From the NCBI GenBank assembly GCA_964416505.1, contig CAYQEJ010000003.1, forward strand, positions 54,034 to 118,033: a stretch of 64,000 nt of DNA. The letters are read 5' to 3'. The translations under genes and the position numbers were made by a program. Below, piece after piece: positions 1-64,000 of the stretch. A model generated the notes under the pieces. It had not been told where the DNA came from. It was given only the letters and a program-made list of their open reading frames with translations, and did no database searches. Source of the stretch: an uncultured Gammaproteobacteria bacterium. GTDB taxonomy: Bacteria; Patescibacteriota; Microgenomatia; Levybacterales; UBA12049. Positions within the stretch are counted from its first letter, which is position 1; each line of letters starts with the position of its first letter.

Positions 1-1
1 T

Positions 2-658
2 GCAGATAGACTAGGCGCTTATTTACCTAGAGAAGGGAAGTATCTCCCTAAAGCATTTGATTTCTTAGGAATAAAGTATTTAATTCAAAAAAAATCCGAT
101 GAAGGCAAATCTTGGGCTTTTCCTTTTAATTTATTTCCAAAAAATAAATTTAAACTAATTTATGAAGATAAAAAATTTGAAATATTTGAAAACAAAACAG
201 TATATCCAAAAGCTTACCTGGTTGGAGATTACTTTGTTGAAAACGAAAATCAAAAAATAATTGATAAAATAACAAATTACAATTTAGATCTAAGGAAATC
301 AGTAATTTTAGAAAAAGATCCCAATATAAATAAAAATAAAAAAATTACTGGTGAAGTAAAAATAATTTCCAATACTCCAAATAAGATCGTAATAGAATCT
401 AATTCAGATAACGAAGGGCTTATTATTATTTCTGATAATTTTTATCCAGGATGGAGTGCGAAAATTAATGGAAACAAAAAAGAAATTTTCAGAGCTAATT
501 ATTCTTTTAGAGCAATTCCTGTAACTTCTGGAAATAACCTAATTGAAATGACATATTTTCCCAACTCTTTAAAATACGGAATAATTACTACGGCAATCTC
601 TATTGTAATATTTGCATTTTTTTTAATCAGATTAAAACTACTGAAAGGTAAGTGGTAA
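2..658 (+). CDS. 3' portion of a YfhO-family-like integral membrane protein (partial, start lies off the window)
   Basis: Open frame without stops from position 2 to TAA at 656-658. The translation ends ...FYPGWSAKINGNKKEIFRANYSFRAIPVTSGNNLIEMTYFPNSLKYGIITTAISIVIFAFFLIRLKLLKGKW with a C-terminal TM helix, typical of the YfhO/glycosyltransferase-like membrane protein C-terminus. It is not in the ORF track because it has no in-window start. Confidence 0.5.
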   Translation, partial: ADRLGAYLPREGKYLPKAFDFLGIKYLIQKKSDEGKSWAFPFNLFPKNKFKLIYEDKKFEIFENKTVYPKAYLVGDYFVENENQKIIDKITNYNLDLRKSVILEKDPNINKNKKITGEVKIISNTPNKIVIESNSDNEGLIIISDNFYPGWSAKINGNKKEIFRANYSFRAIPVTSGNNLIEMTYFPNSLKYGIITTAISIVIFAFFLIRLKLLKGKW

Positions 659-740
659 AACTTATTAGAACACTTCTCATTATTTTAATTAATTTTTTAT
701 AAAACCAGTTAAAATCCTGCCCTCCTATTTACCACAATAC

Positions 741-769
741 TTGACATGTTAAGTATTAACATCTATACT
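741..769 (+). promoter_or_regulatory. Sigma-70-type promoter of the MarR gene: -35 TTGACA (741-746), 17-bp spacer, -10 TATACT (764-769)
   Basis: Consensus -35 hexamer and near-consensus -10 with 17-bp spacing, about 10 bp upstream of the ATG at 779. Read directly from the sequence. Confidence 0.45.
745..761. promoter_or_regulatory. Perfect 7-bp inverted repeat ATGTTAA-gta-TTAACAT inside the promoter spacer; candidate MarR auto-operator
   Basis: The palindrome atgttaagtattaacat lies between the -35 and -10 elements of the MarR promoter. MarR-family repressors typically bind short palindromes overlapping their own promoter. Confidence 0.35.
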
Positions 770-778
770 GTGAAAACA

Positions 779-1228
779 ATGAGTGAAAATTTCTCTGAAA
801 AAGTCGCGTATAAGATTCATAAAGCTGTTTTTGTAATGGATAAAATCGCAGACTCTACCCTACAAGATAATATCAATTTAACATTATCCCAATTCCTAAT
901 CCTCATGAACATTGTTCAAAATCAAGGATTAACACAAATTGAAATTGCAAATTTTCTTGAAATCACTCAATCTGCAGTCTCCCGTCAAATTGATGTTTTA
1001 AAAAATAAAAATTTAATTTTAATAAAACAAAATGAAGAAAATAAAAGAGAGCACTTACTCTTCCCTACTTCACTGGGTAAGCAAGTTTTCACAAAATCAA
1101 ATAATATTTTACACAAAACATTTGATGATTTACTCAAAGTAATGGACGATCGAGAAAAAGAAAATTTAGAAAAAAGCTTAGATAAGCTCCTCTTCTCCGT
1201 GTGTGGAAAGAGGAATCCTAATTGTTAA
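779..1228 (+). CDS. MarR-family transcriptional regulator
   Basis: Winged-helix region LTLSQFLILMNIVQNQGLTQIEIANFLEITQSAVSRQIDVLKNKNLI is typical of MarR. Start chosen at M12 of the track ORF (ATG 779), because the upstream in-frame ATG at 746 overlaps the -35 hexamer. Confidence 0.75.
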   Translation: MSENFSEKVAYKIHKAVFVMDKIADSTLQDNINLTLSQFLILMNIVQNQGLTQIEIANFLEITQSAVSRQIDVLKNKNLILIKQNEENKREHLLFPTSLGKQVFTKSNNILHKTFDDLLKVMDDREKENLEKSLDKLLFSVCGKRNPNC

Positions 1229-1240
1229 AGGAGGTGAAAA

Positions 1241-1855
1241 ATGAATAAATATAACGCATTACAAAACGATGAGATAATAAATTTAACTTCCCAAGCGCTT
1301 AAGAATAATGGAATAAACACAATAGTTGTTAATACCGGTAAAGAGGCAAAAGAAAAAGTGTTGGAATTAATTCCCGAAGGAAGTGAAGTAATGACAGCTA
1401 CTTCTACTACACTTGATCAAATTGGTCTTACTGAAGAACTCAACGAATCAGAAAGATTTAATTCAACAAAGAATGAGCTCAAATCTTTAAGTAGAGATAC
1501 TGATCATAGGCGTATGCAGCAAATCGGTGCTGCACCACAATATATAGTAGGAAGCATTCATGCTGTAACAAAGGATGGAGTCATATTTGATGCTTCAAAT
1601 TCTGGATCACAACTTCCAGGATACTCATACGGAGCAGATAGAGTAATTTGGGTAGTAAGTACTAAAAAAATCGTTGCAAACAACGACGAAGCTCTTAAGA
1701 GAATATACGATCATGTCTTACCACTTGAATCCGAAAGAGCAAAAAAAGCATATGGTGTTCCAGGGAGCTTTGTTTCTAAATTACTTATAATAAATCGTGA
1801 AGTTAAAAAAGATAGAATTACTTTAATTTTCGTAAAAGAAGATTTGGGATTCTAG
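1241..1855 (+). CDS. LUD-domain (lactate-utilisation LutB/LutC-like, DUF162) protein
   Basis: RBS aggaggtg lies just upstream. The segment [44 protein letters not shown] resembles the LUD/YkgG fold. The family assignment is from memory only. Confidence 0.5.
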
Positions 1856-2934
1856 CCTAAATAATCTTTAAGCTTGTTTCCCCGCGAAGGATGTCGAAGT
1901 TTTCGAAGTGATTTTGCTTCAATCTGTCTGATTCTTTCGCGGGTAACAGCAAACATTTTTCCTACTTCCTCTAGCGTTTTTGGTCTTCCGTCTTTAAGAC
2001 CAAATCTTTCTTCGAGAACTCTTCTCTCACGATCTGAAAGAGTAGCAAGAACTTGATCTACTTGCTCTTTCAAAAGCTCTCTACTTGCGGAATCAAAAAG
2101 GGTTGGAGCTGCGCTATCATGAATAAAGTCTCCAAGACGGGAATCTTCCTCATCACTTACGGGAGATTCCAAGCTAGCAGGCTCTTGAGAAATTTTGATT
2201 ATCTCAAGTGCCTTATCAGGATCAATATCTAAAACTTTTGCAACTTCTTCTGGAGTTGGTTCACGACCTAATTCCTGCATAAGCTTCCTTGAGGCTCTCA
2301 AAAATCTGTTAATATTTTCGACCATGTGAACCGGTATTCTAATCGTTCTTGCCTGATCAGCAATTGCACGAGTGATCGATTGGCGAATCCACCAAGTAGC
2401 ATAAGTTGAAAACTTAAACCCTCTTCTCCAATCATATTTCTCAACTGCTCTAATTAATCCTTGATTTCCCTCTTGAATTAAATCTAAAAGCGTTAATCCA
2501 CGACCAACATATTTTTTTGCAATCGAAACCACTAAACGAAGGTTAGAATTAACTAAAATTTTCTTTGCTTCTTCATCACCCTTCTCTACCCTTTTCGCTA
2601 ATACTATTTCCTGATCAAAATTTAAAAGTGGGATTCTACCTATTTCTTTTAAATACATCCTCACGGGGTCACTAACTGTCCCTTCTGTAAGAACTGTCAA
2701 AGCTTCTAGCTCTTTTTCTAAATCTTCAATTGGTTTTTCACTATCTTGATTTTCTGCAACTGATTCGAAAACATCAATATCTGCTTTTATCAATTTGTCA
2801 TACAATAAATCCAAATCCTCAATATGCTCTTCTGGTTTTGGAAACATTGAAAGTATTTCTTCTTGCGTAATATATCCACGTTTTTTCGCAGAATCAACAA
2901 TATCGCTCAAAATGTTTGGGGAATTTTTTGACAT
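1852..2934 (-). CDS. rpoD: RNA polymerase primary sigma factor (sigma-70, RpoD/SigA)
   Basis: Region 2 has [55 protein letters not shown]. Region 4 has [12 protein letters not shown]...[27 protein letters not shown]. Confidence 0.9.
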
Positions 2935-2973
2935 AGAATTATTTTATCATAAATTGAGCTCAAATTAAACCTA

Positions 2974-7378
<4,405 letters not shown>

Positions 7379-7395
7379 AGTGCTATTATATTTAT

Positions 7396-8922
7396 ATGCT
7401 CGCCAAAGTTAATTCTGGAGCTTTAATCGGGCTGAACGCTATACCTATTGAAGTGGAGGTAGATATTTCTTCCCAAGGCCTTCCTTCTTTTACAATCGTT
7501 GGTCTTCCTGACAAATCAGTGGAAGAGGCAAAAGAAAGAGTCAGATCTGCAATTAAAAATACTGGTGCAGATTTTCCCGCAAGGAGAATCACTGTAAATC
7601 TTGCACCAGCAGATATTCCAAAAGAAGGTGCCCTTTATGATCTCCCTATTGCCTTAGGAATTCTAATAGCTAGTGAACAGATTAAAACTAATATCTCAGA
7701 TTGCTTATTTATGGGGGAACTGTCCCTAGAAGGAAAACTTCGATCTACTAGCGGCGCTCTCCCCCATTCAGTTTTAGCTAAAGAAAAAAAATATTCATCA
7801 TTTTTTCTGCCTACAGAAAATGCGCAGGAAGCAGCGATAATAAAAGATATTGATGTATTTCCTGTCTATTCCCTACATGAGCTACTCAATCATTTAAAAA
7901 AGATTATAACAATTAAAAAACAAAAGGTCACAAAGATAGAAAATTTTTCTACTGAAGACTTTGAATTCGATATGATAAACATTAAAGGACAGGAAGGAGC
8001 AAAAAGAGCGATGGAAATTGCAGCTGCAGGAGGACATAACATAATTCTAAAAGGACCACCAGGCGCTGGAAAAACTCTTCTAGCTAGAACATTTCCATCA
8101 ATTCTTCCAAAACCCACTTTTGAAGAGGCTATTGAAATCACAAAGATTTATAGCATTTCAGGATTATTAGACAAAGAGGAATTAATAATTAAAAGACCAT
8201 TCCGCTCTCCACATCACACTACTTCCCACATTGGACTGATAGGTGGAGGAAATATTCCAAAACCTGGGGAAATATCTCTGGCTCATAGGGGTATTTTATT
8301 TCTGGATGAATTTCCAGAATTTCAAAGACATGTTTTGGAAGCCATGCGACAACCTATGGAAGATGGATTTGTTACTATTTCTAGAGCTTCTGGGAGAGTA
8401 ACTTTTCCTGCAAAATTTATTTTAGTTGCTGCTCAAAATCCATGTCCCTGCGGATATTTAGGAGATTTAAAGCATGAATGTAAATGCTCAACCTCAGAAA
8501 TTTTAAGATATCAAAAGAAAATCTCAGGACCCATGATGGATCGCATCGACATACATCTCGATGTCCCTCCGGTAAAAACAGATAAACTAATTTTAGATAA
8601 ATCTTCAAATCCTCCATCATCAAGAGAAATTAGAAAAAAAGTACAACTGGCAAGAGATCTACAGACAAGAAGATTTAAAAAAGATAAAATAATTTCCAAT
8701 TCTGAAATGGGAGCAAAACACATTAAGAAATATTGCGACTTATCAGTTGAATCCTCGAAAATTCTTGAGCTTGCGGTCAACAATCTCAATCTTTCAGCTC
8801 GCTCCTATACTAAAACTTTAAAGGTGGCAAGAACAATTGCTGATTTAGACAAATCGCTCAACATAAAACCAGAACACATAGCAGAAGCTCTACAATATAG
8901 ACCAAAAACTGATAACATATAA
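7396..8922 (+). CDS. YifB/ComM-family Mg-chelatase-like AAA+ ATPase
   Basis: N-terminal Lon-like ChlI region (GLPDKSVEEAKERVRSAIKNTG), Walker A GPPGAGKT, and a C-terminal Mg-chelatase C domain. Confidence 0.85.
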   Translation: MLAKVNSGALIGLNAIPIEVEVDISSQGLPSFTIVGLPDKSVEEAKERVRSAIKNTGADFPARRITVNLAPADIPKEGALYDLPIALGILIASEQIKTNISDCLFMGELSLEGKLRSTSGALPHSVLAKEKKYSSFFLPTENAQEAAIIKDIDVFPVYSLHELLNHLKKIITIKKQKVTKIENFSTEDFEFDMINIKGQEGAKRAMEIAAAGGHNIILKGPPGAGKTLLARTFPSILPKPTFEEAIEITKIYSISGLLDKEELIIKRPFRSPHHTTSHIGLIGGGNIPKPGEISLAHRGILFLDEFPEFQRHVLEAMRQPMEDGFVTISRASGRVTFPAKFILVAAQNPCPCGYLGDLKHECKCSTSEILRYQKKISGPMMDRIDIHLDVPPVKTDKLILDKSSNPPSSREIRKKVQLARDLQTRRFKKDKIISNSEMGAKHIKKYCDLSVESSKILELAVNNLNLSARSYTKTLKVARTIADLDKSLNIKPEHIAEALQYRPKTDNI

Positions 8923-8926
8923 ATTC

Positions 8927-9814
8927 ATGGAGAATCAATTTTCCAACAGTGCATCAAGCGGATACTACAAAAGAAGAATTGGAGCGATGATTTTTTTCGC
9001 TCTTTTTTTTATGTTCCTGGGTCGCCAACTTTCTTTTCTTCCCACAATTAATCTTTCAAGAGAAACAAAAGAAAATGACCTAAAAAAAGAAATAACCAAA
9101 ATTACAAAAGACAAAAAAGGTTTTTATTCATATTATTTTAAAGATTTAAAATCTGGGATTTCATTTGGAGAAAACCAGGACCAGATTGAAACAGGAGCTT
9201 CTGTTAATAAATTACCCATCATAGCAGCATTATATTATTTAGATAATCAAGGAAAAATAGATTTAGATAAACGCGTCACAATTCAAGAAAACGATGTTCA
9301 AGATTATGGTACAGGATCTATAAGATACCAGGAAATGCCACAAACATATTCTCTAAAAAACTTAGCTAAGCTTGCATTAAACGAATCTGACAACACTGCG
9401 GCACATGTGATTTCAATTACTATTGGCGAAGATAATGTTCAAAAATTAGTTGACTCGTGGGGAATGAGTCAAACTAGTATGGCAGACAATAAAACAACAG
9501 TATTCGATATGGGATTATTATTGGAAAAAATTTACAACGGTAAAATTACAACTTCTGCAAAAACAAAAGAACTTTTAGGATTTATGACTGACACAGAATT
9601 TGAAGATAGACTTACAAAAGGAATATCAGAAAATGCAAGAATTTATCACAAAACTGGAGACGGCGAAGGCTTCATTCATGATGTAGGAATAATCCAAACA
9701 GAAAAAGGCGCTTATTATCTAGGAGTTATGACTAGCGACATTGGCGATAATGAAGAAGAAACAAAAGCAACTATCGGAGAAATCTCAAAGAAAATTTTTG
9801 ATTCTCTAAATTAG
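8927..9814 (+). CDS. Membrane-anchored class A beta-lactamase-fold serine hydrolase
   Basis: N-terminal TM segment. The motifs fall in canonical order and spacing: SxxK (ASVNK), SDN (NESDNTAA) and KTG (HKTGDGEG). Confidence 0.6.
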
Positions 9815-10840
9815 TTTTTGTTGTTTTTTCTTTTCTTCTTCCTGAATTGGCAAACCAAAATGTTCATAAGCAAGACTTGTCGCCATACGCCCTCTTGGAA
9901 GTCTTTTTATAAAACCGATTTGCAAAAGATAAGGTTCTATCACATCTTCAATAGTAGATATGTCTTCAGAGATAGTTGATGCAATTGTCTCAACTCCCAC
10001 TGGTCCTCCCCCATGCTTTTCAATAAGAGCTTTTAAATATCTGATGTCATTATTATCGAGCCCAAGCGAATCCACCTCAAGCATTTTAAGTGATTCATCT
10101 GCAAGCTTCTTAGTTATTTCCCCTTCTCCATGAACCTGTGCATAATCTCGAACTCTTTTTAAAATCTTAAGCGCAATCCTAGGAGTCCCCCTAGCTCTTA
10201 CGGAAATTTCCTCAATTGACTGATTGTCTATTTTTGTTTTCAACTTATCAGCTCCTTTTCTAATTATTTCTTCCAGCTCCTTAGGTGTATAGAAATTTAA
10301 TCTATGAATTACACCAAATCTATCTCTTAAGGGCGCACTTAAAAGCCCTATTCTTGTCGTGGCACCAATTATTGTAAACTGAGGCAAATCTAACCTTAAA
10401 GTCCTAGCGCTAGGTCCTTTCCCAATGACTATATCCAAGGCATAATCCTCCATAGCCGGGTACAAAGTTTCCTCAACCACCTTATTAAGTCTATGTATCT
10501 CGTCTATGAATAAAACATCACCTTTCTCAAGATTTGTAAGAATTGATGCCAAGTCCCCTGCTCTTTCAATAGCGGGGCCACTTGTTATCTTAATATTAAC
10601 TCCCATCTCCCGAGCGATTAAATGAGATATTGTCGTCTTTCCCAAACCAGGAGGACCATAAAGAAGAATATGCTCTATAGATTCCCCTCTTTTTTTAGCT
10701 GCTGAAATTGCAATTTGAAGAGGTTTTTTAATTGTTTCCTGGCCATGAAATTCACTCCAGTCCTTTGCTCTTAAAGACACAAATAGGACTTCTTCTTCTG
10801 GCGTAACTTTTTCTTCCTTTGTTTTTTTATCTTTTACCAT
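9806..10840 (-). CDS. ruvB: Holliday junction branch-migration ATPase RuvB
   Basis: [12 protein letters not shown] Walker [10 protein letters not shown], and a C-terminal winged helix. Lies in a ruvC-ruvA-ruvB tandem. Confidence 0.95.
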
Positions 10841-11409
10841 TATTTCCCCAGATATTTGAGAACGAATTTTATTTTTTCATCTGCTGTCTTAATATCCTTA
10901 TCTATATTTTTAAGCGCTTCTATAATTTCTTTATGACTGAATCCAAAGCTTTTTAATGCCTCTAATACTTCATTATTTTCTTCTGAATCTACCATAGATA
11001 GATCAAGTATGCTATCATCTCCGAGTTTATTTTTAAGCTCAATTATAATTTTTTGAGCATTTTTTTTGCCCAATCTAGGAACTTGTGTAAAAAAGGAAAC
11101 ATTTCCTTTAAGTATTGCATCTACTACCCCACTTCTGTCTGCAAAAGAAAAAATCGACATTGCCGTCTTTGGCCCTACACCGGAAACACTTATTAGAAGC
11201 TCAAAAAGTTTTAGATCTTGAGTTTCTAGAAAACCAAATAAATCAAGCGAGTCTTCCCGTACATGTGTATACGTAAAAAGAGAAACATCATCTTTACCCG
11301 AATTCACAACCTTTGAAGAAACTAAAACCTTATATCCTACGCTACCAGTGTCTACTATTATATAGTTGCCATCCCTAAGAACAATTTTTCCTTTAACTAA
11401 GCCAATCAT
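10840..11409 (-). CDS. ruvA: Holliday junction DNA helicase subunit RuvA
   Basis: [10 protein letters not shown]...[10 protein letters not shown] is the RuvA domain I signature, with HhH motifs GVGPKTA. The start overlaps the ruvB stop. Confidence 0.9.
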
Positions 11410-11891
11410 AATTTAGAACCCATTTTAGCAGAAAACGTGTGAGTTATTGCAATAGCTAAAGCGTCATTTGTATCATCGAGTTTCGGTATTTTCTCAAGTT
11501 TTAAAATTATCTTAACCATCTGTGCAATTTGATTTTTTTCAGCTCTACCATATCCAGTTAATGCCATTTTTATCTGAAGGGGCGTATAAATAAAAATAGG
11601 AATTTTATTTTCCGCTGCAGCAAGTAGAATTACCCCTCTTGCCTGACCCACCGAAAATGCGGTTTTACTATTTGCTCCAAAAAAAAGTTCTTCAATTGAC
11701 AACTCATCAGGTTTATATTTTTTAATAATTTCTCTTATTTTCTGGTCTATAACAATCAGTCTTTCTTCAATTTTACCGTTTACCTCTGTCTCTATGCATC
11801 CATAATCTATTGGAGTCATTTTTGAATTTTCATTTTTTATAACCCCCCATCCACATCTCCCAATTCCCGGATCAATACCTAAGACTATCAT
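11406..11891 (-). CDS. ruvC: Crossover junction endodeoxyribonuclease RuvC
   Basis: MIVLGIDPGIGRCGWGVI is the RNase H-like RuvC N-terminus. Overlaps ruvA by 4 nt. Confidence 0.9.
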   Translation of the reverse strand: MIVLGIDPGIGRCGWGVIKNENSKMTPIDYGCIETEVNGKIEERLIVIDQKIREIIKKYKPDELSIEELFFGANSKTAFSVGQARGVILLAAAENKIPIFIYTPLQIKMALTGYGRAEKNQIAQMVKIILKLEKIPKLDDTNDALAIAITHTFSAKMGSKL

Positions 11892-11959
11892 TCAAAATAT
11901 TATACTAAAAATGACAACTATTGCTATAAGACTCCCCTTTTTGATAAAATACTAAGATC

Positions 11960-12673
11960 ATGAAAAGGTATAAATTGACAGCGGAACCTAGAAAGATAAC
12001 CGGAAAACAAATCAAAAAATTAAGACGGGAAGGAATACTCCCGGCTAATGTTTATGGCAAAGACATTAAATCTCAAACCCTTCAACTTCCTGTTTCAGAA
12101 TTTTTAAAAGTATACGAAGAAGCTGGAGAAACCGGAGTTATTGATTTAGAGATTGGAAATGACAAAATCCCAGTTCTTATTCACAATCTTCACTTAGATT
12201 GGAAAAACATGCCCCTTCATGTAGACTTCTTCAAAGTTAATCTTAAAGAAAAAGTTACAGCTATGATCCCGGTTGAACTAACTGGTGAACCTATTGCGGT
12301 AACTGAAAAAATAGGACTTCTTGAAAAAATAACTAATGAAGTTGAGGTAGAAGCGCTTCCAACAGAACTACCTGAAAAATTTGAACTCAATGTAACAGCT
12401 CTTAGAAATATTGACGAACAAATCACAGTTGGAATGATTAATAAGCCTGAAGGCGTTGAAATTATCTCTGATCCAAACTTAGTAGTTGTTAAAATCGGAG
12501 AATTAGTAAGCAAAGAGGCTCAAGAACAAGCAGCAGCAGATGCGGCAGCAGCCGAAGCCGCAGCAGCAGAAAATGCAGAAACAGCTGATGGAGAAACACC
12601 TAGTGAAAGTGCACCAACTGAAGGATCTAACGAAGAAGGTCAAGCAACCACAGAAGAAAAGCCTCAAGAATAG
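11960..12673 (+). CDS. rplY: Ribosomal protein bL25 (general stress protein Ctc form) with an Ala/Glu-rich C-terminal tail
   Basis: N-terminus MKRYKLTAEPRKITGKQIKKLRREGILPANVYGK matches bL25. The C-terminal 50 aa are low-complexity A/E/T-rich. Confidence 0.85.
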   Translation: MKRYKLTAEPRKITGKQIKKLRREGILPANVYGKDIKSQTLQLPVSEFLKVYEEAGETGVIDLEIGNDKIPVLIHNLHLDWKNMPLHVDFFKVNLKEKVTAMIPVELTGEPIAVTEKIGLLEKITNEVEVEALPTELPEKFELNVTALRNIDEQITVGMINKPEGVEIISDPNLVVVKIGELVSKEAQEQAAADAAAAEAAAAENAETADGETPSESAPTEGSNEEGQATTEEKPQE

Positions 12674-13084
12674 CTATAAGGAATCCAAAATCTTTTCCAA
12701 TTCTCTTCCCTCTTTAAAATTGGGGTCAATACTAAATACTTTTTCTAAATTTTCCCTTGAAGCTGAAAAGTTCTTGAGACGGAAATTTAATAAAGCCACA
12801 TTCATCTGTGCGTCTCTATAATCTGGTTTTTCTTTGACTTCCCTTTCCCAAAATGAAAGTTCTTTCACTAATTCAAATCTCTCATTTATGAGTGACTTTT
12901 GTCTTTCAAATGCTAAATAAACATTTAAAGAAATTAAAATCACAGCTACAAAAACACTCACAAACCCCACCAGGAAAATTAATTTATCAGAATTTAGCTT
13001 TTCGGGAATAGTTCGGTAATTACTCGGTAATTTTTTACTTTCTTTTTTATTCTTAAGCTTAGCTGTTTTTTTAAATTTTGCCAT
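12674..13084 (-). CDS. Hypothetical membrane-anchored small protein (one TM, helical repeat C-terminus)
   Basis: The ORF fills the gap between rplY and valS. It has a basic N-terminus, a single TM helix and a TPR-like helical tail. No recognisable family. Confidence 0.4.
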   Translation of the reverse strand: MAKFKKTAKLKNKKESKKLPSNYRTIPEKLNSDKLIFLVGFVSVFVAVILISLNVYLAFERQKSLINERFELVKELSFWEREVKEKPDYRDAQMNVALLNFRLKNFSASRENLEKVFSIDPNFKEGRELEKILDSL

Positions 13085-13091
13085 TTAACAA

Positions 13092-15212
13092 TTAACTAAT
13101 TTGAGGCCAGTCTACTGTAATTAATAACCGAGTATTTCCCGATATTTTCCCGAATATTTCCTCTGTGATAAATGGCATGAAAGGATGAAGGAGTTTAAGG
13201 ATTTCAATATATACAGTTTTTAATATTATCCATGAATTTTCATTTTCATCTTTTTTTATATCTTCGATATAGACATCGGCTAACCTATGCCAAGCAAATT
13301 CATATAATCCTTCTGCTGCTAAATTAAGATTGAAGTTTTCAATATGTTTCGTGGATGTTTTTATGCATTCAAAAAGTTCTTTTACTAAATCTTTTTGGAG
13401 CTTGGTCTTTGCAATATTTTCAAGACTGCTTAACTCAATTACTTCAAATTTTTTGTTTTTATTATTTTCTGTAAACTCTATAAACCTACCCATATTCCAA
13501 ATTTTATTTGTAAAATTTCTCATTCCTCTTATTTTTTCTTCAGCAAGAGCCTGATCGTTTCCAGCTGCCGATCCAAAAATCAGAGCCATCCTAACAGCAT
13601 CCGCGGAGTATCTATCTACCATTTCCATAGGATTTACAACATTTCCTTTACTCTTACTCATCTTTTGACCCTTACCATCCCTAACCAGTCCATGATAATA
13701 AACAGTCTTAAAAGGAACTTTTCCCGTAGAATAAAGACCCAACATTACCATCCTACACACCCACCAAGGCAAGATGTCATAAGCAGTTTCCATGACTGAG
13801 GTTGGATAAAATTTTTCAAAATCCCCTTCTATGGTTGTTTTTAAAGTCGCAAATGGCCACTGACCTGATGAAAACCAAGTGTCAAAGGTATCAGAATCTT
13901 GAGTAAGACTTTTCGAGTTACACTTCGAACATTTTTCGGGAGTTTGGCCCTCTGTTACAATCCAGCTATGGCATTCATCACACTTCCAGGCTGGAATCCT
14001 AATCCCCCAAACAATTTGCCTACTTATATTCCAATCTTTAAAGTTCTCATACCATTGAATCATAATTTTTTCAAATCTTTTTGGAACTATTTTAATCTCT
14101 TTTTTTCTTAAAGCATCTATACTGGGCTTTGCTAAAGGTTTAACTTTTAAAAACCACTGCTCCATTGGAAGCGGCTCCAAAACTCTTCCACACTTATAAC
14201 ATGTTGCAACATTATGAAAATAATTTTCATCAATTTTTTCAATCAATCCTTTTTCTATTAAATCTTTAACAACTATTTCCCTTGCATCTTTAACCTTTAA
14301 TCCTTTGTACTTCCCGGCTATATCCATCAGTTTTCCATCAAAACCAATTACCTGCTTCATTTCAAGACTATGCCTTTTGCCAATTTCAAAATCTGTAAAA
14401 TCATGTGAAGGAGTTACTTTAACCACACCGGTTCCGAAAGCTGGATCTACTGCTTCATCTCCAACTACTTTTAGCTTAACCTTTCCTAAAAGACCTTCAA
14501 ATTCAATTTCTTTTCCAATATACTTCTTGTATCTTTTGTCTTCGGGATGAACAGCAACAGCTGTATCTCCAAATTTTGTTTCAGGTCTTACGGTAGCCAA
14601 GACGAAAGGACCATATTTCATATAATAAAGGGGGTCTTTTTGTTCGATATATTTAACTTCCAAATCAGAAAATCCTGTTCCGTCTTTTGTACAATAATTA
14701 ATGAGCTTTAAGTCTCTATATACTAATCCATCATCAAAAAGTTTTTTAAATGTTTCATAAACAACACTTACTACTTTTGGTTCAATAGTAAACTTCATTC
14801 TTGACCAATCCAAAGAAAAACCTAACGACCTCAATTGCGATTCCATTGTTCCCCGATTTCCTTCTACAAAATCCCAGATCATTTTATAAAGTGTTTCCCT
14901 ATCGTAATCAAAACGAGATTTTCCCTCTTTCTGAAGATGCTTTTCAAAAACAAATTGAGTCTCAAACCCTGCGTGGTCAGCACCAGGAATCCACAATGAT
15001 GCGTCCCCTTTCATTCTGTGGTAACGCACCAAAATATCTTCAACAACATACATCGCATGTCCAAAATGAAGAGGAGCATTTGCATTCGGAGGAGGAAGAA
15101 TTATCGTGAATGGCTTACCACTGGGATTTACTTCTGGCTTGAATGATCCAGACTCTTCCCAATTTTTATATATTTTCTCTTCAACATCTTTATGATTATA
15201 TGCCTTATCCAT
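13092..15212 (-). CDS. valS: Valyl-tRNA synthetase (short form, 706 aa)
   Basis: Class I HIGH region PPPNANAPLHFGHA (ValRS-type PPPN..G.LH.GHA), KMSKSKGNVVNP, and a CP1 editing region. It is about 150-200 aa shorter than typical ValRS, so the C-terminal coiled-coil or anticodon extension appears absent. Confidence 0.75.
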   Translation of the reverse strand: MDKAYNHKDVEEKIYKNWEESGSFKPEVNPSGKPFTIILPPPNANAPLHFGHAMYVVEDILVRYHRMKGDASLWIPGADHAGFETQFVFEKHLQKEGKSRFDYDRETLYKMIWDFVEGNRGTMESQLRSLGFSLDWSRMKFTIEPKVVSVVYETFKKLFDDGLVYRDLKLINYCTKDGTGFSDLEVKYIEQKDPLYYMKYGPFVLATVRPETKFGDTAVAVHPEDKRYKKYIGKEIEFEGLLGKVKLKVVGDEAVDPAFGTGVVKVTPSHDFTDFEIGKRHSLEMKQVIGFDGKLMDIAGKYKGLKVKDAREIVVKDLIEKGLIEKIDENYFHNVATCYKCGRVLEPLPMEQWFLKVKPLAKPSIDALRKKEIKIVPKRFEKIMIQWYENFKDWNISRQIVWGIRIPAWKCDECHSWIVTEGQTPEKCSKCNSKSLTQDSDTFDTWFSSGQWPFATLKTTIEGDFEKFYPTSVMETAYDILPWWVCRMVMLGLYSTGKVPFKTVYYHGLVRDGKGQKMSKSKGNVVNPMEMVDRYSADAVRMALIFGSAAGNDQALAEEKIRGMRNFTNKIWNMGRFIEFTENNKNKKFEVIELSSLENIAKTKLQKDLVKELFECIKTSTKHIENFNLNLAAEGLYEFAWHRLADVYIEDIKKDENENSWIILKTVYIEILKLLHPFMPFITEEIFGKISGNTRLLITVDWPQIS

Positions 15213-16153
15213 TAAAGCTTTCTAAGATCCTTTTCCATTTTTCTTAGCTCATTTCGAGATTTAAAAAAGAAATATCCTACAGTACCGAATGTGATAATCG
15301 GAGAAACATATGGCGGAACTTCAATGTGAAATGCGTGAAGAGACATAATAACTCCTAAGAAAAATATGGAATACATTGCACCGTTTTTTAAGAATTTATA
15401 TTTTTTGATTCGATCAATATTGCTTATTGTAAGCTTTCTTAAAATAAGTGCTCCGATTCCATTTCCAATTAAAATAAATGGCACTGAAAAAGTAAAAGCA
15501 AATGCACCGATTACTCCGTCTATTGAAAAAGTAGTATCTAAAACCTCAAGGTATGCTATTTTTGAAAAATCAGACATATTATTTGACTTATCTAAGAGCT
15601 TTGCTTCTTGTTGCTCTGCGTACTGTCTGAATCCATGAATTATAAAAAAAGCTGTAGAACCAAGAACCGCTGCAAAAGCGAGCATTCCATCTACCTGAAG
15701 AGCTAAATAAACAATAACTGCTAAGAGAATGGAAACAACTGCGAAAAACCACGCTCCCTGACTTTGGAAAAATCTCTCGCCTTTTAATCCAAAGTTTTTT
15801 GGTTCTAAAAATAACCAGTTAAAAAAGAGGAAAATTAAAAAAATTCCTCCTCCAAGGAGCAAAAGCGGAGCCGCATGTTCAACAGCTTCTTTTGCAGCCT
15901 CCGAGCCCTTAAAAGAGATTCCTAAAACTTCGATTGGACCCAAAGATGGAGTCGCTGCCCAAATAATTAGAAACGGCAAAAGTCCTCTAACTACAAAAAC
16001 TGCAAAGAAAAATCCATATGTCAAAAACCATCTCCTCGCCTTTTTGCTCATCCCAGACAAGACTTCAGCATTTATTACAGCATTATCGATTGAGGTAATT
16101 ACCTCAAAAAGACAAAGACCTAAAATTGTTAAAATTATAAATAATATTTCCAC
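15212..16153 (-). CDS. TerC/DUF475-family integral membrane protein
   Basis: Multi-TM protein with ITSIDNAVINAE near the N-terminus. Family call from memory. Confidence 0.55.
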   Translation of the reverse strand: MEILFIILTILGLCLFEVITSIDNAVINAEVLSGMSKKARRWFLTYGFFFAVFVVRGLLPFLIIWAATPSLGPIEVLGISFKGSEAAKEAVEHAAPLLLLGGGIFLIFLFFNWLFLEPKNFGLKGERFFQSQGAWFFAVVSILLAVIVYLALQVDGMLAFAAVLGSTAFFIIHGFRQYAEQQEAKLLDKSNNMSDFSKIAYLEVLDTTFSIDGVIGAFAFTFSVPFILIGNGIGALILRKLTISNIDRIKKYKFLKNGAMYSIFFLGVIMSLHAFHIEVPPYVSPIITFGTVGYFFFKSRNELRKMEKDLRKL

Positions 16154-16192
16154 GGTTTAATTTTACCAGATTTTGAGGCAAAAATCGAAGTT

Positions 16193-18781
16193 TTATCTTT
16201 GAGTAATCAAATATTCCAAATTAATGTCAGAGCTAATGCTTAAAGACTTAAACTTATCAAGATCAATAACTCTATGAGTTTCTAAAGTTTCAATTCCTAA
16301 GTCGAATGTATACGGATCAGCTCCTGGCTGCTTAAACACTTTAAGAGAATATTTTGCTGATTTTTGAGTTCTAGGAAATGAATATGGTAAATCATATGTT
16401 AAAACAATAGTTTTTAAACTATCCGCTGGAATACTTACAAGAAATCCTGCTATAGTTTTATTCATTTGATTTTTTTCATTTACCTCTATTCCTTCTGGTT
16501 GGTTAAAATTTCGTGATTCATAAACGGCAGGATCAGTTACTGCTTTTTCAATTTTTAATTTCGTTCCATCAATTGATATTGAATTTAGCTTTACTGCTTC
16601 TGGTAAAATTAACTGTAAGTAATTTTTATAATTTTTATCTTTAGAACTATTTTTGTAAACTATAGTTAATTCTGAAGAAATCTTTCCGTTTTGCTGAAAA
16701 TTTATTTTCTTAGAAACACTTTTTGCTACATACCTATTTACATCGCTCTTGCTCAGATTTGATTCACTAATTCCAAGATAGTCATTAATCTTATTGTTCT
16801 CTTTCTCCCTATTATCCCAAAGACTTGATGACCAATCGCTTGATGTAAATACATTTTGGAACGAAGGTTCTGAAAAGGCAAAAGTTAAATCCTTTTTTAA
16901 TATTGAAGATCCAATTTCTTTTAAAAGTTGAATTTCAGAAAAGTCTTTATTATTTCCTTTAAAAATTGCTTTTGATAGGCTCAAAGAAAGATTATTATTT
17001 CTATCAAAATCTTTTACGTTTTCGTGATTTATTTTTCCTACTCCATCTACGTCAACAGAACCAATCACGCTTAAAATATTTTCTAATACATTTATATTCA
17101 TACCAATTACACCATCAACTTTTTCTTGATTAACAATTGAATATATATTGGAAGCTGTGATTGCGTCGTTTACGAAATCAGGATCAGATCCACTGTCCTT
17201 TAATTTAAGATTTTCAATTGATAAATATCTATTTAACCAAAAAGGTGGATCAATTTTTGCGTTAAGCTTCTCATCAATTTCTTTTACATCATAAGATTTA
17301 AAAGAAACAATATCTAAGTTTTGAATTTCAACAGTAAGGTATCCGATAACCACACCACCACCAGGACGAATTTCATTTTTATCATGCAGTAAAATCAAGT
17401 ACTTTTTTCTTTCGTTTACACCTAAAACATCTGGAAGAATGTCTGCTGAATTCGAAAACAATGTAACTATTGGAGCTATATTATTTATGTCACTTTCCAA
17501 ATCCCGTGGCACAGTACCCTCTGCTTTTACTTTTTGATATAAAAATAATGAATTTTTAAAAAGATTAGATGCCTCAGTAAAATCTTTTTTGGGATCTAAG
17601 CTTTTCTTTTCATGGATATTCCTAATCTTCTCTCCCCCATCAATTAGATATTCACCTGCTTTAGAAATATCTTCTCCGGATCTTGCTTTTTTTCGAATTG
17701 ATTCTGCACCTTTTTGCATTCCTAGAAATTTACCTTCAATAACTAAAGGCTGTGATGTTTTATATGCGATACCAAAAAAAACTTTAGCGTTACTTAATTC
17801 TTTTTTAGTTTTTCTTAAATCCCCCTCATTTAATTTCTCCATTGCGGAATCTAAAGATCTTTTTCCCAATAACAAGTACGCTTCTGTAGTAAGCAGTGGA
17901 AGAAGCATCACGAAAAGAATCAATAAAATAAGTGCTAAAAATGGTTTAAATAAATTTTTTTTATTTGTCTTTCTTTGAATTACATTTATTTGACGATTTT
18001 CTGAATTTCCCAGATCTAAATCTTTAATTTTTTCTTCTAAATCGTATTTACTTAATGCATGCTGAGAATTTTTTGGGATATAAATTTTCTCATCTTTTTT
18101 TTCATTTCCAAAATCCACTTTGATATCTGGATCAATCTTCTTAAAAGTATTTGCAAGAGAGATGTCTGTAATTGGATGAGGCGGAAAAAGAAGTATGATT
18201 TTCTGACTAACATCTAAATACGACGCTTTAATTAAAAGCTTAACTGTATCTTCAAATGAAACAGGAAAACTTAATGCTAAACCATTTCCTGGAACAATTA
18301 TTTTTTTATTTTTTCTCGCTTGAAGTATAAATCTCCCAATTGATGAATTTTTATCAAATAAGATATTTTTATCAAATATATCTCCAAATATAAGAACCGA
18401 GGAATTTGTATAAGAAGAGATAATTTCCTCTGAATGTGATACGTCAATATTCCTTGTGCTCCCAATGAAATAAAAATTTGCACTACTTTCTCTTGCCTTA
18501 GAAATGAAAGACTGAGCAGATCTTCTAGTTAGCTTGTCCCCATCATCAACTAAAAAAATTTTAGAATATCTATTGTTTGGCGCCTGTGGAATTTTATTTT
18601 TAAAAGGAATTTGAATTATTTTTTGCTTTCCATTGCTTTTTCTTGATGATAATAAAACTACTAATGTATCTTTTGAGAACTCTTCAGCTAATCTCTCCCC
18701 TATTACGCCAATTCTATCGACAATCAGTACGGGAAATGTTTTAAGATCTGTCTCATGTGCTTTGAGAACGGGCAGTTTCAT
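16193..18781 (-). CDS. Large bitopic protein: cytoplasmic Rossmann-like N-domain, one TM helix, about 570-aa extracytoplasmic domain (DUF4012-like architecture)
   Basis: 862 aa, TM helix around residues 283-300 (LALILLILFVMLLPLLTT). No catalytic motifs recognised. Confidence 0.45.
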   Translation of the reverse strand: MKLPVLKAHETDLKTFPVLIVDRIGVIGERLAEEFSKDTLVVLLSSRKSNGKQKIIQIPFKNKIPQAPNNRYSKIFLVDDGDKLTRRSAQSFISKARESSANFYFIGSTRNIDVSHSEEIISSYTNSSVLIFGDIFDKNILFDKNSSIGRFILQARKNKKIIVPGNGLALSFPVSFEDTVKLLIKASYLDVSQKIILLFPPHPITDISLANTFKKIDPDIKVDFGNEKKDEKIYIPKNSQHALSKYDLEEKIKDLDLGNSENRQINVIQRKTNKKNLFKPFLALILLILFVMLLPLLTTEAYLLLGKRSLDSAMEKLNEGDLRKTKKELSNAKVFFGIAYKTSQPLVIEGKFLGMQKGAESIRKKARSGEDISKAGEYLIDGGEKIRNIHEKKSLDPKKDFTEASNLFKNSLFLYQKVKAEGTVPRDLESDINNIAPIVTLFSNSADILPDVLGVNERKKYLILLHDKNEIRPGGGVVIGYLTVEIQNLDIVSFKSYDVKEIDEKLNAKIDPPFWLNRYLSIENLKLKDSGSDPDFVNDAITASNIYSIVNQEKVDGVIGMNINVLENILSVIGSVDVDGVGKINHENVKDFDRNNNLSLSLSKAIFKGNNKDFSEIQLLKEIGSSILKKDLTFAFSEPSFQNVFTSSDWSSSLWDNREKENNKINDYLGISESNLSKSDVNRYVAKSVSKKINFQQNGKISSELTIVYKNSSKDKNYKNYLQLILPEAVKLNSISIDGTKLKIEKAVTDPAVYESRNFNQPEGIEVNEKNQMNKTIAGFLVSIPADSLKTIVLTYDLPYSFPRTQKSAKYSLKVFKQPGADPYTFDLGIETLETHRVIDLDKFKSLSISSDINLEYLITQR

Positions 18782-18793
18782 TATAATTAAATT

Positions 18794-19234
18794 TTAGGAA
18801 AGATTCAGATGATTGTCTAGCGCGATATTCACAAGCCTATCTGCTTTTTTATTCTTTTCCCTTGGAATATGAGTATAAGTTATTGGAAGTTTTATTTCAG
18901 CCTCTTTTTGTTTTGCCATAAAAAGTAGCTCTCGAAGGTTAGCGTTTTTAATTTTATATAGACCATTCAATTGAGATGCAGCCAAATTTGAGTCCATAAA
19001 AAAATCTATTTTTTTTAATATAGGCATTTGATTTTTGTTTTCTAGTACCCATTCTAATCCTTCAATTATTGCTTTGTACTCAGCAACGTTATTTGTAGCA
19101 ATCCCTATATAAACCCCGATTGCAGCTAATGTTTCGCCACTTTCATTTTCGATAAATGTTCCAGTTGCTGCATGCCCCGGATTACCTCTTGAACCACCAT
19201 CAGTATAGATTTTCAAGCTTGTTGAATTATTCAT
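18794..19234 (-). CDS. rnhA: Ribonuclease HI
   Basis: IYTDGGSRGNPGHAATG, NNVAEYKAIIEGLEW, and DS...N..AD.L are the catalytic DEDD signature of RNase H1. Confidence 0.8.
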   Translation of the reverse strand: MNNSTSLKIYTDGGSRGNPGHAATGTFIENESGETLAAIGVYIGIATNNVAEYKAIIEGLEWVLENKNQMPILKKIDFFMDSNLAASQLNGLYKIKNANLRELLFMAKQKEAEIKLPITYTHIPREKNKKADRLVNIALDNHLNLS

Positions 19235-19401
19235 TTTAATTTCCCGTTCTAATAAATTTTTTTTAGATTCGGCCTTAAAAAAGACAAATTCTAATATTTT
19301 TTTTGGAAAATTCTCTTCTTTTTGAAGTCATTCTATTATTATTAGAGACCCGTACCTTAAAAGTCATTTTAACAGATTCAAAGAGGATTTTGAGGATTAA
19401 A

Positions 19402-19851
19402 TTATTTAGGCTTTACAACAAGCGTTCTTTCTCTTCCTTCGCCTACTGATTCAGAAATCACATCAGAATCTTCTGCTAAATACATATGCACTTCACGTCG
19501 TTCCCAAGACTTTAAATTCGGTAAATATACTTCTCTTTGTTCATTTAAAACTCTCTCTCGTGTTTGCTCTGCCAATGTTTTTAAATAATCTGATCTATTT
19601 TTTTTATAATCCCCGACTTCCACACTTACTCTTTTAAATTCTCCTAATTTCTTAGCAATCATTAAAGAAAGAATCAATTGAATTGAATCAAGGGTGTCTC
19701 CGTGATGACCAATGATTAGACCTGGATCTTCAGAGTTAACAACGACATTTATTGACTCGTCATTTTCTGATACTTCAAATGAATCCTTTATTCCGAGGTT
19801 ATCAAAAAGATTTTGAATTATTTCTTTTGTAATTTTTTCGTTTTCTGCCAT
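19402..19851 (-). CDS. Jag/KhpB (EloR) family RNA-binding protein (KH + R3H)
   Basis: Follows yidC as in the conserved yidC-jag pair. C-terminal R3H-like segment. Overlaps the yidC 3' end by 34 nt. Confidence 0.7.
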   Translation of the reverse strand: MAENEKITKEIIQNLFDNLGIKDSFEVSENDESINVVVNSEDPGLIIGHHGDTLDSIQLILSLMIAKKLGEFKRVSVEVGDYKKNRSDYLKTLAEQTRERVLNEQREVYLPNLKSWERREVHMYLAEDSDVISESVGEGRERTLVVKPK

Positions 19852-20624
19852 AAATCTTCTAGGCCTCCTAAGCCCACGATTTTATATTGCTGTATGATAC
19901 CAAAAATTGTAAAAGTATTCCAGTATAGAGACAGTCCTACCGGAAATTGAAAAGAAAAGAATGCAATCATGATTGGGAAGATGTATGTAGATTGGGACTG
20001 GAAAGCCGAAGCAAAATCGTCATTCTTCTTTTTTACAGTAGTCTTTGGTGCTGAGAAAATCATTTTTGACTGAAGGAATTGCAATACTCCAGTAATCAAA
20101 GGAACCGATATTGCAACAATTGTTAAAGAATTTAATAGATGTGATGGGCTTTGTCCAATCGGAATAGTGAAAAATGTCGATTCCCAAGGATGCTGCAATT
20201 TTAATGGATTAATTACTATTCCATTTATATAGCTCACTACATCCGCGGAACTTTTATGAACCACATTATTTAAAACATTGTAAAGTCCCCAGATAACAGG
20301 AAGCTGTATAAGAGTTGGAAGACACCCTGCGGCTGGATTTACACCATGGTCTTTATAGAGCTTCATTGTCTCCTCTTGAATTCTTTTTCTATCTCCTTTG
20401 TGTTTTTCTTTTAGATTTGACAGGTGAGGAGCTAAGTCCTGCATTTTCTTAGATGCTTTTAGCTGAGCAGAAATAAGAGGATAAAGAATAATTCTTATTA
20501 CTATAGTCAATGTAATAATTGAGAAACCAAGAGGATAGGGAACATGAAGAGCCAAAAGTCCTTGATAGATTGCTACCAAAATATTTATTATCGGGTGTAC
20601 TATTAATAAATTAAATATTTCCAT
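19818..20624 (-). CDS. yidC: Membrane protein insertase YidC (short Gram-positive-type form)
   Basis: Five-TM core with the conserved C-terminal segment LYWNTFTIFGIIQQY and a basic tail. Lies in the rnpA-yidD-yidC synteny. Confidence 0.9.
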   Translation of the reverse strand: MEIFNLLIVHPIINILVAIYQGLLALHVPYPLGFSIITLTIVIRIILYPLISAQLKASKKMQDLAPHLSNLKEKHKGDRKRIQEETMKLYKDHGVNPAAGCLPTLIQLPVIWGLYNVLNNVVHKSSADVVSYINGIVINPLKLQHPWESTFFTIPIGQSPSHLLNSLTIVAISVPLITGVLQFLQSKMIFSAPKTTVKKKNDDFASAFQSQSTYIFPIMIAFFSFQFPVGLSLYWNTFTIFGIIQQYKIVGLGGLEDLWQKTKKLQKK

Positions 20625-20841
20625 TTATTTTTGCGTTATAAAACGGTTGGCATTTTAACAAACGATTGAATCCTAGCGCTAATCCTCTTAAAACTCCATT
20701 TTCCATTATATTTCTTTTCGTATATTCTGAACATGTTTCATCAAATCTGCAAAATCTAGAAACACCTAATACATTTTTTAAGAGCGTTGATAAGATTAAT
20801 TGATAAAAGGAGATTATGGTTACTAATGTATTTTTTATCAT
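20611..20841 (-). CDS. yidD: Membrane protein insertion efficiency factor YidD
   Basis: 76 aa with the CRFDETCSEY motif (haemolytic-domain family). Confidence 0.85.
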   Translation of the reverse strand: MIKNTLVTIISFYQLILSTLLKNVLGVSRFCRFDETCSEYTKRNIMENGVLRGLALGFNRLLKCQPFYNAKINGNI

Positions 20842-21164
20842 TTTAAATAATTATTTTCTTTAAAAGTCTTTTTTATTTCCTCTAAGACCCTCTGTCTTTC
20901 TGTATCCTTAGATATTTGACTCGGGTAAAATATAAAATCGTATCCTGGTTTTATATTATCAAATATTTCCTCTACACAAGATCTAACTTTTCTTTTAACT
21001 TCATTTCTTTGCGTAGATCTCTGATCAATTTTTTTAGAAACTACAAAAGTAAATCTACTAAGATTCAAATTATTTACTCCAATTTTTAGATTAAAAAGGG
21101 GAGTAGTGATAATTTTAGGATTTGTCAAATAAACGTTTGTAAGCCTGTTTGTTTTTCCAAGCAT
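20838..21164 (-). CDS. rnpA: Ribonuclease P protein component
   Basis: Basic 108-aa protein with the RNR-like motif RFTFVVSKKIDQRSTQRNEVKRKVR, located directly downstream of rpmH. Confidence 0.85.
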   Translation of the reverse strand: MLGKTNRLTNVYLTNPKIITTPLFNLKIGVNNLNLSRFTFVVSKKIDQRSTQRNEVKRKVRSCVEEIFDNIKPGYDFIFYPSQISKDTERQRVLEEIKKTFKENNYLK

Positions 21165-21298
21165 TATACTGTCATTTTTTTCCTGCCAGTAGCTCTTCTT
21201 CTTTTTAAAACTTTTCTACCATTAGAATCACTCGATCTTGCAAGAAATCCATGCTTCCTAGCTCTTTTTACTTTTTTAAGTTTTCTAAATTTTTCCAT
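21164..21298 (-). CDS. rpmH: Ribosomal protein bL34 (45 aa; absent from the ORF track)
   Basis: Manual translation of the reverse complement 21298->21164 gives [44 protein letters not shown]. This matches the bL34 consensus (..KR.RSHGFRARM.T.NGR.VL.RRRAKGRK.LTV). Its stop overlaps the rnpA start, the classic rpmH-rnpA arrangement. Confidence 0.85.
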
Positions 21299-21361
21299 TT
21301 TATAAGAATAAAGTATATCAAAGTGGTTTATTTTTTAAAAGTGGTAAAAAAAGAGATACTT

Positions 21362-21427
21362 TTATCCACTTTTGCATTATTGAGGGAAGTAGGTTCGTTT
21401 GGTAAACTTTTAGCTATGTTATCCACA
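21362..21427. promoter_or_regulatory. DnaA-box cluster upstream of, and overlapping, the dnaA start
   Basis: TTATCCACT at 21362-21370 (8/9 match to TTATCCACA), a perfect TTATCCACA at 21418-21426, and weaker AGTGGT(A/T)A repeats between them. Confidence 0.4.
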
Positions 21428-22765
21428 TCAGAGCTCTGGAAAAAAATTCTTGCTGAAATTCAGACTGAAATATCAAGCGCAAATTATTTAACTCTTTTTA
21501 AAAATACCACATTAATTTCATTAGAGGATAGCGTAGCTACAATCGGAGCTCCATCTACCATGATAATTGACCTATTAAATAAAAGGTTTTATGAAATTAT
21601 AAAAAAAACAGTTGATAAGCATGTAGGAAGAGATACAAAATTAATATTTGTCCCAAAGACTCTTCAAGTAGCATCAACCAAATCCGCTGGTCCACTTTTT
21701 TCCAAATCAAATGAAAAACCTAAAGCAACAGTAGGACATCTTCCTAGAATTAGAGCTGATTACACATTTCAAAATTTTGCAGTTTCTGGCACAAACCAGC
21801 TTGCATTTGTTTCAGCAACAACAGTAGCCGAAAAGCCGGGAACAACCTACAATCCTCTTTTTATTTATGGGCCTGTTGGGGTGGGGAAGACTCATTTAAT
21901 GCAGGCTGTTGCAAACGAGCTATACTCTAAGGATCCAAGCAAAAAAATACTATATATAACAAGCGAGGAATTTACCAATGAGGTAGTAGAAGGTATCAGG
22001 GCAAACAATACTGCAGCCATGAAAAGGAAGTTTCGACAAGTTGACCTGCTTATGATAGACGATATTCAGTTTATTGCAGGCAAAGAAAGAGTTCAGGAAG
22101 AACTGTTTCACACCTTTAACATTCTTGTTGATAATGCCTCTCAGATAATCCTCACCTCAGATAGACCTCCCTCTGAACTTAAGAAAGTAGAAAAAAGGTT
22201 GGTTTCAAGGTTTTCCGGTGGACTTACCGTAGACATTGATTCTCCCGATTATGAACTTAGATGCGCAATTCTTCTTACCAAAGCTAAAAAGTTTAATTTT
22301 GATCTTGATATTGAAACTGCAAAGATTATCGCACAAAAAACAGAAGACACAAGGGAATTAGAAGGTCTACTTCTGAGAGTAATGACTGAAGCTTCCAGCA
22401 AGCAAATCGAGGCTTCACCTGATCTAGCAGAGACTGCACTAAAATCAAATGATGATATTAAAAAAGCCCTTTATCCCGAAGATGTGGTCAAAAGTATATG
22501 TGAGTTTTATCAAATTAAACCAACACAGTTAAAGGGATCAAAAAGAGATGCAAAACTAGTTAGAGCAAGACAGGCCTGCATGTATGTGCTAAAAAAAGAA
22601 TGCAATCTCACATACTCTGAAATTGGTAACTTATTGGGAGGAAGAGATCACACCACGGTTATGCATGGTGTTGAAAAAATAGATTCACTTTTATCAGCTC
22701 ACAAGCTAACAGAGGAGACATTGGGGATAAAAGAGCTAGGAATCAAATCTAGTGTTGAAAACTAA
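21416..22765 (+). CDS. dnaA: Chromosomal replication initiator DnaA
   Basis: AAA+ Walker A GPVGVGKTHL, box VII, and the C-terminal DNA-binding domain signature VMHGVEKI. Start placed at ATG 21416 (MLSTSELWKKIL...); the 55 upstream in-frame codons of the track ORF are AT-rich and not homologous. Confidence 0.9.
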   Translation: MLSTSELWKKILAEIQTEISSANYLTLFKNTTLISLEDSVATIGAPSTMIIDLLNKRFYEIIKKTVDKHVGRDTKLIFVPKTLQVASTKSAGPLFSKSNEKPKATVGHLPRIRADYTFQNFAVSGTNQLAFVSATTVAEKPGTTYNPLFIYGPVGVGKTHLMQAVANELYSKDPSKKILYITSEEFTNEVVEGIRANNTAAMKRKFRQVDLLMIDDIQFIAGKERVQEELFHTFNILVDNASQIILTSDRPPSELKKVEKRLVSRFSGGLTVDIDSPDYELRCAILLTKAKKFNFDLDIETAKIIAQKTEDTRELEGLLLRVMTEASSKQIEASPDLAETALKSNDDIKKALYPEDVVKSICEFYQIKPTQLKGSKRDAKLVRARQACMYVLKKECNLTYSEIGNLLGGRDHTTVMHGVEKIDSLLSAHKLTEETLGIKELGIKSSVEN

Positions 22766-22808
22766 GGCAAGTTTTACACATGGAAAAAACAAAAAAGTTA
22801 TTAACAGG

Positions 22809-22912
22809 TAATCCACATAACTTATCAACAAGATATCCACATTTTTCTGAGGCTGGCTCGTTGCTTTTTTCCACTTTTCCTGGTAACCTACTACAACTAC
22901 AAATTTATATAT
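22809..22912. promoter_or_regulatory. Candidate oriC core in the dnaA-dnaN spacer: three DnaA boxes and an AT-rich unwinding stretch
   Basis: TAATCCACA (22809-22817), ATATCCACA (22833-22841) and TTTTCCACT (22867-22875) are all in the same orientation. The run aaatttatatatatg follows at 22898-22912. Confidence 0.5.
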
Positions 22913-24028
22913 ATGTTTAAAATAACTGTTTTATCAAGTAATTTGAAAAATGGTATTTCCTTTGCAAATCATGCAATTTCTTCTAAAAGCCAATTACCAA
23001 TACTTCTAAATTTCTTATTAAGTGCTAGGGAAGGATATTTAACGATATCAGCAACAGATTTAGAAATTGGAATAATAATAAAAATACCTGCTAAGGTTGA
23101 GGAAGAAGGGGATGTGAGTATTTCAGCTAAAACTTTTGTAGATTTGATTTCAAATATAGACCAAGAAAAAATAAATTTAGAACTAAAAGAGAACGTTTTG
23201 CTTCTTAAAGCAGAAAAGCTAAAAACATCATTCCCTACGCTTATTGCTTCAGAATTCCCCAAACTATATGAGACAAAAGGAGAGAAGCAGGGTGAATTTA
23301 AAAAAGAAGAATTAGAAAGAGAAATCCAAAGGATTGTTTTTTCCTCAGCGGGGGATAGTGGTAGGCCTGCTTTGGCTGGAGTTTTGGTTAGAAAAGATTC
23401 AGAAGGAAAACTAATTGTTGTCGCAACTGATGGTTATAGACTTTCTCTAAAAGAAGGATTTTCTGAAAAAGCAGAGAAGGGAGAGGGCGTAGACCTTCTC
23501 ATTCCTTCGCGTGTTGTTAAAGAGGTTTTAGGAGTGAAACAGGAAGATGATTTAGTTAAGCTTTATGTTGCAAGAGAGGGAAACCAGGTTATCTTTGAAT
23601 GTGGAGACGCAATGATTGTTGGAAGGTTAATTGATGCAGAATACCCTGATTATCAAAAAATAATTCCAGACGAATCAACCACAAAAGCCATATTTGATAA
23701 AGCACACGCGCAGGCAGCGGTTAGAGCATGTTCTGTTTTTGCTAGGGAAGCTGCAAATATAGTAAAAATGGGAATTGGTAATGGAAAAATAACTTTTTCT
23801 GCTAGTGCATCCTCGGTAGGGGAGAATGAAGTAGAGGTTGAGGCAAAAACCACTGGGGAAGAAAATGAGATTGCGTTTAATGCAAGATATTTACTTGAGT
23901 TCTTTTCAGTGATAGATGCTGAAGAAATATCTTTCGAAATGACAGGTCCTTTAAATTCGGGAGTCTTTAGGGTGGTAGGGGATAATTCCTATTTACACCT
24001 CATAATGCCAATTAGAATCACTGACTAG
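22913..24028 (+). CDS. dnaN: DNA polymerase III beta sliding clamp
   Basis: MFKITV...LLNFLLSAREGYLTISATDLEIGI N-terminal clamp domain, 371 aa, directly after dnaA. Confidence 0.9.
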   Translation: MFKITVLSSNLKNGISFANHAISSKSQLPILLNFLLSAREGYLTISATDLEIGIIIKIPAKVEEEGDVSISAKTFVDLISNIDQEKINLELKENVLLLKAEKLKTSFPTLIASEFPKLYETKGEKQGEFKKEELEREIQRIVFSSAGDSGRPALAGVLVRKDSEGKLIVVATDGYRLSLKEGFSEKAEKGEGVDLLIPSRVVKEVLGVKQEDDLVKLYVAREGNQVIFECGDAMIVGRLIDAEYPDYQKIIPDESTTKAIFDKAHAQAAVRACSVFAREAANIVKMGIGNGKITFSASASSVGENEVEVEAKTTGEENEIAFNARYLLEFFSVIDAEEISFEMTGPLNSGVFRVVGDNSYLHLIMPIRITD

Positions 24029-24029
24029 T

Positions 24030-24455
24030 TTATTTAAAACCACTTTTTAGGTTAGTTAAATCAGTTTTTTTAAGATTATATTCGTTAAGTAATTTAGATA
24101 ATTCTGTATTCGCCTCTAAAGTCCTAGATCTATTGGAAAGAAATAAGAAAGAGTCATTTAAATAATCATAACTGAGTTCGAATAGATCGGATTTATAAGG
24201 TAGGCTTCTGATCAATACTCCCAACTGTTTAGGTGCTATTTGAGCATCAGCATCTTTTTGTGTAACACCTAAAGAATCAGTGTGATAAGGTTCTTTTTCT
24301 GTCTCATCAAAGACTGGTGTAGGAGCAATGCTGCTAATATTTTTAGTTTCTTTAGGAAGAACTGTGACCACGATGCTTATAAAAATAAGATAAAAAATTA
24401 TGGCTAAAAATATTAAAAATAGAATCTTATGTTTTTTTAAAAGTTCTTTAATCAT
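24030..24455 (-). CDS. Bitopic membrane protein (N-terminal TM anchor, about 100-aa extracytoplasmic domain); last gene of the T4SS-like operon
   Basis: TM helix ILFLIFLAIIFYLIFISIVVTVL. Overlaps the upstream gene by 8 nt. Its stop is 1 bp from the dnaN stop, so the two are convergent. Confidence 0.5.
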   Translation of the reverse strand: MIKELLKKHKILFLIFLAIIFYLIFISIVVTVLPKETKNISSIAPTPVFDETEKEPYHTDSLGVTQKDADAQIAPKQLGVLIRSLPYKSDLFELSYDYLNDSFLFLSNRSRTLEANTELSKLLNEYNLKKTDLTNLKSGFK

Positions 24456-25224
24456 TTTTTCTTATTGGAACTAATGACATAAACCTCGTGTCATATCTGT
24501 TCATTTGTGTTAGGGACGGGTGATAAATAAAATTACTTGAATTACATTTATCGCTTGCGGAAGCCACTATAAGTGTTTCGTTTTTTGGATTAGCGCCTAG
24601 CACAACAAATGTATGACTACATCTTCCTTCGCATCCGACCCAATTTTCTGCTGAGCCTAGGATATACCACCCTTGATTTGTAAATCTTTGAATTGCTTCA
24701 AGATCAGCTTTAGTCAAATGTCTTCTGTTATCTCTGTCTCTGCCTCCTTCTATAAGATCAACTTGCGCTCTTTTTAACCCTATGCTTCGTAAAAAGACAG
24801 TATCTACAATTGAAAATGGACTAGTTCCTACGTATCCATAAGCATTTCCCGGTTGCCAAGCAAAACCTTTTTCGGTAAATAATTCAGCTACTGTAGCAGG
24901 ATTTGCAACTCCTCGATCACTGGGGCGAGCTTTTAGTCCATAAGTCGCAAGTATCATGGCTATAGATGATGGTCCACAGCCTGAGCTGCCGACCGTACCA
25001 GTATCATAACGATTATTACCCCATGGAGAATCAAATTGACAGTAGTAAACAAAATTCCCGGGTTTTGTACCCGTGCTGGTGTCTCCTCCGAAATCTGATC
25101 CTTTACCAACCACCGTGGTTACAGTGTCGTGAGCTATACCCGTTTGCTGTGCAAAAGCAGGAGACAGAATAATTAAGCTGAGAAGTAAATTAATTAGGAA
25201 AAGAAGAGAGAGGATTTTCTTCAT
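24448..25224 (-). CDS. Secreted papain-like cysteine peptidase (Peptidase_C39_2/CHAP-like), candidate cell-wall hydrolase of the T4SS-like cluster
   Basis: Signal peptide MKKILSLLFLINLLLSLIILSPAFA. YYCQF...SSGCGPSSIAMILATYG contains the candidate catalytic Cys in the C39-like context, and ...CSHTFVVLG contains the candidate His. Confidence 0.55.
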   Translation of the reverse strand: MKKILSLLFLINLLLSLIILSPAFAQQTGIAHDTVTTVVGKGSDFGGDTSTGTKPGNFVYYCQFDSPWGNNRYDTGTVGSSGCGPSSIAMILATYGLKARPSDRGVANPATVAELFTEKGFAWQPGNAYGYVGTSPFSIVDTVFLRSIGLKRAQVDLIEGGRDRDNRRHLTKADLEAIQRFTNQGWYILGSAENWVGCEGRCSHTFVVLGANPKNETLIVASASDKCNSSNFIYHPSLTQMNRYDTRFMSLVPIRKND

Positions 25225-25262
25225 TTAACAATATTTAAGCACAATTGATTTAGTCTTACAAC

Positions 25263-25784
25263 CTAACACCCAGAAGGGAGTGGGTTAAATTGGGAATTTC
25301 TTGGAAAATCATTTGCAGCAAAGGCACCTAGATAAAACCTTACTGGTAAATTGCATAGTCCGTTTTTTGAAAAACCTTGATTAAGTAGATAATTTTCTGC
25401 TTCAGTTTTGGCTAGATCAATGTCTTTTGAATTAATTTCTATTTCGAAGTCATCTAGAGACTCAACGTATTGGATAATAAAATTTTCATTTTGAAAAATA
25501 ACTCCTGATTTGTTGTCTAACGGCGTTAAGATTTTGGCTTTTGCATCTAGGTCTGAAGGAGGAAGTGGCTGTCTAGTAGTTAGTTTTATTAAGGATTTTC
25601 CTAAGCTTCCAGGTTCATAGTTAACAACTGGCTTTGTGTATATTTGCTTCGAAGGGGTAGGTATTGGTTTTTGCGATGATCTTAAGTCGGAAAGAGTAGA
25701 TGCTATAGCAAGTAAAACAAATATTACTACTAAAATAACCGCAGAAATCAGATATATTATATTTTTTTTATTCTTTAAGTTCAT
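25263..25784 (-). CDS. Bitopic membrane protein (VirB8-like topology)
   Basis: N-terminal TM IIYLISAVILVVIFVLLAIA followed by an approximately 140-aa external domain. No sequence motif to confirm a VirB8 fold. Confidence 0.4.
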   Translation of the reverse strand: MNLKNKKNIIYLISAVILVVIFVLLAIASTLSDLRSSQKPIPTPSKQIYTKPVVNYEPGSLGKSLIKLTTRQPLPPSDLDAKAKILTPLDNKSGVIFQNENFIIQYVESLDDFEIEINSKDIDLAKTEAENYLLNQGFSKNGLCNLPVRFYLGAFAANDFPRNSQFNPLPSGC

Positions 25785-25785
25785 C

Positions 25786-28053
25786 TTACCTTATTGTATT
25801 ATATTCACCGTTTGTGCAAAGTTCAGGTGCGCCTCTGCAAACATTGGTTTCGCATTGCCAATAATCGAAATCTAAATTTCTTGGTTCAAGCACGATTTTT
25901 TCTCTGTCTACAGCTACTTGTATTTGTTCTTTCCACTCCACATTACCTCTATTGTAGGCAAGAGGATTGCGGTTGGAGCCCATTTGAAAAGCTCCCCAGG
26001 CTCCTTTGGGATCGGGTGTGCAAACGCTTCCATCGCTATTACATCTAAAATATGCATTGGGTCTATGGCCGCTTTCACATTCAGAAAGTAAGTACCAAAA
26101 TCTATAGTTTTTTGGATCTTTTGACTTAAGTTCATTCCCGAAATCGTTAAGTGTATAGTTGCAGCTTGGGTCTCCGAAATTTCCTTTAGGTGCGTTTACG
26201 GAATTATACTTTCCTGAGCAACTATCTCCAGTAGCAGGAGGTCCTCCGCCTCCAGTAGCGCCTAGAATAGAAATTGACACATCAAAAGTGCTATCGTCTT
26301 GGGGACGAAGAATTAAAGTAAAAGAATACATGGTTTGTTCGCCTGTTTCTGAAGGCGAATTATCCTTTAATCGCCAAGTGATTGCGCTTGAGTTTGTAGG
26401 AGATCTGTATATCCCCGTTGTGCCGCTCGGAATCAAAGTAGTCTCTTCAGGAATATCTGCGCTTACTGAAATATTTTCGATAGGGTCTACTGCATTTCTT
26501 TTATCGTAAATAACGATTATTTCATATCTCAAATCAACGCCATTGGGAGAAGATTGCGGGCCATAAATTGTATAGCTTATTCCTGCATAGCGGCTATTTG
26601 TGATTGGTTTTGTTAGATCTGAAGTGTTAAAGAAGATTTGGCCTATTATCACAAATATAAAGATTATTAGAGCTATTATGATAACAGCTGGTAAGCTAAT
26701 GGTGGTAACCGTAATCCCAATTCCTGTAATAATTTTTGCTAATACTAGAGAAATAACGCTTATCGTGGCAGCGGCTGCACTTGTAGCCACGCCTATTATT
26801 GCAGAAATTGCTGTTGTTAAAAAACCTGCGATGGAAGATAAAAGTGAGCCAAGTATTGATCTTGCAAACAGTCTTTCTAAATATCCAATTGGATCTAAGA
26901 ATTTTTTTAATTTAAAAAACTTTTTGTTTAGGTTCTTAAATCTATTAATTGATTTAGATTTAGACAGACGGTTACCTAGTCTTGTTTTGAAAAATCTTTT
27001 GTATAGCCAGTTTTGATTTTGAGTTGATTGTTGCGATTGGGATTTGCTTTGGTTGGTAGTTTGAGGAGCGTTAGCGAAATTATTTTGCAATACTGGGAGG
27101 GAGGCAGGAATAGGAGAAGTTAATGGCTGTGGTTTCGTAATCTGTGTTGGGGAAGGTTTGTTTCTTCTAAGTAAACGGGATGTGATCCCAGGATTTTGAT
27201 AGGTATATGTTATGTCTTTCTGCCTTTTCCTTTCGATAGCTGATGTTAGCTCTGGGTCATTGTATTGTGCTGCCCATTTTTTTGCATTTTGTGGAGAATA
27301 TGTGACCAGATGTTCTTCAATTTCTTCCTGCGCATTGGAAATTGCTCGTGATCGATCTAAATATCTAGCGCTTGGATCTCTACTATCATAATCTTTTGCT
27401 GTTTTTTCGATATATCTTCGTCTAGTTTCTAGATAATCAGAGTAAGTAAGATTTTTGTTTTCTAGGCTTACTTTCTCAAAAGCCAAGTCGAGTTGGGTAT
27501 TTTGAGGGTCTTTGGAAAGCCATTCGCGTGCCTTTTTAGGATCGGCTCTAACTAATAATTCATGGTATTCCCGTCGTGCTCTTTCATATGCCTCCAGTCT
27601 GCTTTTTGCAACAGGAGCATTTCTTTTTGAGGGATTTTGATTATATCTCCTGTATTCTTCCTCCCACTTTTTTGCAAAATACTCAGCATATCTATCTGCT
27701 TCTTTTTGAGATTCTTCATATGACCCCCCGCGTCTTAAAAGGTTAACACCTGCGATAATAGATCCTAAAGCTAAGCTCTGTGGATTTCTGGGGCTGGAGT
27801 TTTTATCTTTATCTTTTGACTCAATTTCTATATTTGCTCCCTGCGATCGTTGAGTATTTATGTCTTCAATGCCTTGCCAAATTCCTTGAGTATTTAAAAT
27901 CTGATTTTCAAATAAAATTTTTTCAAATGATTGCCTATTTCCAGCTCTAAAAGCATTAAATAATTGATTTTGGTCGAATCTGGATAAATTTCCAAGTTGT
28001 GAGGCTGCCCACTTAGCATTTTCTAGGCTTAATTGTTTCTCGTTTTCATCCAT
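25786..28053 (-). CDS. Polytopic membrane protein with a C-terminal Rpf/transglycosylase-like (lysozyme-fold) domain; VirB1-analogous peptidoglycan hydrolase fused to a channel-like membrane core
   Basis: 755 aa. About 390 aa of cytoplasmic Q/S/R-rich N-terminus, then at least 3 TM helices (residues about 395-470). The Cys-rich external C-terminus ends with LLSECESGHRPNAYFRCN...KGAWGAFQMGSNRNPLAY...WKEQIQVAVD...WQC, matching the CESG...G.FQ...EQI.VA...W..C pattern of Rpf-type transglycosylase domains. Confidence 0.5.
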   Translation of the reverse strand: MDENEKQLSLENAKWAASQLGNLSRFDQNQLFNAFRAGNRQSFEKILFENQILNTQGIWQGIEDINTQRSQGANIEIESKDKDKNSSPRNPQSLALGSIIAGVNLLRRGGSYEESQKEADRYAEYFAKKWEEEYRRYNQNPSKRNAPVAKSRLEAYERARREYHELLVRADPKKAREWLSKDPQNTQLDLAFEKVSLENKNLTYSDYLETRRRYIEKTAKDYDSRDPSARYLDRSRAISNAQEEIEEHLVTYSPQNAKKWAAQYNDPELTSAIERKRQKDITYTYQNPGITSRLLRRNKPSPTQITKPQPLTSPIPASLPVLQNNFANAPQTTNQSKSQSQQSTQNQNWLYKRFFKTRLGNRLSKSKSINRFKNLNKKFFKLKKFLDPIGYLERLFARSILGSLLSSIAGFLTTAISAIIGVATSAAAATISVISLVLAKIITGIGITVTTISLPAVIIIALIIFIFVIIGQIFFNTSDLTKPITNSRYAGISYTIYGPQSSPNGVDLRYEIIVIYDKRNAVDPIENISVSADIPEETTLIPSGTTGIYRSPTNSSAITWRLKDNSPSETGEQTMYSFTLILRPQDDSTFDVSISILGATGGGGPPATGDSCSGKYNSVNAPKGNFGDPSCNYTLNDFGNELKSKDPKNYRFWYLLSECESGHRPNAYFRCNSDGSVCTPDPKGAWGAFQMGSNRNPLAYNRGNVEWKEQIQVAVDREKIVLEPRNLDFDYWQCETNVCRGAPELCTNGEYNTIR

Positions 28054-28055
28054 AT

Positions 28056-29999
28056 TTACTTATTTTGGTCAAAATCAGAGAAGCCAGGTGCAATTTGCGG
28101 CGTCTGCGGAGGAACAAAACCTGATTGATTCATGGGACTAATGGGCGCTGGGTTTTGGTAGGGTGCTGAAAAAGAAGTCTCATTCATTATTCTTTGCTCC
28201 TCCTGTCTTCTTAAAAGTTCTTCTGGATTTGAAGTAATAATCTTGTGTTCAAACGGAGCAGATATCACTTTCATGGAAACATGACTTTGTCCTGCAAAAA
28301 ATAAACCCTCTCCGACGTTTGCTGATAAAAGTAGTTGTTTTTCCTGCTGTGTTAAATAGAAAATTTGAGACACTAAATCTATCTCAGTAGGGCTTTGTTT
28401 TAAAAGCATCTGAATGGACGAGTTTGAAAGAATTGCCTTTCCATAATCGGTGGAGAGAAAGTCCTGAACATCCTGGGTAGCTGTTGTTAGTGCAAGATAA
28501 TATTTCCTAGCTCTTTTAGCTATTCCATGGATGAAAGAGGCAGAGTCTTGGTATTTCATAAGGTACCAGGCCTCATCAAGCACTAATAGTCTTTTTTTAA
28601 GATCTTTTCTAACTCTCGTCCAAATGAAATCAAGAATTATATGCATAGCCACGGGGCGAAGCTGATCTTCGAGTCCTCTAGTTGAAAATGCAGTGAATGG
28701 ATTTTTTATATCAAAGTTTGATTGTTGGTTAAAAATTCCAGCCATGCTTCCTTTTATAAATTTCTCAAGCCTTAGTGCTAGGTTTTTAGAAATTTCATCC
28801 TCGTTTCCCAAGAGAACTTTATATAGATCTTCCATGAGAGGAGGCTTCTTTGTTTGTGTAGATGGGTCTGGTGTAATTCCTTTTTGCCTGTAAACTTCTA
28901 CTAATGCTCGATCAAGAATTGCGTCATGCGCTGCATCAAGTTCTCCCATAACGATTCTAAGAAGAGCATGGAGCGAAAGGATTTTTAATCCTAATTCATT
29001 TTCTCCTTGTTCATAGATACCAGATAAGTCGAATGGATTAATCTTGATAGGAGAGGCGGGGGTGAACTCAATATATTCTCCGCCGAGGGTTCTCGTGAGT
29101 TCCCCATATTCTCCTTCAGGATCAATTACTATGATTTCAGCGCCAAACATAAACTGTCGCATAAGCTCCAGCTTGATAAGGTAAGATTTTCCTGCTCCAG
29201 ATTTTCCGAAAACCACTTCGTTTGCATTTTCTAGAGAGTATCTGTCAAAAATGATTAATGAATCATTTAGCTTATTTAGTCCATACATTACTCCTTTATC
29301 TTGGGTGAGAGTGGCAGATGTAAACGGAAACGTTGAAGCGAGGGAAGTGGTGTCCATGTTTCTGGTCAAGAATAATTGATCGTCTGCAATTGGAATGCTT
29401 GATTTAAAACCAGCATCCATTTGAAGGGTTGCGGGTTTAGCTAGGACAAGAATTGAAGCCAGAAGTGTTTTGAGTCTTTTTGATGCCTCTTCAAGGTCCT
29501 CTTTTGTATCAGATATTAATGTAATGTAAAGGCTAAATTGAAAAAATCTTTCTATTCCCTTTGCGAGTTCTTCCTGTACCGAAAGTGCGTCTTCTAGAGA
29601 AGCTTGGACGGTAGGATCTAAGACTTTATTATTCTGTGTTTGTTCCATAAGGGTTGCTTCCATTTCGCCAATTTTTCTTCTTAGATCTTGGAGGGCATCT
29701 GGTGAAGATGTGGGATAGCAGAACATAGAAAGATTTAGTGAATGTTCAAAATCAATAAGAGGTTCAAGCCAATTAGGTGAAACAAATCTGGGGTATCCCA
29801 CAACGAAAAAAGTTTTGTGATATTTTTCTCCAATTCTAATATGCCCAAAATCAACTTCGATAGAAGAAGGGGCTATGATATCCGTAACAGAATTCATGCC
29901 TCTTTCGATTCTTTTTATTCCCTCATTTGCAGGGTGAATCGCTGCGCCAGGAATAGGATTAGTTTTTAAGCTTTGATCTTTTTTGTTAAATAGTTTCAT
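28056..29999 (-). CDS. VirB4/TrbE/CagE-family type IV secretion ATPase
   Basis: 647 aa, no N-terminal TM. N-terminal CagE_TrbE_VirB-type region (IAPSSIEVDFGHIRIGEKYHKTFFVVGYPRFVSPNWLEPL). Walker A VFGKSGAGKSYL, Walker B LLVLDEAWYLM, and C-terminal LTTATQDVQDF, typical of VirB4. Confidence 0.75.
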   Translation of the reverse strand: MKLFNKKDQSLKTNPIPGAAIHPANEGIKRIERGMNSVTDIIAPSSIEVDFGHIRIGEKYHKTFFVVGYPRFVSPNWLEPLIDFEHSLNLSMFCYPTSSPDALQDLRRKIGEMEATLMEQTQNNKVLDPTVQASLEDALSVQEELAKGIERFFQFSLYITLISDTKEDLEEASKRLKTLLASILVLAKPATLQMDAGFKSSIPIADDQLFLTRNMDTTSLASTFPFTSATLTQDKGVMYGLNKLNDSLIIFDRYSLENANEVVFGKSGAGKSYLIKLELMRQFMFGAEIIVIDPEGEYGELTRTLGGEYIEFTPASPIKINPFDLSGIYEQGENELGLKILSLHALLRIVMGELDAAHDAILDRALVEVYRQKGITPDPSTQTKKPPLMEDLYKVLLGNEDEISKNLALRLEKFIKGSMAGIFNQQSNFDIKNPFTAFSTRGLEDQLRPVAMHIILDFIWTRVRKDLKKRLLVLDEAWYLMKYQDSASFIHGIAKRARKYYLALTTATQDVQDFLSTDYGKAILSNSSIQMLLKQSPTEIDLVSQIFYLTQQEKQLLLSANVGEGLFFAGQSHVSMKVISAPFEHKIITSNPEELLRRQEEQRIMNETSFSAPYQNPAPISPMNQSGFVPPQTPQIAPGFSDFDQNK

Positions 30000-30643
30000 A
30001 TTTTCATTTTTCCAGTAACCATGGGAGTTATGATATCTTTGGATACTCCCGAGCTGCTTTCGTTGTTATAGATCTCATAAAAAAGCCTAATTAGTTCGTC
30101 TTTTTCCAAAATTTTTGATTTCAAACCGGATCTTAAAAGCTCTTGGATTATAGATGAAGATTTGGAAGTTAATAAATTTTTTGCATCTCTTATTATCGCA
30201 TCTCTGTCTCTTGAGTTTGCAATTCCTCCAGCTCCTTTTTCAAGATACGAGTACGAAATGGAGATATAAAATTTTTTATCAAGAACTGTATTTTTTTGAA
30301 CAAGTTGAGAAACGAATTCTTTATACATTCTAATGTGTTCTGAGAATGTTGGGTTAGATGCTTTCGCAGCTTGTTCCTCGAGTAGTTTTTGATAATTACT
30401 GATATCGAGTTTTCTGCTCAAAATTACTATTTGAATAGGAAAAGATAGGGAGTTGATGAGCGAAGCATAAGAGAGAATTTTTATTTCTTGTTCTTCTTTG
30501 GATTGTAATGCAAAATTTGTCGCTGTAACTTCTATAACCATACACACACTTCCTCCGGACATAAGAACTAGGCTGTCTATAATGTCCTCAATCTCTATAA
30601 ACTTTTGTGTTGTCGCTATGGTTTTTGGGGCAGAGTTTTTCAT
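29996..30643 (-). CDS. Hypothetical cytoplasmic protein (215 aa) translationally coupled between the VirB3-like and VirB4-like genes
   Basis: No TM or signal. Overlaps the VirB4-like start by 4 nt and abuts the upstream gene. No recognisable family. Confidence 0.45.
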   Translation of the reverse strand: MKNSAPKTIATTQKFIEIEDIIDSLVLMSGGSVCMVIEVTATNFALQSKEEQEIKILSYASLINSLSFPIQIVILSRKLDISNYQKLLEEQAAKASNPTFSEHIRMYKEFVSQLVQKNTVLDKKFYISISYSYLEKGAGGIANSRDRDAIIRDAKNLLTSKSSSIIQELLRSGLKSKILEKDELIRLFYEIYNNESSSGVSKDIITPMVTGKMKI

Positions 30644-31942
30644 TTAATTAAATAATTCCCTTCTTAATTCTTCCCTGGGATCTACTGAAAAAATTTCAAG
30701 CGGCATAATTGGTGTTCCGTTCGCTTCAATTTCCACGGTGTCAAACTTATTTTGTCCTTTTGGATCTTCAATAGAAACTATGTATTTCCCGTTTTGAAGA
30801 GAAGTTGCCGATGCAAATTGCCCAAGCCCATTTGTTTTAAAAGCTCTCACTGGATTGTCTTCTGGATCTTTTACCTCGACTAGAATATTTGGTAGGGGAT
30901 TCCCTCTAGGATCTTTAATGATCCCAGTTATTAGATTTGGATCTGCGGGAGCTGTGGGGAGGCCAACGCTTTTTACTAATGCAGGAGGGGCTTTTCTAAC
31001 TCTTTGGGTCTGGGGAAGAGGTTGTGCCGTAATTGGATTAAATTTCGTTTTTTCTGTTCCTTCAAGTCTAGCCTTAAGAGATAATAATTCTTTCTCAAGC
31101 GCCTCCTTTTGTCTGTTTGCTTCGATAAGCATTTTCTCAAGTTCTTCTGATTTTTGATGAGTAGTTGAGTCTGTTTGAGGAGTTGAGTTATTTTCTATAG
31201 CTTTTGCTTCAACAAGCTCTTTCTGAAGTGCGGAAACTTGTTCTTCGAGTTTTCTTTCATTTTCTTCTATTTTTTCTTCCTCCTCTTTTTCTTTGATTTT
31301 TTCAAGATCATCAAGATTCCCAGACATAATAGGTTTATTGTTGGGATCATTTAATTCGATTACTCTGCCTGGGACCTGAGTTATAGGAGTGTTTATTTGT
31401 GGTGCGCTCTGTGGCTGCGGAGCAGGAACAGGTTGAATGATTTGGGCTTGTGTTTGGATCGGGGTTTGTTGGATAGGTTGTTGATAGTTGATGGGGGTTG
31501 GTGTTTGTATCTGTGTTTGTGTTTGTAAAGGCATATTGGTAGGTGGTAGTGGAGCAGGTGTGTTAAGTTGAGGAGGAGTTGATTGGAGTACAGGATTTAA
31601 TGGTGTTTGTGGGGCACTAGGATTCATTTGTGAGAGATTTCCACCAGTTTTTCTATAGATATATTGGGTAGGGGAGAAAAGAGCTCTAATGAAATTTCCA
31701 ATCATGGTATCCATAGGTCTTCCGTCAATAGGAACAAACGCTAATGCAACACCAAGAGAGAGAAATAATACTGCTAAGGGGAGTCTAATCAGTATAAATA
31801 TCGGTAAGATAAAAAATATAAACCAGGCAATTACTGTTCCACCGGCAAGGTAGGCAAACTGCTTTACGGTCATGTTGCCAATAAGTTTAAATTGAAATCC
31901 TGTAATGTCTTGTGGTATTGGATGGTTTTCCATAGGCAGCAA
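30644..31942 (-). CDS. PrgI/VirB3-like two-TM N-domain, followed by a P/Q/T-rich linker, a coiled coil and a C-terminal beta-sandwich (carboxypeptidase-regulatory-like) domain
   Basis: The N-terminal 100 aa are MLPMENHPIPQDITGFQFKLIGNMTVKQFAYLAGGTVIAWFIFFILPIFILIRLPLAVLFLSLGVALAFVPIDGRPMDT, a hydrophobic hairpin as in PrgI/VirB3-family proteins that precede VirB4. The C-terminus IKDPRGNPLPNILVEVKDPEDNPVRAFKTNGLGQFASATSLQNGKYIVSIE is Big/CarbopepD_reg-like. Confidence 0.45.
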   Translation of the reverse strand: MLPMENHPIPQDITGFQFKLIGNMTVKQFAYLAGGTVIAWFIFFILPIFILIRLPLAVLFLSLGVALAFVPIDGRPMDTMIGNFIRALFSPTQYIYRKTGGNLSQMNPSAPQTPLNPVLQSTPPQLNTPAPLPPTNMPLQTQTQIQTPTPINYQQPIQQTPIQTQAQIIQPVPAPQPQSAPQINTPITQVPGRVIELNDPNNKPIMSGNLDDLEKIKEKEEEEKIEENERKLEEQVSALQKELVEAKAIENNSTPQTDSTTHQKSEELEKMLIEANRQKEALEKELLSLKARLEGTEKTKFNPITAQPLPQTQRVRKAPPALVKSVGLPTAPADPNLITGIIKDPRGNPLPNILVEVKDPEDNPVRAFKTNGLGQFASATSLQNGKYIVSIEDPKGQNKFDTVEIEANGTPIMPLEIFSVDPREELRRELFN

Positions 31943-32070
31943 AATAAATACAAATAAGAGCTCTTTGCTTCATACTAGAATATAACGTGAAAAATAGCGT
32001 TTCAAGGCTATCAAAATGAATCAATTTTTGAGGATTTTGAAGCTAATTGTGAAAACAACTTTTTAGACAC

Positions 32071-32700
32071 TTAATTTTGACAAGTGTAGATTATATCTCC
32101 CGCATGATTAAGCTTTTTGCATGTTCTGTTAAGAGCACAGTATCCATGAGGATGCGCTTCGCTGCAAGGAAATTGGCATGTGTAGTGACTACCTGTATCG
32201 TTTGGCACGCAGATTCTACCCGTAGGGCATATTCCGTCCGGATGTTGATTGTTGCATCTATAAGCGACGCTATCGGGAACACATTGATCAAATCCAAATG
32301 TTGAAATGCAGGCGTTTACTCCAGTTAGTCTTATTATGAAAGGTAATATTATTACTGATAATAAAATTAAGGTTAATCCCAAAATAGAAAAAGTAAGTGT
32401 TTTTTTGGCCCCATCTGCTTTTTTTGCATCACCTCCAGAGCTAACAAATTTAAATCCGGAAATTATAATCATGGCTACTGCGACAATTCCTGCGAAAATA
32501 AACACCCAGTAAATTACGTTTCCTAGGATAATTGGTAGGCAGTTAAGCGTTGCTACCTGGTTCGATCCGCCAGTTAGACATCCAGATCCTCCAAGAGGGG
32601 TAAAATTTGCAGCAAAAACATTTGGGGTGAAAAAAAGAAATCCAGAAATTAACAAAAAGAAAAATAAAAACTTTTTCACTGATAAATAAAAGCGTAACAA
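32071..32700 (-). CDS. VirB2/TrbC-like pilin paralog 1 with a Cys-rich C-terminal extension
   Basis: Signal peptide, hydrophobic helix, loop SGFKFVSSGGDAKKADGAKK, second hydrophobic helix, then a 75-aa tail containing 11 Cys. Confidence 0.5.
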   Translation of the reverse strand: MLRFYLSVKKFLFFFLLISGFLFFTPNVFAANFTPLGGSGCLTGGSNQVATLNCLPIILGNVIYWVFIFAGIVAVAMIIISGFKFVSSGGDAKKADGAKKTLTFSILGLTLILLSVIILPFIIRLTGVNACISTFGFDQCVPDSVAYRCNNQHPDGICPTGRICVPNDTGSHYTCQFPCSEAHPHGYCALNRTCKKLNHAGDIIYTCQN

Positions 32701-32721
32701 AGAAGATGTTAAATTACAAGA

Positions 32722-33141
32722 TTAACGAGGAGCTACTAGTGTAGGGAGAGTGAAGCTGCTGTTAAGTAGGCTTCCGATTCCGAAGAATTGTAATGCGAGG
32801 TTGATGATGAAGTAGGAAAGAAATACTAGTACTAATCCTACCAGTGCAGCTACGATCATTCCTCTTGCAGCATCTACTTTTCCTTTATCTCCACCTGATG
32901 TAATCCATTTAATTCCACCATATACTAGAAAACCTAAAGCTAGCAATACAGCCACTATAAATAATAGAAGAATTATTGAAGAAACTAGTGGGCCAATTCC
33001 TGCGTTACCCATATTGCAAAGAGTTGTAAATCTTCCGCCTACGCAGAGATCAAGTGTACCGCCACCTACAGCAGCAAAAGTTTTAGGGGTAAACGTTAAG
33101 AAAGAAGCGATCGATAACGATAGAGCAGTTAATTTTTTCAT
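32722..33141 (-). CDS. VirB2/TrbC-like pilin paralog 2
   Basis: Signal peptide ...TFA|AVGGG, TM1, loop WITSGGDKGKVDAARGMIVAA, and TM2. This is the classic conjugative-pilin topology. Confidence 0.55.
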   Translation of the reverse strand: MKKLTALSLSIASFLTFTPKTFAAVGGGTLDLCVGGRFTTLCNMGNAGIGPLVSSIILLLFIVAVLLALGFLVYGGIKWITSGGDKGKVDAARGMIVAALVGLVLVFLSYFIINLALQFFGIGSLLNSSFTLPTLVAPR

Positions 33142-33195
33142 TACTTATTTGATCGTATTGTGTTTTTAATTGTTTGTCAAGTACCTTTTCTGAAT

Positions 33196-33513
33196 CTAGA
33201 CTATTTGTCCAATTCCTAAAAACCAACCTAAAACATTTATTATCAAAAAAGAGGAAAGAGCAACTAGAAGTCCTATAACTGCATATGTAATTTTTTTTCT
33301 TGCAGCGTCTACTTTTCCTTTATCTCCACCTGATGTAATCCACTCAATGCCTCCCCAGACAAGAAAAGCGAGTGAGGCGAGTGTTATTAATACAAAAGCC
33401 CAGGTAAGACCATTTGTAATTACGTTTTTAAGAGTATTGAGGCCGCCTGTGGGCATCCCTGCGACAGGTTCTATAGAATATGAGCCGGGTAAGTTAAATG
33501 CAATTTTTTCCAT
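33196..33513 (-). CDS. VirB2/TrbC-like pilin paralog 3
   Basis: Shares the near-identical loop WITSGGDKGKVDAARKKITYAVIG with paralog 2, and has two flanking hydrophobic helices. Confidence 0.55.
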   Translation of the reverse strand: MEKIAFNLPGSYSIEPVAGMPTGGLNTLKNVITNGLTWAFVLITLASLAFLVWGGIEWITSGGDKGKVDAARKKITYAVIGLLVALSSFLIINVLGWFLGIGQIV

Positions 33514-34517
33514 TATCTCCCAAATCCTGGTAATCCTAGAATATCACGAGTTATTAATTCAAGTATAACTAAAGAAAATATAATAAATATAAATCCTACT
33601 ATTGCTGCCGTAAGCTGTTCTCTGGCATTTTTTACCTTATCAGGATCACCTTGGGATGTCATAAGTTTGTATCCGGCGACCAAGATTATTATGAATATTA
33701 TTCCGCCTCCAATACTTAAAACAAATCCAAGTGCCCATCTGGTAAAGTCAGTTGCTCCAGTGCTAACCATTCCAAATGCTGTTCTGACTCTTAAACATCC
33801 GCGCGCGTCATTATAGAAATTTCCATTTTTTTCGCAAGGTAAAGATAGAGGAGCATTCTTGGCATAATTTATGACTGAAGGATCATACAGGCTTCCGGCT
33901 ACGCATGTGCCTGTTCTACAGTCTCCTGTGGTAAGCGAATTGCAATAAAAACCCTCAGAGCACGTTCCCCTTACTCTCCCTCCTTTAGAACAGATTTTAT
34001 AATCGTTTGATGTTGGATCTATTTCGCAAGAATTATTTTGTCCTGGGCCCGTGGGTTCAGGGGAAGGATTTTGACCACCAGCCGTCCTAACTACTATGCC
34101 ATTGCTTCTGCAGGATGGTTGACAAGTGCCGTCTTCTTTGTAAACGCAGAGTCTAACCGTATATGTGCCAGCGCCTAAATTTCTTAGATCTCCTAGGGTA
34201 TGATCAGTCTCGCTAAATGTAACACCTGAATCTGGGTTTATAAGAATATCTTCAGATACGCATCCTTCTTGAAATTTTCCAGCTTTTGTTAATGAATCAA
34301 GAGGGCATGGGCCAGTATTTGAAGTATTAAATGCTACATAAAGACGTGTTCCTGCATCGCGGATATTGGTGAACGTAATGCTTTTAAATTTTCCTACTTG
34401 AAGTTGAGTGGGATCAGTCGTAAAAGTACAAGCATCATCTGGCCCGGCATATGCAATGGTAGTTTTTAGAGCGAAAAAAGCAATGAAAATTAACAAGGGA
34501 AAAATTATTTTCCTCAT
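33513..34517 (-). CDS. Secreted Cys-rich domain protein with a C-terminal VirB2/TrbC-like pilin module (paralog 4)
   Basis: Signal peptide, then an approximately 230-aa Cys-rich extracellular domain, then a pilin-like TM1-loop-TM2 with a degenerate MTSQGDPDKVKNAREQLTAAIVGF loop. Stop and start overlap with paralog 3. Confidence 0.5.
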   Translation of the reverse strand: MRKIIFPLLIFIAFFALKTTIAYAGPDDACTFTTDPTQLQVGKFKSITFTNIRDAGTRLYVAFNTSNTGPCPLDSLTKAGKFQEGCVSEDILINPDSGVTFSETDHTLGDLRNLGAGTYTVRLCVYKEDGTCQPSCRSNGIVVRTAGGQNPSPEPTGPGQNNSCEIDPTSNDYKICSKGGRVRGTCSEGFYCNSLTTGDCRTGTCVAGSLYDPSVINYAKNAPLSLPCEKNGNFYNDARGCLRVRTAFGMVSTGATDFTRWALGFVLSIGGGIIFIIILVAGYKLMTSQGDPDKVKNAREQLTAAIVGFIFIIFSLVILELITRDILGLPGFGR

Positions 34518-34552
34518 AATTTTATCGTAGGCAAAACTAGAATTAATTGCAA

Positions 34553-35875
34553 CTATGGAGTGAATTTGAATCCGCGGCCTTTAACTGTTTGGATATGTGT
34601 TGGGGAAGAAATGTCTTTTTCAATTTTCTTTCTTAGTCTAAAAATAAGTTGATCTAAAGCTTGCTCTGTAACCCCGGCAGTAGAGGATAAATCGCCCCAA
34701 ACTGAGGATATGATTTCGTCTCTTTCAACTATTTTTTCAGGATTTAAAATAAAAAATTTAAGTAATTTAAACTCTGAAGAAGTAAGTCCTTCAGACAAAA
34801 CTATTTCGCCAATTCTAATTTCCTTAGCCGCTTCATCAAATATTATCTTTTCTTGTTTTTCGGAAATTTCTTTTTTAGCAAATTCTTCCAAGAGAGGAAC
34901 TGCAAATTTATTATTTTTAATAAGTCCTACAGCCACTAAATGAGATGATTCAGAAGCTTTTTTATTTGCGATTAGACTTTGTTCGTATGGAGAGAGAGAA
35001 TTCCAGATTTCGTAAAGAACTGATTTTACTTTAGAATTATTTTCTAAAAATTCTCTGACATCATCTTTTTTATCATTTAAGATACAGGCTTCAATGCTAA
35101 CAAGCCATAATTTACCTAATTCTCCTGTTAATTCACTAATCTTTTCAAGCGTTTTTTTATCCACATTTTTTCCACTATTTTTCTTTAGATAATCAAGTCT
35201 AAATTGTTGAATTTTTTCATCTCCTAGAGATAGGTAAACTAAATTTCCTGTTAAAAATTCATAAAAGGAAGTAATTATTTCATTTCCTGCGGTTTCTTCT
35301 AATGGCCGAGAAAGAGGAAATATGCAGGAAAAACGATATTTTGCTCTATCTCTCAATACTCTTAAGTTATCAAAGAAGATAGGCTCAAGTACTCCAACGT
35401 ATTCTTCGAATCTATCAAAAAGTAGAACTATAGTTAATTCTTTTTCAAGACATAAATAGTCAATCGTTTTTTTTAGACCCTGGAAGATCACAAGTTCATC
35501 GCCTGATTTTAGACTCTCATCAAATATTTTTTTAAGAGCTTTATGCTCTTCGTTCATTTTTCTCTCCGCTAGAGAATCCAAGATTTCCAAAAACATATAC
35601 TTTGTAGATTCGGAAAGTGGCCTTTTTTTAATTTCTGCAAAATTCATCATTACGAAATGAAACCACTTTGTGTTTTCTTTAAGGTGAAGTTCGCGAGCTT
35701 TTGAATTGTATGCGAGAATTCTTAAGATGTTTGATCTTCCAACTCCTGGAAGAGAAATTACCTGAGCAGAATTTCCAACTCTTACAAAAGAAAGAATTTT
35801 CTCTATCTCAGAATATCTTGCGTCTTCAGGGTAAAGTGATTCGAAGTGTTTTGGTTCCATAGCTAGGTAAAACAA
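34553..35875 (-). CDS. Transcriptional regulator: N-terminal STAND/AAA-like ATPase domain, C-terminal OmpR/PhoB-type winged helix (Trans_reg_C)
   Basis: P-loop-like VISLPGVGRSNILRIL. The C-terminus ERDEIISSVWGDLSSTAGVTEQALDQLIFRLRKKIEKD....IQTVKGRGFKF matches the Trans_reg_C/CadC wHTH consensus. The domain order is the reverse of SARP/AfsR regulators. Confidence 0.55.
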   Translation of the reverse strand: MFYLAMEPKHFESLYPEDARYSEIEKILSFVRVGNSAQVISLPGVGRSNILRILAYNSKARELHLKENTKWFHFVMMNFAEIKKRPLSESTKYMFLEILDSLAERKMNEEHKALKKIFDESLKSGDELVIFQGLKKTIDYLCLEKELTIVLLFDRFEEYVGVLEPIFFDNLRVLRDRAKYRFSCIFPLSRPLEETAGNEIITSFYEFLTGNLVYLSLGDEKIQQFRLDYLKKNSGKNVDKKTLEKISELTGELGKLWLVSIEACILNDKKDDVREFLENNSKVKSVLYEIWNSLSPYEQSLIANKKASESSHLVAVGLIKNNKFAVPLLEEFAKKEISEKQEKIIFDEAAKEIRIGEIVLSEGLTSSEFKLLKFFILNPEKIVERDEIISSVWGDLSSTAGVTEQALDQLIFRLRKKIEKDISSPTHIQTVKGRGFKFTP

Positions 35876-35939
35876 TTGTAATTGTTTTATAAGGTTTATA
35901 TCAAGCTCAGATGCCTTATTTTTTCTAAACTAACGCCAT

Positions 35940-38900
35940 ATGACACACGAAATAATTATGAGACCAGGTGAATTGACAGTGCAAAGGGGACAATCTACAC
36001 TGAATAAGGAGCAAAGTATTTTTATGCCAGACGCAGGAATACAAACAGAAGGAGTTCAGCCAGTAAAACCAGCTATTAGAGCTGAGGTTTTACCTTTACC
36101 TAGAGTAACAACCAGCTTGTCTTTGGAAGGACTAACCCCGACTCAGCGTGCTGACGCTTTAAGGACAACAAGGCTTCTCGAAGGGCTCGGTTTGAAGCCT
36201 GACCAAGTTACTTCCAAAGGAAGAACAGAGCAAAAAGCAGGTCAAGTTGTTGAGAATGCACAGCTTGATAGTGAAAATCCGGAAGCATCAACTAAATCGC
36301 AGGAAATTTTAGGAAAAGGAGAATTAACAGATCAGGATAGAGCTGATCTTTTTGGATTAAACGCTGGTAGAATCGCAAAAGCAGAAGAGCTACTTAAAGA
36401 TAGTCTCGGAAGAGAATTAACTGATAAAGAAAAAGAAGGAATCTTACGCGCTCATTTTGTGGGAGCAGGGGAAAAAGGAAAAAACGGAGAAGAATCCGGA
36501 GTGTTTAATGTAACACGAGAGCAGCTTTCGGAAAAAGCAAAAATATTAAAAGATGCTGGATTTGATCAGGAGCAAAGAAGGGAAATCATAGAATCAGGTC
36601 TTACTCAAATGAATCCACCACAGCCTCTTACTCCTCTGGAGGCTAGAAACCAGGCAATTCTGGCCTTAGGGAATTTAACATTAACTGGAAAGCTTTTGGA
36701 AATCAGAGATAACATTTTAAGACTTCATAATGCTGCAATTGGAAATCCAGCTGCAGGTATTCCCGTGATTAATCCAGATGGTATTACCTCTGACGCACTA
36801 ACAGCGCTTCATAGAGAATTTTATAATAAATTTAATAAAGTACTTAATAATCCAAATACACCACCGCCACCCGAAGTTCTTCTTTTTGAAAGAAGACTTA
36901 AAGAAATTGGTGATCTTGATGCAAGAACACACGAGCAGCGTGGTCCACAAGAAGATTTCCATAATGAATATGATTTCATTAGGCTGCAATTGAATAGTAC
37001 TCCTCAATTATTGCCCAATGGAGCTCCAAATCCCCAGAGGGCAATTTTGGAAGAAGAGTTAGTTTTGAGTGTAGAAAATTTTGTGGGACATGGCATAAAC
37101 CCATCCAGTGATAGTATTTATGACTCTACTCTTAAAAAAATAGTGCAAACTGATACTTTGGTAAGTGATCCTGATCTTCAGGCAAGAATTCAGTCATCTG
37201 TTCAGAGGTTGGTTATTAGAATTGTGGGAATGCCACTTCAGGACGATGTGGGAGATTTTGATATTGGGTTTTATGGTGGAATTAATTTTTCAGCAATTAA
37301 AAATTTACTTTATTCACAGTCATTGGATCCTGCATATTTTAGATCTCAGCAAGAATACAATGCCTTTAGCAACTTGAGAAGAGACCAGAACTTAAGCGTA
37401 GAAGGTCTGTACCATTCTATGAGAATAGTTCATGAAATCAATAAAATGATTGTTCAGAATCAGCTTGATGCAGCAAATCAATCGGCTCCAAACTTAGGTC
37501 CTGAAGCACTGCAAATGCTTGCCAAGACAAAAGGTGCTGGCGCGATATTTAGAATTATGGAATCTGGTCTTTTGGAACTATTGGCAAAAGATGGATACAT
37601 GGCAAAGGGTTCGTATGATGCTCTGATGGGCAAGGCAATGAGTCAACAAACTGGAAGATATGATAATTCTCAAACGTCATCGATAGCTTCACAAGTTAAA
37701 GAAATGATTAGCGCTTTAAGATCATTGCCTCCTGGTATTATTCAGGCAGGAGATTTACAGGAGTTAAGAGACATGGAAAATTGGGAAATTGATTTAGCAT
37801 TTAATCTTGGAAGAAATATGTATAACGTTTTACATAGGTCTGCGGAGCTGGCTTCATGGGGAAGGCTTCCGAAAGGACTCAAGCTTTACACAAATTCTGT
37901 TTTTGGAGGATTTAGAAATATTTATAATCCTGCCCTTCATGTTATAGAAAGGTTTAAGCCCGGCGAAGGTAGAGGAGGATACAGATTATTCCAGATGTTT
38001 ATGGATGCGATGCAAAGACGAAGAGAAAGAGAGGGATTTGGTCATATGGGGCTTAAAAAACTTCATGGAGATTTAATTAAGTATTTTGAACTGCCTTCGA
38101 TTGCAGGTATGAGAGGGTATGTCTCATCTTGGAAAGCGAACGAAGGAGTTCTTAAAGTAATCGAAACCGGTTACGCTCCAAGAGGTAGATTTGCAGATCT
38201 AGATATATTTTCGCAAGTACAACTTAGAGAAGCAGGTTCTCAGATTTTTGATAGAAATGGAGGGGTAATTACTGGAAAAGGAATTGGATATTTCCTGGAT
38301 GTAGATGCTCTTACTTTTAAAGATGGTCAAGGGAGAACATATTCATGGAAAGATTTTTCAGATGCTGAGCAAGCTGATTATTATAGATCAATTTTCTTTG
38401 AGCCAAATACAGGTGGACATGGTCATGATCCAGTGTTAAAAAGAGATATAAACATAGGATTGGGAACTCTTTATAAAACAGCACTTGGGCCAGCAGGGGG
38501 ACATGAAGCACATAAAAATCATCATCATTTAAATGAGGTTAAAGAAGAAATAAGGCGTCTTATCTGGGAAAGAGTAGGAGCGGATAATCCCCTTGCAGTT
38601 TTACCGTATCTACATAGGCTTGAATTTAGTGGTGATCATAAACCAGTTGATGTGGGCCATCACGGGACGCCGCACTTAGTAGATGTTGCAGGCACAAAAT
38701 TGCTTGAAGATATTTATGATAGGCCTGGTTGGCAAGATTTTCAAGTGAAGCTTATGCTTCTAAATGAATGGAGAATGTCAAAAATTAAACAAGGAAATAC
38801 TAATTACACATTGCAGGACGCAATAAATGAAATGGATACAGCAATGGGTGTTCAAAGAGATCCTGTGACCCATGCAATTATTCAGGGGGGAAATCAAAGC

Positions 38901-39653
38901 CTAAATCTTAGTGGGGATGAATATGCATGGTATCAGGAGATAGCAAGAGGTGCGAAATTAGCTTCAGCAGATATGGCAAATGTAAGATTTGGATTTGTGG
39001 CTTTCGCAAACGATCTCCCACTGGAGCAATTTAACTTTGAGGTTTTAGGTGACAACTCTTATCAGAGGCATTTTGGCGATATTGTACAGATTAACAGTTC
39101 AACGGGGGCTATGATAGAGGCATTCGATAATTTGGGAACAGTAAAAGATTATCATGGAATAGTTGAGATTGTGGCAAAATTTGAAAAAGGTATAACGGCT
39201 GTGCATGGAGATGGTGCAGCTAAGGATAAAGCTGCTCCGTTGGTTGAGGCAATTACAAGATTTTTCAGGAGAGGAGAAAATGGCGGCTCAAAGAGTCATA
39301 AGGATGAAAATGAAAAATCTTTTTCTGAAAAAGCTAAGCGTTATTTTAGGCAATGGGATGAAGTTCATGGTCTACTTCAGCAATTTCATAAGGCTAATTC
39401 TATCGCACAGCAATTTTACAACGTTGAGGCATTAGCTCTTGATAGGCATCAATTGTATATGCTTCAGGAAGAGCTTATGGCAAATGGTCTCATGGGGCAT
39501 GATCAAGAAGAAGAGTTCAGGGAAAGATTCGGAGGATTCTTAGGATTTATTAATAGAATGTTTATTGAGCAATTTAGTAGGCTTTTGAAAGTTACATCTC
39601 TAATCACTACGAGAAACTTACTGGGTAGTTCATTTAAGGGTATAGGTCAATAA
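35940..39653 (+). CDS. Giant hypothetical protein (1237 aa), no signal peptide or TM, no recognisable catalytic motif; candidate cargo or effector of the adjacent T4SS-like apparatus
   Basis: Single uninterrupted ORF. GC visibly higher than neighbouring genes. No HUH relaxase motif, no Walker motifs. Divergent from the regulator gene and convergent with the VirB6-like gene (stops 4 bp apart). Confidence 0.55.
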   Translation: MTHEIIMRPGELTVQRGQSTLNKEQSIFMPDAGIQTEGVQPVKPAIRAEVLPLPRVTTSLSLEGLTPTQRADALRTTRLLEGLGLKPDQVTSKGRTEQKAGQVVENAQLDSENPEASTKSQEILGKGELTDQDRADLFGLNAGRIAKAEELLKDSLGRELTDKEKEGILRAHFVGAGEKGKNGEESGVFNVTREQLSEKAKILKDAGFDQEQRREIIESGLTQMNPPQPLTPLEARNQAILALGNLTLTGKLLEIRDNILRLHNAAIGNPAAGIPVINPDGITSDALTALHREFYNKFNKVLNNPNTPPPPEVLLFERRLKEIGDLDARTHEQRGPQEDFHNEYDFIRLQLNSTPQLLPNGAPNPQRAILEEELVLSVENFVGHGINPSSDSIYDSTLKKIVQTDTLVSDPDLQARIQSSVQRLVIRIVGMPLQDDVGDFDIGFYGGINFSAIKNLLYSQSLDPAYFRSQQEYNAFSNLRRDQNLSVEGLYHSMRIVHEINKMIVQNQLDAANQSAPNLGPEALQMLAKTKGAGAIFRIMESGLLELLAKDGYMAKGSYDALMGKAMSQQTGRYDNSQTSSIASQVKEMISALRSLPPGIIQAGDLQELRDMENWEIDLAFNLGRNMYNVLHRSAELASWGRLPKGLKLYTNSVFGGFRNIYNPALHVIERFKPGEGRGGYRLFQMFMDAMQRRREREGFGHMGLKKLHGDLIKYFELPSIAGMRGYVSSWKANEGVLKVIETGYAPRGRFADLDIFSQVQLREAGSQIFDRNGGVITGKGIGYFLDVDALTFKDGQGRTYSWKDFSDAEQADYYRSIFFEPNTGGHGHDPVLKRDINIGLGTLYKTALGPAGGHEAHKNHHHLNEVKEEIRRLIWERVGADNPLAVLPYLHRLEFSGDHKPVDVGHHGTPHLVDVAGTKLLEDIYDRPGWQDFQVKLMLLNEWRMSKIKQGNTNYTLQDAINEMDTAMGVQRDPVTHAIIQGGNQSLNLSGDEYAWYQEIARGAKLASADMANVRFGFVAFANDLPLEQFNFEVLGDNSYQRHFGDIVQINSSTGAMIEAFDNLGTVKDYHGIVEIVAKFEKGITAVHGDGAAKDKAAPLVEAITRFFRRGENGGSKSHKDENEKSFSEKAKRYFRQWDEVHGLLQQFHKANSIAQQFYNVEALALDRHQLYMLQEELMANGLMGHDQEEEFRERFGGFLGFINRMFIEQFSRLLKVTSLITTRNLLGSSFKGIGQ

Positions 39654-39657
39654 TTAG

Positions 39658-41262
39658 TTATCCTCCCAATCCCAATAGTGAGGAAATAGCTCTGCCTCTC
39701 TTTCTGTTTGCTGGATTAGGATCCATTGGATCATGGACAATAGTTGAATAAGTCTTTAAGCCTCCTCTAATAGATTTGCCTGCTTCTCCGGCCGGTTCAA
39801 ATACTGGGCCAAAATTAATAGCTGGAGCTTTAATTGCGCCTCTAGTTATGCTTAAAACATGAGGAGTCATAAATAAAAACCCAAGAGCTACTACACCTGA
39901 AAATATCTGACTTGATGTTCCCGTACCACCGCCTACTAGTGGTGGGATAAAAAGTGAACCAGAAGTGACTACATCTTGACTTGTAGCTGCGATATTGCTG
40001 AAAACTTTTCCAAGTACAAGCATGGACATAGCGGTAGGGAATACTGCGAGATTTGCTAGCATATCTTTAAACCATGCGCCTATTCCAGCACTTGACCCCG
40101 GTAGTAATCCGAGAAGAAGCCAGAAGGGGGCAAAAACTATATCGAGAAGTATGTTTATGTATGCAGTTATAAGAATGATCCAAAGCCTTATGGCTGTATA
40201 AATCAAAGCTAGGAAAATTATTAATGCTGATACTATTCCAACTATAAGGCCTACAACAGCAGTAAATAAATTACCGATTATATCTGCAAATCCTGGCTCA
40301 AGATTTATCTGGCCTTTTCCTGTAGGTCCATTTAATGCTGAAGTTACAAGATTTCTTATAGTATCGGACCCTTGTGCGGCTAGTTCCGGGAAGCCTCCTT
40401 TCACACCTGTATAAATTTCCCCTGATCCTCCAGGCCAAAGCCTATTTATAGCATCAAAAGGAGTAGGAGAAGTAGAGACTTGACCAAAATTTGTAATTTC
40501 GTGCCCAGGAATACTGGACAATACTCCTCCTACGAGATAAAGAGCAACATACATAACATCAATTAGAAGACCAGCTATGGCAAACGAAAAGGTAACAAGG
40601 ACAATTCCTAAAACAATTTTAGGGATCTGATTTTCTATAGTCATAATAGTGCGGGGATCTATGTGTACTCGAAACATTATTGCTAAACCGATTAACACAA
40701 AGACCAATACGAATAATAGATATGCGATATTTCTCATAGCTACCCATACTTGAAGAAGGGGTCTAATGCCACAAAAACCAACTCCTTCTGGTTTGTTTGC
40801 ACAGTCGCTTACTACAAGCGCTTGTGCGTACGTTTTTTGCGTGACCCCAAAATTCCCTGCCATATATTTAATATAATCACCGCTTGAAGCGGGAGGAGTA
40901 AACGTTGAAGCTATCATTTGAACCAAGATTCCGTAAGCACCCCCGCCATTTTCCACGAAACCTATTTTTCCAGTCTGAGGATTAAGCCCTAAGCATCTGT
41001 GGTCAGGTCTAATTGGATCTATTCCTCCGAGTTGACATACTGCAGCTGCCATGATTTCCATGAAAGTTGATTGAACATATGTTCTTTGGTCATTGGGCAC
41101 ATCTGAATCAAAATTTGATGAGTAATCATAGGAGGAATTGGGAGCACTGTATTTTTCGCTTGTGATTTCAGACGGAGTTTGAGCAAATCCATTTTTAGTA
41201 AATATGAAAATAAATGAGGCTAAAAAGACAACGAAAAACAAAACTCGGGCAGAGATTTTCAT
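39658..41262 (-). CDS. VirB6/TrbL-like polytopic inner-membrane protein
   Basis: 534 aa with signal peptide MKISARVLFFVVFLASFIFIFTKNGFA, an approximately 140-aa external domain with 3 Cys, and at least 6 TM helices with Gly/Ala-rich loops. Size and topology match TrbL/VirB6. Family assignment by architecture only. Confidence 0.45.
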   Translation of the reverse strand: MKISARVLFFVVFLASFIFIFTKNGFAQTPSEITSEKYSAPNSSYDYSSNFDSDVPNDQRTYVQSTFMEIMAAAVCQLGGIDPIRPDHRCLGLNPQTGKIGFVENGGGAYGILVQMIASTFTPPASSGDYIKYMAGNFGVTQKTYAQALVVSDCANKPEGVGFCGIRPLLQVWVAMRNIAYLLFVLVFVLIGLAIMFRVHIDPRTIMTIENQIPKIVLGIVLVTFSFAIAGLLIDVMYVALYLVGGVLSSIPGHEITNFGQVSTSPTPFDAINRLWPGGSGEIYTGVKGGFPELAAQGSDTIRNLVTSALNGPTGKGQINLEPGFADIIGNLFTAVVGLIVGIVSALIIFLALIYTAIRLWIILITAYINILLDIVFAPFWLLLGLLPGSSAGIGAWFKDMLANLAVFPTAMSMLVLGKVFSNIAATSQDVVTSGSLFIPPLVGGGTGTSSQIFSGVVALGFLFMTPHVLSITRGAIKAPAINFGPVFEPAGEAGKSIRGGLKTYSTIVHDPMDPNPANRKRGRAISSLLGLGG

Positions 41263-41337
41263 TAATTTAAGTTTGATCCATTTTCACTTTTATGTCAAGT
41301 TGGCTTCAAGCTCAAAAGCTGGTAAAATATATAGAGT

Positions 41338-41424
41338 GGAGAGGTCGCATAGTGGACTAGTGCGGCTGTCTTGAAAACAGCTGTGGGTGCAAGCCTACCG
41401 CGAGTTCGAATCTCGCCCTCTCCG
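41338..41424 (+). tRNA. tRNA-Ser (anticodon TGA), class II with a long variable arm
   Basis: GGAGAGG acceptor pairs with CCTCTCC. Anticodon stem-loop GCTGT-cTTGAAaa-ACAGC. 22-nt variable arm, T-arm GAGTTCGAATCTC. 87 nt; CCA not encoded. Confidence 0.85.
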
Positions 41425-41425
41425 C

Positions 41426-43864
41426 TTATCTCTGTCTAGGGTTTGAGTTTATCCCCCCGCTCACTTGACCCGTAGTGCTTCGTATAGAATTTACTAAAAA
41501 TGAAAGTCCAATTGCGCTTAGGAAGTTTGTTAATCCTTCTTTTCTTTTTTTTCTTTTGATGATTTCATGCTCTATTCTATATGCTTCATAAGCCATTTGC
41601 GCTAAGGTAATCTCCTCAGCGTTCCCTTTAGTCACTGTTTCTTCTAGTCTTTTTTTTGCTGCTTTTAATGCTTCATTTGCGTCTGATTCCATTTCTTCAA
41701 GCTCAGTAGAAAATTCTCTATTTCTTGCTTTTGCTCGAATCTCTGCGCTTTCAAAGGCTTTTTTGTATGCCTCATCGCGCTTTTTAATTGCGTTTGCTAA
41801 TTCTTCATCGGTCATTTTTCTTGGTTTACCATCTCTTTGGGCAGCTTGTTCCAGGAAAATTTCCATATTTAATCTTAATAAAGCTTCTTTTACTTCAGCT
41901 TCTGCTAATCTCCTTTCCAATATCTTTCTGTCCTCAACGCTTAAGGCTCCTTTCATTTCAGCAATTCTTAGTTCTTCCCGTGCTTCATCTACGAGCGTAA
42001 ATACTTTTCTTTCGGGTGCCGCTTGATTATGTTCATCATCGGTATCTGGGAGTTGTTCATCTGTTTCTAATATTTCTTCAGCTTCATCTCTAGGATCAAT
42101 TATTTGATCCACTGGTTGAGATGATGGCTCCATGGCTGTCTCGGTGGCTCCTTCAAGACCTTGTGCAGCTGAAATCATATCGCTAAGTCCCTGATTTGCT
42201 TCAGATGCTTTTATGAATTTTACATTTGGGAATGCCTCTTGAAGTCTTGGAATGGCATCATAATAAGCCTCGTGTACGATTACTCCAGCTATTCCGCCAT
42301 CTTTTAAAGATTGGCCTGGTTTTCCTAGTACAATAAAGCTTCCGTTATCTTTAACGCTTATTGCTGCAGCATTTGGTTTTGAATCAAGATTGGCTGTAAA
42401 GAAACTGGCTTCTTGATCTATGCCATTTGTTAGAAGGTTATTAAGACTTACTAAATCCTGCGTGGTTCCCTTTGCAATCCCATGTGCATCAAATTGAGAA
42501 GCGAGTTCAGGAGGGATTGATCTTCTGGTATCAACTAGCATATAAGGGTCATATGGGAATTCTTCGCCATCAACTAATTCATTTGGATGTTCTTCGATGA
42601 ATCTCTGTGCTTTTCCTGCCATTGCTTGAACTTCATCGGAAGACAATCCAGTTCGATTCGCTTCTGCTGTAGTGGGTGCTGGAACAGATTCTGGCGCTGT
42701 AGCTGAAGTTGCATCTCTTTTTGCTTTTCTTGCGATTGCTTCAGAGAGGCCATGATGTCCTTTTTCGGCATATGCTTTGGATTTTTCAGGATACCGCGCT
42801 AGATATGCATCCCATCCATTCATTTCTTCAATATCTCGTGCAGCTTGAGCTTTCTCTCTCCTACTTGAAGGATCAGCGCTTTGAACTTCAGGGTGTGCAT
42901 TTGCTTTTTCTATAATTTGTGCTTGAAACCTGGTAAGTTCTGGATCTAAATCTGGGTGGTCATAGATATGATCTGGTCCGATGGTTTCCAATCTTGGTGG
43001 ACCAGCGGTAAATCCTTCGGGGAGATTTACGTTTCCTGCTGATTGTGGGGATGTCTCTGGCAAATTTGATGGGTTTATCATTTCCCCGAGACCTTCTGTC
43101 ATTTGATCTGCTCTAATAAATTTTACTCCTGGGTATGCTTCTTGAAGCCTTGGAATAGCATCGTAAAAAGCTTCATTTACTAAAACTGCTGCTATTTCAC
43201 CTCTGGGGTTTTCTGGCGTTTCAATCTTGCCGTCGGGTTTACTAAGGATGATAAAATTTCCCGTATCATATGCTAGGCCACCCATTGCAGATGCAACTTG
43301 AGCTTCAATTTCTGGTGGAACTTTTAATGGTACAGTATGGAAATCACGAGCCTGGTCAATACCGGTAGTTAAAAAAGTATTTAAAGCCGCAAGTTGGTCT
43401 TTGTATCCTCCCTTTGCAATTCCATGCGCATCAAATCTTTGACCTATCTCAACAGGAAGTTGACCTCTCACTCCTACCATGAGATCATCTTGTTCATATT
43501 TAATTTCCTGAATAAATCCAGTTGATTCTGGTATTGGATGATCTCTTATGAAAACAGCAGCATTAGTTCCTAATTCTTGTATTTCTTGGGGGGAAAGGCC
43601 AGTTCTTGTTACTTCCTGACTTGTTAAGCCTGCTGCGTCAGCTAAGCCTGCGTCTATTCTTGGCGGATTTGCTGTTAGATCTGCTTCAATCGCTCCCGCC
43701 AATGCTGTGTTAGCTGCAACCTGCGCAGCATCTGGTGCTTTGGGTGCAGTGGGAGCAGCAGGTGCCCTTACTGCTTCTGCTGGCCGTGGTGCTCCATCTG
43801 GCATTCCTGGTGTTGTAGTCATACGTTCTATCATAAGTCTAGATTTATAAGCTAAGTTTGTCAA
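41426..43864 (-). CDS. Large hypothetical protein (812 aa) with an internal tandem duplication of an approximately 330-aa module, a C-terminal coiled coil and a C-terminal TM anchor
   Basis: Repeated blocks: QFDAHGIAKGGYKDQLAALNTFLTTGIDQ / QFDAHGIAKGTTQDLVSLNNLLTNGIDQ, and FYDAIPRLQEAYPGVKFIRADQMTEGLGEMI / YYDAIPRLQEAFPNVKFIKASEANQGLSDMI. GC-richer than surrounding genes. The stop is 2 nt from the tRNA-Ser 3' end. Confidence 0.55.
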   Translation of the reverse strand: MTNLAYKSRLMIERMTTTPGMPDGAPRPAEAVRAPAAPTAPKAPDAAQVAANTALAGAIEADLTANPPRIDAGLADAAGLTSQEVTRTGLSPQEIQELGTNAAVFIRDHPIPESTGFIQEIKYEQDDLMVGVRGQLPVEIGQRFDAHGIAKGGYKDQLAALNTFLTTGIDQARDFHTVPLKVPPEIEAQVASAMGGLAYDTGNFIILSKPDGKIETPENPRGEIAAVLVNEAFYDAIPRLQEAYPGVKFIRADQMTEGLGEMINPSNLPETSPQSAGNVNLPEGFTAGPPRLETIGPDHIYDHPDLDPELTRFQAQIIEKANAHPEVQSADPSSRREKAQAARDIEEMNGWDAYLARYPEKSKAYAEKGHHGLSEAIARKAKRDATSATAPESVPAPTTAEANRTGLSSDEVQAMAGKAQRFIEEHPNELVDGEEFPYDPYMLVDTRRSIPPELASQFDAHGIAKGTTQDLVSLNNLLTNGIDQEASFFTANLDSKPNAAAISVKDNGSFIVLGKPGQSLKDGGIAGVIVHEAYYDAIPRLQEAFPNVKFIKASEANQGLSDMISAAQGLEGATETAMEPSSQPVDQIIDPRDEAEEILETDEQLPDTDDEHNQAAPERKVFTLVDEAREELRIAEMKGALSVEDRKILERRLAEAEVKEALLRLNMEIFLEQAAQRDGKPRKMTDEELANAIKKRDEAYKKAFESAEIRAKARNREFSTELEEMESDANEALKAAKKRLEETVTKGNAEEITLAQMAYEAYRIEHEIIKRKKRKEGLTNFLSAIGLSFLVNSIRSTTGQVSGGINSNPRQR

Positions 43865-43943
43865 TTTTGCTTATAAACTAAGCGCATTATAGATTTGAGA
43901 CAGAAAACAAGCTTGATATTTACCTTATAAGAAATTTATAAAT

Positions 43944-44285
43944 TTATGCTTGAGGTGGAGCAGTGAGCGTCTTTGCGGTAGAAATTGCTTGTTCAATTTG
44001 TCCCTGCTTTATAAAATCTCTCATTGAGTTTAGGGTTTGATCTCTCTTTTCATCAGTTACTTTTTCCAGTTCTTCAAGATATACTTCATTTGCTTCTTTA
44101 TATTTTTCTCCCAAGCCTTTGAGCTTGGTTAGTAAATCTGCCTGATCTTTAATTGGAAGAGCTGCTAGAAAGTCACGAGCAAGTTGCTGTGCTTCTGGAG
44201 CATTAATTTTATTTTGCTTTAAATGTTCAACGATTAACTCTAATAGTTCTTTTTTAACTTTTTCAATTTCTTCTACCAAATTCAT
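43944..44285 (-). CDS. Small coiled-coil hypothetical protein
   Basis: 113 aa, highly charged helical protein, no family recognised. Confidence 0.45.
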   Translation of the reverse strand: MNLVEEIEKVKKELLELIVEHLKQNKINAPEAQQLARDFLAALPIKDQADLLTKLKGLGEKYKEANEVYLEELEKVTDEKRDQTLNSMRDFIKQGQIEQAISTAKTLTAPPQA

Positions 44286-44403
44286 TACTTCATGTTATCT
44301 CTTTTTTGCTAAAAATTAAATGGTTAGAGTTGACGAAGGATATGGGTTGAGTTACAGTATAGGTATGGATTCTGCCCCAGATGATCAAAGAATAAGTAAT
44401 ACA

Positions 44404-44910
44404 ATGCCTCAAATTCATGATCATAGCGTGAGAACTCTTCTCTCATGGTCAGCTCCTGGAAGGCCTTTTAAAACTCGTGGAAAGCAGTTTTATATGACCG
44501 CTCTTCTTATAGCTTTTTTAATTGAAATACTTTTGTTTTTGTTTCATCAATATATGCTTATGTTTGTTGTAGCTTCTCTTGTGTTTGTTTCGTTTGCTTT
44601 TGCTTATGTACCTCCAAAGAATTTCCATTACAAAATTTCAACTGAAGGATTTATGCTTGAAGACAGATTTTATATTTGGCACGAATTGTATGATTTCTTT
44701 TTTACTAGAAGAAACGGAATAGAAATTTTGAACATAAGAACAAAAAGTATTTATCCAGGAATACTTACTGTAACGCTTGGTGATATCACAAGGGAGCATG
44801 CAAAAGATGTTTTAGTGAGATATCTTCCTTTTAGGGAGTATATAAAACCAACCTTCATGGAAAAATCAGCTGACTGGTTATCCAAAAATTTTCCTCTTGA
44901 GAAAAATTAA
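44404..44910 (+). CDS. Hypothetical membrane protein (2-3 TM)
   Basis: The track ORF starts at 44320, only 34 bp from the divergent upstream gene. The internal ATG 44404 (MPQIHDHS...) is a more plausible start. The hydrophobic core is LLIAFLIEILLFLF...MLMFVVASLVFVSFAFAYV. Confidence 0.4.
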   Translation: MPQIHDHSVRTLLSWSAPGRPFKTRGKQFYMTALLIAFLIEILLFLFHQYMLMFVVASLVFVSFAFAYVPPKNFHYKISTEGFMLEDRFYIWHELYDFFFTRRNGIEILNIRTKSIYPGILTVTLGDITREHAKDVLVRYLPFREYIKPTFMEKSADWLSKNFPLEKN

Positions 44911-44912
44911 AA

Positions 44913-45002
44913 TGGCGGAGAGTGGGAGATTCGAACTCCCGGTCGCCTTACGACGACATCCGCTTTCCAAGCGAACGCACTAGGCCACTATGCGAACTCT
45001 CC
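44913..45002 (-). tRNA. tRNA-Ser (anticodon GGA), CCA encoded
   Basis: The reverse complement GGAGAGTTCGCATAGTGGCCTAGTGCG-TTCGC-tTGGAaa-GCGGA-long variable arm-CCGGGAGTTCGAATCTCCC-ACTCTCC-G-CCA folds as a class II tRNA. Confidence 0.85.
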
Positions 45003-45005
45003 GTG

Positions 45006-45431
45006 CTATATAATTAATTTCCTTGCTTCTTCCCAAGCTTCCTTTTCTGAATCATAAGTCAATTTTTTAGAAACATCATTATAATCTATCCACAAAACAT
45101 CTTCCATTTCATTATCGTGATTGTTAGTGTCTCCGCCTTTAAATTTCATCACAAAATAATAGACGGTTTTTTTTATTTTCTCACCATTCCAAACGTAGAA
45201 ATATGATGTTGGTTTTATTTCTTTTTCAATTTCTCCAATTATCCCTGTTTCTTCTTCAACTTCGCGAAGTGCTGTTTCTTCTTTCGTTTGATGTTTATTT
45301 TCTTCCTTATCTCCAATAAGTCCTTTGGGAAAAACCCATCCATGATGTTGTGAATGCTGAGCGATAAGAATTAGAGTTCTATCTCCATCTTTTTTATAAA
45401 CTATTCCTCCAGCGCTAAATTCAAGTGTCAT
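45006..45431 (-). CDS. NUDIX hydrolase
   Basis: Nudix box GLIGDKEENKHQTKEETALREVEEETGI (GX5EX7REVXEEXGU). Confidence 0.8.
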   Translation of the reverse strand: MTLEFSAGGIVYKKDGDRTLILIAQHSQHHGWVFPKGLIGDKEENKHQTKEETALREVEEETGIIGEIEKEIKPTSYFYVWNGEKIKKTVYYFVMKFKGGDTNNHDNEMEDVLWIDYNDVSKKLTYDSEKEAWEEARKLII

Positions 45432-45474
45432 AATATTAAGTGTTTACACAGAAAACTTCCTAGAAATTATTTTG

Positions 45475-45559
45475 CGGAGGGTACAGGATTCGAACCTGTG
45501 TAGGACTTGCGCCCTCGAGTTTTCGAAACTCGTGCAATTGGCCACTATGCGAACCCTCC
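45475..45559 (-). tRNA. tRNA-Ser (anticodon CGA)
   Basis: The reverse complement GGAGGGT...CGAGT-tTCGAaa-ACTCG...GGTTCGAATCC...ACCCTCC-G has a long variable arm. 85 nt. Confidence 0.8.
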
Positions 45560-45564
45560 TTATG

Positions 45565-45638
45565 CACCCTCGAATGGATTCGAACCATCGACCTTAGCGT
45601 CCGCAACGCTACGCTCTATCCAGCTGAGCTACGAGGGC
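45565..45638 (-). tRNA. tRNA-Arg, anticodon read as GCG (G34 instead of the usual A34/I34)
   Basis: The reverse complement GCCCTCG-TA-GCTCAGCTGGATAGAGC-G-TAGCG-tTGCGGa-CGCTA-AGGTC-GATGGTTCGAATCCATT-CGAGGGT-G. The D-arm GTAGCTCAGCTGGATAGAG is characteristic of tRNA-Arg. Acceptor has G1-U72. Confidence 0.65.
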
Positions 45639-45692
45639 TTGCTCTCTTAGGGCATATGCGTATTTTAGTTCATTATATGAGGCCAATCAAGC

Positions 45693-46670
45693 TTAGAGGT
45701 GTATGCATTTAACAAAAGGGATATAAAATGTTTTTGTTAATATTTTAATTGATCTAAACATCATGCTGCAGCTAATTTTTGGAGTCTGAATAATAATTTT
45801 GGGAGTAGGTGTGGGTGGTATTGGGGTTATGCTTGGGATCATGGAGGGAATAGGGGATAGAGTGGGTATTGAAGTGGGTAAATTTGTAGGGCTAGGAGCA
45901 TTCGTAGGTGATAATGACGGAATTGGGCTTAATATTTGAGTGGGAGAAGGTGCGGAAGATGGTGTTGGTGATTGAGAAACGCTTGGAGTTAAAGTAGAAG
46001 TAGGCGTATCTGTTGGAAGAGTCTCAGGACTAGATAAGTTGTTTTGAGCTTGCGGAATAGATCTTACTATGAAATCTAATGCGTTATTATTCGTGTCTTC
46101 AGAGTTTCCTGTCAATTCATCCACTCCACCACTACTCATGGAAATTGCAGTGGAAAAGCTCTTAGCTTTTCTTTCTATGCTTGTATTTGCGTCAGGAGCC
46201 GTGAGAGCTGTGCCTTCCCCAAGGGGATTATCTGGTGTACCGAGTGTTACGGAATCAATAAGAGCCCCTGTATTTACTGGTTCACTTCTTAAACCAATAC
46301 TATTGTTGTTTGAAATTGTATCCGAAGAAGTTTTATCGCATGTCAGCGTAGCATTAAGAGCTGTATTACACCATAGATAATACCCATGAGCTTTTATCGT
46401 ATCGGATGCGTTAAATACTATTATGTCTGTGTCAGTAGCGCCGCTGCTAGATCTTTTTACTAGTCTTATATCGCCTAAATTTATGTCCGAAGAGGTTGGG
46501 TTATAAAGCTCTACGAAGTCATCATTTGATGTAGCTCCTGCAATTTGAATTTCTGAAATCACAACATTAGTCGCAGGCGCTGCTGATGCGTTTTGAGAAA
46601 AATTAAAAATAACTGCTAGAAAAAGAAGCGTTAGTGAGGATCCCATAAACGTTTGGACAATACGTTTCAT
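45693..46670 (-). CDS. Secreted lamin-tail-domain (LTD) protein with a P/S/T-rich C-terminal linker
   Basis: Signal peptide ...FSQNASA|APA. ATNVVISEIQIAGATSNDDFVELYNPTSSDINLGDIRLVKRSSSG...HGYYLW matches the LTD consensus (V.I.E......NEFVEL.N.....V.L.GW.L). This is followed by about 120 aa of SPTP repeats. Confidence 0.55.
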   Translation of the reverse strand: MKRIVQTFMGSSLTLLFLAVIFNFSQNASAAPATNVVISEIQIAGATSNDDFVELYNPTSSDINLGDIRLVKRSSSGATDTDIIVFNASDTIKAHGYYLWCNTALNATLTCDKTSSDTISNNNSIGLRSEPVNTGALIDSVTLGTPDNPLGEGTALTAPDANTSIERKAKSFSTAISMSSGGVDELTGNSEDTNNNALDFIVRSIPQAQNNLSSPETLPTDTPTSTLTPSVSQSPTPSSAPSPTQILSPIPSLSPTNAPSPTNLPTSIPTLSPIPSMIPSITPIPPTPTPKIIIQTPKISCSMMFRSIKILTKTFYIPFVKCIHL

Positions 46671-46749
46671 GGCTATAGTTTAGGTATAGTATTATACGGA
46701 AGCTATGTCAATATGAGTAAATATATCGAAAACACTCAATATTCTGGGG

Positions 46750-46839
46750 CGGAGGAGATGAGATTCGAACTCATGCGAGACTTATTCAGCCTCAGGGGGT
46801 TAGCAACCCCCCGCAATGGACCAACTATGCGACTCCTCC
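46750..46839 (-). tRNA. tRNA-Ser (anticodon GCT)
   Basis: The reverse complement GGAGGAGTCGCATAGTTGGTCCATTGC-GGGGG-tTGCTAa-CCCCC-long variable arm-GCATGAGTTCGAATCTCAT-CTCCTCC-G. 90 nt. Confidence 0.8.
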
Positions 46840-46880
46840 TGAGTCGATTAATTATACATCAATAGAGGCTATTTTGCAGA

Positions 46881-47444
46881 TTAAACTTCGTATTCGTAGA
46901 TCTTGCCGCGTTCATTTTCGTATGAAGCCATTTGCATGTCAGTCATTTTTTCAAAGTATTTTCTAAAGGGTCTAATGCTATTTCCGGAAGCACAAATTAG
47001 AATTACATCATTTTGCCAAACATTTGCTAAAAGTTCTTTTATAAATTCAGTTACTCGAATTTCTACATCTTTTATGCTTTCTCCGTTGGGTGGAGGAGTG
47101 TCATAGCCTCGATGCCAAGCTGGATATTCTTTAGGATAAAGTTCTTCTGTCTTCTTCTTGTTTTTACCTGTTAGATCTCCATAGTCCCTTTCTCGGAGTC
47201 TTGGATCAGCGATTACGATTATTTCTGCTCCCTTATGGGCTTCTAGTACAATTTCCAAAGTATGCTTACATCTGATGAGAGGAGAGGTAAAAGCTTTTGT
47301 AATTTTTTCATTTTTTAAATGCAGTGCAATTTTTTTAGCCTCTTCAATTCCTGAGTCTGTTAAATCTGGATTTCTCTTTCCAGAAAAAATATTTTCAAGA
47401 TTATCAGTAGTCTGACCATGTCGAAAAAGAAATAATTTTGCCAT
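46881..47444 (-). CDS. Histidine phosphatase superfamily protein (phosphoglycerate mutase-like, GpmB/PhoE type)
   Basis: N-terminal catalytic motif LFLFRHGQTTDN, plus the downstream catalytic His in ...ICASGNS. Confidence 0.8.
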   Translation of the reverse strand: MAKLFLFRHGQTTDNLENIFSGKRNPDLTDSGIEEAKKIALHLKNEKITKAFTSPLIRCKHTLEIVLEAHKGAEIIVIADPRLRERDYGDLTGKNKKKTEELYPKEYPAWHRGYDTPPPNGESIKDVEIRVTEFIKELLANVWQNDVILICASGNSIRPFRKYFEKMTDMQMASYENERGKIYEYEV

Positions 47445-47461
47445 TATGCTTATATAAGAAT

Positions 47462-48157
47462 ATGAGAATTCTCGATCTTATTTTCCCAAAATATTGTGTA
47501 AATTGCAAAAAATATGGCGATTTTCTATGTGTTAACTGCTTTTCCAGGTTATCATTTGATACGAAAAATATTTGTCTTTTGTGCGGAAAGCCTTCTTATG
47601 ATGGATTAACTCATCCAATTTGTTATAGAAAAAACGGAATAGAAGGATCTTTTACTGGAATAGTATTCAATTCGATTTCTAGAAAACTTATTTATCAGTT
47701 TAAGTACAAACCTTTTTTATCAGGATTAGGTGCATTCTTGGGAGAATTATTATATGAGTCATTAATTCAAAATGAAGAATTTGAGAGGGTGATTGAAAAA
47801 TATGATGTTATCTTAGTTCCAGTTCCCCTGAGTGTTAATAAACTTCGGAAAAGAGGATATAATCAGGCTGGAGTTTTAGCAAAAGAACTTGGAAAGAAAT
47901 TAAGCATGCCGGTTTTAGATTGTTTGCTAAGGGTAAAAGATACAAAGACTCAGGTAGGACTTAGTAAAAAAGAAAGACAGGAGAATATTAAGGACGCTTT
48001 TCAAGTTAGAGATAAAATGGTTGAGAAGGTTAAAAATAAAAACATACTTATAATCGATGATGTTTTAACAACTGGCGCTACTTTTTCTGAAATAACTAGG
48101 ATTTTGAAGGATGCAAAAGTGAATAAAGTCTGGGGTGTCGCTCTTGCCAGGGAGTAA
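47462..48157 (+). CDS. comF: ComF-family (ComFC-like) phosphoribosyltransferase-domain protein
   Basis: N-terminal 4-Cys zinc finger (CVNCKKYGDFLCVNC...CLLCGKPS...HPIC) and C-terminal PRTase motif ILIIDDVLTTGATFSEI. Start moved to ATG 47462 to avoid a divergent overlap with the phosphatase gene. Confidence 0.75.
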   Translation: MRILDLIFPKYCVNCKKYGDFLCVNCFSRLSFDTKNICLLCGKPSYDGLTHPICYRKNGIEGSFTGIVFNSISRKLIYQFKYKPFLSGLGAFLGELLYESLIQNEEFERVIEKYDVILVPVPLSVNKLRKRGYNQAGVLAKELGKKLSMPVLDCLLRVKDTKTQVGLSKKERQENIKDAFQVRDKMVEKVKNKNILIIDDVLTTGATFSEITRILKDAKVNKVWGVALARE

Positions 48158-49016
48158 CTTCTTCTCCCTTTGCTCTTCTTCTCTCGGTTAGAAATTGAGG
48201 ATTATATCTCATGAAATCTGGCATGTGACGAACTGCTTTTTTGATGTCTTCAGCGCGTCTTCTCGAAGCTTTTCTTTCTCCAGGGGTGATTTTTAACCCA
48301 TATTGTCTCATTAGTTCTGGGTGTAGCATATCGAGCGCCTGAAGTCGCATAAAATCTTTAATTGCTTTTGGGACAGATGCATATTCAAGCAAAATATATG
48401 GCATTAAGCTCATCGCAGCGCCACCTACAGCAAGCCGTCCGTCGAAAATCATTGTTTCTAAGTGAGTTTGGATTCCGTCATATGTTTGAGGCAATGTTTC
48501 TGGTTTTAAACCCATTGGGCTAAAAACTCCTGTAATTGCGTCTTTGGCGTATTCATCTTTTTCAGGATCTGATAAAGGGCCAACAAATCTTTGATATCCT
48601 TCAACTGAGCCGACGATTAATGTACCCGCAACTACTCCTTGGCTTTCTTGAGTCATAGGAGAGTAGGGTTGACCTTCTCGATGTGCGCCAGTTGTTGTAA
48701 CCAGTCTTCGTCTAAAATCTGGGTTCGCATGAGCTTTGTTAATGCGCGTTATTGCTTCTTCCGCTTCTGCATTAGTTCCATGAATAATGTCAAATCCAAG
48801 TGTTGCATTTAGTCTTAATCTTCCGAGCGTGTTTCTTTGAATCTCGCCTGTATAAACTAAGAGTTCAGCAACTCTTGGATCAGCTGCCTGAGTTAGTAGG
48901 GCACCTTGTCCACTAAGTATCGGAGTAGCCTCGCTAGCTACTCTTATTAATGCGCCATTTGGATTAAATCTTAAATTATTTGGACCAGAATCTGGTCCAT
49001 ACTCAACGTTTGGCAT
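48096..49016 (-). CDS. Hypothetical protein with atypical (GC- and Arg-rich) composition
   Basis: Continuous ORF. Start set at ATG 49016 (MPNVEYGP...) because the 23 upstream in-frame codons are the tmRNA terminator hairpin. GC is markedly higher than the window average. The 3' end overlaps the comF 3' end by about 60 nt. No confident family; a possible MpaB/DUF2236-like oxygenase is only a guess. Confidence 0.45.
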   Translation of the reverse strand: MPNVEYGPDSGPNNLRFNPNGALIRVASEATPILSGQGALLTQAADPRVAELLVYTGEIQRNTLGRLRLNATLGFDIIHGTNAEAEEAITRINKAHANPDFRRRLVTTTGAHREGQPYSPMTQESQGVVAGTLIVGSVEGYQRFVGPLSDPEKDEYAKDAITGVFSPMGLKPETLPQTYDGIQTHLETMIFDGRLAVGGAAMSLMPYILLEYASVPKAIKDFMRLQALDMLHPELMRQYGLKITPGERKASRRRAEDIKKAVRHMPDFMRYNPQFLTERRRAKGEEVTPWQERHPRLYSLLHPSKS

Positions 49017-49026
49017 ATGTATAAAA

Positions 49027-49052
49027 AAACCCGCACGTGGCGGGTTTTTTAG
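49027..49052 (-). terminator. Rho-independent terminator of ssrA (perfect palindromic hairpin flanked by A and T runs, potentially bidirectional)
   Basis: AAAAAAACCCGCCACGTGCGGGTTTTTTT on the minus strand: 9-bp GC-rich stem, 4-nt loop, U-tract, immediately after the tmRNA 3' acceptor. Confidence 0.7.
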
Positions 49053-49059
49053 TGTGGAG

Positions 49060-49451
49060 ATGTCGGAGAGTGACTCCGAGTGCAAGAAATGTAATTTAGA
49101 AATATCTACAAGCTTAGTTTCGTATTATTTTGATCACTCTATTCTTTGAAACGAAACATTCATAAATAGAGCCGAGGTTATAAATACAATAAAGATCTAA
49201 CCGATTTCTTTACAGTTTTCTTGGCTGATTTAATGCCCAAAATGTCTCACCAAGAGAAGACAAAATGAACAGCTCAAAAGCTTAAGCGTATGCTAAAGCT
49301 GGTTGAGCGCTAGGTGAGAATAATCTCGCCATAGCGTTAAATGCATTTCTAGCATTTAATTTTTGATCAAATTTTACGTCTTTTAATCGTGGACGGCTTG
49401 CAATTATTAAAGTACTTATCTTGTCGATGCAATGCATCCCCAAGGATGAAA
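49060..49451 (-). ncRNA. ssrA: tmRNA (ssrA), approximately 390 nt, directly downstream of smpB
   Basis: 5' end GGGGATGCATTGCATCGACAAG... pairs with 3' ...CATCTCC-A to give a 7-bp acceptor stem with a G3:U70 wobble (the alanine identity element). T-arm-like CGGAG-tcactct-CTCCG. The internal tag reading frame ends ...NAFNAMARLFSPSAQPALAYA-TAA (a degron-like ALAYA end). The terminator hairpin follows. Confidence 0.7.
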
Positions 49452-49481
49452 TAATACCAAATTTAGCTTCAGAAGTCAAGT

Positions 49482-49934
49482 TTAGGAGGCTAATTCTTGT
49501 TCAATGTCACGTTCTAAATCTGCTCTTTTTTTGGCTTCTTTTTTATCATATTTTTTCTTACCACGTCCTATTCCAACCTCAAGTTTTATAAGTCCGTGTT
49601 TTTCATAAAAGGAGATTGGAACTAATGCCAGGCTAGCTCCATCAGTTTTGTGTTTAAGGCTAATTATTTCCTTTTTGTGCAAAAGAAGTTTTCGAGTTCT
49701 TGTTTCGCTATATCCTTCGGGTCTGGCATATTCATATGGAAAAATTTTAGCATTCACGAGGTATGCCTCAGAGCCTATTATTCTTACGTATGCGCCTGAT
49801 AGATCTGCATGTTCTAATTTTATAGCCTTAACTTCAGCTCCATTGAGATTTATTCCAGCCTCAAATCTTTCAGAGATCAAATAATCATAGAAGGCACGTT
49901 TGTTGGTTATTTTCATGAGGTAATAATACGTCAA
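49482..49934 (-). CDS. smpB: SsrA-binding protein SmpB
   Basis: 150 aa with ...LLLHKKEIISLKHKTDGASLALVPISFYEKHGLIKLEVGIGRGKKKYDKKE and a basic C-terminal tail. Canonical SmpB. Confidence 0.9.
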   Translation of the reverse strand: MTYYYLMKITNKRAFYDYLISERFEAGINLNGAEVKAIKLEHADLSGAYVRIIGSEAYLVNAKIFPYEYARPEGYSETRTRKLLLHKKEIISLKHKTDGASLALVPISFYEKHGLIKLEVGIGRGKKKYDKKEAKKRADLERDIEQELAS

Positions 49935-49952
49935 AAAAGAGGGAATGTAAAT

Positions 49953-51872
49953 TTAGTTGATGTCTATTTTGAAGATTTTTCCACCTGATAGAATGAGAAT
50001 TCTTTTATCAGTTTCTGAAACATCAATGTCTTTTGCAGATTTTATAATGCTTGCTGAGTATGATTTAACAAATTTTCCTTCTTTATCAACTACAACTACC
50101 CTTGAATTACCATTATCCAGGATATATAGATTATCAAAATCTTCTCCTGTAAATATTCTGGTTGGAGAAGAAAGATCTTTATCTAGTCCTGAAAAGGAAA
50201 AGTCATCTTTTGTTCCACGGGTATATTTATTCACTGAGCCATTATTGAATAAAACATAAATTGATCCGTCAATTGTCATCGATACTGCTTTTTCTAAGTC
50301 TTCGTTTTCTTTGAGATAATCGGATTCAGAATAATCATCTCCGTTTGGAGTAAATTTAGAAATTCCAGATGTTTTATCTAGTAAGTAAAGATTTGAGCCA
50401 AAAACTCCAATTCCGGCTTCTTCTTTCCAGGTTTTATCAATCAGTGATTTCTTGGAATTATTTCCTTTATCTAGCGATGATAGTCCTTTTGAGTCAGTAA
50501 AATAGATAAAATCCTCATTTTGAGTTATGTATTTAACTGCGGAATTCTCTATTTGATATGAAAGAACTTTGCTTTCTGATTTATCTACTTCGGATGCCTG
50601 AGATTCGCTTGCCTGACCTCCCGTAATTTCTTTATTTACTTTCGAAAGGAGATCCTCTATTTGATTATCTTCATCGGAATTGTTTTTAAATGTGTCTTTA
50701 TTCTCTTCAAGAATATTTTTTGCTTCCTTAAAGCTGTCCTGAGCAAGAGAGGCATTTAAATCTTTTAAGTTAAGTCCTTCGTTATATTTTTCTTCTGCTT
50801 GAGTGAAGATTCCGTTAAATTGCGCTTGTGTTTTATTGCCTTGTCTGCTTCTTATAGCAAGAAATGCTGCTATTAAAATTACTGTAATTAAAATTATAGC
50901 GATTGTGGCTATTATTTTTCTTGAATGAGAAAATCCACTTGTTAGCTTTGGAAGTTTTATCCCAAACCCTTTTGATATTCGAGATCTTTGAGAAATTTGA
51001 TCTGTAAGGAAAGGTGAAGGGATTTCATCCATTTTTATATCTTCATTGTCTATCGTGGGCCCATTTTCTATTGGCTTTTCAACCGTTTCAAAATTTACTG
51101 GTGCTTCGTTATGTTGGGCAATATTTACAATATTTTCCGAAGAGTCCTCATTAGTCTTAATTGCTTCATCATTCTTTACGGAGGTGTTCTCTTGCTCTTT
51201 TTCTTCTTCCTTTTCTTCATTTTCAACTTCATTTGCTAGTTCTGTAATAGCGGGTGAAACTTCTTGATGATCTGATTTTTTGTATAAAAGAATCACTGCT
51301 GATGCTCCACCATCAGTTTTTTCATGAATATGCGGTGCGAGATCTTCTGATATTTCTGCTGGGTTATTGCGGTCAAGTGAGGAGGCTAATGTGGAATGCG
51401 GAATTATGTTTACAAAAGATTTTGTTTGGAGAACGATTATGTCTTCTTCTTGAACATAGCCTGATGCAGATTTAATTTCGTTATCATCTTCTGCTTGAAT
51501 TACGGTTCCAATTTTATCTCCTCTTTTTAAGATTGCTTTTCCTCCACTTTTAGCAAATAAATAAAGAATATTTTCATTTAGATAGCAAATTACAAATGAA
51601 GAAGATACATCTCCTTTAATTCTTTGATTAGTTACATTTACGGCTTCTCTAATAGAGTCAAGATCTTTTTTCTCTAAAGTAAAAAATTCGCTTTCTAGGG
51701 TAGAGATAAGATCTTTTCCCAGTGCATTGAGATGTTCTTCGCCTTCTTGGGGAGTGTTGGAGGACTTTAAAGAAATAGCAGCAAATAATCTGCCTGCGCT
51801 ATATGCTTGAGACCAAGCTGTGGGCGTTGGGTTTGCAACTACTTTACTAAAAGTTAGGTTTGTTTCTGCCAT
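49953..51872 (-). CDS. Bitopic membrane protein: cytoplasmic N-domain (about 200 aa), acidic linker, one TM, extracytoplasmic beta-propeller-like C-domain
   Basis: TM IIATIAIILITVILIAAFLAI around residue 320. The C-terminal repeats (LYLLDKTSG, LYILDNGNSRVVVVDKEG) suggest NHL/YVTN-type blades. The function of the N-domain is not recognisable. Confidence 0.45.
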   Translation of the reverse strand: MAETNLTFSKVVANPTPTAWSQAYSAGRLFAAISLKSSNTPQEGEEHLNALGKDLISTLESEFFTLEKKDLDSIREAVNVTNQRIKGDVSSSFVICYLNENILYLFAKSGGKAILKRGDKIGTVIQAEDDNEIKSASGYVQEEDIIVLQTKSFVNIIPHSTLASSLDRNNPAEISEDLAPHIHEKTDGGASAVILLYKKSDHQEVSPAITELANEVENEEKEEEKEQENTSVKNDEAIKTNEDSSENIVNIAQHNEAPVNFETVEKPIENGPTIDNEDIKMDEIPSPFLTDQISQRSRISKGFGIKLPKLTSGFSHSRKIIATIAIILITVILIAAFLAIRSRQGNKTQAQFNGIFTQAEEKYNEGLNLKDLNASLAQDSFKEAKNILEENKDTFKNNSDEDNQIEDLLSKVNKEITGGQASESQASEVDKSESKVLSYQIENSAVKYITQNEDFIYFTDSKGLSSLDKGNNSKKSLIDKTWKEEAGIGVFGSNLYLLDKTSGISKFTPNGDDYSESDYLKENEDLEKAVSMTIDGSIYVLFNNGSVNKYTRGTKDDFSFSGLDKDLSSPTRIFTGEDFDNLYILDNGNSRVVVVDKEGKFVKSYSASIIKSAKDIDVSETDKRILILSGGKIFKIDIN

Positions 51873-51930
51873 TTTATATCATTCCGGCTTAGATTAATTA
51901 TCCAAGTCGAGTATTTGATAATAATCAGTT

Positions 51931-52158
51931 CTATAGAATGATTAGGGCAGCAACAAAAATTATTACACCTATTATAACATTAATTAGCGCAATTGAATTA
52001 AGTAATATTGAGCTGGCGCCATCATCGATTACTTTTTGCATTGCTCGTGCCTGTTTTAAAACAATTAAGAGAAAAATTATAGCAATTACGTTTAGGATTA
52101 AGAATCCTATTTTTAAAATAATTGCTAAGTTAATTGAGCTTATTAATAGTTCAAGCAT
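51931..52158 (-). CDS. Possible small two-TM membrane protein (75 aa)
   Basis: Fits exactly between the flanking genes and is strongly hydrophobic. An opposite-strand ORF of equal length exists, so the call is weak. Confidence 0.3.
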   Translation of the reverse strand: MLELLISSINLAIILKIGFLILNVIAIIFLLIVLKQARAMQKVIDDGASSILLNSIALINVIIGVIIFVAALIIL

Positions 52159-52813
52159 GTTTTGTTTTTCCTATTAAATTATTTATTATATTTATCACTT
52201 TTTCTGGGTGGGGTACTGCTAAGAATTCAAAGTTAGAAGCTGGTCCTGCAGTGTGAAGATTTACATCACCATAATCAAAAATTGATCTGATTATTCCAAT
52301 TTGTGAATATCCAACATCTTCAACTTGAGAAAGTTTTGTTGCTTCAACATTTTCATAAATTAGGCTTGAAAAATCTATATCGATTATTCTTTTATTAGTT
52401 ACTAATGAAACGTTATAGAACCAGCTCAAGTATTTTATAAAAGCATAAGAGGCAACAATTAAAAAATAAAAAGCTCCAGAAAAAGTAAAAAAACTGGTAG
52501 AAATAAAACTTAAATCAACAAGGCCAAATCTATATGCATACATAACTATGAAGGGGATGATAATAAGGCCAATGGTATTAAAAATCCAAGGAATATTCGT
52601 AACAAAATGTCTTCTAAGGTACAAAAGAATTTCTTCTCCTTCGATTTTATCTGCCACTTTAACTGCATTTGGATTATCGCAATAAGCAGAAAATAAATGT
52701 GTATGATTGTGGGTTTTATGTGAGCTGTATGTGGGTTTTGTTTCCACTGAAGGAGCTTTTTCTTCATTTTTTACGCTTGTTTCCGTTGTGTTTCCAACAA
52801 AGATATCAGGCAT
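52151..52813 (-). CDS. Membrane protein with bacterial PH-like (bPH_2/YdbT-type, DUF304) domain
   Basis: Two TM helices (IGLIIIPFIVMYAYRF, FFTFSGAFYFLIVASYAFI) followed by ...VSLVTNKRIIDIDFSSL, typical of membrane-flanked bPH domains. Confidence 0.45.
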   Translation of the reverse strand: MPDIFVGNTTETSVKNEEKAPSVETKPTYSSHKTHNHTHLFSAYCDNPNAVKVADKIEGEEILLYLRRHFVTNIPWIFNTIGLIIIPFIVMYAYRFGLVDLSFISTSFFTFSGAFYFLIVASYAFIKYLSWFYNVSLVTNKRIIDIDFSSLIYENVEATKLSQVEDVGYSQIGIIRSIFDYGDVNLHTAGPASNFEFLAVPHPEKVINIINNLIGKTKHA

Positions 52814-52837
52814 ATTTTAGGCGTAATACATTATATG

Positions 52838-54478
52838 CTACTTTTTTTCAATATTAAAGAATGCAAATCCTGATTGAGGGATTGAGAGGTGTCCCGGAGC
52901 TCTTAAATTAAATGCTTTTTTAAATTCATCTCCTGATAAAGAAATTCCGTTTATCGTTACGTTTGAGGTATTTCCATTTCCTTGGGTAACTGAAACACTC
53001 GTTGCCTGACTTATTCCTCCATTTCCTGCAACTAAATTTCGAAGTTCATCCATGCTGTATGGATTTCCTCCCCAGCAATCTGTAGTAACTGGGGTAATTC
53101 TACTTGTATCAATACCTCCTGTTTTAAGAGCGATTGCTGCATTAACAATGTCTGCCATCTCCGTAGGGGACAACCAAGGATTATTTCTTCCGCATTTCGC
53201 CGAAGATGGGCTGTATCCTTCTGTGTACCAAGCCTTATATAGCCAAGGAGATCCTCCGATCTTGTCGTATGCTTTGTCAATAAAACTTCCCCCACCTCCA
53301 CCATCAGTCGTGTCCCAGCCCATTGTTGAGGTAAAGCCTCCATGAGTAGAGGCGTAATATGTAACAACATCCTCCAAAACTTGTCCGCGAGTGGACTGAA
53401 CTGCTTGTCTCCACGCATCAGGTGGATTTGAGGCCTTGGAATCATTGTAAACTTGACAGGCTTCAGTAGTACAAATTTCTTTTCCTTCAGATTTATATCT
53501 GTATGCGTAAGTTCTTGCAGCAATCGCCTGAGCTTTTAATGCTTCAGGATGCCAAGTTGATGGCATTTCAGCAATTCCCATTAGATATCTATCTTCAAAG
53601 TTCATGCTTCCAAATCCTGCAACTTGAATATCTCCGCCTGTATCTTTTGAGACAGGATCTTTTCCGTAGTATGCTTTAAGGATTTGATTTGCTGATTGTC
53701 CACTTTGAGCTCTACCTCTTGCACCGTATTGGCTCATTCCCTTTCTGTGGGTATATGCTCCAAATGCAAAAGCTGCAAAATAACCAGACGGAGCAGCTTC
53801 TCTGAATCCTGTGATTGAAGCATTATAATCATCGGCCAAATTGCTATCACCTATAGTTGCCGTGAATCCTCCTGATCTTGAATTTATAATTTCCTGTTGT
53901 TTTGCGGTCAGGTTTGCAATTTTTCCACTAAGTTCTGACTGGTAATTTTTTGCTTCTCCTATGGCTTTGTCTAAATTAGATTTTAAAACTGCAAGTCTTC
54001 CTTTTTCATCTTCTAAAGTTGCTTTCTTTTCTTCCAGAGAGTTAATAGAGAGAGCTATGTTTGTAATTATCAATTTGTCTTGATCTGCAGCGGCTTTTTG
54101 ATATGCAAGAACCTGAGTTATTTCGCTTGCATTTCCTGAAGAAAGAAATATAAGAAGAGGGGAATTGTAGTGACTTTTAATGTAATAGTTTCTTATTGCC
54201 ATATTTAATTTATCAGTTTGTTTTTCCAGATTTTCATACCCTTTGTTGATATCATTTTCTTTTCTTACTAAGTCTCCTTCAATGAAAGAAATTCTTGATC
54301 GAATTCCTGAAACTTGTGTTTCAAGTGGGGTAGTTGCTGCCTTGGAATCATTCAAGGCTTTTGTAAGATCTGCAATTTGCTTGTTTAAATCATCTAACTC
54401 ATCTGCCTTTGCATTTTTTACAAATAGAAATGAAAAGACTAAAAGAACAGAGAGAATTAAAAGTCGAAGTTTGGGCAT
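52838..54478 (-). CDS. Secreted SpoIID/LytB-domain protein with an N-terminal coiled coil (amidase enhancer / lytic transglycosylase family)
   Basis: Signal peptide. About 200 aa of coiled coil. Then ...AGFGSMNFEDRYLMGIAEMPSTWHPEALKAQAIAARTYAY...CTTEACQVY matches the SpoIID/LytB domain consensus (EALKAQAVAARTYA...C....CQVY). Confidence 0.65.
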   Translation of the reverse strand: MPKLRLLILSVLLVFSFLFVKNAKADELDDLNKQIADLTKALNDSKAATTPLETQVSGIRSRISFIEGDLVRKENDINKGYENLEKQTDKLNMAIRNYYIKSHYNSPLLIFLSSGNASEITQVLAYQKAAADQDKLIITNIALSINSLEEKKATLEDEKGRLAVLKSNLDKAIGEAKNYQSELSGKIANLTAKQQEIINSRSGGFTATIGDSNLADDYNASITGFREAAPSGYFAAFAFGAYTHRKGMSQYGARGRAQSGQSANQILKAYYGKDPVSKDTGGDIQVAGFGSMNFEDRYLMGIAEMPSTWHPEALKAQAIAARTYAYRYKSEGKEICTTEACQVYNDSKASNPPDAWRQAVQSTRGQVLEDVVTYYASTHGGFTSTMGWDTTDGGGGGSFIDKAYDKIGGSPWLYKAWYTEGYSPSSAKCGRNNPWLSPTEMADIVNAAIALKTGGIDTSRITPVTTDCWGGNPYSMDELRNLVAGNGGISQATSVSVTQGNGNTSNVTINGISLSGDEFKKAFNLRAPGHLSIPQSGFAFFNIEKK

Positions 54479-54544
54479 TAGATTATTATATCAAATCAAA
54501 TATTGATCCATAGATTTTGTTGTGATATATTATGGCAACGACCA

Positions 54545-55120
54545 ATGGAAGAGATCTCGTACTCTGGATCAAGCATGCCCTCTAAAAAAAGAATTTCAAA
54601 AAGAGTTGCCCTATTTGGAATATTCTTTGTAATTATATTGCTTCTTTTAGGAAGTGTTGCGTATTTCGTAACAAGTAGCAAAGGAGAGAGTGAAGAAAAT
54701 ACTACAAATATTACACTTCCAGATGAGCCCGAATCAGAAATAATACAGGAGGAGACTCCTACTCCCGAGGAAACAGAAGCGCCAACACCTTCCATTACTA
54801 AATCTCCAACAAAGTCAGCAACAAAAGATGAGGACACTCCTGCGAGCGAGGGAAGCGTAGCTGTACAAAATGGAAGCGGCGAGTCAGGAGTTGCTGCAGC
54901 TGCTGCAGACATTATTAAAAATGCAGGGTTTTCTATTGCAACAACTGGAAATGCAGATAATTTTGATTACACCGATGTAACAATCAGAGTTAAAAGTTCA
55001 AAGAAAAGTATCTTATCTTCTTTGGAAGATGCTCTTTCAGCAAAATATACTGTTGGAGATACGTCAACAGATCTTCCGGAATCCACAAATTATGATGCGC
55101 TTGTTATAATAGGAAAGTAA
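54545..55120 (+). CDS. Membrane-anchored LytR_C (LytR/CpsA/Psr C-terminal) domain protein
   Basis: TM VALFGIFFVIILLLLGSVAYFV. The C-terminus VAVQNGSGESGVAAAAADIIKNAGFSIATTGNADNFDYTDVTIRV is LytR_C-like. Start moved to ATG 54545. Confidence 0.5.
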   Translation: MEEISYSGSSMPSKKRISKRVALFGIFFVIILLLLGSVAYFVTSSKGESEENTTNITLPDEPESEIIQEETPTPEETEAPTPSITKSPTKSATKDEDTPASEGSVAVQNGSGESGVAAAAADIIKNAGFSIATTGNADNFDYTDVTIRVKSSKKSILSSLEDALSAKYTVGDTSTDLPESTNYDALVIIGK

Positions 55121-55740
55121 TGATAATTCCTACAATCCTCGAGAAGAACTGGGAAGAGATAGAAAAAAAGTTTGAGATTTATAAGAATTTTGCTAAAGTA
55201 GTCCATATAGATTTTTTGGATGGAAAATTTGAAGAGAATACTACTTTTTTAGACCCAAGTCCATTTTTAAAATACTCAAAATATTTTGATTTAGAAGCAC
55301 ACTTAATGGTAGATGAGCCAATTAATTATGTTGAAAAACTTTCAAATGCAGGTTTTAAAACTTTTCTGGGTCATATTGAAAAGATGAATGATCAAATAGA
55401 ATTTGTTTCTAAATCTCAACAATTGGGCGAGGTGGGTCTTGCTCTTGATATTGATACGCAAGTTTCGGAAATTAAAGTTTCTCTTGAGGATCTTGACAGG
55501 ATTCTTCTAATGGGAGTGCATTTAGGAGCATCCGGAAGGCCTTTTGATGAAAGAGTAATTGATAAAGTTAAAGAATTACGAGGAAAAGCATTTACGGATA
55601 TTGAAGTCGATGGAGGAGTAAATAATGAAACATTGCCAGTTCTAAGACAAAGTGGTGCTAGTATGTTTTGCGTGAACAGTTTTTTATTTAAAGGGGATCC
55701 TAAAAAGCAGTTCAGATTACTTGAGTCGATTAGAGGTTAG
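55120..55740 (+). CDS. rpe: Ribulose-phosphate 3-epimerase family protein
   Basis: MIIPTILEKNWEE...VHIDFLDGKF...HLMV...IEVDGGVN parallels Rpe MKIAPSILSADF...HVDVMDGHF...HLMI...IEVDGGIN. Start overlaps the previous stop. Confidence 0.65.
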   Translation: MIIPTILEKNWEEIEKKFEIYKNFAKVVHIDFLDGKFEENTTFLDPSPFLKYSKYFDLEAHLMVDEPINYVEKLSNAGFKTFLGHIEKMNDQIEFVSKSQQLGEVGLALDIDTQVSEIKVSLEDLDRILLMGVHLGASGRPFDERVIDKVKELRGKAFTDIEVDGGVNNETLPVLRQSGASMFCVNSFLFKGDPKKQFRLLESIRG

Positions 55741-58111
55741 CAGGTTTTTGTTCGTTTAGGCTAATAGGTTTGCATCCGCCATTATTCTCAGTTCCTTTAA
55801 TAAAGTATTCATTTCTTCCTCCGCATGATTTAGAAACTATATTAGAAGGTTTTGGATAAATTTCATCTTTGGGATTTTTATTATTTAGTAAATTACTCAT
55901 AATTTTATTCCATATGGGTGCCGCACCAGTTATCCCTGATGCCAGAATTGGATTCATAGGGCTATTGTCATTGTTTCCCACCCATACTGCTGTAAGAATA
56001 TTTGGTGTGTATCCTATTGTCCAGTTATCTCTTTTATTATCAGTCGTTCCAGTCTTAACGGAAACAGTATGTTTGGGAATATTAAGAGGTGAATTAAGGC
56101 CGAACTCCAAGGCTCTTGCTCTGTTATCTGAGAGAATATTTGAAATAATAAAGGCGACTTCTTCAGGCATAGCTCTTTTTTCTTTAATATCTTTCTTTTC
56201 TTCTAACACAGCGCCTTGGTAGTTTGTAATTTTTAATATTGGATTAAGATCCACTTTCTTACCTTCATTCGCCAAGGTTCCGTACACTGTGGCCATATCG
56301 GTCATTTTGGCTTCAGCTGCTCCGAGGGTTACAGCAAGTCCATAATTTGCTGGATCTTCCCATGTGGTTACTCCCATTTTTTTTGCTAAGTTAACCATGG
56401 TTCCGATTCCAACTTTATTTAATGTTTTAACAGCTGGAATATTTATTGAATTTCCTAATGCATTTCTTAAGGTAACGTTTCCATGAAATCTTCCATCGTA
56501 ATTGACCGGAGAGTAGGGAGGAGAGCCTTGGGAGGCAAATGATACGGGTGTGTCCTGGATTGTTGTTGCTGAAGTATAGCCATTCATTAATGCCGCAGAA
56601 TAAGTAATAACTTTTACAGTAGAACCAGGTTGTCTCAAGGCTGTTGTGACATTATAATTTCCACCCTTTGGGTCGAAATAATCTTTTCCGCCAACCATGG
56701 CTAATATATCTCCGTTTTTAGGATTTGTTATAAGAGCACCAGCGTTTGTGAAATTTAGATAACTAGCTTTTTCTACTTCATTTGTAATAATTTGCTGAGC
56801 CATATCTTGAGTTTTTATATCCAGGCTTGTAATAACAGTGAGTCCACCTCTTTCTACAATAGGAAGTCCATATCTTTGGATAAGTAAATCTTTAACATAC
56901 ATTACAAAATGAGGAGCTTTTATATTGTTTTGATTTGGTTTAAATTCTAAATTCTTTTTTTCAGCAGTATTTGCTTGTTCTTTTGAAATAAATCCAAGAT
57001 CAACCATTCTAGCCAAAACTTCTTTCTGCCTCCCTTTCCATAAGTCGGGCGTTTGGCTGTATGGAGAATAAACAGAAGGAGCTTGAGGAAGACCTGCTAA
57101 GAAAGCGCTTTCAGATAGGTCTAAATCTTTAACACTTTTGCCAAAATAGGTTTGAGATGCTGCTTCAGCGCCCCATGCAGTTCCTCCGTATGGAACCTGA
57201 TTGAAGTACATTTCCAAAATCTCATCTTTAGAATATATTCTTTCCGCCCAGGTCGAAAGAATAATTTCCTTTACCTTTCTTTCTATTGTCCTGTCTGGAG
57301 ATAGAAGTCTAGCTTTTACGAGTTGTTGGGTAATCGTAGAGCCTCCTTGTAGAGGTTTTCCGGATATATCCGCAAATGCGGATCTAATAATTGCTAAAAC
57401 ATCGAATCCTGGAGTAGTATAAAAATTTTTATCTTCGATTGCGATTGTGGCATTTTTTAAATTTACAGGAATTTGAGATAAAGACACATTGGTTCTATTC
57501 TGGTTAGCATAAATTTGATAAAGCAAAACCTTATTTCTGTCGTATATTTTAGTTGTTTGGGGAATTTCTTGTTCTGCTAGACCAGCAGGATTTGGAAGAC
57601 TTTTTATAAACATGAAAGAAATGATAGGAAGAAAAACGAATAAAAATGAAAATGCTGTTCCAATAAATACATATTTAAATTTTGTTAAAAAAGGAAGTCG
57701 GGTAGAGAGCTTTGGTCTTCCTCTCTTGGCGTGATGTTTTTTAATATGTGGAAGACTGGGTTTTAAAATTGAAATTTTTGGTAAAGCAATGCCTGAAATT
57801 TTAATTTTTGGAATTTCTGGGACTTTGGAATTAAACAATTTTGGAAATTTTTCCGGAAACTCTACGTTAGGTAAAGCTGGAAAAGAAGCTCTAAAAAATT
57901 TGGGAAAATTGATATCTAAATTAAAATGTTTTTTAGTTACTTTTTTTAATTCTTTTTCAGTTTCAGAATTAAATATTTCCTTTATATTAGAAAATTTTAT
58001 TTCTACTTTTTTAAATAGTTTATAAGGAAAAAGAATGACGAAGAGAGTGATATCGCCAATTAGAATTAAGATTTTCGCAACAAATACAATTAATAAAACT
58101 ATAAATCCCAT
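55730..58111 (-). CDS. Class A penicillin-binding protein (bifunctional GT51 transglycosylase / transpeptidase), with an unusual 150-aa N-terminal repetitive extension
   Basis: GT51 motifs IEDKNFYTTPGFD, GGSTITQQLVK, RKVKE. Transpeptidase SxxK (GSTVK), SxN and SVKTGTT. The N-terminal extension has FPK/LPK periodic repeats before the TM anchor. Confidence 0.85.
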   Translation of the reverse strand: MGFIVLLIVFVAKILILIGDITLFVILFPYKLFKKVEIKFSNIKEIFNSETEKELKKVTKKHFNLDINFPKFFRASFPALPNVEFPEKFPKLFNSKVPEIPKIKISGIALPKISILKPSLPHIKKHHAKRGRPKLSTRLPFLTKFKYVFIGTAFSFLFVFLPIISFMFIKSLPNPAGLAEQEIPQTTKIYDRNKVLLYQIYANQNRTNVSLSQIPVNLKNATIAIEDKNFYTTPGFDVLAIIRSAFADISGKPLQGGSTITQQLVKARLLSPDRTIERKVKEIILSTWAERIYSKDEILEMYFNQVPYGGTAWGAEAASQTYFGKSVKDLDLSESAFLAGLPQAPSVYSPYSQTPDLWKGRQKEVLARMVDLGFISKEQANTAEKKNLEFKPNQNNIKAPHFVMYVKDLLIQRYGLPIVERGGLTVITSLDIKTQDMAQQIITNEVEKASYLNFTNAGALITNPKNGDILAMVGGKDYFDPKGGNYNVTTALRQPGSTVKVITYSAALMNGYTSATTIQDTPVSFASQGSPPYSPVNYDGRFHGNVTLRNALGNSINIPAVKTLNKVGIGTMVNLAKKMGVTTWEDPANYGLAVTLGAAEAKMTDMATVYGTLANEGKKVDLNPILKITNYQGAVLEEKKDIKEKRAMPEEVAFIISNILSDNRARALEFGLNSPLNIPKHTVSVKTGTTDNKRDNWTIGYTPNILTAVWVGNNDNSPMNPILASGITGAAPIWNKIMSNLLNNKNPKDEIYPKPSNIVSKSCGGRNEYFIKGTENNGGCKPISLNEQKPANL

Positions 58112-58210
58112 AAATTTTAATGAGCAGAAATAAATACAAAATTAGCCTCGTTTGATAAGCGAGTCTAGGCTGGATTATACAAAACTTATTTCTTACTTAA
58201 AAGAGGTACT

Positions 58211-60379
58211 TTATGGATTTGGAGTTGGAGATGGAGAGAGCTCAGGATGAGCACAGTCTACGCAGTACCTATCTCCGGTATCATCAGTTATTACATAATG
58301 TTCTTTTAGTTCCAAATTATCAGTCTGTTTTGGATCTTTAGGAATATCTTGGGTGCCTTTGTCAACGTAAACATTCTGCTTACCAGGATCTCTTCTTTTT
58401 GGAAATTTATTCCTAATAAAGTAGTCAGATCTTGTTTCGCACGAGCTTCCTTCAGTTGGGAAAAGCCCAGAATATCGACAAACGTTCATTTTTATTGCAT
58501 CTTTCGGTGGTCTAAGGGGAGTTGTTTTTTTATCTTTTAATAAAAATTCCATAATTTCATGCCAGATGGGGGAGGCGCCTGTTACCCCTGATACTACAGC
58601 TCCCATAGGAGTATTATCATTATTTCCTACCCATGTTGTTACTACGTACTCCGGAGTATATCCAATTGTCCAATTGTCGCGGTAATCATTTGTAGTTCCT
58701 GTTTTTACAGAAACATATTGTCCGGGAAGATTAAGGACTGAATTAGTTCCAAATGCTAAAGCCCTAGCTCCGTTATCAGCTAAAATGTCAGAAATTATAA
58801 AAGTTACGCTTTCAGGGAGTACTCGTTTTCCAAAAATCATAGATTCGTTTTTCTTTTTTTCCAAAATTTTACCTCTATTGTCGGTTACTTCTAAGATTGG
58901 ATTTAAGTCTACGCGATATCCTTTGTTTGCAAAAACACCAAATGATGTTGTCATGTCTAACATGGTTACTTCTCCTCCTCCTAAGGTAAGCGATAAGCCG
59001 TATCTTTGGGGGTCTGTAAATGTATTAATTCCCATTGCTGATGCAGTTGCCATCATTACTTCAACTGTATTAAGCTTTAGCATTTTTACAGCAGGAATAT
59101 TTAAAGAAGACGCTAAGGATTCTCTCATAGTTACAGCGCCATGGAATTTCCCATCATAATTTTTGGGACAATATGCGGCACCTGCAGATTGAGGAAAACA
59201 AATTTCTTTATCTACAAATACTGTAGCTGCAGAGTAACCATTCAGAAGTCCAACAGCATAATTAATAGGCTTGATGGATGATCCTGGCTGTCTTAATGCG
59301 AGAGCTATGTTAACGTTTCCATCAATTGAGGAATCAAAATAATCTTTGCTTCCTACCATGGCTAATATATCTCCGTTTGCAGGATTTGTGACGACCGCCG
59401 CTCCATTTGAAACTCTCGCGAATCTTAGTTTTCCAACTTCAGTTGCTACAGCTAGTTCTGCAAATTCTTGGATGCTAGAATCTAGAGTAGTTTTTACTTT
59501 GAATCCTCCTTCATCTGTAAACTTTTTTCCATATTTTTTTTCCATCAAATCTTTTATATATAGTACAAAGTGGGGTGCGAGGATATTGTTGGATACGTTT
59601 TTATAAACTAGCTTTTCTTTTTTAGCATTTTCCTCTTCTTTTTGGCTTATATATCCTTGTTCTCTCATTTGGGAAAGAACAAGTTCTTGTCTTTCTTTTG
59701 CATACTCTGGGTGAGATCCAAATGGGGAGTAAAGAGTAGGGCTTTGGGGAAGACCTGCTAAGAGCGCAGCCTCAGCTAGTGTAAGGTCTTTTGCACTTTT
59801 GCCAAAAAAAGTTTTAGCTGCAGCTTCGATTCCATATGCGGTTCCTCCATATGGAATTTGGTTAAGGTACATTTCTAAAATCTGTGATTTGGAATAGAGA
59901 ATTTCTGTAATGAATGCTAGTACAACTTCTTTAACTTTTCTTTTTACGGATCTTTCGGGGGTTAAAAGGCTACTTTTGATAAGTTGTTGAGTTAAAGTTG
60001 AGCCTCCTTGTATAGGTTTTCCTGAGATATTTGAAACAAGAGCTCTTGTTATTCCTCTGACATCAATTGCGCCGTGTTTGTAAAAATCTTTATCTTCTAT
60101 TGCGATGGTGGCATCCTGTACGTTTTTTGGAATCTCTTTTAGTGGAATTTGAGTTCTATTTTTGTCTGAGTAGACCGTATATAGAAGTTTTCCGTTTCTG
60201 TCGAAAATTTGACTTGATTCTGGAATTGCGGTTGGATTATTAAGTCTAGTAGGGGACGGAAGATCTTTAAGTATATAATAGTAGGATAAAAATCCGACTA
60301 GAACTATCAAAAGCGCAACTAGAATTCCAAAATATCTCTTTTTTCTGAATTTTTTATATTGCTTTTCTATAAGCTGCAT
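58211..60379 (-). CDS. Class A penicillin-binding protein, tandem paralog
   Basis: IEDKDFYKHGAIDVRG, GGSTLTQQLIK, RKVKEVVLA, GSSIK, and SVKTGTTNDYRDNWTIGYTP. Same domain order as the adjacent PBP, but the sequence is clearly diverged. Confidence 0.85.
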   Translation of the reverse strand: MQLIEKQYKKFRKKRYFGILVALLIVLVGFLSYYYILKDLPSPTRLNNPTAIPESSQIFDRNGKLLYTVYSDKNRTQIPLKEIPKNVQDATIAIEDKDFYKHGAIDVRGITRALVSNISGKPIQGGSTLTQQLIKSSLLTPERSVKRKVKEVVLAFITEILYSKSQILEMYLNQIPYGGTAYGIEAAAKTFFGKSAKDLTLAEAALLAGLPQSPTLYSPFGSHPEYAKERQELVLSQMREQGYISQKEEENAKKEKLVYKNVSNNILAPHFVLYIKDLMEKKYGKKFTDEGGFKVKTTLDSSIQEFAELAVATEVGKLRFARVSNGAAVVTNPANGDILAMVGSKDYFDSSIDGNVNIALALRQPGSSIKPINYAVGLLNGYSAATVFVDKEICFPQSAGAAYCPKNYDGKFHGAVTMRESLASSLNIPAVKMLKLNTVEVMMATASAMGINTFTDPQRYGLSLTLGGGEVTMLDMTTSFGVFANKGYRVDLNPILEVTDNRGKILEKKKNESMIFGKRVLPESVTFIISDILADNGARALAFGTNSVLNLPGQYVSVKTGTTNDYRDNWTIGYTPEYVVTTWVGNNDNTPMGAVVSGVTGASPIWHEIMEFLLKDKKTTPLRPPKDAIKMNVCRYSGLFPTEGSSCETRSDYFIRNKFPKRRDPGKQNVYVDKGTQDIPKDPKQTDNLELKEHYVITDDTGDRYCVDCAHPELSPSPTPNP

Positions 60380-60438
60380 TAGAATTTAATCATACCATCC
60401 TGCTAGAGAAAGAAACAACAATTTACTATAATGATGAT

Positions 60439-61470
60439 GTGATTTCTCTTGAGCAGATTCAAGCATTTCTTCAATTTCTTACAATTCCATTTGTAAATTT
60501 TAATTTTATAGATTTAGCAATCATTTTTATTGTGGCTTTTTATATCCTTGAAGGTTATTCAATTGGATTTATAAGAGGATTTGCGGATTTTACTAGTTTT
60601 GTAGCGTCTTTCTTATTTGGTCTTACATTTTATGATATATTTGGTAGCTTTTTAGTAAGTAGTCTTAATATTCCTAAGGGTTTTGGAAATGCACTGGGTT
60701 TTTTTCTAGCAGCTTTTTTGTGCGAAATTACGATCACAATTTTACTAAGAAGTTTTGTATTGCCTTACTTACTTAAAAGAGCATCTGGTTTGGATTATCC
60801 TAAGAAAATGGGAAAAATCGCCGGAATATTCCCAGGATTTTTTTCATCTTTGGTTCTTTTAGCTTTTGTTCTTACTATGGTAGTTGCGCTTCCTTTGTCC
60901 CCATTCCTTAAAAATGCAGTTGCGTCTTCTCGTCTTGGAGAGCCGCTTGTGTCAAATATTCAAGGATTTGATAAAGAATTAAATAATGTGTTTGGTGGGG
61001 CAGTAAACGATGCTTTAACTTTCTTAACAGTTGAACCGAAAAGTGAAGAAATATTAGAACTTAATTTTAAAGCAACAAATATAAAAATTGATTCAGCTTC
61101 CGAAGCAGAAATGCTCGATTTGCTAAATAAGGAGAGAGAGAAAGCAGGCTTAAGTTCGCTTGAAAGGGATCAGAGTCTAACAGAGGTTGGAAGAGCTCAT
61201 TGTCGGGACATGCTTTTAAGAGGATATTTTTCGCACAATACTCCAGAAGGAAAGACGCCTTTTGATAGAATGACGGAAGCAGATATAGAATATCAATTTG
61301 CGGGAGAAAATCTAGCTCTTGCTCCAAGTACAAAGCTTGCAATGCAAGGGCTAATGAATAGTCCTGGACATCGAGCAAATATTCTTTCGCAGAATTTTGG
61401 AACCGTTGGGATTGGAGTGATTGATGGGGGAATCTACGGAGAAATGTTTTGCCAGGAATTTACGGATTAA
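60439..61470 (+). CDS. Fusion protein: CvpA-family membrane domain plus C-terminal CAP (SCP/PR-1/YkwD-like) domain
   Basis: Four TM helices with a CvpA-like N-terminus (DLAIIFIVAFYILEGYSIGFIRGFADF). The C-terminus ...GYFSHNTPEGKTPFDRM...GENLA...MNSPGHRANILSQNFGTVGIGV matches the CAP-domain consensus (HxxxR, GENL, S.GHR.NIL, G.G). Confidence 0.6.
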   Translation: MISLEQIQAFLQFLTIPFVNFNFIDLAIIFIVAFYILEGYSIGFIRGFADFTSFVASFLFGLTFYDIFGSFLVSSLNIPKGFGNALGFFLAAFLCEITITILLRSFVLPYLLKRASGLDYPKKMGKIAGIFPGFFSSLVLLAFVLTMVVALPLSPFLKNAVASSRLGEPLVSNIQGFDKELNNVFGGAVNDALTFLTVEPKSEEILELNFKATNIKIDSASEAEMLDLLNKEREKAGLSSLERDQSLTEVGRAHCRDMLLRGYFSHNTPEGKTPFDRMTEADIEYQFAGENLALAPSTKLAMQGLMNSPGHRANILSQNFGTVGIGVIDGGIYGEMFCQEFTD

Positions 61471-61471
61471 T

Positions 61472-62518
61472 ATGATTCATCTAGCGGGTTTAGATAAGGT
61501 AAATGTAAATAATAAAAGAGTAATCGTAAGGTGTGATTTTGATGTTCCTCTGGACGAGGATAAAAAAATTCTCGATGATACACGTTTGGTTTCTTCAGTC
61601 TCTACGATAGAGTTTTTAATTGAAAATGGTGCAACTGTAATTTTGGTTGGGCATTTAGGAAGGCCTAAGGGAAATGATTCTAATTTTAGTTTGGAGCCTG
61701 TTACGAGATGGTTTGAAGAGGAATTTCCTGGAATAGAAGTTAAAAAAACTCATTTAGGTGAGTTTGAGGGATGGAAGCTAAAAGAAAATCTTTTTCTGCT
61801 GGAAAATCTTAGGTTTTATGAAGAAGAGGAAAAAAATGATTCTTCTTTTTCTCATAAGCTTGCATACTTGGGAGATATATATGTTAATGAAGCTTTCGGT
61901 TCTTCGCACAGAGCACATGCATCAATAGTCGGAGTTGCAGGTCTTCTTCCTCATTTTGCTGGATTTCATTTTAGAAAAGAAGTTGCCATTCTTAGCAATT
62001 TAATCGACAATCCTAAAAGGCCTTTTACTTTTGTTGTAGGTGGAGCGAAAATTGAAACAAAACTTCCTTTAATTTCTAAGATGCATAAATTTGCAGATTA
62101 TGTTTTAGTTGGAGGTCAGATTGCGGAGCAAGCAAAAGTTTTAATGGAAGAACAGCATAGAAAGGGTCCTAATGAGAAAGCTATGCTTTTCGTAGCAGAT
62201 TCAACAATTGATAAAAATAACATTACTCAAAATAGTTTGGAAAACTTTATTCAGATAATTTCGAGATCAAATTGTATAGTTTGGAATGGGCCAATGGGTT
62301 TTATTGAAAATGGTTTTACGAATACAACAGAAGATTTAGCAAGTGCTATTCAAAAAACTAGTGCCTATAAAGTTATAGGAGGAGGAGACACGATCGGATT
62401 TTTAAATAAAAAGAATATGTTAGGAAAATTTGATTTTGTTTCTGTGGGTGGGGGAGCGATGTTAGAGTTTTTAGCTGGTGAATCTCTTCCTGGAATTATA
62501 GCTCTTCAGAATTCTTAG
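61472..62518 (+). CDS. pgk: Phosphoglycerate kinase
   Basis: RVIVRCDFDVPLDE, ILVGHLGRPKG, and C-terminal GGGDT...VSVGGGAMLEFL. Start at ATG 61472 (MIHLAGLDKV); the upstream 17 codons of the track ORF overlap the preceding gene. Confidence 0.85.
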   Translation: MIHLAGLDKVNVNNKRVIVRCDFDVPLDEDKKILDDTRLVSSVSTIEFLIENGATVILVGHLGRPKGNDSNFSLEPVTRWFEEEFPGIEVKKTHLGEFEGWKLKENLFLLENLRFYEEEEKNDSSFSHKLAYLGDIYVNEAFGSSHRAHASIVGVAGLLPHFAGFHFRKEVAILSNLIDNPKRPFTFVVGGAKIETKLPLISKMHKFADYVLVGGQIAEQAKVLMEEQHRKGPNEKAMLFVADSTIDKNNITQNSLENFIQIISRSNCIVWNGPMGFIENGFTNTTEDLASAIQKTSAYKVIGGGDTIGFLNKKNMLGKFDFVSVGGGAMLEFLAGESLPGIIALQNS

Positions 62519-62781
62519 TGAGGTCTTGATCCGCCGTTTCCGTTATGAGAAGAATTTCCTCCATTTGATCCTTTTAGATTTTTTCTGTGAATAATATCTC
62601 TTTGATTACCTCCTTGTTTGTAAGGCATTCTTGCATCTTTTTTCTCATCCCGTCTTCCTTTGTGTGCTCTGCTTAGTTCCATAGAAGATATAAGGTTTCT
62701 ATCGAAAACAACAATAGGCGCTATTGGAGCAATTGCTACGCTTTCGGCTAGTGGTGTTGCTAATTCTGAAAAACTCATAGC
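62515..62781 (-). CDS. Possible small basic protein with a low-complexity G/N/S-rich tail (88 aa from M24 of the track ORF)
   Basis: Exactly fills the pgk-cmk spacer. No homology recognised. Could be spurious. Confidence 0.25.
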   Translation of the reverse strand, partial: AMSFSELATPLAESVAIAPIAPIVVFDRNLISSMELSRAHKGRRDEKKDARMPYKQGGNQRDIIHRKNLKGSNGGNSSHNGNGGSRPH

Positions 62782-62850
62782 AAAAATTATAACATGGCCT
62801 GTCAAGCAATTCGACTTGATGAAAAAAGCATAAAGTTTTATAATCTTCAA

Positions 62851-63441
62851 ATGACACCTGCTGATTTAGGAGACATAAGAAATATCACCGTTTCAGGGAG
62901 AATTGCTTCAGGCTCTACAACTCTCGCAAAAAATTTGTCTGAAATATTAGGTTGGAGACATATCGAGGGGGGGGACATTTTTTGGGAAAGAGTAAGAACT
63001 AGGCTTGGTTTGGGATCCAAGGACACAGATAAAAGACCTGATGATGAAGATAAAATTTTTGATGAGGAGTTAAAAAAAATGCTTTCTGATGAAAAGGATT
63101 TAATTCTCGAAACAAAATTAGCTGGTTTTAATGCTCAGGGAATTCCGGGATTGTTTAAGATTCTAGTGGTATGTGAAGATTCTGCTGGAGAAGATCACAT
63201 GGATATCAGAATTGATAGGCTTATTAATCGTGAGCAACAGTCAATAGAATCAGCAAAGCAGGAAGTGATCCAGAGAGAAGTAAATGATATAGAAAAATGG
63301 AGAAGAATTTATGCAAACGGGGATGCAGATTGGGTTTATTGGGATAGAAAATATTATGATTTCGTGGTTAATACATATTCGCATAATGCGGAAGAAAGTC
63401 TTAAATTAGTGTTAGAAAAAATTGGCTACAAGAAAACTTGA
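62851..63441 (+). CDS. Cytidylate kinase-like (AAA/NMP-kinase family 2) protein
   Basis: P-loop ITVSGRIASGSTTLAKNLSEILGW, then WVYWDRKYYD... Start at internal ATG 62851 (MTPADLGDIRNITVSG). Confidence 0.55.
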   Translation: MTPADLGDIRNITVSGRIASGSTTLAKNLSEILGWRHIEGGDIFWERVRTRLGLGSKDTDKRPDDEDKIFDEELKKMLSDEKDLILETKLAGFNAQGIPGLFKILVVCEDSAGEDHMDIRIDRLINREQQSIESAKQEVIQREVNDIEKWRRIYANGDADWVYWDRKYYDFVVNTYSHNAEESLKLVLEKIGYKKT

Positions 63442-63488
63442 ATTTAAGAAGTTCTAGTGATAGAGTAGGCTTTTCCGCCCAAAAAAAT

Positions 63489-64000
63489 ATGAAGCGACTA
63501 ATGACAATATTTTTGGGAACAGTATTTTTTATAATTCTAGTTTCCGCCCCTACTCAGGCTCAGGTCACTTCTACTCCTACAGAAAGTATCCCAATCCCAA
63601 CAACAAGCTTAACGCCTAGTCCTACTCCAAAAACTGTTAACTACACTCTTCCATATCCTGGGATTCTTCCTGGAGGCCCACTTTATTCCTTAAAGATGGT
63701 AAGAGATAAGTTAATTGATTTATTTATGAGAGATTCTCTAAAGAAGGCAAATTTTTATCTTCTTCAGTCAGATAAGAGAATGGCGTCTGCTTTAATGCTT
63801 TATGAAAAAGGAGAAAATGATTTAGCAAATACTACTTTTTCTAAATCCCAAGTATATTTAGATAAGTCTTTAGGAAGGGCTAAGCAGGCAAAAAATAGTG
63901 GGGAAGACATAGGAGATATTTTTGCAAGAATAAAAAACTCTGCAATTAATCAAAAGCAGGTAATTGAAATTTTAAGTAAAAAATCAGGTAATAAGAGTGA
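63489..64000 (+). CDS. Secreted hypothetical protein (5' part; continues beyond the window)
   Basis: ATG 63489 with signal peptide MKRLMTIFLGTVFFIILVSAPTQA. The frame stays open to the window end. Confidence 0.45.
   Translation, partial: MKRLMTIFLGTVFFIILVSAPTQAQVTSTPTESIPIPTTSLTPSPTPKTVNYTLPYPGILPGGPLYSLKMVRDKLIDLFMRDSLKKANFYLLQSDKRMASALMLYEKGENDLANTTFSKSQVYLDKSLGRAKQAKNSGEDIGDIFARIKNSAINQKQVIEILSKKSGNKS

What the first reader, a model, noticed from the sequence alone, without database searches (positions are those of the whole stretch)
28056..31942. VirB3-like/VirB4 core with an intervening unknown 215-aa cytoplasmic protein and a VirB3-like protein carrying a long extracellular extension
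The PrgI/VirB3-like hairpin is fused to about 330 aa: a P/Q/T-rich linker, a coiled coil (EEEEKIEENERKLEEQVSALQKELVEAKA...) and a C-terminal beta-sandwich. VirB3 proteins are normally about 100 aa.

Between it and VirB4 sits a 215-aa soluble protein of unknown function, translationally coupled on both sides (abutting and 4-nt overlap). This could be a novel T4SS subunit or a chaperone.
Basis: seen in the sequence. Interest (0 to 1): 0.6.

Follow-up and report, generated by a model that had tools for sequence, protein, structure and literature searches.

The report
Split VirB4 and long-tailed VirB3 in CPR
This is the membrane-proximal core of the type IV secretion system already described in Patescibacteria (CPR): the "unknown" 215-aa protein is the detached N-terminal piece of the VirB4 ATPase (TrsD-like), and the VirB3-like anchor carries a conserved long tail that is more likely cytoplasmic than extracellular.

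Summary
The three minus-strand genes are real and tightly coupled. They are a PrgI/VirB3-like protein (30644-31933; true start ATG, 429 aa), a 215-aa protein (29996-30643) and a 647-aa VirB4 (28056-29999).

The 215-aa protein is not an unknown subunit. It is the detached first ~200 residues of VirB4.
- It and the 647-aa protein tile one fused 787-aa VirB4 from another Patescibacterium: residues 8-199 (38% identity, E 2e-42) and 202-783 (59% identity).
- Among 71 evaluable species-level loci, 69 are split and 2 are fused.
- The arrangement mirrors trsC-trsD-trsE of staphylococcal plasmids pGO1/pSK41.
- "TrsD homologues" beside virB4 were reported in 2025 as the most abundant T4SS component in Patescibacteria.

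The VirB3-like tail is real and conserved. It consists of a P/Q/T-rich linker, a helical segment and a transthyretin-like beta-sandwich, and it was present in 76 of 76 related loci.

The tail has no further hydrophobic segment after the two-helix hairpin. The positive-inside rule, the known VirB3 topology and the absence of cysteines all point to a cytoplasmic location, so "extracellular" is not supported.

The locus lies beside dnaA/dnaN, with a VirB2-like pilin array upstream and no relaxase or coupling protein found. It is ordinary for this lineage; only the tail is undescribed in the literature searched.

The parts
30644..31933 (-). PrgI/VirB3-like membrane anchor with a ~330-aa C-terminal tail (429 aa from ATG 31933; the mechanical ORF starts at TTG 31942)
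   Evidence: Pfam PrgI E 6.3e-11, above cut-off. 1600 homologues share the same PrgI + CarboxypepD_reg architecture. All homologues start at MENHPIPQD.
31727..31858 (-). Transmembrane hairpin (residues 29-72 in 432-aa numbering): two helices joined by a 3-4 residue loop with one K/R
   Evidence: It is the only hydrophobic stretch in the protein. AF2 predicts helices 26-45 and 50-69.
31328..31645 (-). P/Q/T-rich low-complexity linker (residues 100-205); variable in length and sequence between relatives
   Evidence: Composition. pLDDT is below 50. The alignment columns are poorly conserved.
31052..31315 (-). E/K/L-rich helical segment (residues 210-297): two long helices, a probable coiled coil or helical hairpin
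   Evidence: AF2 helices 210-252 and 258-297, pLDDT about 70-86. The segment is absent from the 273-aa PrgI of L002.
30647..30940 (-). Transthyretin-like / CarboxypepD_reg beta-sandwich (residues 335-420) plus a conserved C-terminal helix (D-x-REELRRELF, residues 421-432)
   Evidence: Pfam PF13620 E 3.8e-7, 30.8 bits, just under the 32.3 cut-off. pLDDT is above 90. Foldseek matches the transthyretin-like domains of carboxypeptidases N/M/D at E about 3e-6 to 2e-5. Invariant columns are listed.
29996..30643 (-). TrsD-like protein: the detached N-terminal subdomain of VirB4 (Pfam TraC-like PF26593), soluble, 215 aa
28056..29999 (-). VirB4 ATPase lacking its first ~180-200 residues (647 aa; Walker A motif GKSGAGKS; P/Q-rich C-terminal tail)
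   Evidence: NF045971 CD1110-family VirB4: 388.9 bits against a cut-off of 325, but covering only model positions 180-734 of 752. 59% identity to P0285 residues 202-783. It aligns end to end with pSK41 TrsE. PDB hits 4ag5 and TrwK.
25786..28053 (-). 755-aa membrane protein directly downstream of VirB4: hydrophilic N-terminal ~400 aa, a hydrophobic block at residues 400-481, and a Cys-rich C-terminal domain. It is the positional equivalent of the VirB6-like / cell-wall-hydrolase gene.
   Evidence: No Pfam or NCBIfam hit. Hydrophobic segments and 8 Cys. A homologous ORF follows VirB4 in related loci. Positional equivalents of 462-890 aa occur in L002, L004 and L006, some with Peptidase_M23.
32071..34517 (-). 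Array of four VirB2-like T4SS pilin genes (209, 139, 105 and 334 aa)
   Evidence: Pfam T4SS_pilin PF18895, E 5e-6 to 1.5e-10. The same array occurs in L006.
34553..35875 (-). 440-aa protein with a C-terminal winged-helix Trans_reg_C domain, at the head of the cluster
   Evidence: Pfam PF00486 E 1.3e-19. The same gene sits at the same position in L006.

Best explanation
The region encodes the membrane-proximal core of the chromosomal, origin-proximal type IV secretion system typical of Patescibacteria (here a Levybacteria/Microgenomatia-like genome). The VirB4 ATPase is made from two translationally coupled genes. The 215-aa protein is VirB4's own first N-terminal subdomain (TrsD-like, Pfam TraC-like). 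The 647-aa protein supplies the rest of the N-terminal domain plus the ATPase domain. Shown: the two products tile a fused VirB4 without gap or overlap, and split and fused forms alternate among close relatives. Inferred: the two polypeptides reassemble non-covalently into a complete VirB4. The detached piece docks on the cytoplasmic parts of the PrgI/VirB3-like hairpin protein, as the VirB4 N-terminal domain does on VirB3 in R388. The complex then powers extraction and assembly of the upstream VirB2-like pilins and/or substrate export. The VirB3-like protein carries a lineage-conserved ~330-aa tail: a disordered P/Q/T linker, a helical coiled-coil segment, a transthyretin-like beta-sandwich and a conserved terminal helix. 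This tail most probably lies in the cytoplasm (about 70%), tethered beside the VirB4 barrel. There it may act as a scaffold or docking module; that role is inferred only.
For: Split VirB4:
- NCBIfam places the 215-aa protein on positions 98-281 and the 647-aa protein on positions 292-893 of one 894-position VirB4 model. The 647-aa protein covers only positions 180-734 of 752 in the CD1110 VirB4 model.
- The fused 787-aa P0285 covers positions 3-735 of 752. It aligns with the 215-aa protein over residues 8-199 (E 2e-42) and with the 647-aa protein over residues 202-783 (59% identity).
- P0285 sits in the same synteny: PrgI, VirB4, large membrane protein, dnaN, dnaA.
- Of 71 evaluable GTDB species loci, 69 are split, most often with a 4-nt overlap, and 2 are fused (L056, L064), with the VirB4 part 71% identical to the window's.
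- The 215-aa family always occupies the N-terminus of its proteins.
- The gene order and the N-terminal boundary equal trsC-trsD-trsE of pSK41.
- Literature: TrsD homologues are reported beside virB4 in Patescibacteria and listed as essential in Southlakia (PMC12102498).

Tail:
- It was present in 76 of 76 related loci and in 1600 database clusters.
- Domain layout comes from AF2 and Foldseek.

Cytoplasmic side:
- There is a single hairpin and no hydrophobic segment after residue 100 (max Kyte-Doolittle 0.65).
- Mean K+R is 2.1 plus 3.5 in the two flanks against 1.0 in the loop.
- VirB3 ends are cytoplasmic and wrap the VirB4 N-terminal domain (PMC12857230, PMC9259494).
- The tail has 0 Cys. 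The external domains of the cluster have 5-14 Cys each.
- P/Q-rich tails also occur on the cytoplasmic VirB4 and on TrsD-like proteins of other lineages.
Against:
- The PDB profile search found nothing significant.
- The 215-aa protein does not reach the NCBIfam TrsD model at E <= 0.1. Similarity to pSK41 TrsD is only moderate (76.6% probability). The fission may therefore be independent of the pGO1/pSK41 one.
- For the tail, transthyretin-like / CarboxypepD_reg, CnaB and SdrD-type sandwiches and P/T-rich linkers are most often extracytoplasmic. No topology predictor or experiment was available. The Cys argument is circumstantial.
Confidence: 0.8

Rival explanations
1. The VirB3-like tail is extracellular. 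The hairpin would sit N-out/C-out. The linker, coiled coil and beta-sandwich would span the cell wall and stand in for the VirB8/VirB10-type scaffold that has not been found in most Patescibacteria.
For: The fold class (carboxypeptidase regulatory, CnaB, SdrD_B, pilin domains) and P/T-rich linkers are typical of surface proteins. VirB8 homologues are scarce or absent in Patescibacteria (PMC12102498).
Against: An N-out/C-out hairpin would leave only a 3-4 residue loop in the cytoplasm. It would also put the invariant N-terminal motif outside, contrary to VirB3 topology and its VirB4-wrapping role (PMC12857230, PMC9259494). The positive-inside count favours N-in/C-in. There is no third hydrophobic segment. 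The tail has no Cys while the external domains of the same cluster are Cys-rich. Cytoplasmic members of the fold exist, such as HIU hydrolases.
Confidence: 0.22
2. The 215-aa ORF is an independent novel T4SS subunit or chaperone unrelated to VirB4.
For: The local Pfam copy gave no hit and there was no significant PDB sequence hit.
Against: It aligns with the N-terminus of full-length VirB4 proteins at E 2e-42 and with VirB4 models. Precomputed Pfam is TraC-like. Fused forms occur in close relatives.
Confidence: 0.03
3. The split is an artefact or a decaying gene: a frameshift error, a pseudogene, or a programmed frameshift within a single virB4.
For: The two ORFs overlap by 4 nt in different frames.
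Against: The split is present in 69 of 71 species-level genomes with several junction types: 4-nt overlap, 1-nt overlap, abutting, and short gaps. Each ORF has its own start codon. Each also has terminal residues absent from fused forms. Both products are strongly conserved, with 63% mean column identity for the 215-aa family.
Confidence: 0.02

Closest known systems
Patescibacteria-type T4SS (Quinonero-Coronel et al. 2025, PMC12102498; Southlakia epibionticum SEML1_0006-0019, Wang et al. 2023, PMC10633639)
   Same: The component set is the same: VirB4, a TrsD homologue beside it, PrgI/VirB3, and a VirB2-like pilin array. No relaxase or coupling protein lies nearby. The location is chromosomal, next to dnaA/dnaN.
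   Different: Nothing essential differs; this is one more instance. The long PrgI tail with a CarboxypepD_reg-like domain is not mentioned in that paper (0 occurrences of 'carboxypeptidase'; no paper pairs the terms). The complementary truncation of VirB4 is only implied there.
trsC-trsD-trsE of staphylococcal conjugative plasmids pGO1/pSK41 (and traC-traD-traE of pIP501)
   Same: The order is the same: pilin-like gene, VirB3-like gene, ~220-aa TrsD, ~650-670-aa VirB4, membrane protein, hydrolase. The window VirB4 aligns with TrsE from residue 1. The 215-aa profile aligns with TrsD.
   Different: Similarity to TrsD is remote and does not reach the NCBIfam TrsD model. The window VirB4 scores as the CD1110 type. 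The plasmids carry a relaxase and a coupling protein, and their TrsC is small (135 aa). The fission may be independent.
R388 TrwM(VirB3)-TrwK(VirB4) inner-membrane complex (Mace et al. 2022, PMC9259494)
   Same: A two-helix membrane anchor is paired with a VirB4 whose N-terminal domain is wrapped by VirB3. The N-terminal domain mediates membrane attachment and VirB4 dimerisation.
   Different: TrwK is a single 823-aa chain and TrwM is about 100 aa with no tail. R388 is a diderm system with VirB7-11.
VirB3-VirB4 fusions (e.g. Helicobacter CagE, Campylobacter plasmids)
   Same: They show that the VirB3 C-terminus and the VirB4 N-terminus lie on the same, cytoplasmic side and act as a unit.
   Different: The evolutionary direction is opposite: fusion there, and fission of VirB4 here plus a non-VirB4 tail on VirB3.

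Membership tests
PrgI family / VirB3-like (Pfam PF12666) | HMM score above the Pfam gathering threshold | tested here: met
   43.1 bits against a cut-off of 27, E 6.3e-11, residues 8-96 covering profile positions 1-91 of 91
PrgI family / VirB3-like (Pfam PF12666) | Two transmembrane helices followed by a C-terminal helix | tested here: met
   A single hydrophobic block at residues 25-72. AF2 predicts helices 26-45, 50-69 and 77-89.
PrgI family / VirB3-like (Pfam PF12666) | Small size (10-15 kDa) with short cytoplasmic ends (PMC12857230) | tested here: not met
   429 aa, with about 330 aa following the PrgI domain
PrgI family / VirB3-like (Pfam PF12666) | Gene adjacent to virB4; 1:1 binding to the VirB4 N-terminal domain | not testable with these tools
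   Adjacency is met: the gene lies directly upstream of the gene for the VirB4 N-terminal piece. Binding could not be modelled because no complex prediction was available.
VirB4, CD1110 family (NCBIfam NF045971) | Score above the curated cut-off; P-loop ATPase domain | tested here: met
   388.9 bits against 325. Walker A GKSGAGKS is visible in the sequence. PDB 4ag5 at E 1e-48.
VirB4, CD1110 family (NCBIfam NF045971) | Full-length N-terminal domain in one polypeptide | tested here: not met
   The 647-aa protein covers only model positions 180-734 of 752. The missing part is the separate 215-aa protein.
TrsD/TraD family (NCBIfam NF041427) | Score above the curated cut-off (200 bits) | tested here: not met
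   No hit at E <= 0.1 for the window protein. Relatives reach 31 bits or less.
TrsD/TraD family (NCBIfam NF041427) | Detectable homology to a bona fide TrsD | tested here: inconclusive
   hhalign of A1 against pSK41 TrsD: probability 76.6%, E 2.1e-5, 150 columns
TrsD/TraD family (NCBIfam NF041427) | ~200-230-aa soluble protein encoded between a virB3-like gene and an N-terminally short virB4 | tested here: met
TraC-like domain (Pfam PF26593) | Pfam match | tested here: met
   Precomputed PF26593 on the identical protein P0001 and on nearly all 120 listed homologues. The name is given. The match was not reproduced with the local Pfam copy, which returned nothing.
CarboxypepD_reg / transthyretin-like beta-sandwich (Pfam PF13620) | HMM score above the gathering threshold | tested here: inconclusive
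   30.8 bits against 32.3 for the window protein. Homologues carry precomputed PF13620. The fold is confirmed by Foldseek at E about 3e-6 with pLDDT above 90.
Patescibacteria-type T4SS locus (PMC12102498) | VirB4 + TrsD homologue + PrgI + VirB2-like pilin array, no relaxase or T4CP nearby, close to dnaA/dnaN | tested here: met
   The same synteny occurs in L002, L004 and L006.

The most novel reading that the evidence does not exclude
The ~330-aa tail on the VirB3-like protein is an undescribed structural module of the Patescibacteria T4SS. It occurs across Microgenomatia and, in shorter form, in more distant CPR lineages. Six copies would form a coiled-coil / beta-sandwich assembly. That assembly would either cage or dock onto the VirB4 barrel in the cytoplasm, in place of the missing VirB11/coupling-protein interface, or span the envelope in place of the missing VirB8/VirB10 scaffold.
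Probability: 0.25. Interest if true: 0.55.

Novelty: already known. Interest (0 to 1): 0.25.

Why it matters
Only the framing changes: the "mystery" protein is explained, so it should not be pursued as a new T4SS subunit. Two small points may be useful to specialists. First, split and fused VirB4 forms occur among close relatives (69 against 2 of 71 loci). This is a natural experiment on what the first VirB4 N-terminal subdomain does, and it suggests that TrsD-type proteins, for which "no function has been assigned", simply complete VirB4. Second, the VirB3-like anchor of these essential, pilus-bearing monoderm T4SSs carries a conserved tail with a high-confidence beta-sandwich. The papers I could search do not discuss it, and its cellular side is testable.

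Tried and rejected
- Local Pfam scans of the 215-aa protein found nothing, at E <= 0.1 and at E <= 10. The model PF26593 seems absent from the local copy.
- A profile search of the 215-aa family against PDB sequences gave only chance hits to inositol-tetrakisphosphate kinase at E about 0.8.
The taxon is inferred from named relatives, mostly Levybacteria/Levyibacteriota.
- Frameshift or pseudogene origin of the split was considered and rejected.
- The idea that a P/Q/T-rich linker implies an extracellular location was rejected. The cytoplasmic VirB4 here and TrsD-like proteins elsewhere carry similar tails.
- The 755-aa downstream protein had no family hit. Its VirB6/VirB1-like role rests on position and on motifs read by eye only.
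- I ran no further search on the beta-sandwich alone, because the hit list would be swamped by the PrgI-fused family.


Full report
**Observation**

The three minus-strand ORFs exist exactly where stated: 30644-31942 (432 aa from a TTG), 29996-30643 (215 aa) and 28056-29999 (647 aa). The first stop (TAA) is followed directly by the ATG of the 215-aa gene. The 215-aa stop overlaps the VirB4 start as ATGA.

An alignment of 30 homologues shows that every one starts at MENHPIPQD. The true start is therefore the ATG at 31933, giving 429 aa.

The window is a low-GC (~35%) chromosome segment. It carries dnaA (21251-22765) and dnaN (22913-24028) next to the cluster, along with housekeeping genes, five tRNAs and a tmRNA. 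Named relatives of the proteins are almost all Candidatus Levybacteria / Levyibacteriota or other Microgenomatia and Patescibacteria.

**The 215-aa protein**

The local Pfam copy found nothing. NCBIfam placed it on positions 98-281 of the 894-position Mbov_0397 VirB4 model (E 9.9e-11). The neighbouring 647-aa protein covers positions 292-893 of the same model. It covers only positions 180-734 of 752 in the CD1110 VirB4 model, although it scores above that model's cut-off (388.9 against 325 bits). The two gene products are therefore complementary parts of one VirB4.

- The family is large. There are 807 word-indexed hits, and the best 120 are all free-standing proteins of 182-228 aa carrying precomputed Pfam PF26593, named "TraC-like".
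- An exhaustive profile search found 2695 representative clusters. The domain always sits at the N-terminus.
- One of these, P0285 (787 aa, Patescibacteria group bacterium), is a complete VirB4 covering positions 3-735 of 752 in the CD1110 model.
- The window's 215-aa protein aligns with P0285 residues 8-199 (38% identity, E 2e-42).
- The 647-aa protein aligns with P0285 residues 202-783 (59% identity).
- P0285 lies in the same synteny as the window: PrgI, VirB4, large membrane protein, then dnaN and dnaA on the other strand.

I then examined 80 species-representative genomes with my own ORF and BLASTP script.

- 71 loci were evaluable. The other 8 loci that carry the TrsD-like ORF end before VirB4 is complete.
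- 69 of the 71 have separate genes, most often with the same 4-nt overlap (35 of 69).
- 2 of the 71 (L056, L064) have a single fused ORF of 761-779 aa. Its ATPase part is 71% identical to the window's.
- Fission and fusion therefore alternate among close relatives.
- The split is not a sequencing error or a pseudogene.

**Known counterparts**

pSK41 carries trsB (pilin-like), trsC (VirB3-like), trsD (227 aa), trsE (672 aa VirB4), a membrane protein and a CHAP hydrolase, in that order. The window VirB4 aligns with TrsE from its first residues. The 215-aa profile aligns with TrsD at 76.6% probability, E 2e-5.

Quinonero-Coronel et al. 2025 (PMC12102498) report the following for Patescibacteria:

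- Most of these lie beside virB4, and one is listed as essential in Southlakia epibionticum.
- PrgI/VirB3 and VirB2-like pilin arrays are widespread.
- Relaxases are mostly absent.
- The cluster often lies near dnaA/dnaN.

The window matches all of these points. The 215-aa protein is therefore already accounted for.

What my analysis adds is modest. The CPR VirB4 lacks exactly the part that the TrsD-like protein supplies. Fused orthologues occupy the same locus in relatives. Together these argue that TrsD-type proteins simply complete VirB4.

Strictly, the window protein does not meet the NCBIfam TrsD/TraD model. I file it as a VirB4 N-terminal-subdomain (TraC-like) protein that works like TrsD, not as a TrsD-family member.

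**The VirB3-like protein**

Pfam PrgI is met: E 6.3e-11, above the cut-off. The protein has one hydrophobic block (residues 25-72), which AF2 resolves into two helices (26-45 and 50-69). A short helix follows (77-89), and then:

- a disordered P/Q/T-rich stretch (96-209);
- two long helices (210-252 and 258-297);
- a beta-sandwich (about 335-420, pLDDT above 90);
- a terminal helix.

Foldseek matches the sandwich to the transthyretin-like domains of carboxypeptidases N/M/D (E about 3e-6 to 2e-5), to CnaB/SdrD-type domains, and also to cytoplasmic 5-hydroxyisourate hydrolases.

The architecture is conserved. 1600 database clusters hit the protein, and nearly all of the best 120 carry PrgI + CarboxypepD_reg. 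All 76 related loci that have the PrgI domain carry the sandwich in the same ORF, with a median length of 404 aa. A more distant CPR genome with a fused VirB4 has a 273-aa PrgI with a P-rich linker and a recognisably similar C-terminal segment, by eye, but no coiled coil.

The hairpin and the last ~125 residues are strongly conserved, including an invariant D-x-REELRRELF end. The middle of the protein is variable.

A VirB3 of 429 aa departs from the usual 10-15 kDa (PMC12857230). I found no paper that pairs PrgI with this domain, although automated annotation already names it.

**Which side of the membrane?**

This was not settled experimentally. Five lines of evidence point inward.

- Two membrane passes and no later hydrophobic segment (max Kyte-Doolittle 0.65 beyond residue 100) put both ends on the same side.
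- Mean K+R is 2.1 in the N-flank and 3.5 in the C-flank, against 1.0 in the 3-residue loop.
- VirB3 proteins have cytoplasmic ends and wrap the VirB4 N-terminal domain (PMC12857230; PMC9259494). VirB3-VirB4 fusions exist (PMC12624023). The invariant N-terminal motif here fits such a contact.
- The tail has no cysteine. The evidently external domains in the same cluster are Cys-rich: 14 and 12 in two pilins, 8 in the C-terminal domain of the 755-aa protein, and 5 in a secreted 258-aa protein.
- P/Q-rich low-complexity tails also occur on the cytoplasmic VirB4 and on TrsD-like proteins of other CPR lineages. Such linkers are therefore not a sign of export here.

I put the cytoplasmic location at about 70%. 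The extracellular alternative remains open at about 20-25%. It would be the more interesting case, because VirB8/VirB10-type scaffolds are missing in these systems.

**Mechanism**

Shown:
- the identity and complementarity of the parts;
- their conservation, coupling and synteny.

Inferred:
- The 215-aa piece and the 647-aa piece reassemble into a full VirB4.
- The 215-aa piece is the part held at the membrane by the PrgI-like anchor.
- The ATPase drives extraction and assembly of the four upstream VirB2-like pilins and/or export of unknown substrates. No relaxase or coupling protein is encoded among the large ORFs of the window.
- The tail, tethered by a ~100-residue flexible linker, could reach along or under the VirB4 barrel and serve as a scaffold or docking site. 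This last step is speculation.

**Verdict**

The "unknown" protein is explained and already published at family level. The "extracellular" claim is unsupported. Novelty is low, and the only unreported detail is the conserved VirB3 tail.

Noticed in passing
window 25786-28053 (-): The 755-aa protein directly after VirB4 has no family hit. Its N-terminal ~400 residues are hydrophilic, followed by a hydrophobic block at residues 400-481. The C-terminal domain has 8 Cys and carries an 'SECESG ... GAFQMG' motif that, by eye, resembles Rpf/SLT-type lytic transglycosylases. It may combine VirB6-like and VirB1-like roles. Positional equivalents in relatives are 462-890 aa, some with Peptidase_M23.
   Followed up: partly
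window 32071-34517 (-): Four VirB2-like T4SS_pilin genes lie in tandem. Two carry large Cys-rich extra domains: 14 Cys in the N-terminal part of the 334-aa protein and 12 in the 209-aa protein.
   Followed up: partly
window 34553-35875 (-): A 440-aa protein with a C-terminal Trans_reg_C winged-helix domain heads the cluster, and the same gene is at the same position in L006. It has no recognisable receiver domain and may be a dedicated regulator of the T4SS.
   Followed up: no
window 31933-31942: The mechanical ORF starts at TTG 31942, but all homologues begin at the ATG three codons downstream (MENHPIPQD). A 128-nt intergenic gap separates the gene from the last pilin gene.
   Followed up: yes
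window 21251-24028 (+): dnaA and dnaN lie immediately beside the T4SS cluster, on the opposite strand. This is the origin-proximal placement described for Patescibacteria (PMC12102498).
   Followed up: yes
window 24448-25224 (-), 25263-25784 (-), 24030-24455 (-): Three small genes lie between the 755-aa gene and dnaN. One is a secreted 258-aa protein with a weak Peptidase_C39_2 match (E 0.0027, below cut-off) and 5 Cys. The other two are single-pass membrane proteins of 173 and 141 aa with no family. They may be cell-wall-remodelling accessories.
   Followed up: partly
P0351, P0259, P0253 and other hits: In other CPR lineages the TrsD-like domain is followed by very long (100-500 aa) Q/P/N/S/T-rich low-complexity tails with no ATPase domain. 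Their purpose is unknown.
   Followed up: partly
L006 748-1110, 5886-6263, 7526-7933: Small PF05635 (23S_rRNA_IVP, four-helix-bundle) genes are interspersed in the T4SS cluster of a relative, including one between PrgI and the TrsD-like gene. One also lies at the edge of L002. This is unexplained.
   Followed up: no
window 35940-39653 (+): A 1237-aa ORF is divergently transcribed from the cluster and has no family hit. A 1675-aa protein with no family hit sits just upstream of PrgI in L004/L005. It is not known whether they are related or belong to the system.
   Followed up: no
[not shown]
   Followed up: no
window 49052-49441 (-): A tmRNA gene (76.9 bits) and five tRNA genes at 41338-46839 fit an ordinary chromosomal context.
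   Followed up: no

Follow-up and report, generated by a model that had tools for sequence, protein, structure and literature searches.

The window analysed here (64,000 nucleotides) carries, between positions 32071 and 34517, four consecutive ORFs on the minus strand (P1 to P4). Each of them scores above the gathering cut-off (26.6 bits) of Pfam family PF18895 (T4SS_pilin), which rules out an ORF or chance artefact. They belong to a T4SS locus whose order is regulator, pilins, PrgI/VirB3, VirB4 N-part and VirB4, followed by dnaN/dnaA at about 8 kb from the array; the pilin genes lie 2.1-4.5 kb upstream of the VirB4 gene (Table 1). The OmpR-type regulator is syntenic in three other loci (L001, L002 and L003) and the PrgI/VirB3-like gene in two (L001 and L002). 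In the product of the latter, a long linker leads to a CarboxypepD_reg-like beta-sandwich at the C-terminus (PF13620, 30.8 bits, under the cut-off), and orthologues of the separate VirB4 N-part match PF26593 (TraC-like). Scans for promoters and terminators stayed at background level.

The VirB4 ATPase scores above the NF045971 cut-off and has a PrgI/VirB3 gene adjacent to it, the combination that characterizes the MPF-FATA/CD1110 monoderm T4SS. This T4SS is of monoderm (MPF-FATA/CD1110-like) ancestry and its host is a Levybacteria-like member of the Patescibacteria. Indeed, the nearest homologues and VirB4 loci are found in Candidatus Levybacteria/Levyibacteriota, Shapirobacteria and Woykebacteria; the GC content is 30-42% and the surrounding genes are chromosomal housekeeping genes. 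In Patescibacteria, 441 VirB2 arrays of 2-11 genes have been described, which abound in Microgenomatia and whose T4SS lies near dnaA (PMC12102498, Quinonero-Coronel et al. 2025); an array is defined there as at least two pilin genes in tandem, or with one gene between them, near virB4. Here, four adjacent genes are found close to virB4, and together they make up the VirB2-like pilin array of a T4SS that is chromosomal and close to oriC, an array type already published, so that nothing is new at the level of the kind of system. Like the Patescibacteria arrays (PMC12102498, PMC10633639), this one consists of tandem PF18895 genes beside virB3/virB4, on a chromosome of the Microgenomatia lineage and near dnaA/dnaN. 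The resemblance extends to the lack of a recognised relaxase or T4CP, no such domain being found by Pfam in 37 of the larger ORFs of the window, including those flanking the T4SS cluster, and to a low identity between paralogues (24-49% here, against 25% on average and at most 54% in PMC12102498).

Table 1. Pilin genes, their parts and the neighbouring T4SS genes (positions in the window).
Feature	Positions	Strand	Basis
VirB4 ATPase, monoderm CD1110 type, 647 aa	28056-29999	-	NF045971 388.9 bits (cut-off 325); PF19044 99.9 bits
VirB4 N-terminal part, separate ORF, 215 aa	29996-30643	-	NF045975 positions 98-281, E 1e-10
PrgI/VirB3-like protein	30644-31942	-	PF12666 43.1 bits (cut-off 27)
P1, T4SS_pilin with C-terminal Cys/His-rich tail, 209 aa	32071-32700	-	PF18895 26.9 bits
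P1 tail (aa 127-209), 10 Cys	32074-32322	-	Sequence
P2, T4SS_pilin with signal peptide, 139 aa	32722-33141	-	PF18895 28.9 bits
P2 loop WITSGGDKGKVDAAR, gene-conversion partner	32863-32907	-	44/45 nt identical to 33298-33342
P3, short leaderless T4SS_pilin, 105 aa, 0 Cys	33196-33513	-	PF18895 36.6 bits
P3 loop WITSGGDKGKVDAAR, other gene-conversion partner	33298-33342	-	44/45 nt identical to 32863-32907
P4, head-bearing T4SS_pilin, 334 aa	33513-34517	-	PF18895 41.4 bits at residues 258-321
P4 C-module (aa 226-334)	33516-33842	-	pLDDT ~85-93; translation checked
P4 head subdomain 1 (aa 30-145), Ig/FN3-like beta-sandwich	34083-34430	-	AF2 strands, pLDDT ~70-88; translation checked
OmpR/PhoB-type regulator, 440 aa, C-terminal winged helix (Trans_reg_C)	34553-35875	-	PF00486 70.5 bits

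Each of the four proteins contains one PF18895 hairpin, made of a TM helix, an S-x-G-D...K...A-R/K loop and a second TM helix. In all of them, two strongly hydrophobic 19-mers (hydropathy peaks 2.1-3.2) are separated by a short charged loop, and the AF2 models obtained for P1 and P4 give a helix, a 4-residue loop and a helix (residues 52-87 and 92-126 in P1, 255-287 and 292-326 in P4). The earlier note held that its pilin reading would fall if no helix-loop-helix hairpin was predicted; hairpins are what both approaches returned. Its view of these genes as VirB2-type paralogues is borne out by the four PF18895 memberships and by their place in a T4SS locus with PrgI/VirB3 and VirB4. The complete VirB2/TrbC topology that it gave to all four genes holds for the hairpins but not for the signal peptide, which is missing in P3.

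P4 is the most elaborate of the four. Behind its signal peptide come a beta-sandwich of the Ig-like type and, after a Pro-rich linker, a Cys-rich region; a juxtamembrane Cys loop then leads into the helix-loop-helix pilin module (AF2 model, pLDDT 72.5). The Cys-rich region announced ahead of this module is indeed present: the protein has 14 Cys, all within residues 30-241 and N-terminal to the module. Foldseek searches of the head against the PDB gave LILRB1/KIR/FN3 domains (E 4e-3 to 5e-2, prob 0.9-0.99); because these matches are weak, only a fold class is assigned. The C-module comprises an LPC...GC juxtamembrane loop, a beta-hairpin, TM1, an SQGD loop and TM2, and among homologues C241 is invariant and C228 nearly so. 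The pilin module had been described as degenerate, a description that has to be given up, since PF18895 scores it higher than the other three and no other part of P4 is as well conserved among relatives. Indeed, identity between relatives is about 68% over the last 110 aa, versus about 20% for the heads. Moreover, the tandem head-bearing genes of L001 and L006 share 99-100% identity over their last ~345 nt and carry heads that are only 18-19% identical. These comparisons of sequences show a fast-evolving head that is exchangeable on an almost invariant pilin module. A search of the window for DGR-type template/variable repeats, which could have generated the variability of the head, found none.

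We retrieved 94 homologues of P4, of 183-561 aa, nearly all annotated PF18895; their query coverage is mostly 26-36% and maps to the C-terminal pilin module of P4. Head-bearing PF18895 proteins are common in Levybacteria. Thus, the add-on domains, which the earlier note considered uncommon for VirB2-type pilins, are uncommon in comparison with classical VirB2/TraA but not within PF18895. The searchable papers on Patescibacteria arrays do not describe globular domains fused to the pilins, an architecture of four fixed types, heads exchanged on an identical 3' module or gene conversion in the loop (see below), and the globular add-on domains of two pilins, together with their evolution, are possibly new.

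At the other end of the array, P1 likely starts, to judge from the N-terminus of its homologue P0095 (MKKFLFF...), at the GTG at 32679 rather than at the TTG at 32700. It has 12 Cys in total, of which C41 and C54 lie upstream of TM1. The Cys-rich C-terminal tail was correctly seen, but its Cys had been overcounted as 11. This tail, conserved in relatives, includes a 4-Cys unit (C-x8-C-x5-C-x10/12-C) in two copies, with a conserved H-P-x-G-x-C motif, which among the 1404 ORFs of the loci examined occurs only in pilin tails. It has no Pfam or PDB match.

P3 and P2 are small. The start of P3 overlaps the stop of P4; P3 has no N-terminal hydrophobic signal peptide, an upstream extension of the ORF is impossible, and its orthologues likewise lack such a peptide. 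They share the N-terminus M-EKLAFNLPG...GMPSGG and some of them have a tail with 4-6 Cys. P2, a candidate bulk subunit, has a 2-Cys loop (Cys33, Cys42) ahead of TM1, and its orthologues at the same array position are 57-82% identical in the module. The P2 and P3 loops, described as nearly identical, have the sequence WITSGGDKGKVDAAR in common. At the nucleotide level, a single difference contrasts with flanks in which only 6/19 codons are identical at conserved residues; from the codon usage of the window, the probability of at least 14/15 identical codons is about 1e-4. P3 orthologues elsewhere have the loop TSQGDKNKVEAAR or TSTGDKTKIEAAR. VDAAR is common to P2 and P3, the orthologues in L001/L002/L009 having VEAAR/VEASR, and within genomes the P2 and P3 loops co-vary. 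The gene conversion that had been proposed for this region is therefore supported, and this loop, predicted to face the lumen or cytoplasm, is homogenised through short tracts.

All eight related genomes that were examined have these four types of genes, arranged in the same order, and in 31 of 32 comparisons, with one tie, each window paralogue is matched best by the gene that occupies its own position in the array. Since this order is shared, the paralogues, only 24-49% identical to each other in the window, are old, and the recent duplication formerly suggested is rejected. The search for copy-number variation that had been recommended gave 4 to 5 pilin genes in related genomes. In the distant Microgenomatia loci L012-L018 and L020, neither narrow nor broadened pilin HMMs detected pilin genes within 10 kb of VirB4, so the four-type array is shown only for Levybacteria-like genomes.

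Like VirB2/TrbC/TraA, the window pilins are small hairpins of two hydrophobic helices and a short basic loop, with VirB3/VirB4 encoded alongside, and all but P3 have a signal peptide. Unlike those of the T-pilus (8exh) and F-pilus, they belong to a monoderm host, carry extra N- or C-terminal folded domains and include one leaderless paralogue. Searches gave no significant sequence or structure match between them and classical VirB2/TrbC/TraA pilins. The PF04956 (TrbC/VirB2) profile touches one module out of four (E 0.008) and does not match the other three, which leaves them outside the family defined by this profile. Among structural neighbours with an annotated function, the one closest to the P1 hairpin is the CedA1 pilus of Aeropyrum pernix (PDB 8dfu), with a target TM-score of 0.67 that is not significant (E 1.6), and the archaeal conjugation/DNA-import pilins of this type (CedA1) have no sequence match to the window pilins. 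No VirB5-like tip protein was recognised. The analogy with VirB5, type IV minor pilins and filamentous-phage pIII versus pVIII is functional and does not extend to homology: a variable exposed head is joined to a conserved module for assembly. In the window pilins, this head is attached to the same kind of hairpin module that the presumed major subunit has.

We consider it reasonably probable, taking the explanation as a whole, that these ancient paralogues form a VirB2-like array polymerised into a filament or conduit with P4 and P1 as decorated subunits. According to the positive-inside rule, the net-positive loop would face the cytoplasm; both termini would then be outside, and the N-terminal head of P4 and the C-terminal tail of P1 are thus predicted to be extracellular. 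By analogy with VirB2/TraA and with the pilin series that is essential in Southlakia, the VirB4 machinery would pull the hairpins from the membrane and polymerise them, and the product could be a surface filament or conduit for contact with the host bacterium. The small P2 and P3 would make up the bulk of the polymer, and P4 and P1 would be lower-copy decorated subunits whose Ig-like and Cys-rich head and double 4-Cys knot may recognise the partner cell. The division into a major pilin and minor or tip pilins, as first guessed, is plausible. To our knowledge, no filament has been seen so far for any Patescibacteria T4SS, and polymerisation into a pilus is inferred here by analogy only. It is also possible, though we consider it less likely than not, that Levybacteria have a monoderm T4SS filament with a swappable hypervariable Ig-like/Cys-rich head on a 345-nt constant module, plus a Cys4/His-tailed subunit, as a modular host-recognition device.

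On the other hand, the hairpins could stay in the membrane as two-helix anchors or as a lining of the translocon channel, with P4 and P1 displayed as anchored adhesin-like surface proteins, as the adhesins of Gram-positive conjugation are, and no pilus at all. We regard this as possible, though doubtful. Monoderm T4SSs are normally without pili (PMC12102498, PMC12857230), and a head of 230 aa may be sterically hard to place on a VirB2-like lattice, whereas the cell surface accommodates large heads more easily. Furthermore, the PF18895 family, whose hits number 64,505 representatives, includes single chains of 2-17 tandem hairpin modules, which fill the best 150 places of an exhaustive profile search (an archaeal-looking contig carries one 17-module PF18895/PF04956 protein); to judge from their composition, such chains look like polytopic membrane proteins and not like extractable subunits, which counts against a pilus. 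Structure searches, finally, yield only generic hairpin matches. Against membrane anchors, all four proteins score as T4SS_pilin, with weak matches to a Mycoplasma ICE pilin-like family and to TrbC, and the CedA1 neighbour, though not significant, is a conjugative pilin. Four to five distinct hairpin proteins in a fixed order beside VirB3/VirB4 better fit a multi-subunit polymer than redundant anchors.

Another alternative concerns only the add-ons: the P1 tail, like the similar ones found in some P3 orthologues, could bind metal (Zn or Fe-S-like Cys4/His knuckles) and not form a disulfide-knotted adhesin head. The conserved His in the H-P-x-G-x-C of each 4-Cys unit would suit such a role, and PDB sequence searches with whole-protein and module alignments, which returned nothing meaningful, had as their sole and best match a HiPIP iron-sulfur protein over this motif. 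However, this match is non-significant and at chance level (E 0.76), disulfides are usual in the extracellular space, where the tail is predicted to lie, and AF2 places small beta-hairpins C-terminal to the two helices of P1, with weak EGF/agouti-like Foldseek neighbours. We thus find metal binding unlikely.

The paralogues could also be interchangeable forms of a single pilin that are used in turn to vary antigens or host range, a model proposed for the Bartonella/Anaplasma VirB2 arrays and suggested for Patescibacteria arrays (PMC12102498). In our opinion this is quite improbable despite the copy number of 4 to 5 and the duplicated pilins with different heads in L001 and L006, because four distinct architectures (head, leaderless, plain and tailed), low mutual identity and positional 1:1 orthologues in eight genomes indicate non-redundant roles. 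Lineage-specific interchangeable copies, as in Bartonella/Anaplasma, are not what the array contains; lineage-specific duplication is found only in the head-bearing class, to which antigenic-type variation seems confined.

A large part of bacterial diversity belongs to the Patescibacteria, which live attached to other bacteria. In Southlakia epibionticum, the one patescibacterial species tested, the T4SS and its pilin series (SEML1_0006-0019 region) are essential (PMC10633639, Wang et al. 2023; PMC12857230). The four conserved pilin types, two of them with folded domains predicted to be exposed, provide testable handles, and a hypervariable head that is exchanged while its module stays constant is the pattern one would expect in a host-contacting part. 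If the swappable-head filament exists, it would be a new structural variant of conjugative-type pili and would set which bacteria the epibiont can attach to.

Whether the pilins were inherited with the monoderm T4SS or co-opted from diderm systems is a question raised in PMC12102498, on which a sub-threshold link to Mycoplasma bears. The ICE pilin-like family Mbov_0395/MMCAP2_0565 (NF045849) is an 80-aa hairpin that matches P4 (E 3e-8, 33.2 bits), P3 (2e-5), P1 (4e-4) and P2 (0.03); the next scores are 24.5, 20.1 and 13.8 bits, all below the cut-off of 40, so that the window pilins are related to this family and are not members of it. Its model is a single 80-position module without heads, unlike P4. 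The locus tag Mbov_0395 is two away from Mbov_0397, of the VirB4 family matched by the VirB4 N-part and the ATPase of the window.

Four minus-strand ORFs in succession (P4, P3, P2 and P1) fill positions 32071-34517 of the window, as an earlier note on this DNA had reported. All four proteins belong to the Pfam family PF18895, 'Type IV secretion system pilin', with scores of 41.4, 36.6, 28.9 and 26.9 bits, respectively, above the gathering threshold of 26.6 bits. They fall outside the classical TrbC/VirB2 family PF04956, one module matching at E 0.008. Hydropathy analysis places two strong hydrophobic segments about 20 residues apart in each protein, and 11 residues are invariant across the four hairpin modules (helix TM1, charged loop, helix TM2), the loop S-x-G-D-x-x-K-x-x-x-A among them. 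The pilin-like helix-loop-helix proposed earlier thus survives, since neither a non-hairpin fold nor a topology devoid of helix-loop-helix was found, and the observation as a whole is real and mostly accurate; the earlier interpretation is partly right. A signal peptide had been attributed to all four paralogues; an N-terminal hydrophobic, signal-like segment is present in P1, P2 and P4, and P3 has none. No upstream extension of the P3 ORF is possible, and P3 orthologues begin with the same conserved, non-hydrophobic M-EKLAFNLPG. The start of P1 is likely the GTG at 32679 rather than the TTG at 32700, because the MKKFLFF N-terminus of the homologue P0095 is then reproduced. The 54-nt gap that precedes P2 contains a promoter-like site (TTGACA-17-TACGAT, 33152-33180, minus strand), which would suit a separate, higher P2 expression, the promoter scan overall being at background level.

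Coordinates of the pilin array, its neighbours and features of other fetched loci (L rows)
Feature	Position	Strand	Remarks
P4	33513-34517	-	334 aa ORF
P3	33196-33513	-	105 aa ORF; ATG overlaps P4 stop
P2	32722-33141	-	139 aa ORF
P1	32071-32700	-	209 aa ORF
OmpR/PhoB-type winged helix protein			440 aa; directly upstream of array in transcription direction (Pfam)
PrgI/VirB3-family protein	30644-31942		432 aa; directly downstream of array (Pfam)
VirB4 N-part	29996-30643		215 aa; matches positions 98-281 of Mycoplasma ICE VirB4 model
VirB4 ATPase	28056-29999		647 aa; passes NCBIfam CD1110-family cut-off
dnaN	22913-24028
dnaA	21251-22765
L001 head-bearing pair	8540-9958 and 10001-10993
L006 head-bearing pair	4190-5584 and 5553-6545
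L002 AbiE-like pair and bAvd/23S_rRNA_IVP genes	9842-10743, 5565-5948, 16262-16633, 17784-18146
L023 multi-module protein	1777-3435
L022 multi-module protein	10001-15328

The array lies among T4SS genes. VirB4 appears to be split into two ORFs with a 4-nt overlap, and orthologues of its N-part are TraC-like (PF26593). In the PrgI/VirB3-like protein, the PrgI membrane part at the N-terminus gives way to a long stretch rich in Pro and Gln and then to a charged, coiled-coil-like region, and the C-terminus is a CarboxypepD_reg-like beta-sandwich; two relatives (L001 and L002) keep this architecture. The four proteins after VirB4 gave no significant Pfam or NCBIfam match; in three of them the sole hydrophobic segment is N-terminal, and the 755-aa protein has three such segments internally. 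Among 37 of the larger ORFs in the window, those flanking the T4SS cluster included, the Pfam scan revealed no relaxase or coupling protein. The window has a GC content of 30-42%, and the rest of it is housekeeping, i.e., sigma-70, DnaG, PurA/B, RuvB, a class I aminoacyl-tRNA synthetase, YidC and PGK, together with two class A PBPs. The MAGs with homologues of P4 and VirB4 bear the names Candidatus Levybacteria/Levyibacteriota and, at greater distance, Shapirobacteria and Woykebacteria. From these names and the locus context, we infer that the T4SS is chromosomal and close to oriC, and that it belongs to a Levybacteria-like (Microgenomatia) patescibacterium. Many MAG records clearly carrying Levybacteria-type T4SS loci (L005-L009, L011, L015, L018-L020) are titled 'uncultured Gammaproteobacteria bacterium', which looks like a submission-level mislabel, unfit for taxonomy.

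Such arrays are already known, having been described in 2023-2025. Quinonero-Coronel et al. (2025) ran PF18895, PF04956 and other profiles on 3,035 Patescibacteria genomes, Levybacteria included, and found VirB2-like pilins in 1,948 assemblies. In 383 assemblies they counted 441 arrays, each of 2-11 pilin genes, with Microgenomatia and Saccharimonadia standing out; the mean within-array identity was 25%, and T4SS genes lay near dnaA/dnaN (PMC12102498). By Tn-seq, the Southlakia epibionticum T4SS, including a predicted pilin series, was essential for epibiotic growth (Wang et al. 2023, PMC10633639). A 2025 review describes these as the only Gram-positive-type T4SSs with VirB2-like pilins, a pilus not having been demonstrated (PMC12857230). 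We consider it highly probable that the window carries such a Patescibacteria T4SS array of VirB2-like pilins. We found folded add-on domains on these pilins mentioned in none of these papers, and searching full texts for PF18895 brought up no mention either. The head-bearing and tailed pilins, the head exchange on an identical module, the concerted loop and the link to a Mycoplasma ICE pilin-like family are small additions that we did not find in the literature searched. The last of these comes from NF045849 (NCBIfam, Mycoplasma ICE 'Mbov_0395 pilin-like conjugal transfer protein'), which all four pilins match weakly, below its cut-off (E 3e-8 to 0.03). These matches hint that a pilin-like hairpin is native to MPF-FATA-type systems of monoderms rather than taken over from diderm T4SSs; PMC12102498 had not settled this point.

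Related loci were fetched via P4 homologues and via VirB4 and scanned with a pilin-module HMM. Eight genomes (L001, L002, L006, L008-L011, L019) offered enough upstream sequence, and all eight share the same order of gene types: first a head-bearing pilin, single or doubled (266-472 aa, 5-30 Cys); then a short leaderless pilin, which may have a tail of 4-6 Cys; a signal-peptide pilin with two Cys; and a pilin with a Cys-rich C-terminal tail. The best match of each window paralogue was the same-position gene in 31/32 comparisons, with one tie. Same-position orthologues are 43-82% identical and the window paralogues mutually only 24-49%, which argues for old duplications and four distinct types and rules out the recent duplication that had been supposed. 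In L002, an AbiE-like toxin-antitoxin pair breaks up the array, and the T4SS locus also contains three dispersed genes of the bAvd/23S_rRNA_IVP family; neither this locus nor the window showed a reverse transcriptase or a template repeat.

The alternative offered in the earlier note, gene conversion in the loop region, is supported. The 15-codon loop WITSGGDKGKVDAAR is identical at 44/45 nt between P2 (32863-32907) and P3 (33298-33342), whereas across the 55 flanking codons the codon is shared at only 6/19 conserved residues; given the codon usage of the window, at least 14/15 identical codons would arise by chance with a probability of about 1e-4. P3 orthologues elsewhere carry TSQGDKNKVEAAR or TSTGDKTKIEAAR and P2 orthologues SGGDKGKVEAAR; by this comparison, the window P3 loop is P2-like, with a derived Asp common to both loops. 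In other genomes, the P2 and P3 loops also co-vary (KTKIE/KTKVE, KSGIE/KSGVE, AKAVD/SKKVD; 28-35/45 nt identical), which may reflect repeated conversion or co-selection.

The 14 Cys of P4 all lie within residues 30-241. In its AF2 model (61-sequence alignment, mean pLDDT 72.5), a signal helix precedes a beta-sandwich (30-145, pLDDT ~70-88). A Pro-rich linker then leads to a Cys-rich stretch modelled at low confidence (165-220); the juxtamembrane beta-hairpin that comes next is confident, and helices 255-287 and 292-326 (pLDDT ~85-93) follow it. Against PDB, Foldseek gave weak but consistent Ig/FN3-type matches for the sandwich (E 4e-3 to 5e-2). Heads of 11 head-bearing pilins share a mean identity of 20%, versus 68% for the last 110 residues. 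In the adjacent head-bearing pairs of L001 and L006 (472/330 and 464/330 aa), the last ~345 nt are 99-100% identical; identity stops there, at the start of the conserved juxtamembrane module, and the heads are 18-19% identical and of unequal length. These pairs point to domain exchange, or to conversion of the constant module beside different heads. A search with P4 yielded 94 homologues (183-561 aa). Almost all bear the PF18895 annotation, and for most the alignment covers 26-36% of the query and maps to its C-terminal module; from this we infer that head-bearing pilins are common in the Levybacteria-like lineage, not rare.

P1 has 12 Cys, two before TM1 and 10 in the 83-aa tail after TM2, where the earlier note had counted 11. 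The Cys pair just before TM1 is kept in the P1, P2 and P4 types, and in the AF2 model of P1 (pLDDT 69) C41/C54 close a small hairpin, helices span 52-87 and 92-126, and the tail consists of small beta-hairpins. This tail carries the unit C-x8-C-x5-C-x10/12-C in two copies, with a conserved H-P-x-G-x-C. The same unit builds the tail of one P3 orthologue (L002); it is confined to pilin tails among the 1404 ORFs of the fetched loci and has no Pfam or PDB relative. That the tail binds metal rather than being disulfide-bonded is a weaker alternative.

By the positive-inside rule, the net-positive loop would be cytoplasmic, and therefore both termini, with the P4 head and the P1 tail, would lie outside. 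By analogy with VirB2/TraA, and considering the essentiality in Southlakia, VirB4 could drive extraction of the hairpins and their polymerisation into a surface filament or conduit, with P2 and P3 as its bulk and P4 and P1 as lower-copy decorated subunits for host-cell contact. We give this filament mechanism slightly less than an even chance; the combined statement, a VirB2-like pilin array serving a filament with decorated subunits, seems moderately probable to us. According to the main rival, the hairpins would stay membrane-bound, serving as anchors or as parts of the translocon, and the heads would act as cell-surface adhesins. Pili are generally absent from monoderm T4SSs, and family members with 2-17 hairpin modules per chain also favor such anchors. 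With a profile of the four modules from the window, an exhaustive search gave 64,505 cluster representatives at E<=1e-3, and the top matches are single polypeptides with 2-17 tandem modules (P0104, P0110, P0122, P0112), for example 552 aa with 6 modules, within a pilin gene array, and 1775 aa with 17 modules, on an archaeal-looking contig (ribosomal L39e, Cas4, NosD) and matching both PF04956 and PF18895. The paralogues could also be alternately used antigenic variants, but this weaker reading fits the head-bearing class only.

Flanking the OmpR/PhoB-type regulator are a 1237-aa protein without domain matches or Cys (35940-39653, plus strand) and a polytopic membrane protein of 534 aa that starts with a signal peptide (39658-41262, minus strand). 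Either could be an additional T4SS component (VirB6-like?) or a substrate; L001 has size-matched genes in the same place (1207 aa and two of 531 aa). An Ala/Pro-rich ORF of 812 aa (41426-43864) lies between two inverted tRNA-Ser genes (41338-41425 and 44913-45002; 76% complementarity over 101-nt arms), in the highest-GC segment of the window (0.42), and three more tRNA genes lie at 45474-46839. Finally, the ORF at 60439-61470 joins a CvpA (Colicin V production) membrane domain to a C-terminal CAP/cysteine-rich secretory protein domain.

Follow-up and report, generated by a model that had tools for sequence, protein, structure and literature searches.

We report a 435-aa regulator, here called REG, which is probably a one-component STAND/OmpR transcription factor working as a non-hydrolysing scaffold on direct repeats in the control region that it shares with a divergent gene. 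REG is encoded beside a T4SS-like pilin cluster in the window, i.e. the whole 64-kb stretch of DNA that was analysed. In a survey (PMC12102498), this cluster is presented as widespread in Patescibacteria and as essential for epibiotic growth in Saccharimonadia; the survey describes no regulation of the cluster, and the sole idea put forward in it is a gene dosage arising from proximity to the origin. REG and a candidate 31-bp triple-repeat element would give a concrete regulatory pair for Levybacteria/Microgenomates. The analysis would also provide the first domain assignment for the N-terminal region of about 335 aa in a family with at least 940 homologues (cluster representatives) in the database search, which databases label merely "winged helix-turn-helix".

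The regulator gene and its neighbourhood

The mechanical ORF on the minus strand (34553..35875) has 440 codons and begins with TTG at 35875. Translation most likely begins at the ATG at 35860 instead, because the database protein P0001, 100% identical to REG, has a length of 435 aa, the alignment of the homologues begins with MExxHFESLYP, and the best -10-like hexamer for REG overlaps the TTG. The intergenic region therefore measures 79 bp (35861-35939); of the 64-bp shared promoter (35876-35939) proposed in the sequence-only reading, the shared divergent region is kept and the size is corrected. All features are collected in Table 1.

Table 1. Features of the REG locus; coordinates are positions in the window
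Feature	Position	Strand	Basis or remark
REG, 435-aa regulator gene	34553..35860	-	ORF; ATG at 35860
N-terminal STAND/AAA+-type module, aa 1-335	34856..35860	-	
Walker A-like loop ISLPGVGRSNI, aa 34-44	35729..35761	-	Arg42 where Lys is canonical
Walker B-like strand IVLLFDRFEE, aa 144-153	35402..35431	-	Arg150 at the catalytic-Glu position
Lid motif LTGELGKL, aa 244-251	35108..35131	-	STAND GxP motif, Pro to Gly
OmpR/PhoB-type winged-helix DNA-binding domain, about aa 337-435	34556..34852	-	recognition helix GVTEQALDQLIFRLRKKIE
Divergent control region, 79 bp, common to REG and the 1237-aa gene	35861..35939	.	
31-bp element, candidate operator	35875..35905	-	CTTGATATAAACCTTATAAAACAATTACAAT; PWM 39.5 bits
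Second copy of the element	43912..43942	+	CTTGATATTTACCTTATAAGAAATTTATAAA; PWM 28.3 bits
Divergent 1237-aa gene	35940..39653	+	ORF; conserved partner of the control region
Same-strand gene string downstream of REG	24030..34517	-	Pfam, NCBIfam, synteny

The gene order agrees with the earlier statements that REG is divergent from the 1237-aa gene and that it lies upstream of the pilin array, beside a T4SS-like cluster. Downstream of REG and on its strand, the string contains four T4SS_pilin genes (PF18895), a PrgI/VirB3-like gene, a split VirB4 and the genes of a 755-aa protein, a 173-aa protein, a C39-like peptidase and a 141-aa protein, with intergenic gaps of at most 128 bp. The VirB4-like protein matches TraG P-loop/AAA_10 in Pfam, p215 matches the VirB4 N-terminal model of NCBIfam, and dnaA and dnaN are found at 21251-24028, about 11 kb from REG. 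With VirB4, PrgI/VirB3 and a VirB2-like pilin array near dnaA, the string is a Patescibacterial MPF-FATA-like T4SS cluster; pilin arrays and dnaA proximity have been reported for Microgenomatia, and the cluster is known near oriC in Patescibacteria (PMC12102498). REG adjoins the cluster and is not one of its described components (PMC12102498). The order p534, large divergent ORF, REG, pilin array, PrgI and VirB4 recurs in about 43 of 53 related loci, and in six loci the orientation of REG is inverted. A large divergent ORF is also found in relatives, the nearest of which are Candidatus Levybacteria/Levyibacteriota MAGs. In the window, the 1237-aa protein has no match in Pfam, NCBIfam, PDB sequences or PADLOC, and the 534-aa, 812-aa and 755-aa neighbours have none in Pfam, NCBIfam or PADLOC.

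Domain architecture

For the C-terminus, the Pfam model Trans_reg_C (PF00486) gives 70.5 bits versus a cutoff of 26.2 (E 1.3e-19; residues 364-438 of the 440-aa ORF), and it is also matched by 35 of 35 family members; the sequence-only reading had named this domain and had staked it on the HMM match. PDB sequence matches of the same part are the DNA-binding domains of PhoB (1gxp, E 2.7e-10), OmpR, KdpE and CadC, the winged helix superposes on the solved OmpR/PhoB/KdpE effector domains, and the VirG model aligns with E 5.8e-9, a match that falls short of that model's cutoff. These matches identify the C-terminus as a genuine OmpR/PhoB DNA-binding domain. A Response_reg receiver domain has no match in REG, and the NCBIfam response-regulator models align by the C-terminal ~90 positions alone, far under their cutoffs.

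The N-terminal region has no match in Pfam, NCBIfam or PDB sequences, and its assignment was obtained solely through fold comparison together with a deep profile search. The AlphaFold model of REG is confident (pLDDT 89, pTM 0.81), and fold searches with it return the AAA+/STAND fold for the N-terminus. The layout is that of STAND proteins, namely a P-loop NTPase core (nucleotide-binding domain, about aa 1-210), then a helical lid (about 215-261), then a small helical/winged-helix-like domain (about 268-332); after residue ~335 the model holds the OmpR-type domain alone. Six of 35 close homologues match AAA_35 weakly, and distant homologues gathered with a profile of the N-domain match nSTAND1 (21 of 40, best E 7e-11) as well as AAA_16, NPHP3_N and NACHT. 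Because the fold searches are joined by nSTAND1/AAA_16-positive relatives with the same C-terminal domain, we assign the module to the STAND type, a membership which would rest on transitive homology. The two-part architecture claimed in the sequence-only reading is upheld in this way, and the Pfam families that it proposed to scan for (AAA_16/NB-ARC) yielded AAA_16 and nSTAND1 in distant homologues, but no N-terminal match in REG itself. Repeat families of sensor domains (TPR, WD40, LRR, SUPR) have no match in REG or in 35 homologues.

Substitutions in the nucleotide pocket

The segment GVGRSN, earlier described as P-loop-like, is found in the model at the beta-strand/loop/helix spot expected of a P-loop, but an arginine replaces the Walker A lysine. 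In an alignment of 120 close REG homologues, Arg occupies this position in 119, and Lys is kept by one close homologue (P0051) and by several more distant clade members. Asp149 is invariant (120/120), and the next position, that of the catalytic Glu of Walker B, is R in 110 and K in 10 sequences and E in none. At the Pro of the GxP lid motif there is Gly in 117 of the 120 and Pro in none, the family consensus being LTGGHGKL where the relatives have TGGHPGL. REG thus departs from the canonical STAND signature (Walker A GxxxxGK[ST], acidic Walker B pair, GxP lid), which Chloroflexota relatives show as GKS, hhhhDEFDE and GGHPGL. The glycine scaffold and the positions Ser43, Asp149, E152/E153 and N184/R185 (sensor-1/Arg-like) are conserved.

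With a fixed set (R, R/K and G) in place of the Walker A Lys, the Walker B Glu and the lid Pro, hydrolysis cycling is most likely absent, and the earlier claim of an ATP-dependent switch becomes doubtful. Nucleotide binding, and even slow hydrolysis, could still take place, because Ser43 and Asp149 are kept and an Arg is also capable of phosphate contacts. REG would be a natural STAND module with all three nucleotide-site signatures swapped for a fixed alternative set, and may be informative on the evolution of STAND switches into non-catalytic scaffolds.

The triple-repeat element

Searching the shared promoter for direct repeats, as the sequence-only reading had advised, reveals a conserved element with the consensus CTTGATAT-N4-CCTTACAA-N4-nTTACAAT, composed of three hexamer repeats (TTGATA, TTATAA and TTACAA) with a spacing of 12 and 11 bp. 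In the window this candidate site falls on the two promoter-like boxes of REG (-35-like and -10-like) and scores 39.5 bits, versus a shuffle maximum of 12. Over the 53 loci (710 kb) there are 41 PWM matches versus 0 in shuffles, almost all at one position, which means that the control region common to REG and the big gene has about one copy in each locus; upstream of REG lies the best match in 21 of 35 non-training loci. The control region also includes a conserved -10-like box, TAAACT, 8 nt ahead of the ATG of the 1237-aa gene, and the block CAT..GCAGTTTAAG is conserved in relatives. CTTGATAT by itself shows no enrichment in the window, with 6 occurrences against 3.7 expected. A 20-bp perfect palindrome, AAAACAATT-GT-AATTGTTTT (35869-35888), was considered as an operator. 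Its conservation already fails in the nearest loci, L002 and L006, and it was rejected as a consequence of the third repeat.

The whole window contains just two element matches of at least 12 bits. The second copy, which is inverted, precedes the start codon of p812 by 48-78 bp, and further copies occur near the p534 module in the loci L022 and L005. In the window, none of the pilin genes, PrgI or p534 is preceded by a match of at least 12 bits, and pil334, pil139 and p534 have promoter-like boxes of their own; direct control of the whole apparatus by REG, as asserted earlier, is not borne out by this distribution.

On the grounds of adjacency and repeat geometry, the element is likely the binding site of REG. 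The recognition helix is too invariant in the clade for covariation against element variants. In close lineages the conservation of the element could be partly that of a promoter, because the outer repeats coincide there with good -35 and -10 hexamers. In the six loci with inverted REG, the element remains beside the big gene and no longer precedes REG, so that autoregulation of REG is not universal.

Proposed mechanism and alternative explanations

In the mechanism that we propose, the STAND module would stand in for the receiver domain of response regulators and would join two or more winged-helix domains head-to-tail on repeats spaced by 11-12 bp, like OmpR/PhoB and SARP proteins. The module is probably a constitutive or ligand/partner-controlled oligomerisation scaffold, and its conserved pocket may have kept an affinity for nucleotide or some other phosphorylated ligand. 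The element lies on or directly against the -35/-10 region of REG and the -35 position of the big gene, and its occupation would therefore lead to autoregulation of REG, and of any co-transcribed pilin genes, together with control of the 1237-aa gene, which the second site might extend to the p812/p534 module. It is conceivable, with a rather small probability, that the remodelled but strictly conserved pocket (GRSN / DRFEE / GGHGK plus R170, R172 and K174) senses another ligand or partner and not ATP, and thereby couples epibiont-host contact to pilin/T4SS expression in CPR; a host-contact or envelope signal could be relayed by the co-conserved 1237-aa protein, for example. If true, REG would be a new, nucleotide-independent type of STAND switch.

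We consider it unlikely that REG is a catalytically active STAND switch in which ATP binding and hydrolysis toggle DNA binding and which directly activates the whole T4SS-like apparatus. The fold, the retained pocket positions, the Lys of P0051 and of more distant clade members and the small gaps of the gene string would suit such a switch, and in AfsR it is ATP binding that relieves autoinhibition (PMC10936776). However, the three replacements are nearly fixed among close homologues whereas relatives of the same architecture are canonical, the pilins, PrgI and p534 have no operator-like element upstream, and several cluster genes are preceded by individual promoter-like boxes. Doubt of a similar order attaches to the view that the element is a strong lineage promoter for the gene pair or is bound by some other factor, while the targets of REG lie elsewhere. 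TTGATA-18 nt-TACAAT is indeed a good sigma-70-type promoter in the window and close relatives, and where REG is inverted the element keeps its place beside the big gene; but the middle repeat lies in the spacer, a part that ordinary promoters do not conserve, and in distant lineages the entire element shifts its position relative to a separate TATAAT. The near-uniqueness of the element per locus and the fit of its three repeats to the OmpR/SARP site geometry also argue for a regulator, and REG is the sole protein with a DNA-binding domain detected by Pfam and NCBIfam in the conserved cluster.

A role of REG in an NTP-dependent conflict or defence system, like that of other nSTAND proteins, is very improbable. 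It is suggested by distant relatives that match nSTAND1/2 and NACHT, by one relative, L055, which directly follows a TCAD9-CHAT protein, and by some family members that carry TIR, kinase or TCAD9 domains; against this, none of the PADLOC defence-protein models matches REG or any of four unannotated neighbours with an E of 0.01 or less, the Patescibacterial clade is invariably linked to pilin/VirB4 genes and not to effector domains, and the output is a DNA-binding winged helix. The distance to dnaA/dnaN and the combination of AAA+ with a winged helix might also evoke an ORC/Cdc6-like replication-origin protein, for which we see hardly any chance, as the winged helix is OmpR-type and not Cdc6-type, the nucleotide motifs are degenerate, there are one or two sites per locus and not origin-box arrays, and the pilin cluster to which REG is linked is itself known near oriC in Patescibacteria (PMC12102498).

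Comparison with known systems

A SARP is defined by an N-terminal OmpR-type DNA-binding domain directly followed by a BTA domain (PMC10936776). No BTAD match occurs in REG or in 35 homologues even when E values as high as 1 are admitted, and the DNA-binding domain of REG is at the opposite end; by its domain content REG is therefore not a SARP, and the label "reverse-SARP" given earlier has to be dropped, the analogy being limited to the logic of the DNA sites. SARP target sites are direct repeats spaced by 11 or 22 bp which adjoin or overlap the -35 region (PMC10936776). The large SARP AfsR of Streptomyces coelicolor (OmpR-type DNA-binding domain, BTA, NOD and TPR) resembles REG in joining a STAND NOD to an OmpR-type winged helix and, should the 31-bp element be the site of REG, also in its target repeats, about 11 bp apart over the -35/spacer region (PMC10936776). 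It differs in the domain order, which is reversed in REG, in its BTA domain and TPR sensor, which REG does not have, in its length (993 aa vs 435 aa), in its phylum, and in the Walker A, Walker B and GxP motifs, substituted in REG.

STAND transcription factors of the MalT/LAL type likewise have an N-terminal NOD, but a C-terminal LuxR HTH where the output of REG is OmpR-type; no sensor (SUPR/TPR) domain was detected in REG, and its pocket is non-canonical. The archaeal proteins PAB2304 (2qen) and SSO1545 (2fna) and ORC/Cdc6 are deposited as Walker-type/AAA+ ATPases, are without an OmpR-type domain and share 13-14% sequence identity with REG. Full-length homologues of the same architecture are found in the nSTAND1/AAA_16 plus Trans_reg_C proteins of Chloroflexota and other phyla (for example L054, L055, P0169 and P0183), which, unlike REG, keep the canonical GKS / DE(Q)FD / GGHPGL, and which differ in the recognition helix and are without T4SS linkage and without the 31-bp element. 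The REG clade is a Levybacteria/Microgenomates-specific one within this wider, uncharacterised family of STAND plus OmpR/PhoB winged-helix proteins.

Response regulators of the OmpR/PhoB type, VirG included, have a DNA-binding domain homologous to that of REG and use direct-repeat boxes at promoters, and VirG controls the virB T4SS operon of Agrobacterium. REG differs from them in being without a receiver domain and without a cognate histidine kinase gene nearby, and the control of its dimerisation would come from the STAND module instead of phosphorylation.

Domain architecture of REG

The open reading frame of REG, the regulator with a STAND-type module and an OmpR-type winged helix, is present where the sequence-only reading placed it, with 440 codons counted from a TTG. 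The start is most likely the ATG at 35860, because a database protein 100% identical to REG (P0001) has 435 aa, the alignments of all homologues begin at MExxHFESLYP, and the TTG is overlapped by TACAAT (35880-35875), the best -10-like hexamer of the REG strand. With this start, the region common to REG and the divergent 1237-aa ORF (the big gene) would be 79 bp instead of the 64 bp proposed before. The C-terminal Trans_reg_C domain expected from that reading is found by Pfam (PF00486, residues 364-438, 70.5 bits with a cutoff of 26.2, E 1.3e-19) and supported by PDB sequence matches to the effector domains of PhoB, OmpR, RegX3, KdpE and CadC. The NCBIfam response-regulator models are covered just in their C-terminal ~90 positions, far under cutoffs, hence REG has no receiver domain.

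Residues 1 to ~335 gave no match in Pfam, NCBIfam or PDB sequences. A first search gave a family of 940 cluster representatives, the 120 best homologues having >50% identity over the full length, and the named members belong to Levybacteria or "Patescibacteria group" and are annotated merely as wHTH proteins. The AlphaFold model, made with 35 family sequences, is confident (pLDDT 89, pTM 0.81), and its DSSP string reads as an NBD to ~210, a lid (215-261), a small helical/hairpin domain (268-332) and then the OmpR-type domain; no repeat-type sensor domain was detected in REG. When a profile restricted to the N-terminal domain was run against 1.84 billion representatives with E up to 1e-3, it matched 1098 proteins, mostly of 430-470 aa. 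Among 40 distant ones, Trans_reg_C is present in 39, and the N-terminal domains match nSTAND1 in 21 (best E 7e-11) and AAA_16 in 19, with further matches to AAA_22, NPHP3_N, nSTAND2, NACHT, AAA_35 and ATPase_2. By fold and transitive homology, the proposed architecture, an N-terminal STAND/AAA ATPase domain with a C-terminal OmpR-type winged helix, is very probably correct.

A remodelled nucleotide pocket

The P-loop-like GVGRSN noticed earlier does fit the GxxGxGK[ST] pattern, the family consensus being IGLPGVGRSN, save that Arg takes the position of Lys; the consensus is hhhhFDRFEE at the Walker B strand and LTGGHGKL at the lid motif. Two full-length Chloroflexota relatives of the same architecture (L054 and L055, 22-24% identity) carry in the aligned columns GLSNMGKS and GAASMGKS at Walker A, LLLDEFDE and FILDEFDE at Walker B, and TGGHPGL and SGRHPGL at the lid, respectively. 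In the 120 closest homologues, the Walker A Lys position is R in 119 and K in one, the Walker B +1 position is R in 110, K in 10 and never E, and the GxP proline position is G in 117 and never P; G39, G41, D149, R170, R172 and K174 are invariant, and S43 (118/120) and R185 (114/120) nearly so. Among 115 wider-family representatives the same three positions hold K 77, R 22 and I 12; R 40, Q 31 and E 20; and P 34, A 31 and G 23. Judged from these counts, the canonical catalytic set is recurrently lost in the wider family, with the loss fixed in the Patescibacterial clade.

P-loop NTPases with a Walker A K-to-R change and no Walker B glutamate are normally unable to hydrolyse nucleotide, and may still bind it. 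With the Walker A Lys, Walker B Glu and GxP Pro all substituted in the clade, the "ATP-dependent switch" suggested earlier is unlikely in its hydrolysis-driven form, and REG probably has no canonical ATPase activity. Since the new residues are under strong constraint, the alignments argue for a pocket that would be still functional and no relic, and that may bind nucleotide or another ligand. REG offers a clear case from nature of a STAND nucleotide pocket that has been remodelled and fixed.

Gene neighbourhood and synteny

The same-strand gene string downstream of REG has gaps of at most 128 bp; after the VirB4-like ATPase come 755-aa, 173-aa, C39-like and 141-aa proteins, and next dnaN and dnaA on the opposite strand. 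The 215-aa ORF p215 and the ATPase ORF overlap by 4 bases, and VirB4 appears to be split into these two. The PrgI/VirB3-like protein has an added long P/Q/T-rich low-complexity linker and coiled-coil-like E/K-rich stretch, and a CarboxypepD_reg-like beta-sandwich domain at its C-terminal end. Patescibacteria, including Microgenomatia, carry on the chromosome, close to the origin, a T4SS-like cluster that includes pilin arrays (PMC12102498), and the cluster beside REG is this one; that survey nowhere mentions a regulator or a winged-helix, OmpR-type or AAA protein.

Features of the window and of related loci
Feature	Position	Strand	Description
REG ORF	34553-35875	-	From TTG
Big gene	35940-39653	+	1237 aa, divergent from REG
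T4SS_pilin gene (PF18895)	33513-34517	-	Downstream of REG
T4SS_pilin gene (PF18895)	33196-33513	-	Downstream of REG
T4SS_pilin gene (PF18895)	32722-33141	-	Downstream of REG
T4SS_pilin gene (PF18895)	32071-32700	-	Downstream of REG
PrgI/VirB3-like protein	30644-31942	-	After pilin genes
p215	29996-30643	-	Matches positions 98-281 of NCBIfam VirB4_plasma (N-terminal part of VirB4)
VirB4-like ATPase	28056-29999	-	TraG P-loop/AAA_10 ATPase part
tmRNA gene	49052-49441	-	
Lamin-tail-domain protein	45693-46670		
Element	35875-35905	-	Window copy
Second element copy	43912-43942	+	
pil334 promoter-like boxes	34518-34552		TTGCAA-17-TACGAT-6-ATG
pil139 promoter-like boxes	33142-33195		TTGACA-17-TACGAT-10-ATG
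p534 promoter-like boxes	41263-41337		TTGACA-17-CAAACT-7-ATG
Big-gene -10-like box	35921-35939		TAAACT-8-ATG
PF05635 gene, L003	7433-7972		23S_rRNA_IVP/bAvd-like
PF05635 gene, L008	7557-7928		23S_rRNA_IVP/bAvd-like
PF05635 gene, L008	9394-9780		23S_rRNA_IVP/bAvd-like
PF05635 gene, L021	9327-9707		23S_rRNA_IVP/bAvd-like
PF05635 gene, L023	9363-9740		23S_rRNA_IVP/bAvd-like

In a tblastn comparison of the window neighbour genes with 53 full-length loci, the order p534, large divergent ORF, REG, pilin array, PrgI, p215 and VirB4 is conserved in almost all loci whose flanks are long enough, and pilin genes adjoin REG in ~43 of the 53. Six loci (L021, L023, L028, L035, L037 and L042) have REG alone inverted with respect to p534 and the pilin array, pointing to an inversion of one gene, either recurrent or ancestral, in a gene order that is fixed otherwise. 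The linkage with T4SS genes is specific to the clade of REG, because neither Chloroflexota relative adjoins such genes: L054 has MutL-like, URO-D and oxidoreductase genes as neighbours, and the L055 relative, a Caldilineaceae protein with canonical residues in its Walker motifs, comes immediately behind a TCAD9-CHAT protein and a 1638-aa receiver-GAF-histidine kinase (5588-7975, 709-5625). Other members of the wider family bear TIR, kinase or TCAD9 domains, and the ancestral family is suggested to belong to NTP-dependent conflict or signalling systems. PADLOC gave no match for REG or four unannotated neighbours at E up to 0.01.

The 1237-aa protein has no match in Pfam, NCBIfam, PDB sequences or PADLOC; the large divergent ORF is retained at ~1240 aa in L003, L008 and L021 and diverges fast in sequence (21-58% identity). 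Among the upstream part of the cluster (41338-46839) are four tRNA-Ser genes (anticodons TGA, GGA, CGA and GCT) and one tRNA-Arg. Many TPA MAG contigs with the Patescibacteria-type cluster (L001, L002, L004-L006 and others) are titled "uncultured Gammaproteobacteria bacterium" and one "Bacteriovorax", almost certainly a taxonomic mislabel.

A conserved triple-repeat element

Direct repeats, looked for in the promoter region of REG and the big gene, are present as a conserved 31-bp element, CTTGATAT-N4-CCTTA[CT]AA-N4-nTTACAAT in the alignment of DNA upstream of REG, with three hexamers (TTGATA, TTACAA, TTACAA) whose starts are 12 and 11 bp apart. With a PWM of 31 columns derived from 14 instances, the window copy scores 39.5 bits, and the sole other site of at least 12 bits in the 64 kb is the second copy (28.3 bits); ten window shuffles reached 12 at the top. 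The related loci, 710 kb in all, contain 41 matches of at least 18 bits, with 0 in 20 shuffled sets, and the best match of the locus lies at most 720 nt upstream of REG, on its strand, in 21 of the 35 loci outside PWM training. The second copy is 48-78 bp upstream of the start of the ORF p812 (43864) and before the stop of p113 (43944), pointing away from p812 into the p113 3' end; L022 (2110, ahead of the p534 homologue) and L005 (2177) each have an additional copy, likewise in the upstream p534/p812 module. A perfect 20-bp palindrome, AAAACAATT-GT-AATTGTTTT (35869-35888), overlaps both the -10-like box and the third repeat and is probably incidental, since the closest loci, L002 and L006, do not share it.

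In close lineages the outer hexamers coincide with -35-like and -10-like boxes with an 18-nt spacer. More distant loci (L046, L048, L052, L045 and L050) have the whole element further upstream of a separate TATAAT in variable register, and for this reason it behaves as distinct from the core promoter. Where the element is 400-650 nt upstream of REG, a PF05635 (23S_rRNA_IVP) four-helix-bundle gene is inserted between; such genes lie either there or just after REG, suggesting that this small gene is mobile or has been acquired repeatedly. In the REG-inverted loci, REG converges on the element, whose best copy (31.6 bits in L021, 15.6 in L023, 11.1 in L028, 10.8 in L042) stays in the short gap at the big-gene start, divergent to the big gene. 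Because this common control region is retained beside the big gene even where REG is inverted, the element belongs to the control region between the big gene and the pilin string rather than specifically to the 5' end of REG.

Wherever the element is present, the recognition helix hardly varies from GVT[DE]QALDQ[LI][IV][FY]RLRKKIE; L054 and L055 have a different helix and no element copy. Direct repeats with 11-bp spacing over the -35/spacer are the mode of promoter engagement by SARP/OmpR-type domains (PMC10936776). On balance, we lean towards the element being the operator bound by REG.

Discussion

We propose that REG would be a one-component regulator with a STAND-type oligomerisation module in place of the OmpR/PhoB receiver domain. 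On this view REG would self-associate, either constitutively or under the control of a ligand or partner that engages the remodelled pocket, and so line up its winged-helix domains along the three repeats. The element position predicts autoregulation of REG and any co-transcribed genes and regulation of the 1237-aa gene, whose -35 position is taken up by the first repeat, and the second copy predicts another target near p812. As for the sign of control, the overlap of the element with -35/-10 in the window suggests a repressor, and its -35-replacing arrangement in distant loci suggests an activator.

Control of the "whole apparatus", which the sequence-only reading considered likely, is doubtful. 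The PWM scan of the window found no copy ahead of the pilin genes, PrgI or p534, and several cluster genes have their own -35/-10-like boxes, which end 6-10 nt ahead of ATG with no Shine-Dalgarno sequence and hint at leaderless or near-leaderless mRNAs. Such control would thus need read-through from the REG promoter or indirect effects; the gap from REG to the first pilin gene is 35 bp, with no terminator predicted in it. Overall, the earlier observation is confirmed and its interpretation in part supported: the architecture stands, the hydrolysis switch is unlikely, whole-apparatus control is doubtful, and the SARP assignment does not stand. REG and the element are a candidate regulator and operator pair for the CPR T4SS-like cluster, whose regulation is absent from the survey (PMC12102498).

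Regarding known systems, REG is a STAND-family transcription factor. It is no "reverse-SARP", having no BTA domain and a domain order opposite to that of SARP, and it differs from response regulators in the missing receiver domain. With VirG, an OmpR-family protein that regulates a T4SS operon, the analogy is one of function alone. The nearest true relatives of REG are uncharacterised proteins of other phyla that combine nSTAND1/AAA_16 with Trans_reg_C. REG works most like the MalT/LAL-type and AfsR-type STAND transcription factors, from which it differs by its C-terminal OmpR-type output, the absence of a detected sensor domain and its non-canonical pocket.

What the first reader, a model, noticed from the sequence alone, without database searches (positions are those of the whole stretch)
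35940..39653. 1237-aa domain-less protein with elevated GC, encoded between the regulator and VirB6-like genes: candidate secreted substrate, not a relaxase
Very large soluble protein with no Sec signal, no TM and no nucleotide-binding or HUH motifs that I can see. Its base composition is visibly GC-richer than flanking genes, suggesting horizontal origin or a different selective regime. Its position next to VirB6 and divergent from the regulator is where T4SS effectors or surface proteins are often encoded.
Basis: inference. Interest (0 to 1): 0.6.

Follow-up and report, generated by a model that had tools for sequence, protein, structure and literature searches.

The report
Hypervariable giant protein in CPR secretion locus
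The 1237-residue protein is real and belongs to an undescribed family with no known fold that sits in the type IV secretion-like gene cluster of ultrasmall symbiotic (CPR) bacteria; recombination swaps its body between strains, which makes it a testable candidate for what that essential but substrate-less machine exports or presents to the host.

Summary
The ORF (35940-39653, +) is real, has no leader and no hit in Pfam, NCBIfam, PHROGs, PADLOC or PDB. The GC claim fails: GC is 0.389 (z about 1.1), GC3 is ordinary, and it matches the surrounding genes. The window is a Levybacteria-like (CPR/Patescibacteria) chromosome with a T4SS-like cluster next to dnaA/dnaN.

An exhaustive profile search finds about 630 distant relatives. 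Wherever context could be read, the gene lies beside a Trans_reg_C regulator and converges on a roughly 530-620-aa polytopic membrane protein. A confident AlphaFold model (pLDDT 93) is mainly alpha-helical and matches nothing in the PDB.

Shared family features:
- a conserved N-terminal peptide motif;
- a mobile helical module that also occurs in signal-peptide-bearing Bacteriovorax proteins;
- tenfold cysteine depletion;
- a basic-plus-hydrophobic C-terminal tail.

The gene is a recombination mosaic. Two genomes 95-99% identical in the flanking proteins share only 56% here. The breakpoints are sharp, the core's synonymous sites are saturated, and the N-terminal part and the core have discordant histories.

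Best reading (about 0.5): an exported or host-contacting polymorphic substrate or component of the T4SS-like machine. Main rival (about 0.3): a cytoplasmic, membrane-tethered accessory. It is not a relaxase or a coupling ATPase.

The parts
35940..39653 (+). The 1237-aa ORF ('BIG'). Member of an undescribed CPR protein family, with no cysteine, no signal peptide and no TM segment.
35940..36050 (+). aa 1-37: conserved N-terminal linear motif (M.E...ELT...(P)TL...IFM.[DE].G..TE). Candidate recognition or loading signal.
   Evidence: Invariant residues E4, E11, L12, T13, T20, I27, F28, M29, D31, E37 among the 10 close homologues. The motif sits at the extreme N-terminus of 42 of the 155 family sequences held; those outside the close group are about 20% identical to the window protein.
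36051..36347 (+). aa 38-136: low-confidence, probably disordered linker followed by the first short helices.
   Evidence: pLDDT below 50 for residues 1-113 of homologue P0006. The region is rich in insertions and deletions in the alignment.
36348..36623 (+). aa 137-228: small helical module (..LGR.LT..E..AIL.AH.VG.GE.GK...GV.N....QL.EKA.ILK.AGF..EQRR.I.E.G). A mobile domain absent from Pfam.
   Evidence: It is the most conserved block of the close family. It recurs 2-3 times in other proteins (P0092 with ankyrin repeats, P0139, P0149), in Gracilibacteria ORFs, and in Bacteriovorax proteins that carry signal peptides.
36624..37139 (+). aa 229-400: Pro-rich hinge and fast-evolving helical region. 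The 5' recombination breakpoint maps to about aa 235.
   Evidence: Identity is 14-56% among close homologues and dN/dS is 0.3-0.6. DNA identity between L001 and L006 collapses at gene nt ~700.
37140..39509 (+). aa 401-1190: core shared by the whole superfamily. Mainly alpha-helical with small beta elements and no PDB relative. It behaves as an exchangeable allele cassette.
39510..39650 (+). aa 1191-1237: C-terminal tail, a basic/acidic cluster followed by a long amphipathic helix (FLGFINRMFIEQFSRLLKVTSLITTRNLL). In distant relatives the equivalent segment is a basic cluster plus a 22-28-aa hydrophobic stretch with an embedded R-D pair.
35876..35939 (.). 64-nt divergent intergenic region shared with the regulator gene (presumed promoters).
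   Evidence: consensus matches only
34553..35875 (-). 440-aa regulator with a C-terminal OmpR/PhoB-type winged-helix domain and no receiver domain. It is the conserved neighbour of the family.
39658..41262 (-). 534-aa polytopic membrane protein in the VirB6 position, convergent with the ORF. It is adjacent in every locus whose contig reaches that side, and 41-42% identical where BIG is only ~22-24%.
41426..43864 (-). 812-aa cysteine-free protein with an internally duplicated ~300-aa unit, a coiled coil and a basic-plus-hydrophobic C-terminal tail. Its length and sequence vary between genomes.
32071..34517 (-). Array of four VirB2-like (T4SS_pilin) genes. The one next to the regulator is an extended, polymorphic pilin.
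28056..31942 (-). VirB4-like ATPase (28056-29999), a 215-aa protein whose orthologues hit PF26593 TraC-like (29996-30643), and a PrgI/VirB3-like protein (30644-31942).
   Evidence: TraC-like from the precomputed Pfam hits on the orthologues

Best explanation
The ORF encodes a lineage-specific, polymorphic partner of the T4SS-like machine of Microgenomatia-type CPR bacteria. Most likely it is exported or presented by that machine at the contact with the host cell.

Shown:
- It is a fixed element of the locus, lying between the regulator and the convergent polytopic membrane protein.
- It has a modular build: a conserved N-terminal peptide, a disordered linker, a small mobile helical module, a large helical core with no PDB relative, and a basic/hydrophobic tail.
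- It is cysteine-free.
- From about residue 235 to the stop codon it is replaced between strains by homologous recombination, while purifying selection acts within each allele class.

Inferred:
- The conserved N-terminal peptide and module are the handle by which the conserved machinery recognises the protein. This part is much less diverged than the core in the closest genome pair, but it is itself exchanged between lineages and does not simply follow the genome.
- The variable core is the part that meets a variable host target.
- The C-terminal basic-plus-hydrophobic segment mediates membrane association, either in the target membrane or at the VirB6-position protein.
For: Locus membership:
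- Same gene order in L001, L003, L005 and L006.
- Same gene order around the distant relative P0035, which is 24% identical over the best aligned stretch and sits in a full VirB4/TraC-like/PrgI/pilin cluster.
- Regulator and convergent membrane protein also flank P0067.
- A convergent large ORF also follows P0009, and L014 has a convergent membrane protein 41% identical to the window's.

Hypervariability and recombination:
- L001 and L006 are 97.5, 95.3, 97.4 and 98.9% identical in four flanking proteins but 56% in this one.
- DNA identity is 94-99% in the regulator gene and 83-91% over the first ~700 nt of the ORF. It then falls to 36-73% up to the stop codon and returns to 97% in the next gene.
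- Synonymous divergence is 0.19-0.52 in the flanks and 0.34 in the N-terminal part, but saturated in the core (pS 0.73).
- For L003 versus L005 the pattern is reversed: N-terminal dS is 0.125 against flank dS of about 1.7.
- The N-terminal part and the core give discordant identity matrices.
- dN/dS within the core is 0.06-0.21, so the alleles are functional.

Hints of export:
- 0 Cys in 1237 aa against 8.7 expected (Poisson P about 1.6e-4). Family Cys frequency is 0.07% against 0.71% for the other ORFs of the window, and 81 of 126 long members have none.
- The N-terminal motif is present in 42 of the 155 family sequences held.
- The N-terminal ~110 residues are disordered in the homologue model.
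- The module is shared with Bacteriovorax proteins that carry signal peptides.

Background from the literature:
- The Patescibacterial T4SS is essential for epibiotic growth, lacks a relaxase and a nearby coupling protein, and has no known substrate (PMC10633639; PMC12102498; PMC12857230).
Against: - No secretion has been observed.
- Classical T4SS signals are C-terminal and depend on a coupling protein, and none is encoded in this locus.
- The gene is universally present and syntenic, as a machine part would be, rather than patchy like most effectors.
- Cysteine-poor cytoplasmic proteins exist in the same window (VirB4 has 1 Cys in 647 aa).
- In distant relatives the C-terminal segment looks like a tail anchor (KD up to 2.3), which would fit a cytoplasmic protein tethered to its own cell's membrane.
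- No catalytic or toxin domain and no immunity-like gene is present.
- The host of these organisms is unknown.
Confidence: 0.5

Rival explanations
1. A cytoplasmic accessory of the T4SS-like machine that is tethered to the membrane. Its C-terminal hydrophobic or amphipathic helix would dock it at the membrane or at the convergent VirB6-position protein. It would act as an assembly platform, a gate, or a substitute for the missing coupling protein, recruiting cargo through its helical surfaces.
For: - Strict co-occurrence and convergent pairing with the polytopic membrane protein across deep divergence.
- No signal peptide.
- A family-wide C-terminal basic cluster plus hydrophobic segment resembling a tail anchor, with KD19 1.5-2.3 in distant members.
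- Universal presence in the locus.
- A large helical scaffold-like fold.
Against: - A cytoplasmic part that binds conserved partners would be expected to evolve at the pace of those partners. Instead its core is replaced by ancient divergent alleles while VirB4, the regulator and the membrane protein stay 95-99% identical.
- Tenfold cysteine depletion.
- The module is shared with secreted Bacteriovorax proteins.
- In the window's own subfamily the tail is not hydrophobic enough for a TM helix (KD 0.96).
Confidence: 0.3
2. A polymorphic toxin-like or antagonistic effector aimed at competitors or host cells. A conserved N-terminal trafficking region would carry a swappable killing or manipulating body, as in LXG, Rhs, CdiA or X-Tfe proteins.
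For: - A less diverged N-terminal region with a recombining downstream body and a sharp breakpoint.
- The module also occurs in Bacteriovorax secreted proteins, one of which (L015) has a C-terminal region that by my reading alone could be toxin-like.
Against: - The variable part is one homologous ~900-aa fold in all alleles, not an assortment of unrelated toxin domains.
- No known toxin or enzyme domain in 43 diverse members.
- No room for an immunity gene: a 4-nt gap separates the ORF from the next, conserved, gene.
- No PADLOC or PHROG hits.
Confidence: 0.1
3. A highly divergent DNA-processing protein (relaxase or primase-like) or coupling ATPase of a conjugation-derived system.
For: [quoted passage not shown] The gene sits in a T4SS-like locus.
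Against: - No relaxase, HUH, Toprim or P-loop family in this protein or its relatives.
- The GEKGK stretch lacks the Walker A Ser/Thr and is deleted in P0003.
- The His-rich segments are not conserved.
- No structural match to relaxases or FtsK/VirD4-like ATPases.
Confidence: 0.03

Closest known systems
Helicobacter pylori CagA (single large T4SS substrate encoded inside the cag T4SS island). The CagA properties below are from my own knowledge, not from a tool result.
   Same: About 1200 aa. Mainly alpha-helical with a fold of its own. No Sec signal. Encoded within the secretion locus. Marked allelic diversity between strains. Membrane association through basic surfaces.
   Different: No sequence or structural similarity. 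CagA's signal region is C-terminal and it uses a dedicated chaperone and a coupling protein. Here the conserved element is N-terminal and no coupling protein is nearby. CagA diversity is concentrated in C-terminal repeats, whereas here the whole core is exchanged.
Polymorphic toxin / effector architectures (LXG-T7SS, CdiA-CT, Rhs, Xanthomonas X-Tfe with XVIPCD). Family properties are from my own knowledge.
   Same: A less diverged trafficking-type region joined to a downstream part that recombination exchanges between strains, with a sharp breakpoint at the junction.
   Different: The exchanged part is always the same homologous fold and not alternative toxin domains. There is no immunity gene and no recognised toxin domain. 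X-Tfe signals are C-terminal.
Patescibacterial T4SS-like locus (MPF_FATA-derived, near dnaA, with VirB2-like pilin arrays), as described in PMC12102498 and PMC10633639
   Same: The window carries this locus: VirB4, a TraC-like protein, PrgI/VirB3, a pilin array, proximity to dnaA/dnaN, and no relaxase or T4CP nearby.
   Different: Neither these two papers nor the passages of the review PMC12857230 that I read mention a ~1000-1250-aa leaderless protein as a conserved element of the locus. They also report VirB6 homologues as scarce in Microgenomatia.
Variable pilin or adhesin loci kept diverse by recombination (for example the VirB2 paralogue arrays of Bartonella and Anaplasma cited in PMC12102498)
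   Same: Diversification of host-facing parts next to conserved machinery genes. In this locus the extended pilin and the 812-aa neighbour are also polymorphic.
   Different: This protein has no pilin domain, no signal peptide and no TM segment.

Membership tests
Conjugative relaxases (MOB families) | Relaxase/HUH or Rep_trans-type catalytic domain recognisable by profile | tested here: not met
   No Pfam or NCBIfam hit in the protein or in 43 diverse relatives. No structural match.
Type IV coupling proteins (VirD4/TcpA) and VirB4-type ATPases | P-loop NTPase domain with Walker A and B motifs | tested here: not met
   No AAA, FtsK or TraG family hit. The only GxxxxGK-like stretch (GAGEKGKN) lacks the Ser/Thr and is deleted in P0003.
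T4SS substrates / effectors | Translocation that depends on the T4SS | not testable with these tools
   Needs experiments in a cultivable relative.
T4SS substrates / effectors | C-terminal secretion signal (positively charged or Glu-rich unstructured tail) recognised by a T4CP | tested here: inconclusive
   Net charge is +2 over the last 20 residues and +3 over the last 30. The tail is a conserved basic cluster plus a helix. No T4CP was recognised in the cluster genes scanned, 24030-44910. The most conserved short motif is N-terminal.
Polymorphic toxin systems | Conserved N-terminal trafficking region with a recombining C-terminal part | tested here: met
   Sharp breakpoint near aa 235, and discordant histories of the N-terminal part and the core.
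Polymorphic toxin systems | Alternative, unrelated C-terminal toxin domains of known families | tested here: not met
   All alleles share one homologous core. No toxin domain in 43 members.
Polymorphic toxin systems | Cognate immunity gene immediately downstream that varies with the toxin | tested here: not met
   A 4-nt gap separates the ORF from a convergent, conserved membrane-protein gene.
CagA family | Sequence or fold similarity to CagA | tested here: not met
Tail-anchored membrane proteins | A single hydrophobic TM helix within about 30 residues of the C-terminus and no N-terminal signal | tested here: inconclusive
   Window protein: highest KD19 is 0.96, which is below a TM threshold. 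Distant relatives: C-terminal KD19 of 1.5-2.3, but with an embedded R-D pair.
Patescibacterial T4SS-like gene cluster (as an accessory element of the locus) | Conserved position within the virB4-centred cluster across genomes | tested here: met
   Clusters are visible around the gene in L001, L003, L005 and L019. Partial context is visible in L006, L007, L014 and L021.
   No Pfam hit at E <= 10. A distant orthologue has a TrbL hit at E = 3.3 only. Topology and position are compatible.

The most novel reading that the evidence does not exclude
This family is the long-sought cargo, or the host-contacting end, of the essential Patescibacterial T4SS-like machine. It would be a leaderless protein of a previously unseen fold, recognised through a new N-terminal signal rather than the classical C-terminal one. 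Its body would exist as ancient allele classes that are shuffled between strains to match or evade different hosts, making it a host-range determinant of episymbiotic CPR bacteria.
Probability: 0.3. Interest if true: 0.85.

Novelty: new variant of a known kind. Interest (0 to 1): 0.62.

Why it matters
The T4SS-like system of Patescibacteria is essential for epibiotic growth in the one genetically tractable species. It lacks a relaxase and a nearby coupling protein, and nobody knows what it moves (PMC10633639; PMC12102498; PMC12857230).

This protein is conserved within the locus, cysteine-free, leaderless and built from modules, and recombination keeps its body in deeply divergent allele classes. 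That gives the field a concrete candidate to test. It also supplies a defined N-terminal motif and a defined mobile module to mutate, and a marker for strain-level host specificity in metagenomes.

Two by-products come out of the work. One is a family of several hundred representative sequences that has no Pfam model and no fold match in the PDB. The other is evidence that the k-mer-prefiltered search (9 hits) greatly understated the size of that family (630 hits).

Tried and rejected
- Composition as evidence of foreign origin: rejected. GC z is 1.1 and GC3 z is 0.47, the same as the neighbouring genes.
- Domain searches of the target against Pfam, NCBIfam, PHROGs and PADLOC: nothing. Pfam on 43 diverse relatives gave only unrelated fusions, namely ankyrin in P0092 and sub-threshold hits in P0139.
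- PDB by sequence, with a single sequence, the 90-sequence profile and the module profile: nothing significant.
- AlphaFold-database library: not available, so structural relatives among predicted structures were not searched.
- The search for related loci with the 90-sequence alignment failed because no stretch was conserved enough. With the 10-sequence alignment it used only N-terminal-module patterns, so it returned the known loci plus module-only hits.
- Third homology search, with the module alignment: two short uninformative hits.
- Cluster-member look-up for taxon names: no names.
- Viral contigs: no relative.
- Co-variation of the core allele class with the adjacent extended pilin or the 812-aa neighbour: not strict.
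- Promoter and terminator scan: consensus matches only, nothing decisive.
- Walker A reading of GEKGK: rejected.
Full report
**1. The observation**

The ORF at 35940-39653 (+) is real: 1237 codons from ATG to stop. The start is supported because the first residues (MT.E..., ELT, TLN, IFM.D.G..TE) are conserved in every homologue.

The protein has no match in Pfam, NCBIfam, PHROGs, PADLOC or the PDB sequence set. Its highest 19-residue Kyte-Doolittle mean is 0.96, so there is no signal peptide and no TM helix.

The composition claim does not hold:
- The window is 35.5% GC and the ORF is 38.9%. That is z = 1.08 against 45 ORFs of at least 150 aa, rank 8.
- GC3 is 0.260 against a mean of 0.244 (z = 0.47).
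- The excess lies in first codon positions.
- All genes from 24448 to 43864 share the same 0.38-0.415 level. Only the adjacent regulator (0.32) makes the ORF look GC-rich.

**2. Context**

The window is chromosomal. It carries rpoD, dnaG, purA, purB, ruvB, a class I aminoacyl-tRNA synthetase gene, dnaA, dnaN and two PBP genes.

Immediately after dnaA/dnaN, on the minus strand, lies a T4SS-like cluster of the kind described for Patescibacteria:
- a weak C39-like peptidase;
- a 755-aa membrane protein whose C-terminus has what reads by eye as an SLT-like motif;
- a VirB4-like ATPase;
- a 215-aa protein whose orthologues hit PF26593 TraC-like;
- a PrgI/VirB3-like protein;
- four T4SS_pilin genes;
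- a 440-aa protein with a C-terminal OmpR/PhoB-type DNA-binding domain.

The target ORF is divergent from that regulator, with a 64-nt spacer. It converges, with a 4-nt gap, on a 534-aa protein that has a signal-like N-terminus and at least four strong hydrophobic helices.

The 'VirB6-like' label for that neighbour is compatible with its topology and position but could not be confirmed by profile. The published survey notes that VirB6 homologues are hard to recognise in Microgenomatia (PMC12102498).

The closest genome carrying a usable organism name is a Candidatus Levybacteria / Levyibacteriota MAG.

**3. The family**

The word-indexed search found only nine homologues. They are 29-64% identical and all full length, and a profile search through the same index added none.

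The exhaustive profile search told a different story: 630 cluster representatives at E <= 1e-3, and 136 at E <= 1e-30. Most are 900-1250 aa and share profile positions ~300-1160. None of 43 diverse members has a Pfam domain in the shared core. No relative occurs in the viral contig collection.

Wherever context could be read, the gene sits in the same place:
- Same gene order in L001, L003, L005 and L006.
- A convergent ~539-aa gene next to the most divergent close homologue, P0009.
- The same order in a complete VirB4/TraC-like/PrgI/pilin/regulator cluster around P0035, which is only 24% identical over the best aligned stretch.
- Regulator and convergent 622-aa protein around the 1679-aa relative P0067.
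- A convergent 609-aa protein in L014.

The convergent membrane protein is 41-42% identical in the L019 and L014 comparisons, where L019's big protein is about 22-24% identical. So this is a fixed element of the locus and not an accessory gene with patchy presence.

**4. Anatomy**

With 10 sequences AlphaFold gave a mediocre model: pLDDT 65, with residues 1-113 of the homologue below 50. With 90 sequences the model of window residues 100-1237 is confident, at mean pLDDT 93.0 and pTM 0.82. It is mainly alpha-helical with a few short beta elements.

- Foldseek: no hit at E <= 1e-3, TM about 0.1.

Five parts can be told apart.

(a) Residues 1-37 carry a linear motif, M.E...ELT...P.L...G.IFM.[DE].G. 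It sits at the extreme N-terminus of 42 of the 155 family sequences held, including members about 20% identical to the window protein.

(b) A linker follows that is rich in insertions and deletions and is probably disordered.

(c) Residues ~137-228 form a small helical module, the best conserved block of the close family. It is mobile:
- three copies in the ankyrin-repeat protein P0092;
- two copies in P0139 and P0149;
- single copies in other proteins;
- copies in large Gracilibacteria ORFs read with code 25;
- copies in 873-880-aa Bacteriovorax proteins that begin with signal-peptide-like segments and are Cys-rich.

(d) A Pro-rich hinge and the large core follow.

(e) The C-terminal tail comes last. 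Across the superfamily it is a Lys/Arg cluster, then a 22-28-residue hydrophobic stretch with an embedded Arg-Asp pair, then a short charged end. KD19 reaches 1.5-2.3 in distant members. In the window's subfamily the tail has softened to an amphipathic helix.

Two more observations:
- The 812-aa neighbour ends in a similar basic-plus-hydrophobic tail.
- The protein has no cysteine, against 8.7 expected from the other ORFs (Poisson P about 1.6e-4). The trait is family-wide: 0.07% Cys against 0.71%, and 81 of 126 long members have none.

**5. The most informative result: the gene is a recombination mosaic**

Among five Levybacteria-type genomes, the four flanking proteins tested give one consistent picture. 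The window is the outgroup at about 70-88% identity. L001 and L006 are nearly the same organism, at 97.5, 95.3, 97.4 and 98.9%.

This protein contradicts that picture:
- L001 and L006 share only 56%.
- L003 and L001 share 49%, although their flanks are 87-96% identical.
- The window shares 65% with L003, more than L003 shares with its own close relatives.

At the DNA level, L001 versus L006 shows sharp boundaries:
- 94-99% identity through the regulator gene;
- 83-91% over the first ~700 nt of the ORF;
- 36-73% from there to the stop codon;
- 97% again in the first window of the next gene.

Synonymous sites show that this is allele replacement and not just faster protein evolution:
- For L001/L006, dS is 0.19-0.52 in the flanks and 0.34 in the N-terminal 225 codons, but saturated in the core (pS 0.73).
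- For L003/L005 the reverse holds: the flanks are near saturation (dS about 1.7), but the N-terminal 225 codons have dS 0.125.

Identity matrices by region confirm that the N-terminal part and the core have independent histories:
- L003-L005: N-terminal part 93%, core 41%.
- Window-P0008: N-terminal part 68%, core 28%.
- Window-L003: N-terminal part 61%, core 69%.

By my grouping of the core matrix there are about five to seven core allele classes among the ten sequences. Within the core, dN/dS is 0.06-0.21, so the alleles are under purifying selection. The hinge (residues 226-400) is more relaxed at 0.3-0.6.

The extended pilin next to the regulator and the 812-aa neighbour are also polymorphic, but their allele classes do not follow those of this protein strictly. 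Misassembly is an unlikely cause, because these are independent assemblies, every ORF is intact, and the breakpoints coincide with domain and gene boundaries.

**6. Interpretation**

What is shown:
- an undescribed family with no fold relative in the PDB;
- fixed in the CPR T4SS-like locus;
- modular, leaderless and cysteine-free;
- a body that exists as old allele classes exchanged by homologous recombination between less diverged anchors, namely its own 5' part and the downstream membrane-protein gene.

What is inferred:
- This pattern is typical of molecules that meet a variable partner outside the cell. A cytoplasmic subunit that binds conserved partners would be expected to follow them instead.
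- Several other observations point the same way: the cysteine depletion, the N-terminal motif plus disordered leader, the module shared with signal-peptide-bearing Bacteriovorax proteins, and the absence of any known substrate for this essential machine (PMC10633639; PMC12102498; PMC12857230).
- The best reading, at about 0.5, is therefore an exported or host-contacting polymorphic substrate or component. The N-terminal part would be the handle for the machinery, the core the host-facing part, and the C-terminal segment a membrane-association element.

The main rival, at about 0.3, is a cytoplasmic accessory tethered to the membrane. Universal presence, tight pairing with the membrane protein and the tail-anchor-like C-terminus of distant relatives all favour it.

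A classical polymorphic toxin is unlikely, at about 0.1. All alleles share one homologous fold, there is no toxin domain, and there is no room for an immunity gene.

A relaxase or coupling ATPase is excluded as far as sequence and fold comparison can exclude it.

**7. Comparison with known systems**

In function the protein resembles CagA-type single substrates encoded within a T4SS locus, and the 'conserved handle plus swappable body' logic of polymorphic effectors. It is a member of neither, because the defining features were tested and not met (see the membership table).

The locus itself is the known Patescibacterial T4SS-like system. Neither the two primary papers nor the passages of the review that I read list this protein as a component.

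**8. Verdict**

The ORF, the absence of domains and the neighbours are right. The GC claim is wrong.
- Novelty: a new variant of a known kind, that is, a polymorphic protein associated with a secretion locus, but with no PDB fold relative and an N-terminal rather than C-terminal conserved element.
- Interest: 0.62. The function is unproven, but the recombination evidence is strong. The finding turns an open question, what the CPR T4SS handles, into specific experiments.

Noticed in passing
window 36348-36623 (aa 137-228 of the ORF); also L015 9290-11911, L016 8318-10960, L017, L018, and P0092/P0139/P0149: A helical module of ~75-90 aa with no Pfam model (..LGR.LT..Q..AIL.AH.VG.GE.GK.G..AGV.NYT..QL.EKA.ILKEAGF...ERR.L.E.GI.G). 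It is mobile: it occurs in multiple copies in an ankyrin-repeat protein, in Gracilibacteria giant ORFs, and in signal-peptide-bearing Bacteriovorax proteins. It may mark proteins directed at a host or prey.
   Followed up: partly
window 41426-43864 (-): An 812-aa cysteine-free protein with an internal duplication of a ~300-aa unit (two copies of ...FDAHGIAKG...YDAIPRLQEA.P.VKFI...), a long coiled coil and a KRKKRK-plus-hydrophobic C-terminal tail. Orthologues are 465-531 aa and only 32-50% identical, except in near-identical genomes. This looks like a second polymorphic protein of the locus.
   Followed up: partly
window 33513-34517 (-) and the pilin array 32071-34517: Four VirB2-like pilin genes, of which two (334 aa and 209 aa) are extended and Cys-rich (14 and 12 Cys). 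The extended pilin next to the regulator has a conserved C-terminal pilin domain and a hypervariable N-terminal extracellular part: about 35% DNA identity between L001 and L006, which are otherwise ~97% identical.
   Followed up: partly
window 25786-28053 (-) and 24448-25224 (-): A 755-aa protein with a cytoplasmic N-terminal half and three TM helices. Its Cys-containing C-terminal domain carries a motif that by eye resembles SLT/lytic transglycosylases (ECESGH...GAWGAFQMGS). Next to it is a weak Peptidase_C39_2-like protein. Together they are candidate VirB1-type cell-wall hydrolases of the cluster.
   Followed up: no
window 34553-35875 (-): The regulator has its OmpR/PhoB-type winged helix at the C-terminus (aa 364-438), with ~340 unassigned N-terminal residues and no receiver domain. 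It accompanies the big protein in every locus seen, and once lies on the same strand upstream (L021).
   Followed up: no
window 39658-41262 (-), TM region aa ~336-390: The convergent membrane protein keeps an intramembrane Arg (IRLW) and Asp (LLDI/V) in distant orthologues. The C-terminal hydrophobic segment of distant members of the big-protein family carries an embedded Arg-Asp pair. A charge-pairing contact is conceivable but untested.
   Followed up: no
whole session (versus 44): The word-indexed homology search returned 9 relatives, while the exhaustive HMM search returned 630. For fast-evolving CPR proteins the prefiltered search badly understates family size.
   Followed up: yes
L009-L012, L014 (record titles): Several MAG records that carry this Levybacteria-type locus are titled 'uncultured Gammaproteobacteria bacterium'. 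These are evidently placeholder or wrong taxonomic labels in the deposited assemblies.
   Followed up: no
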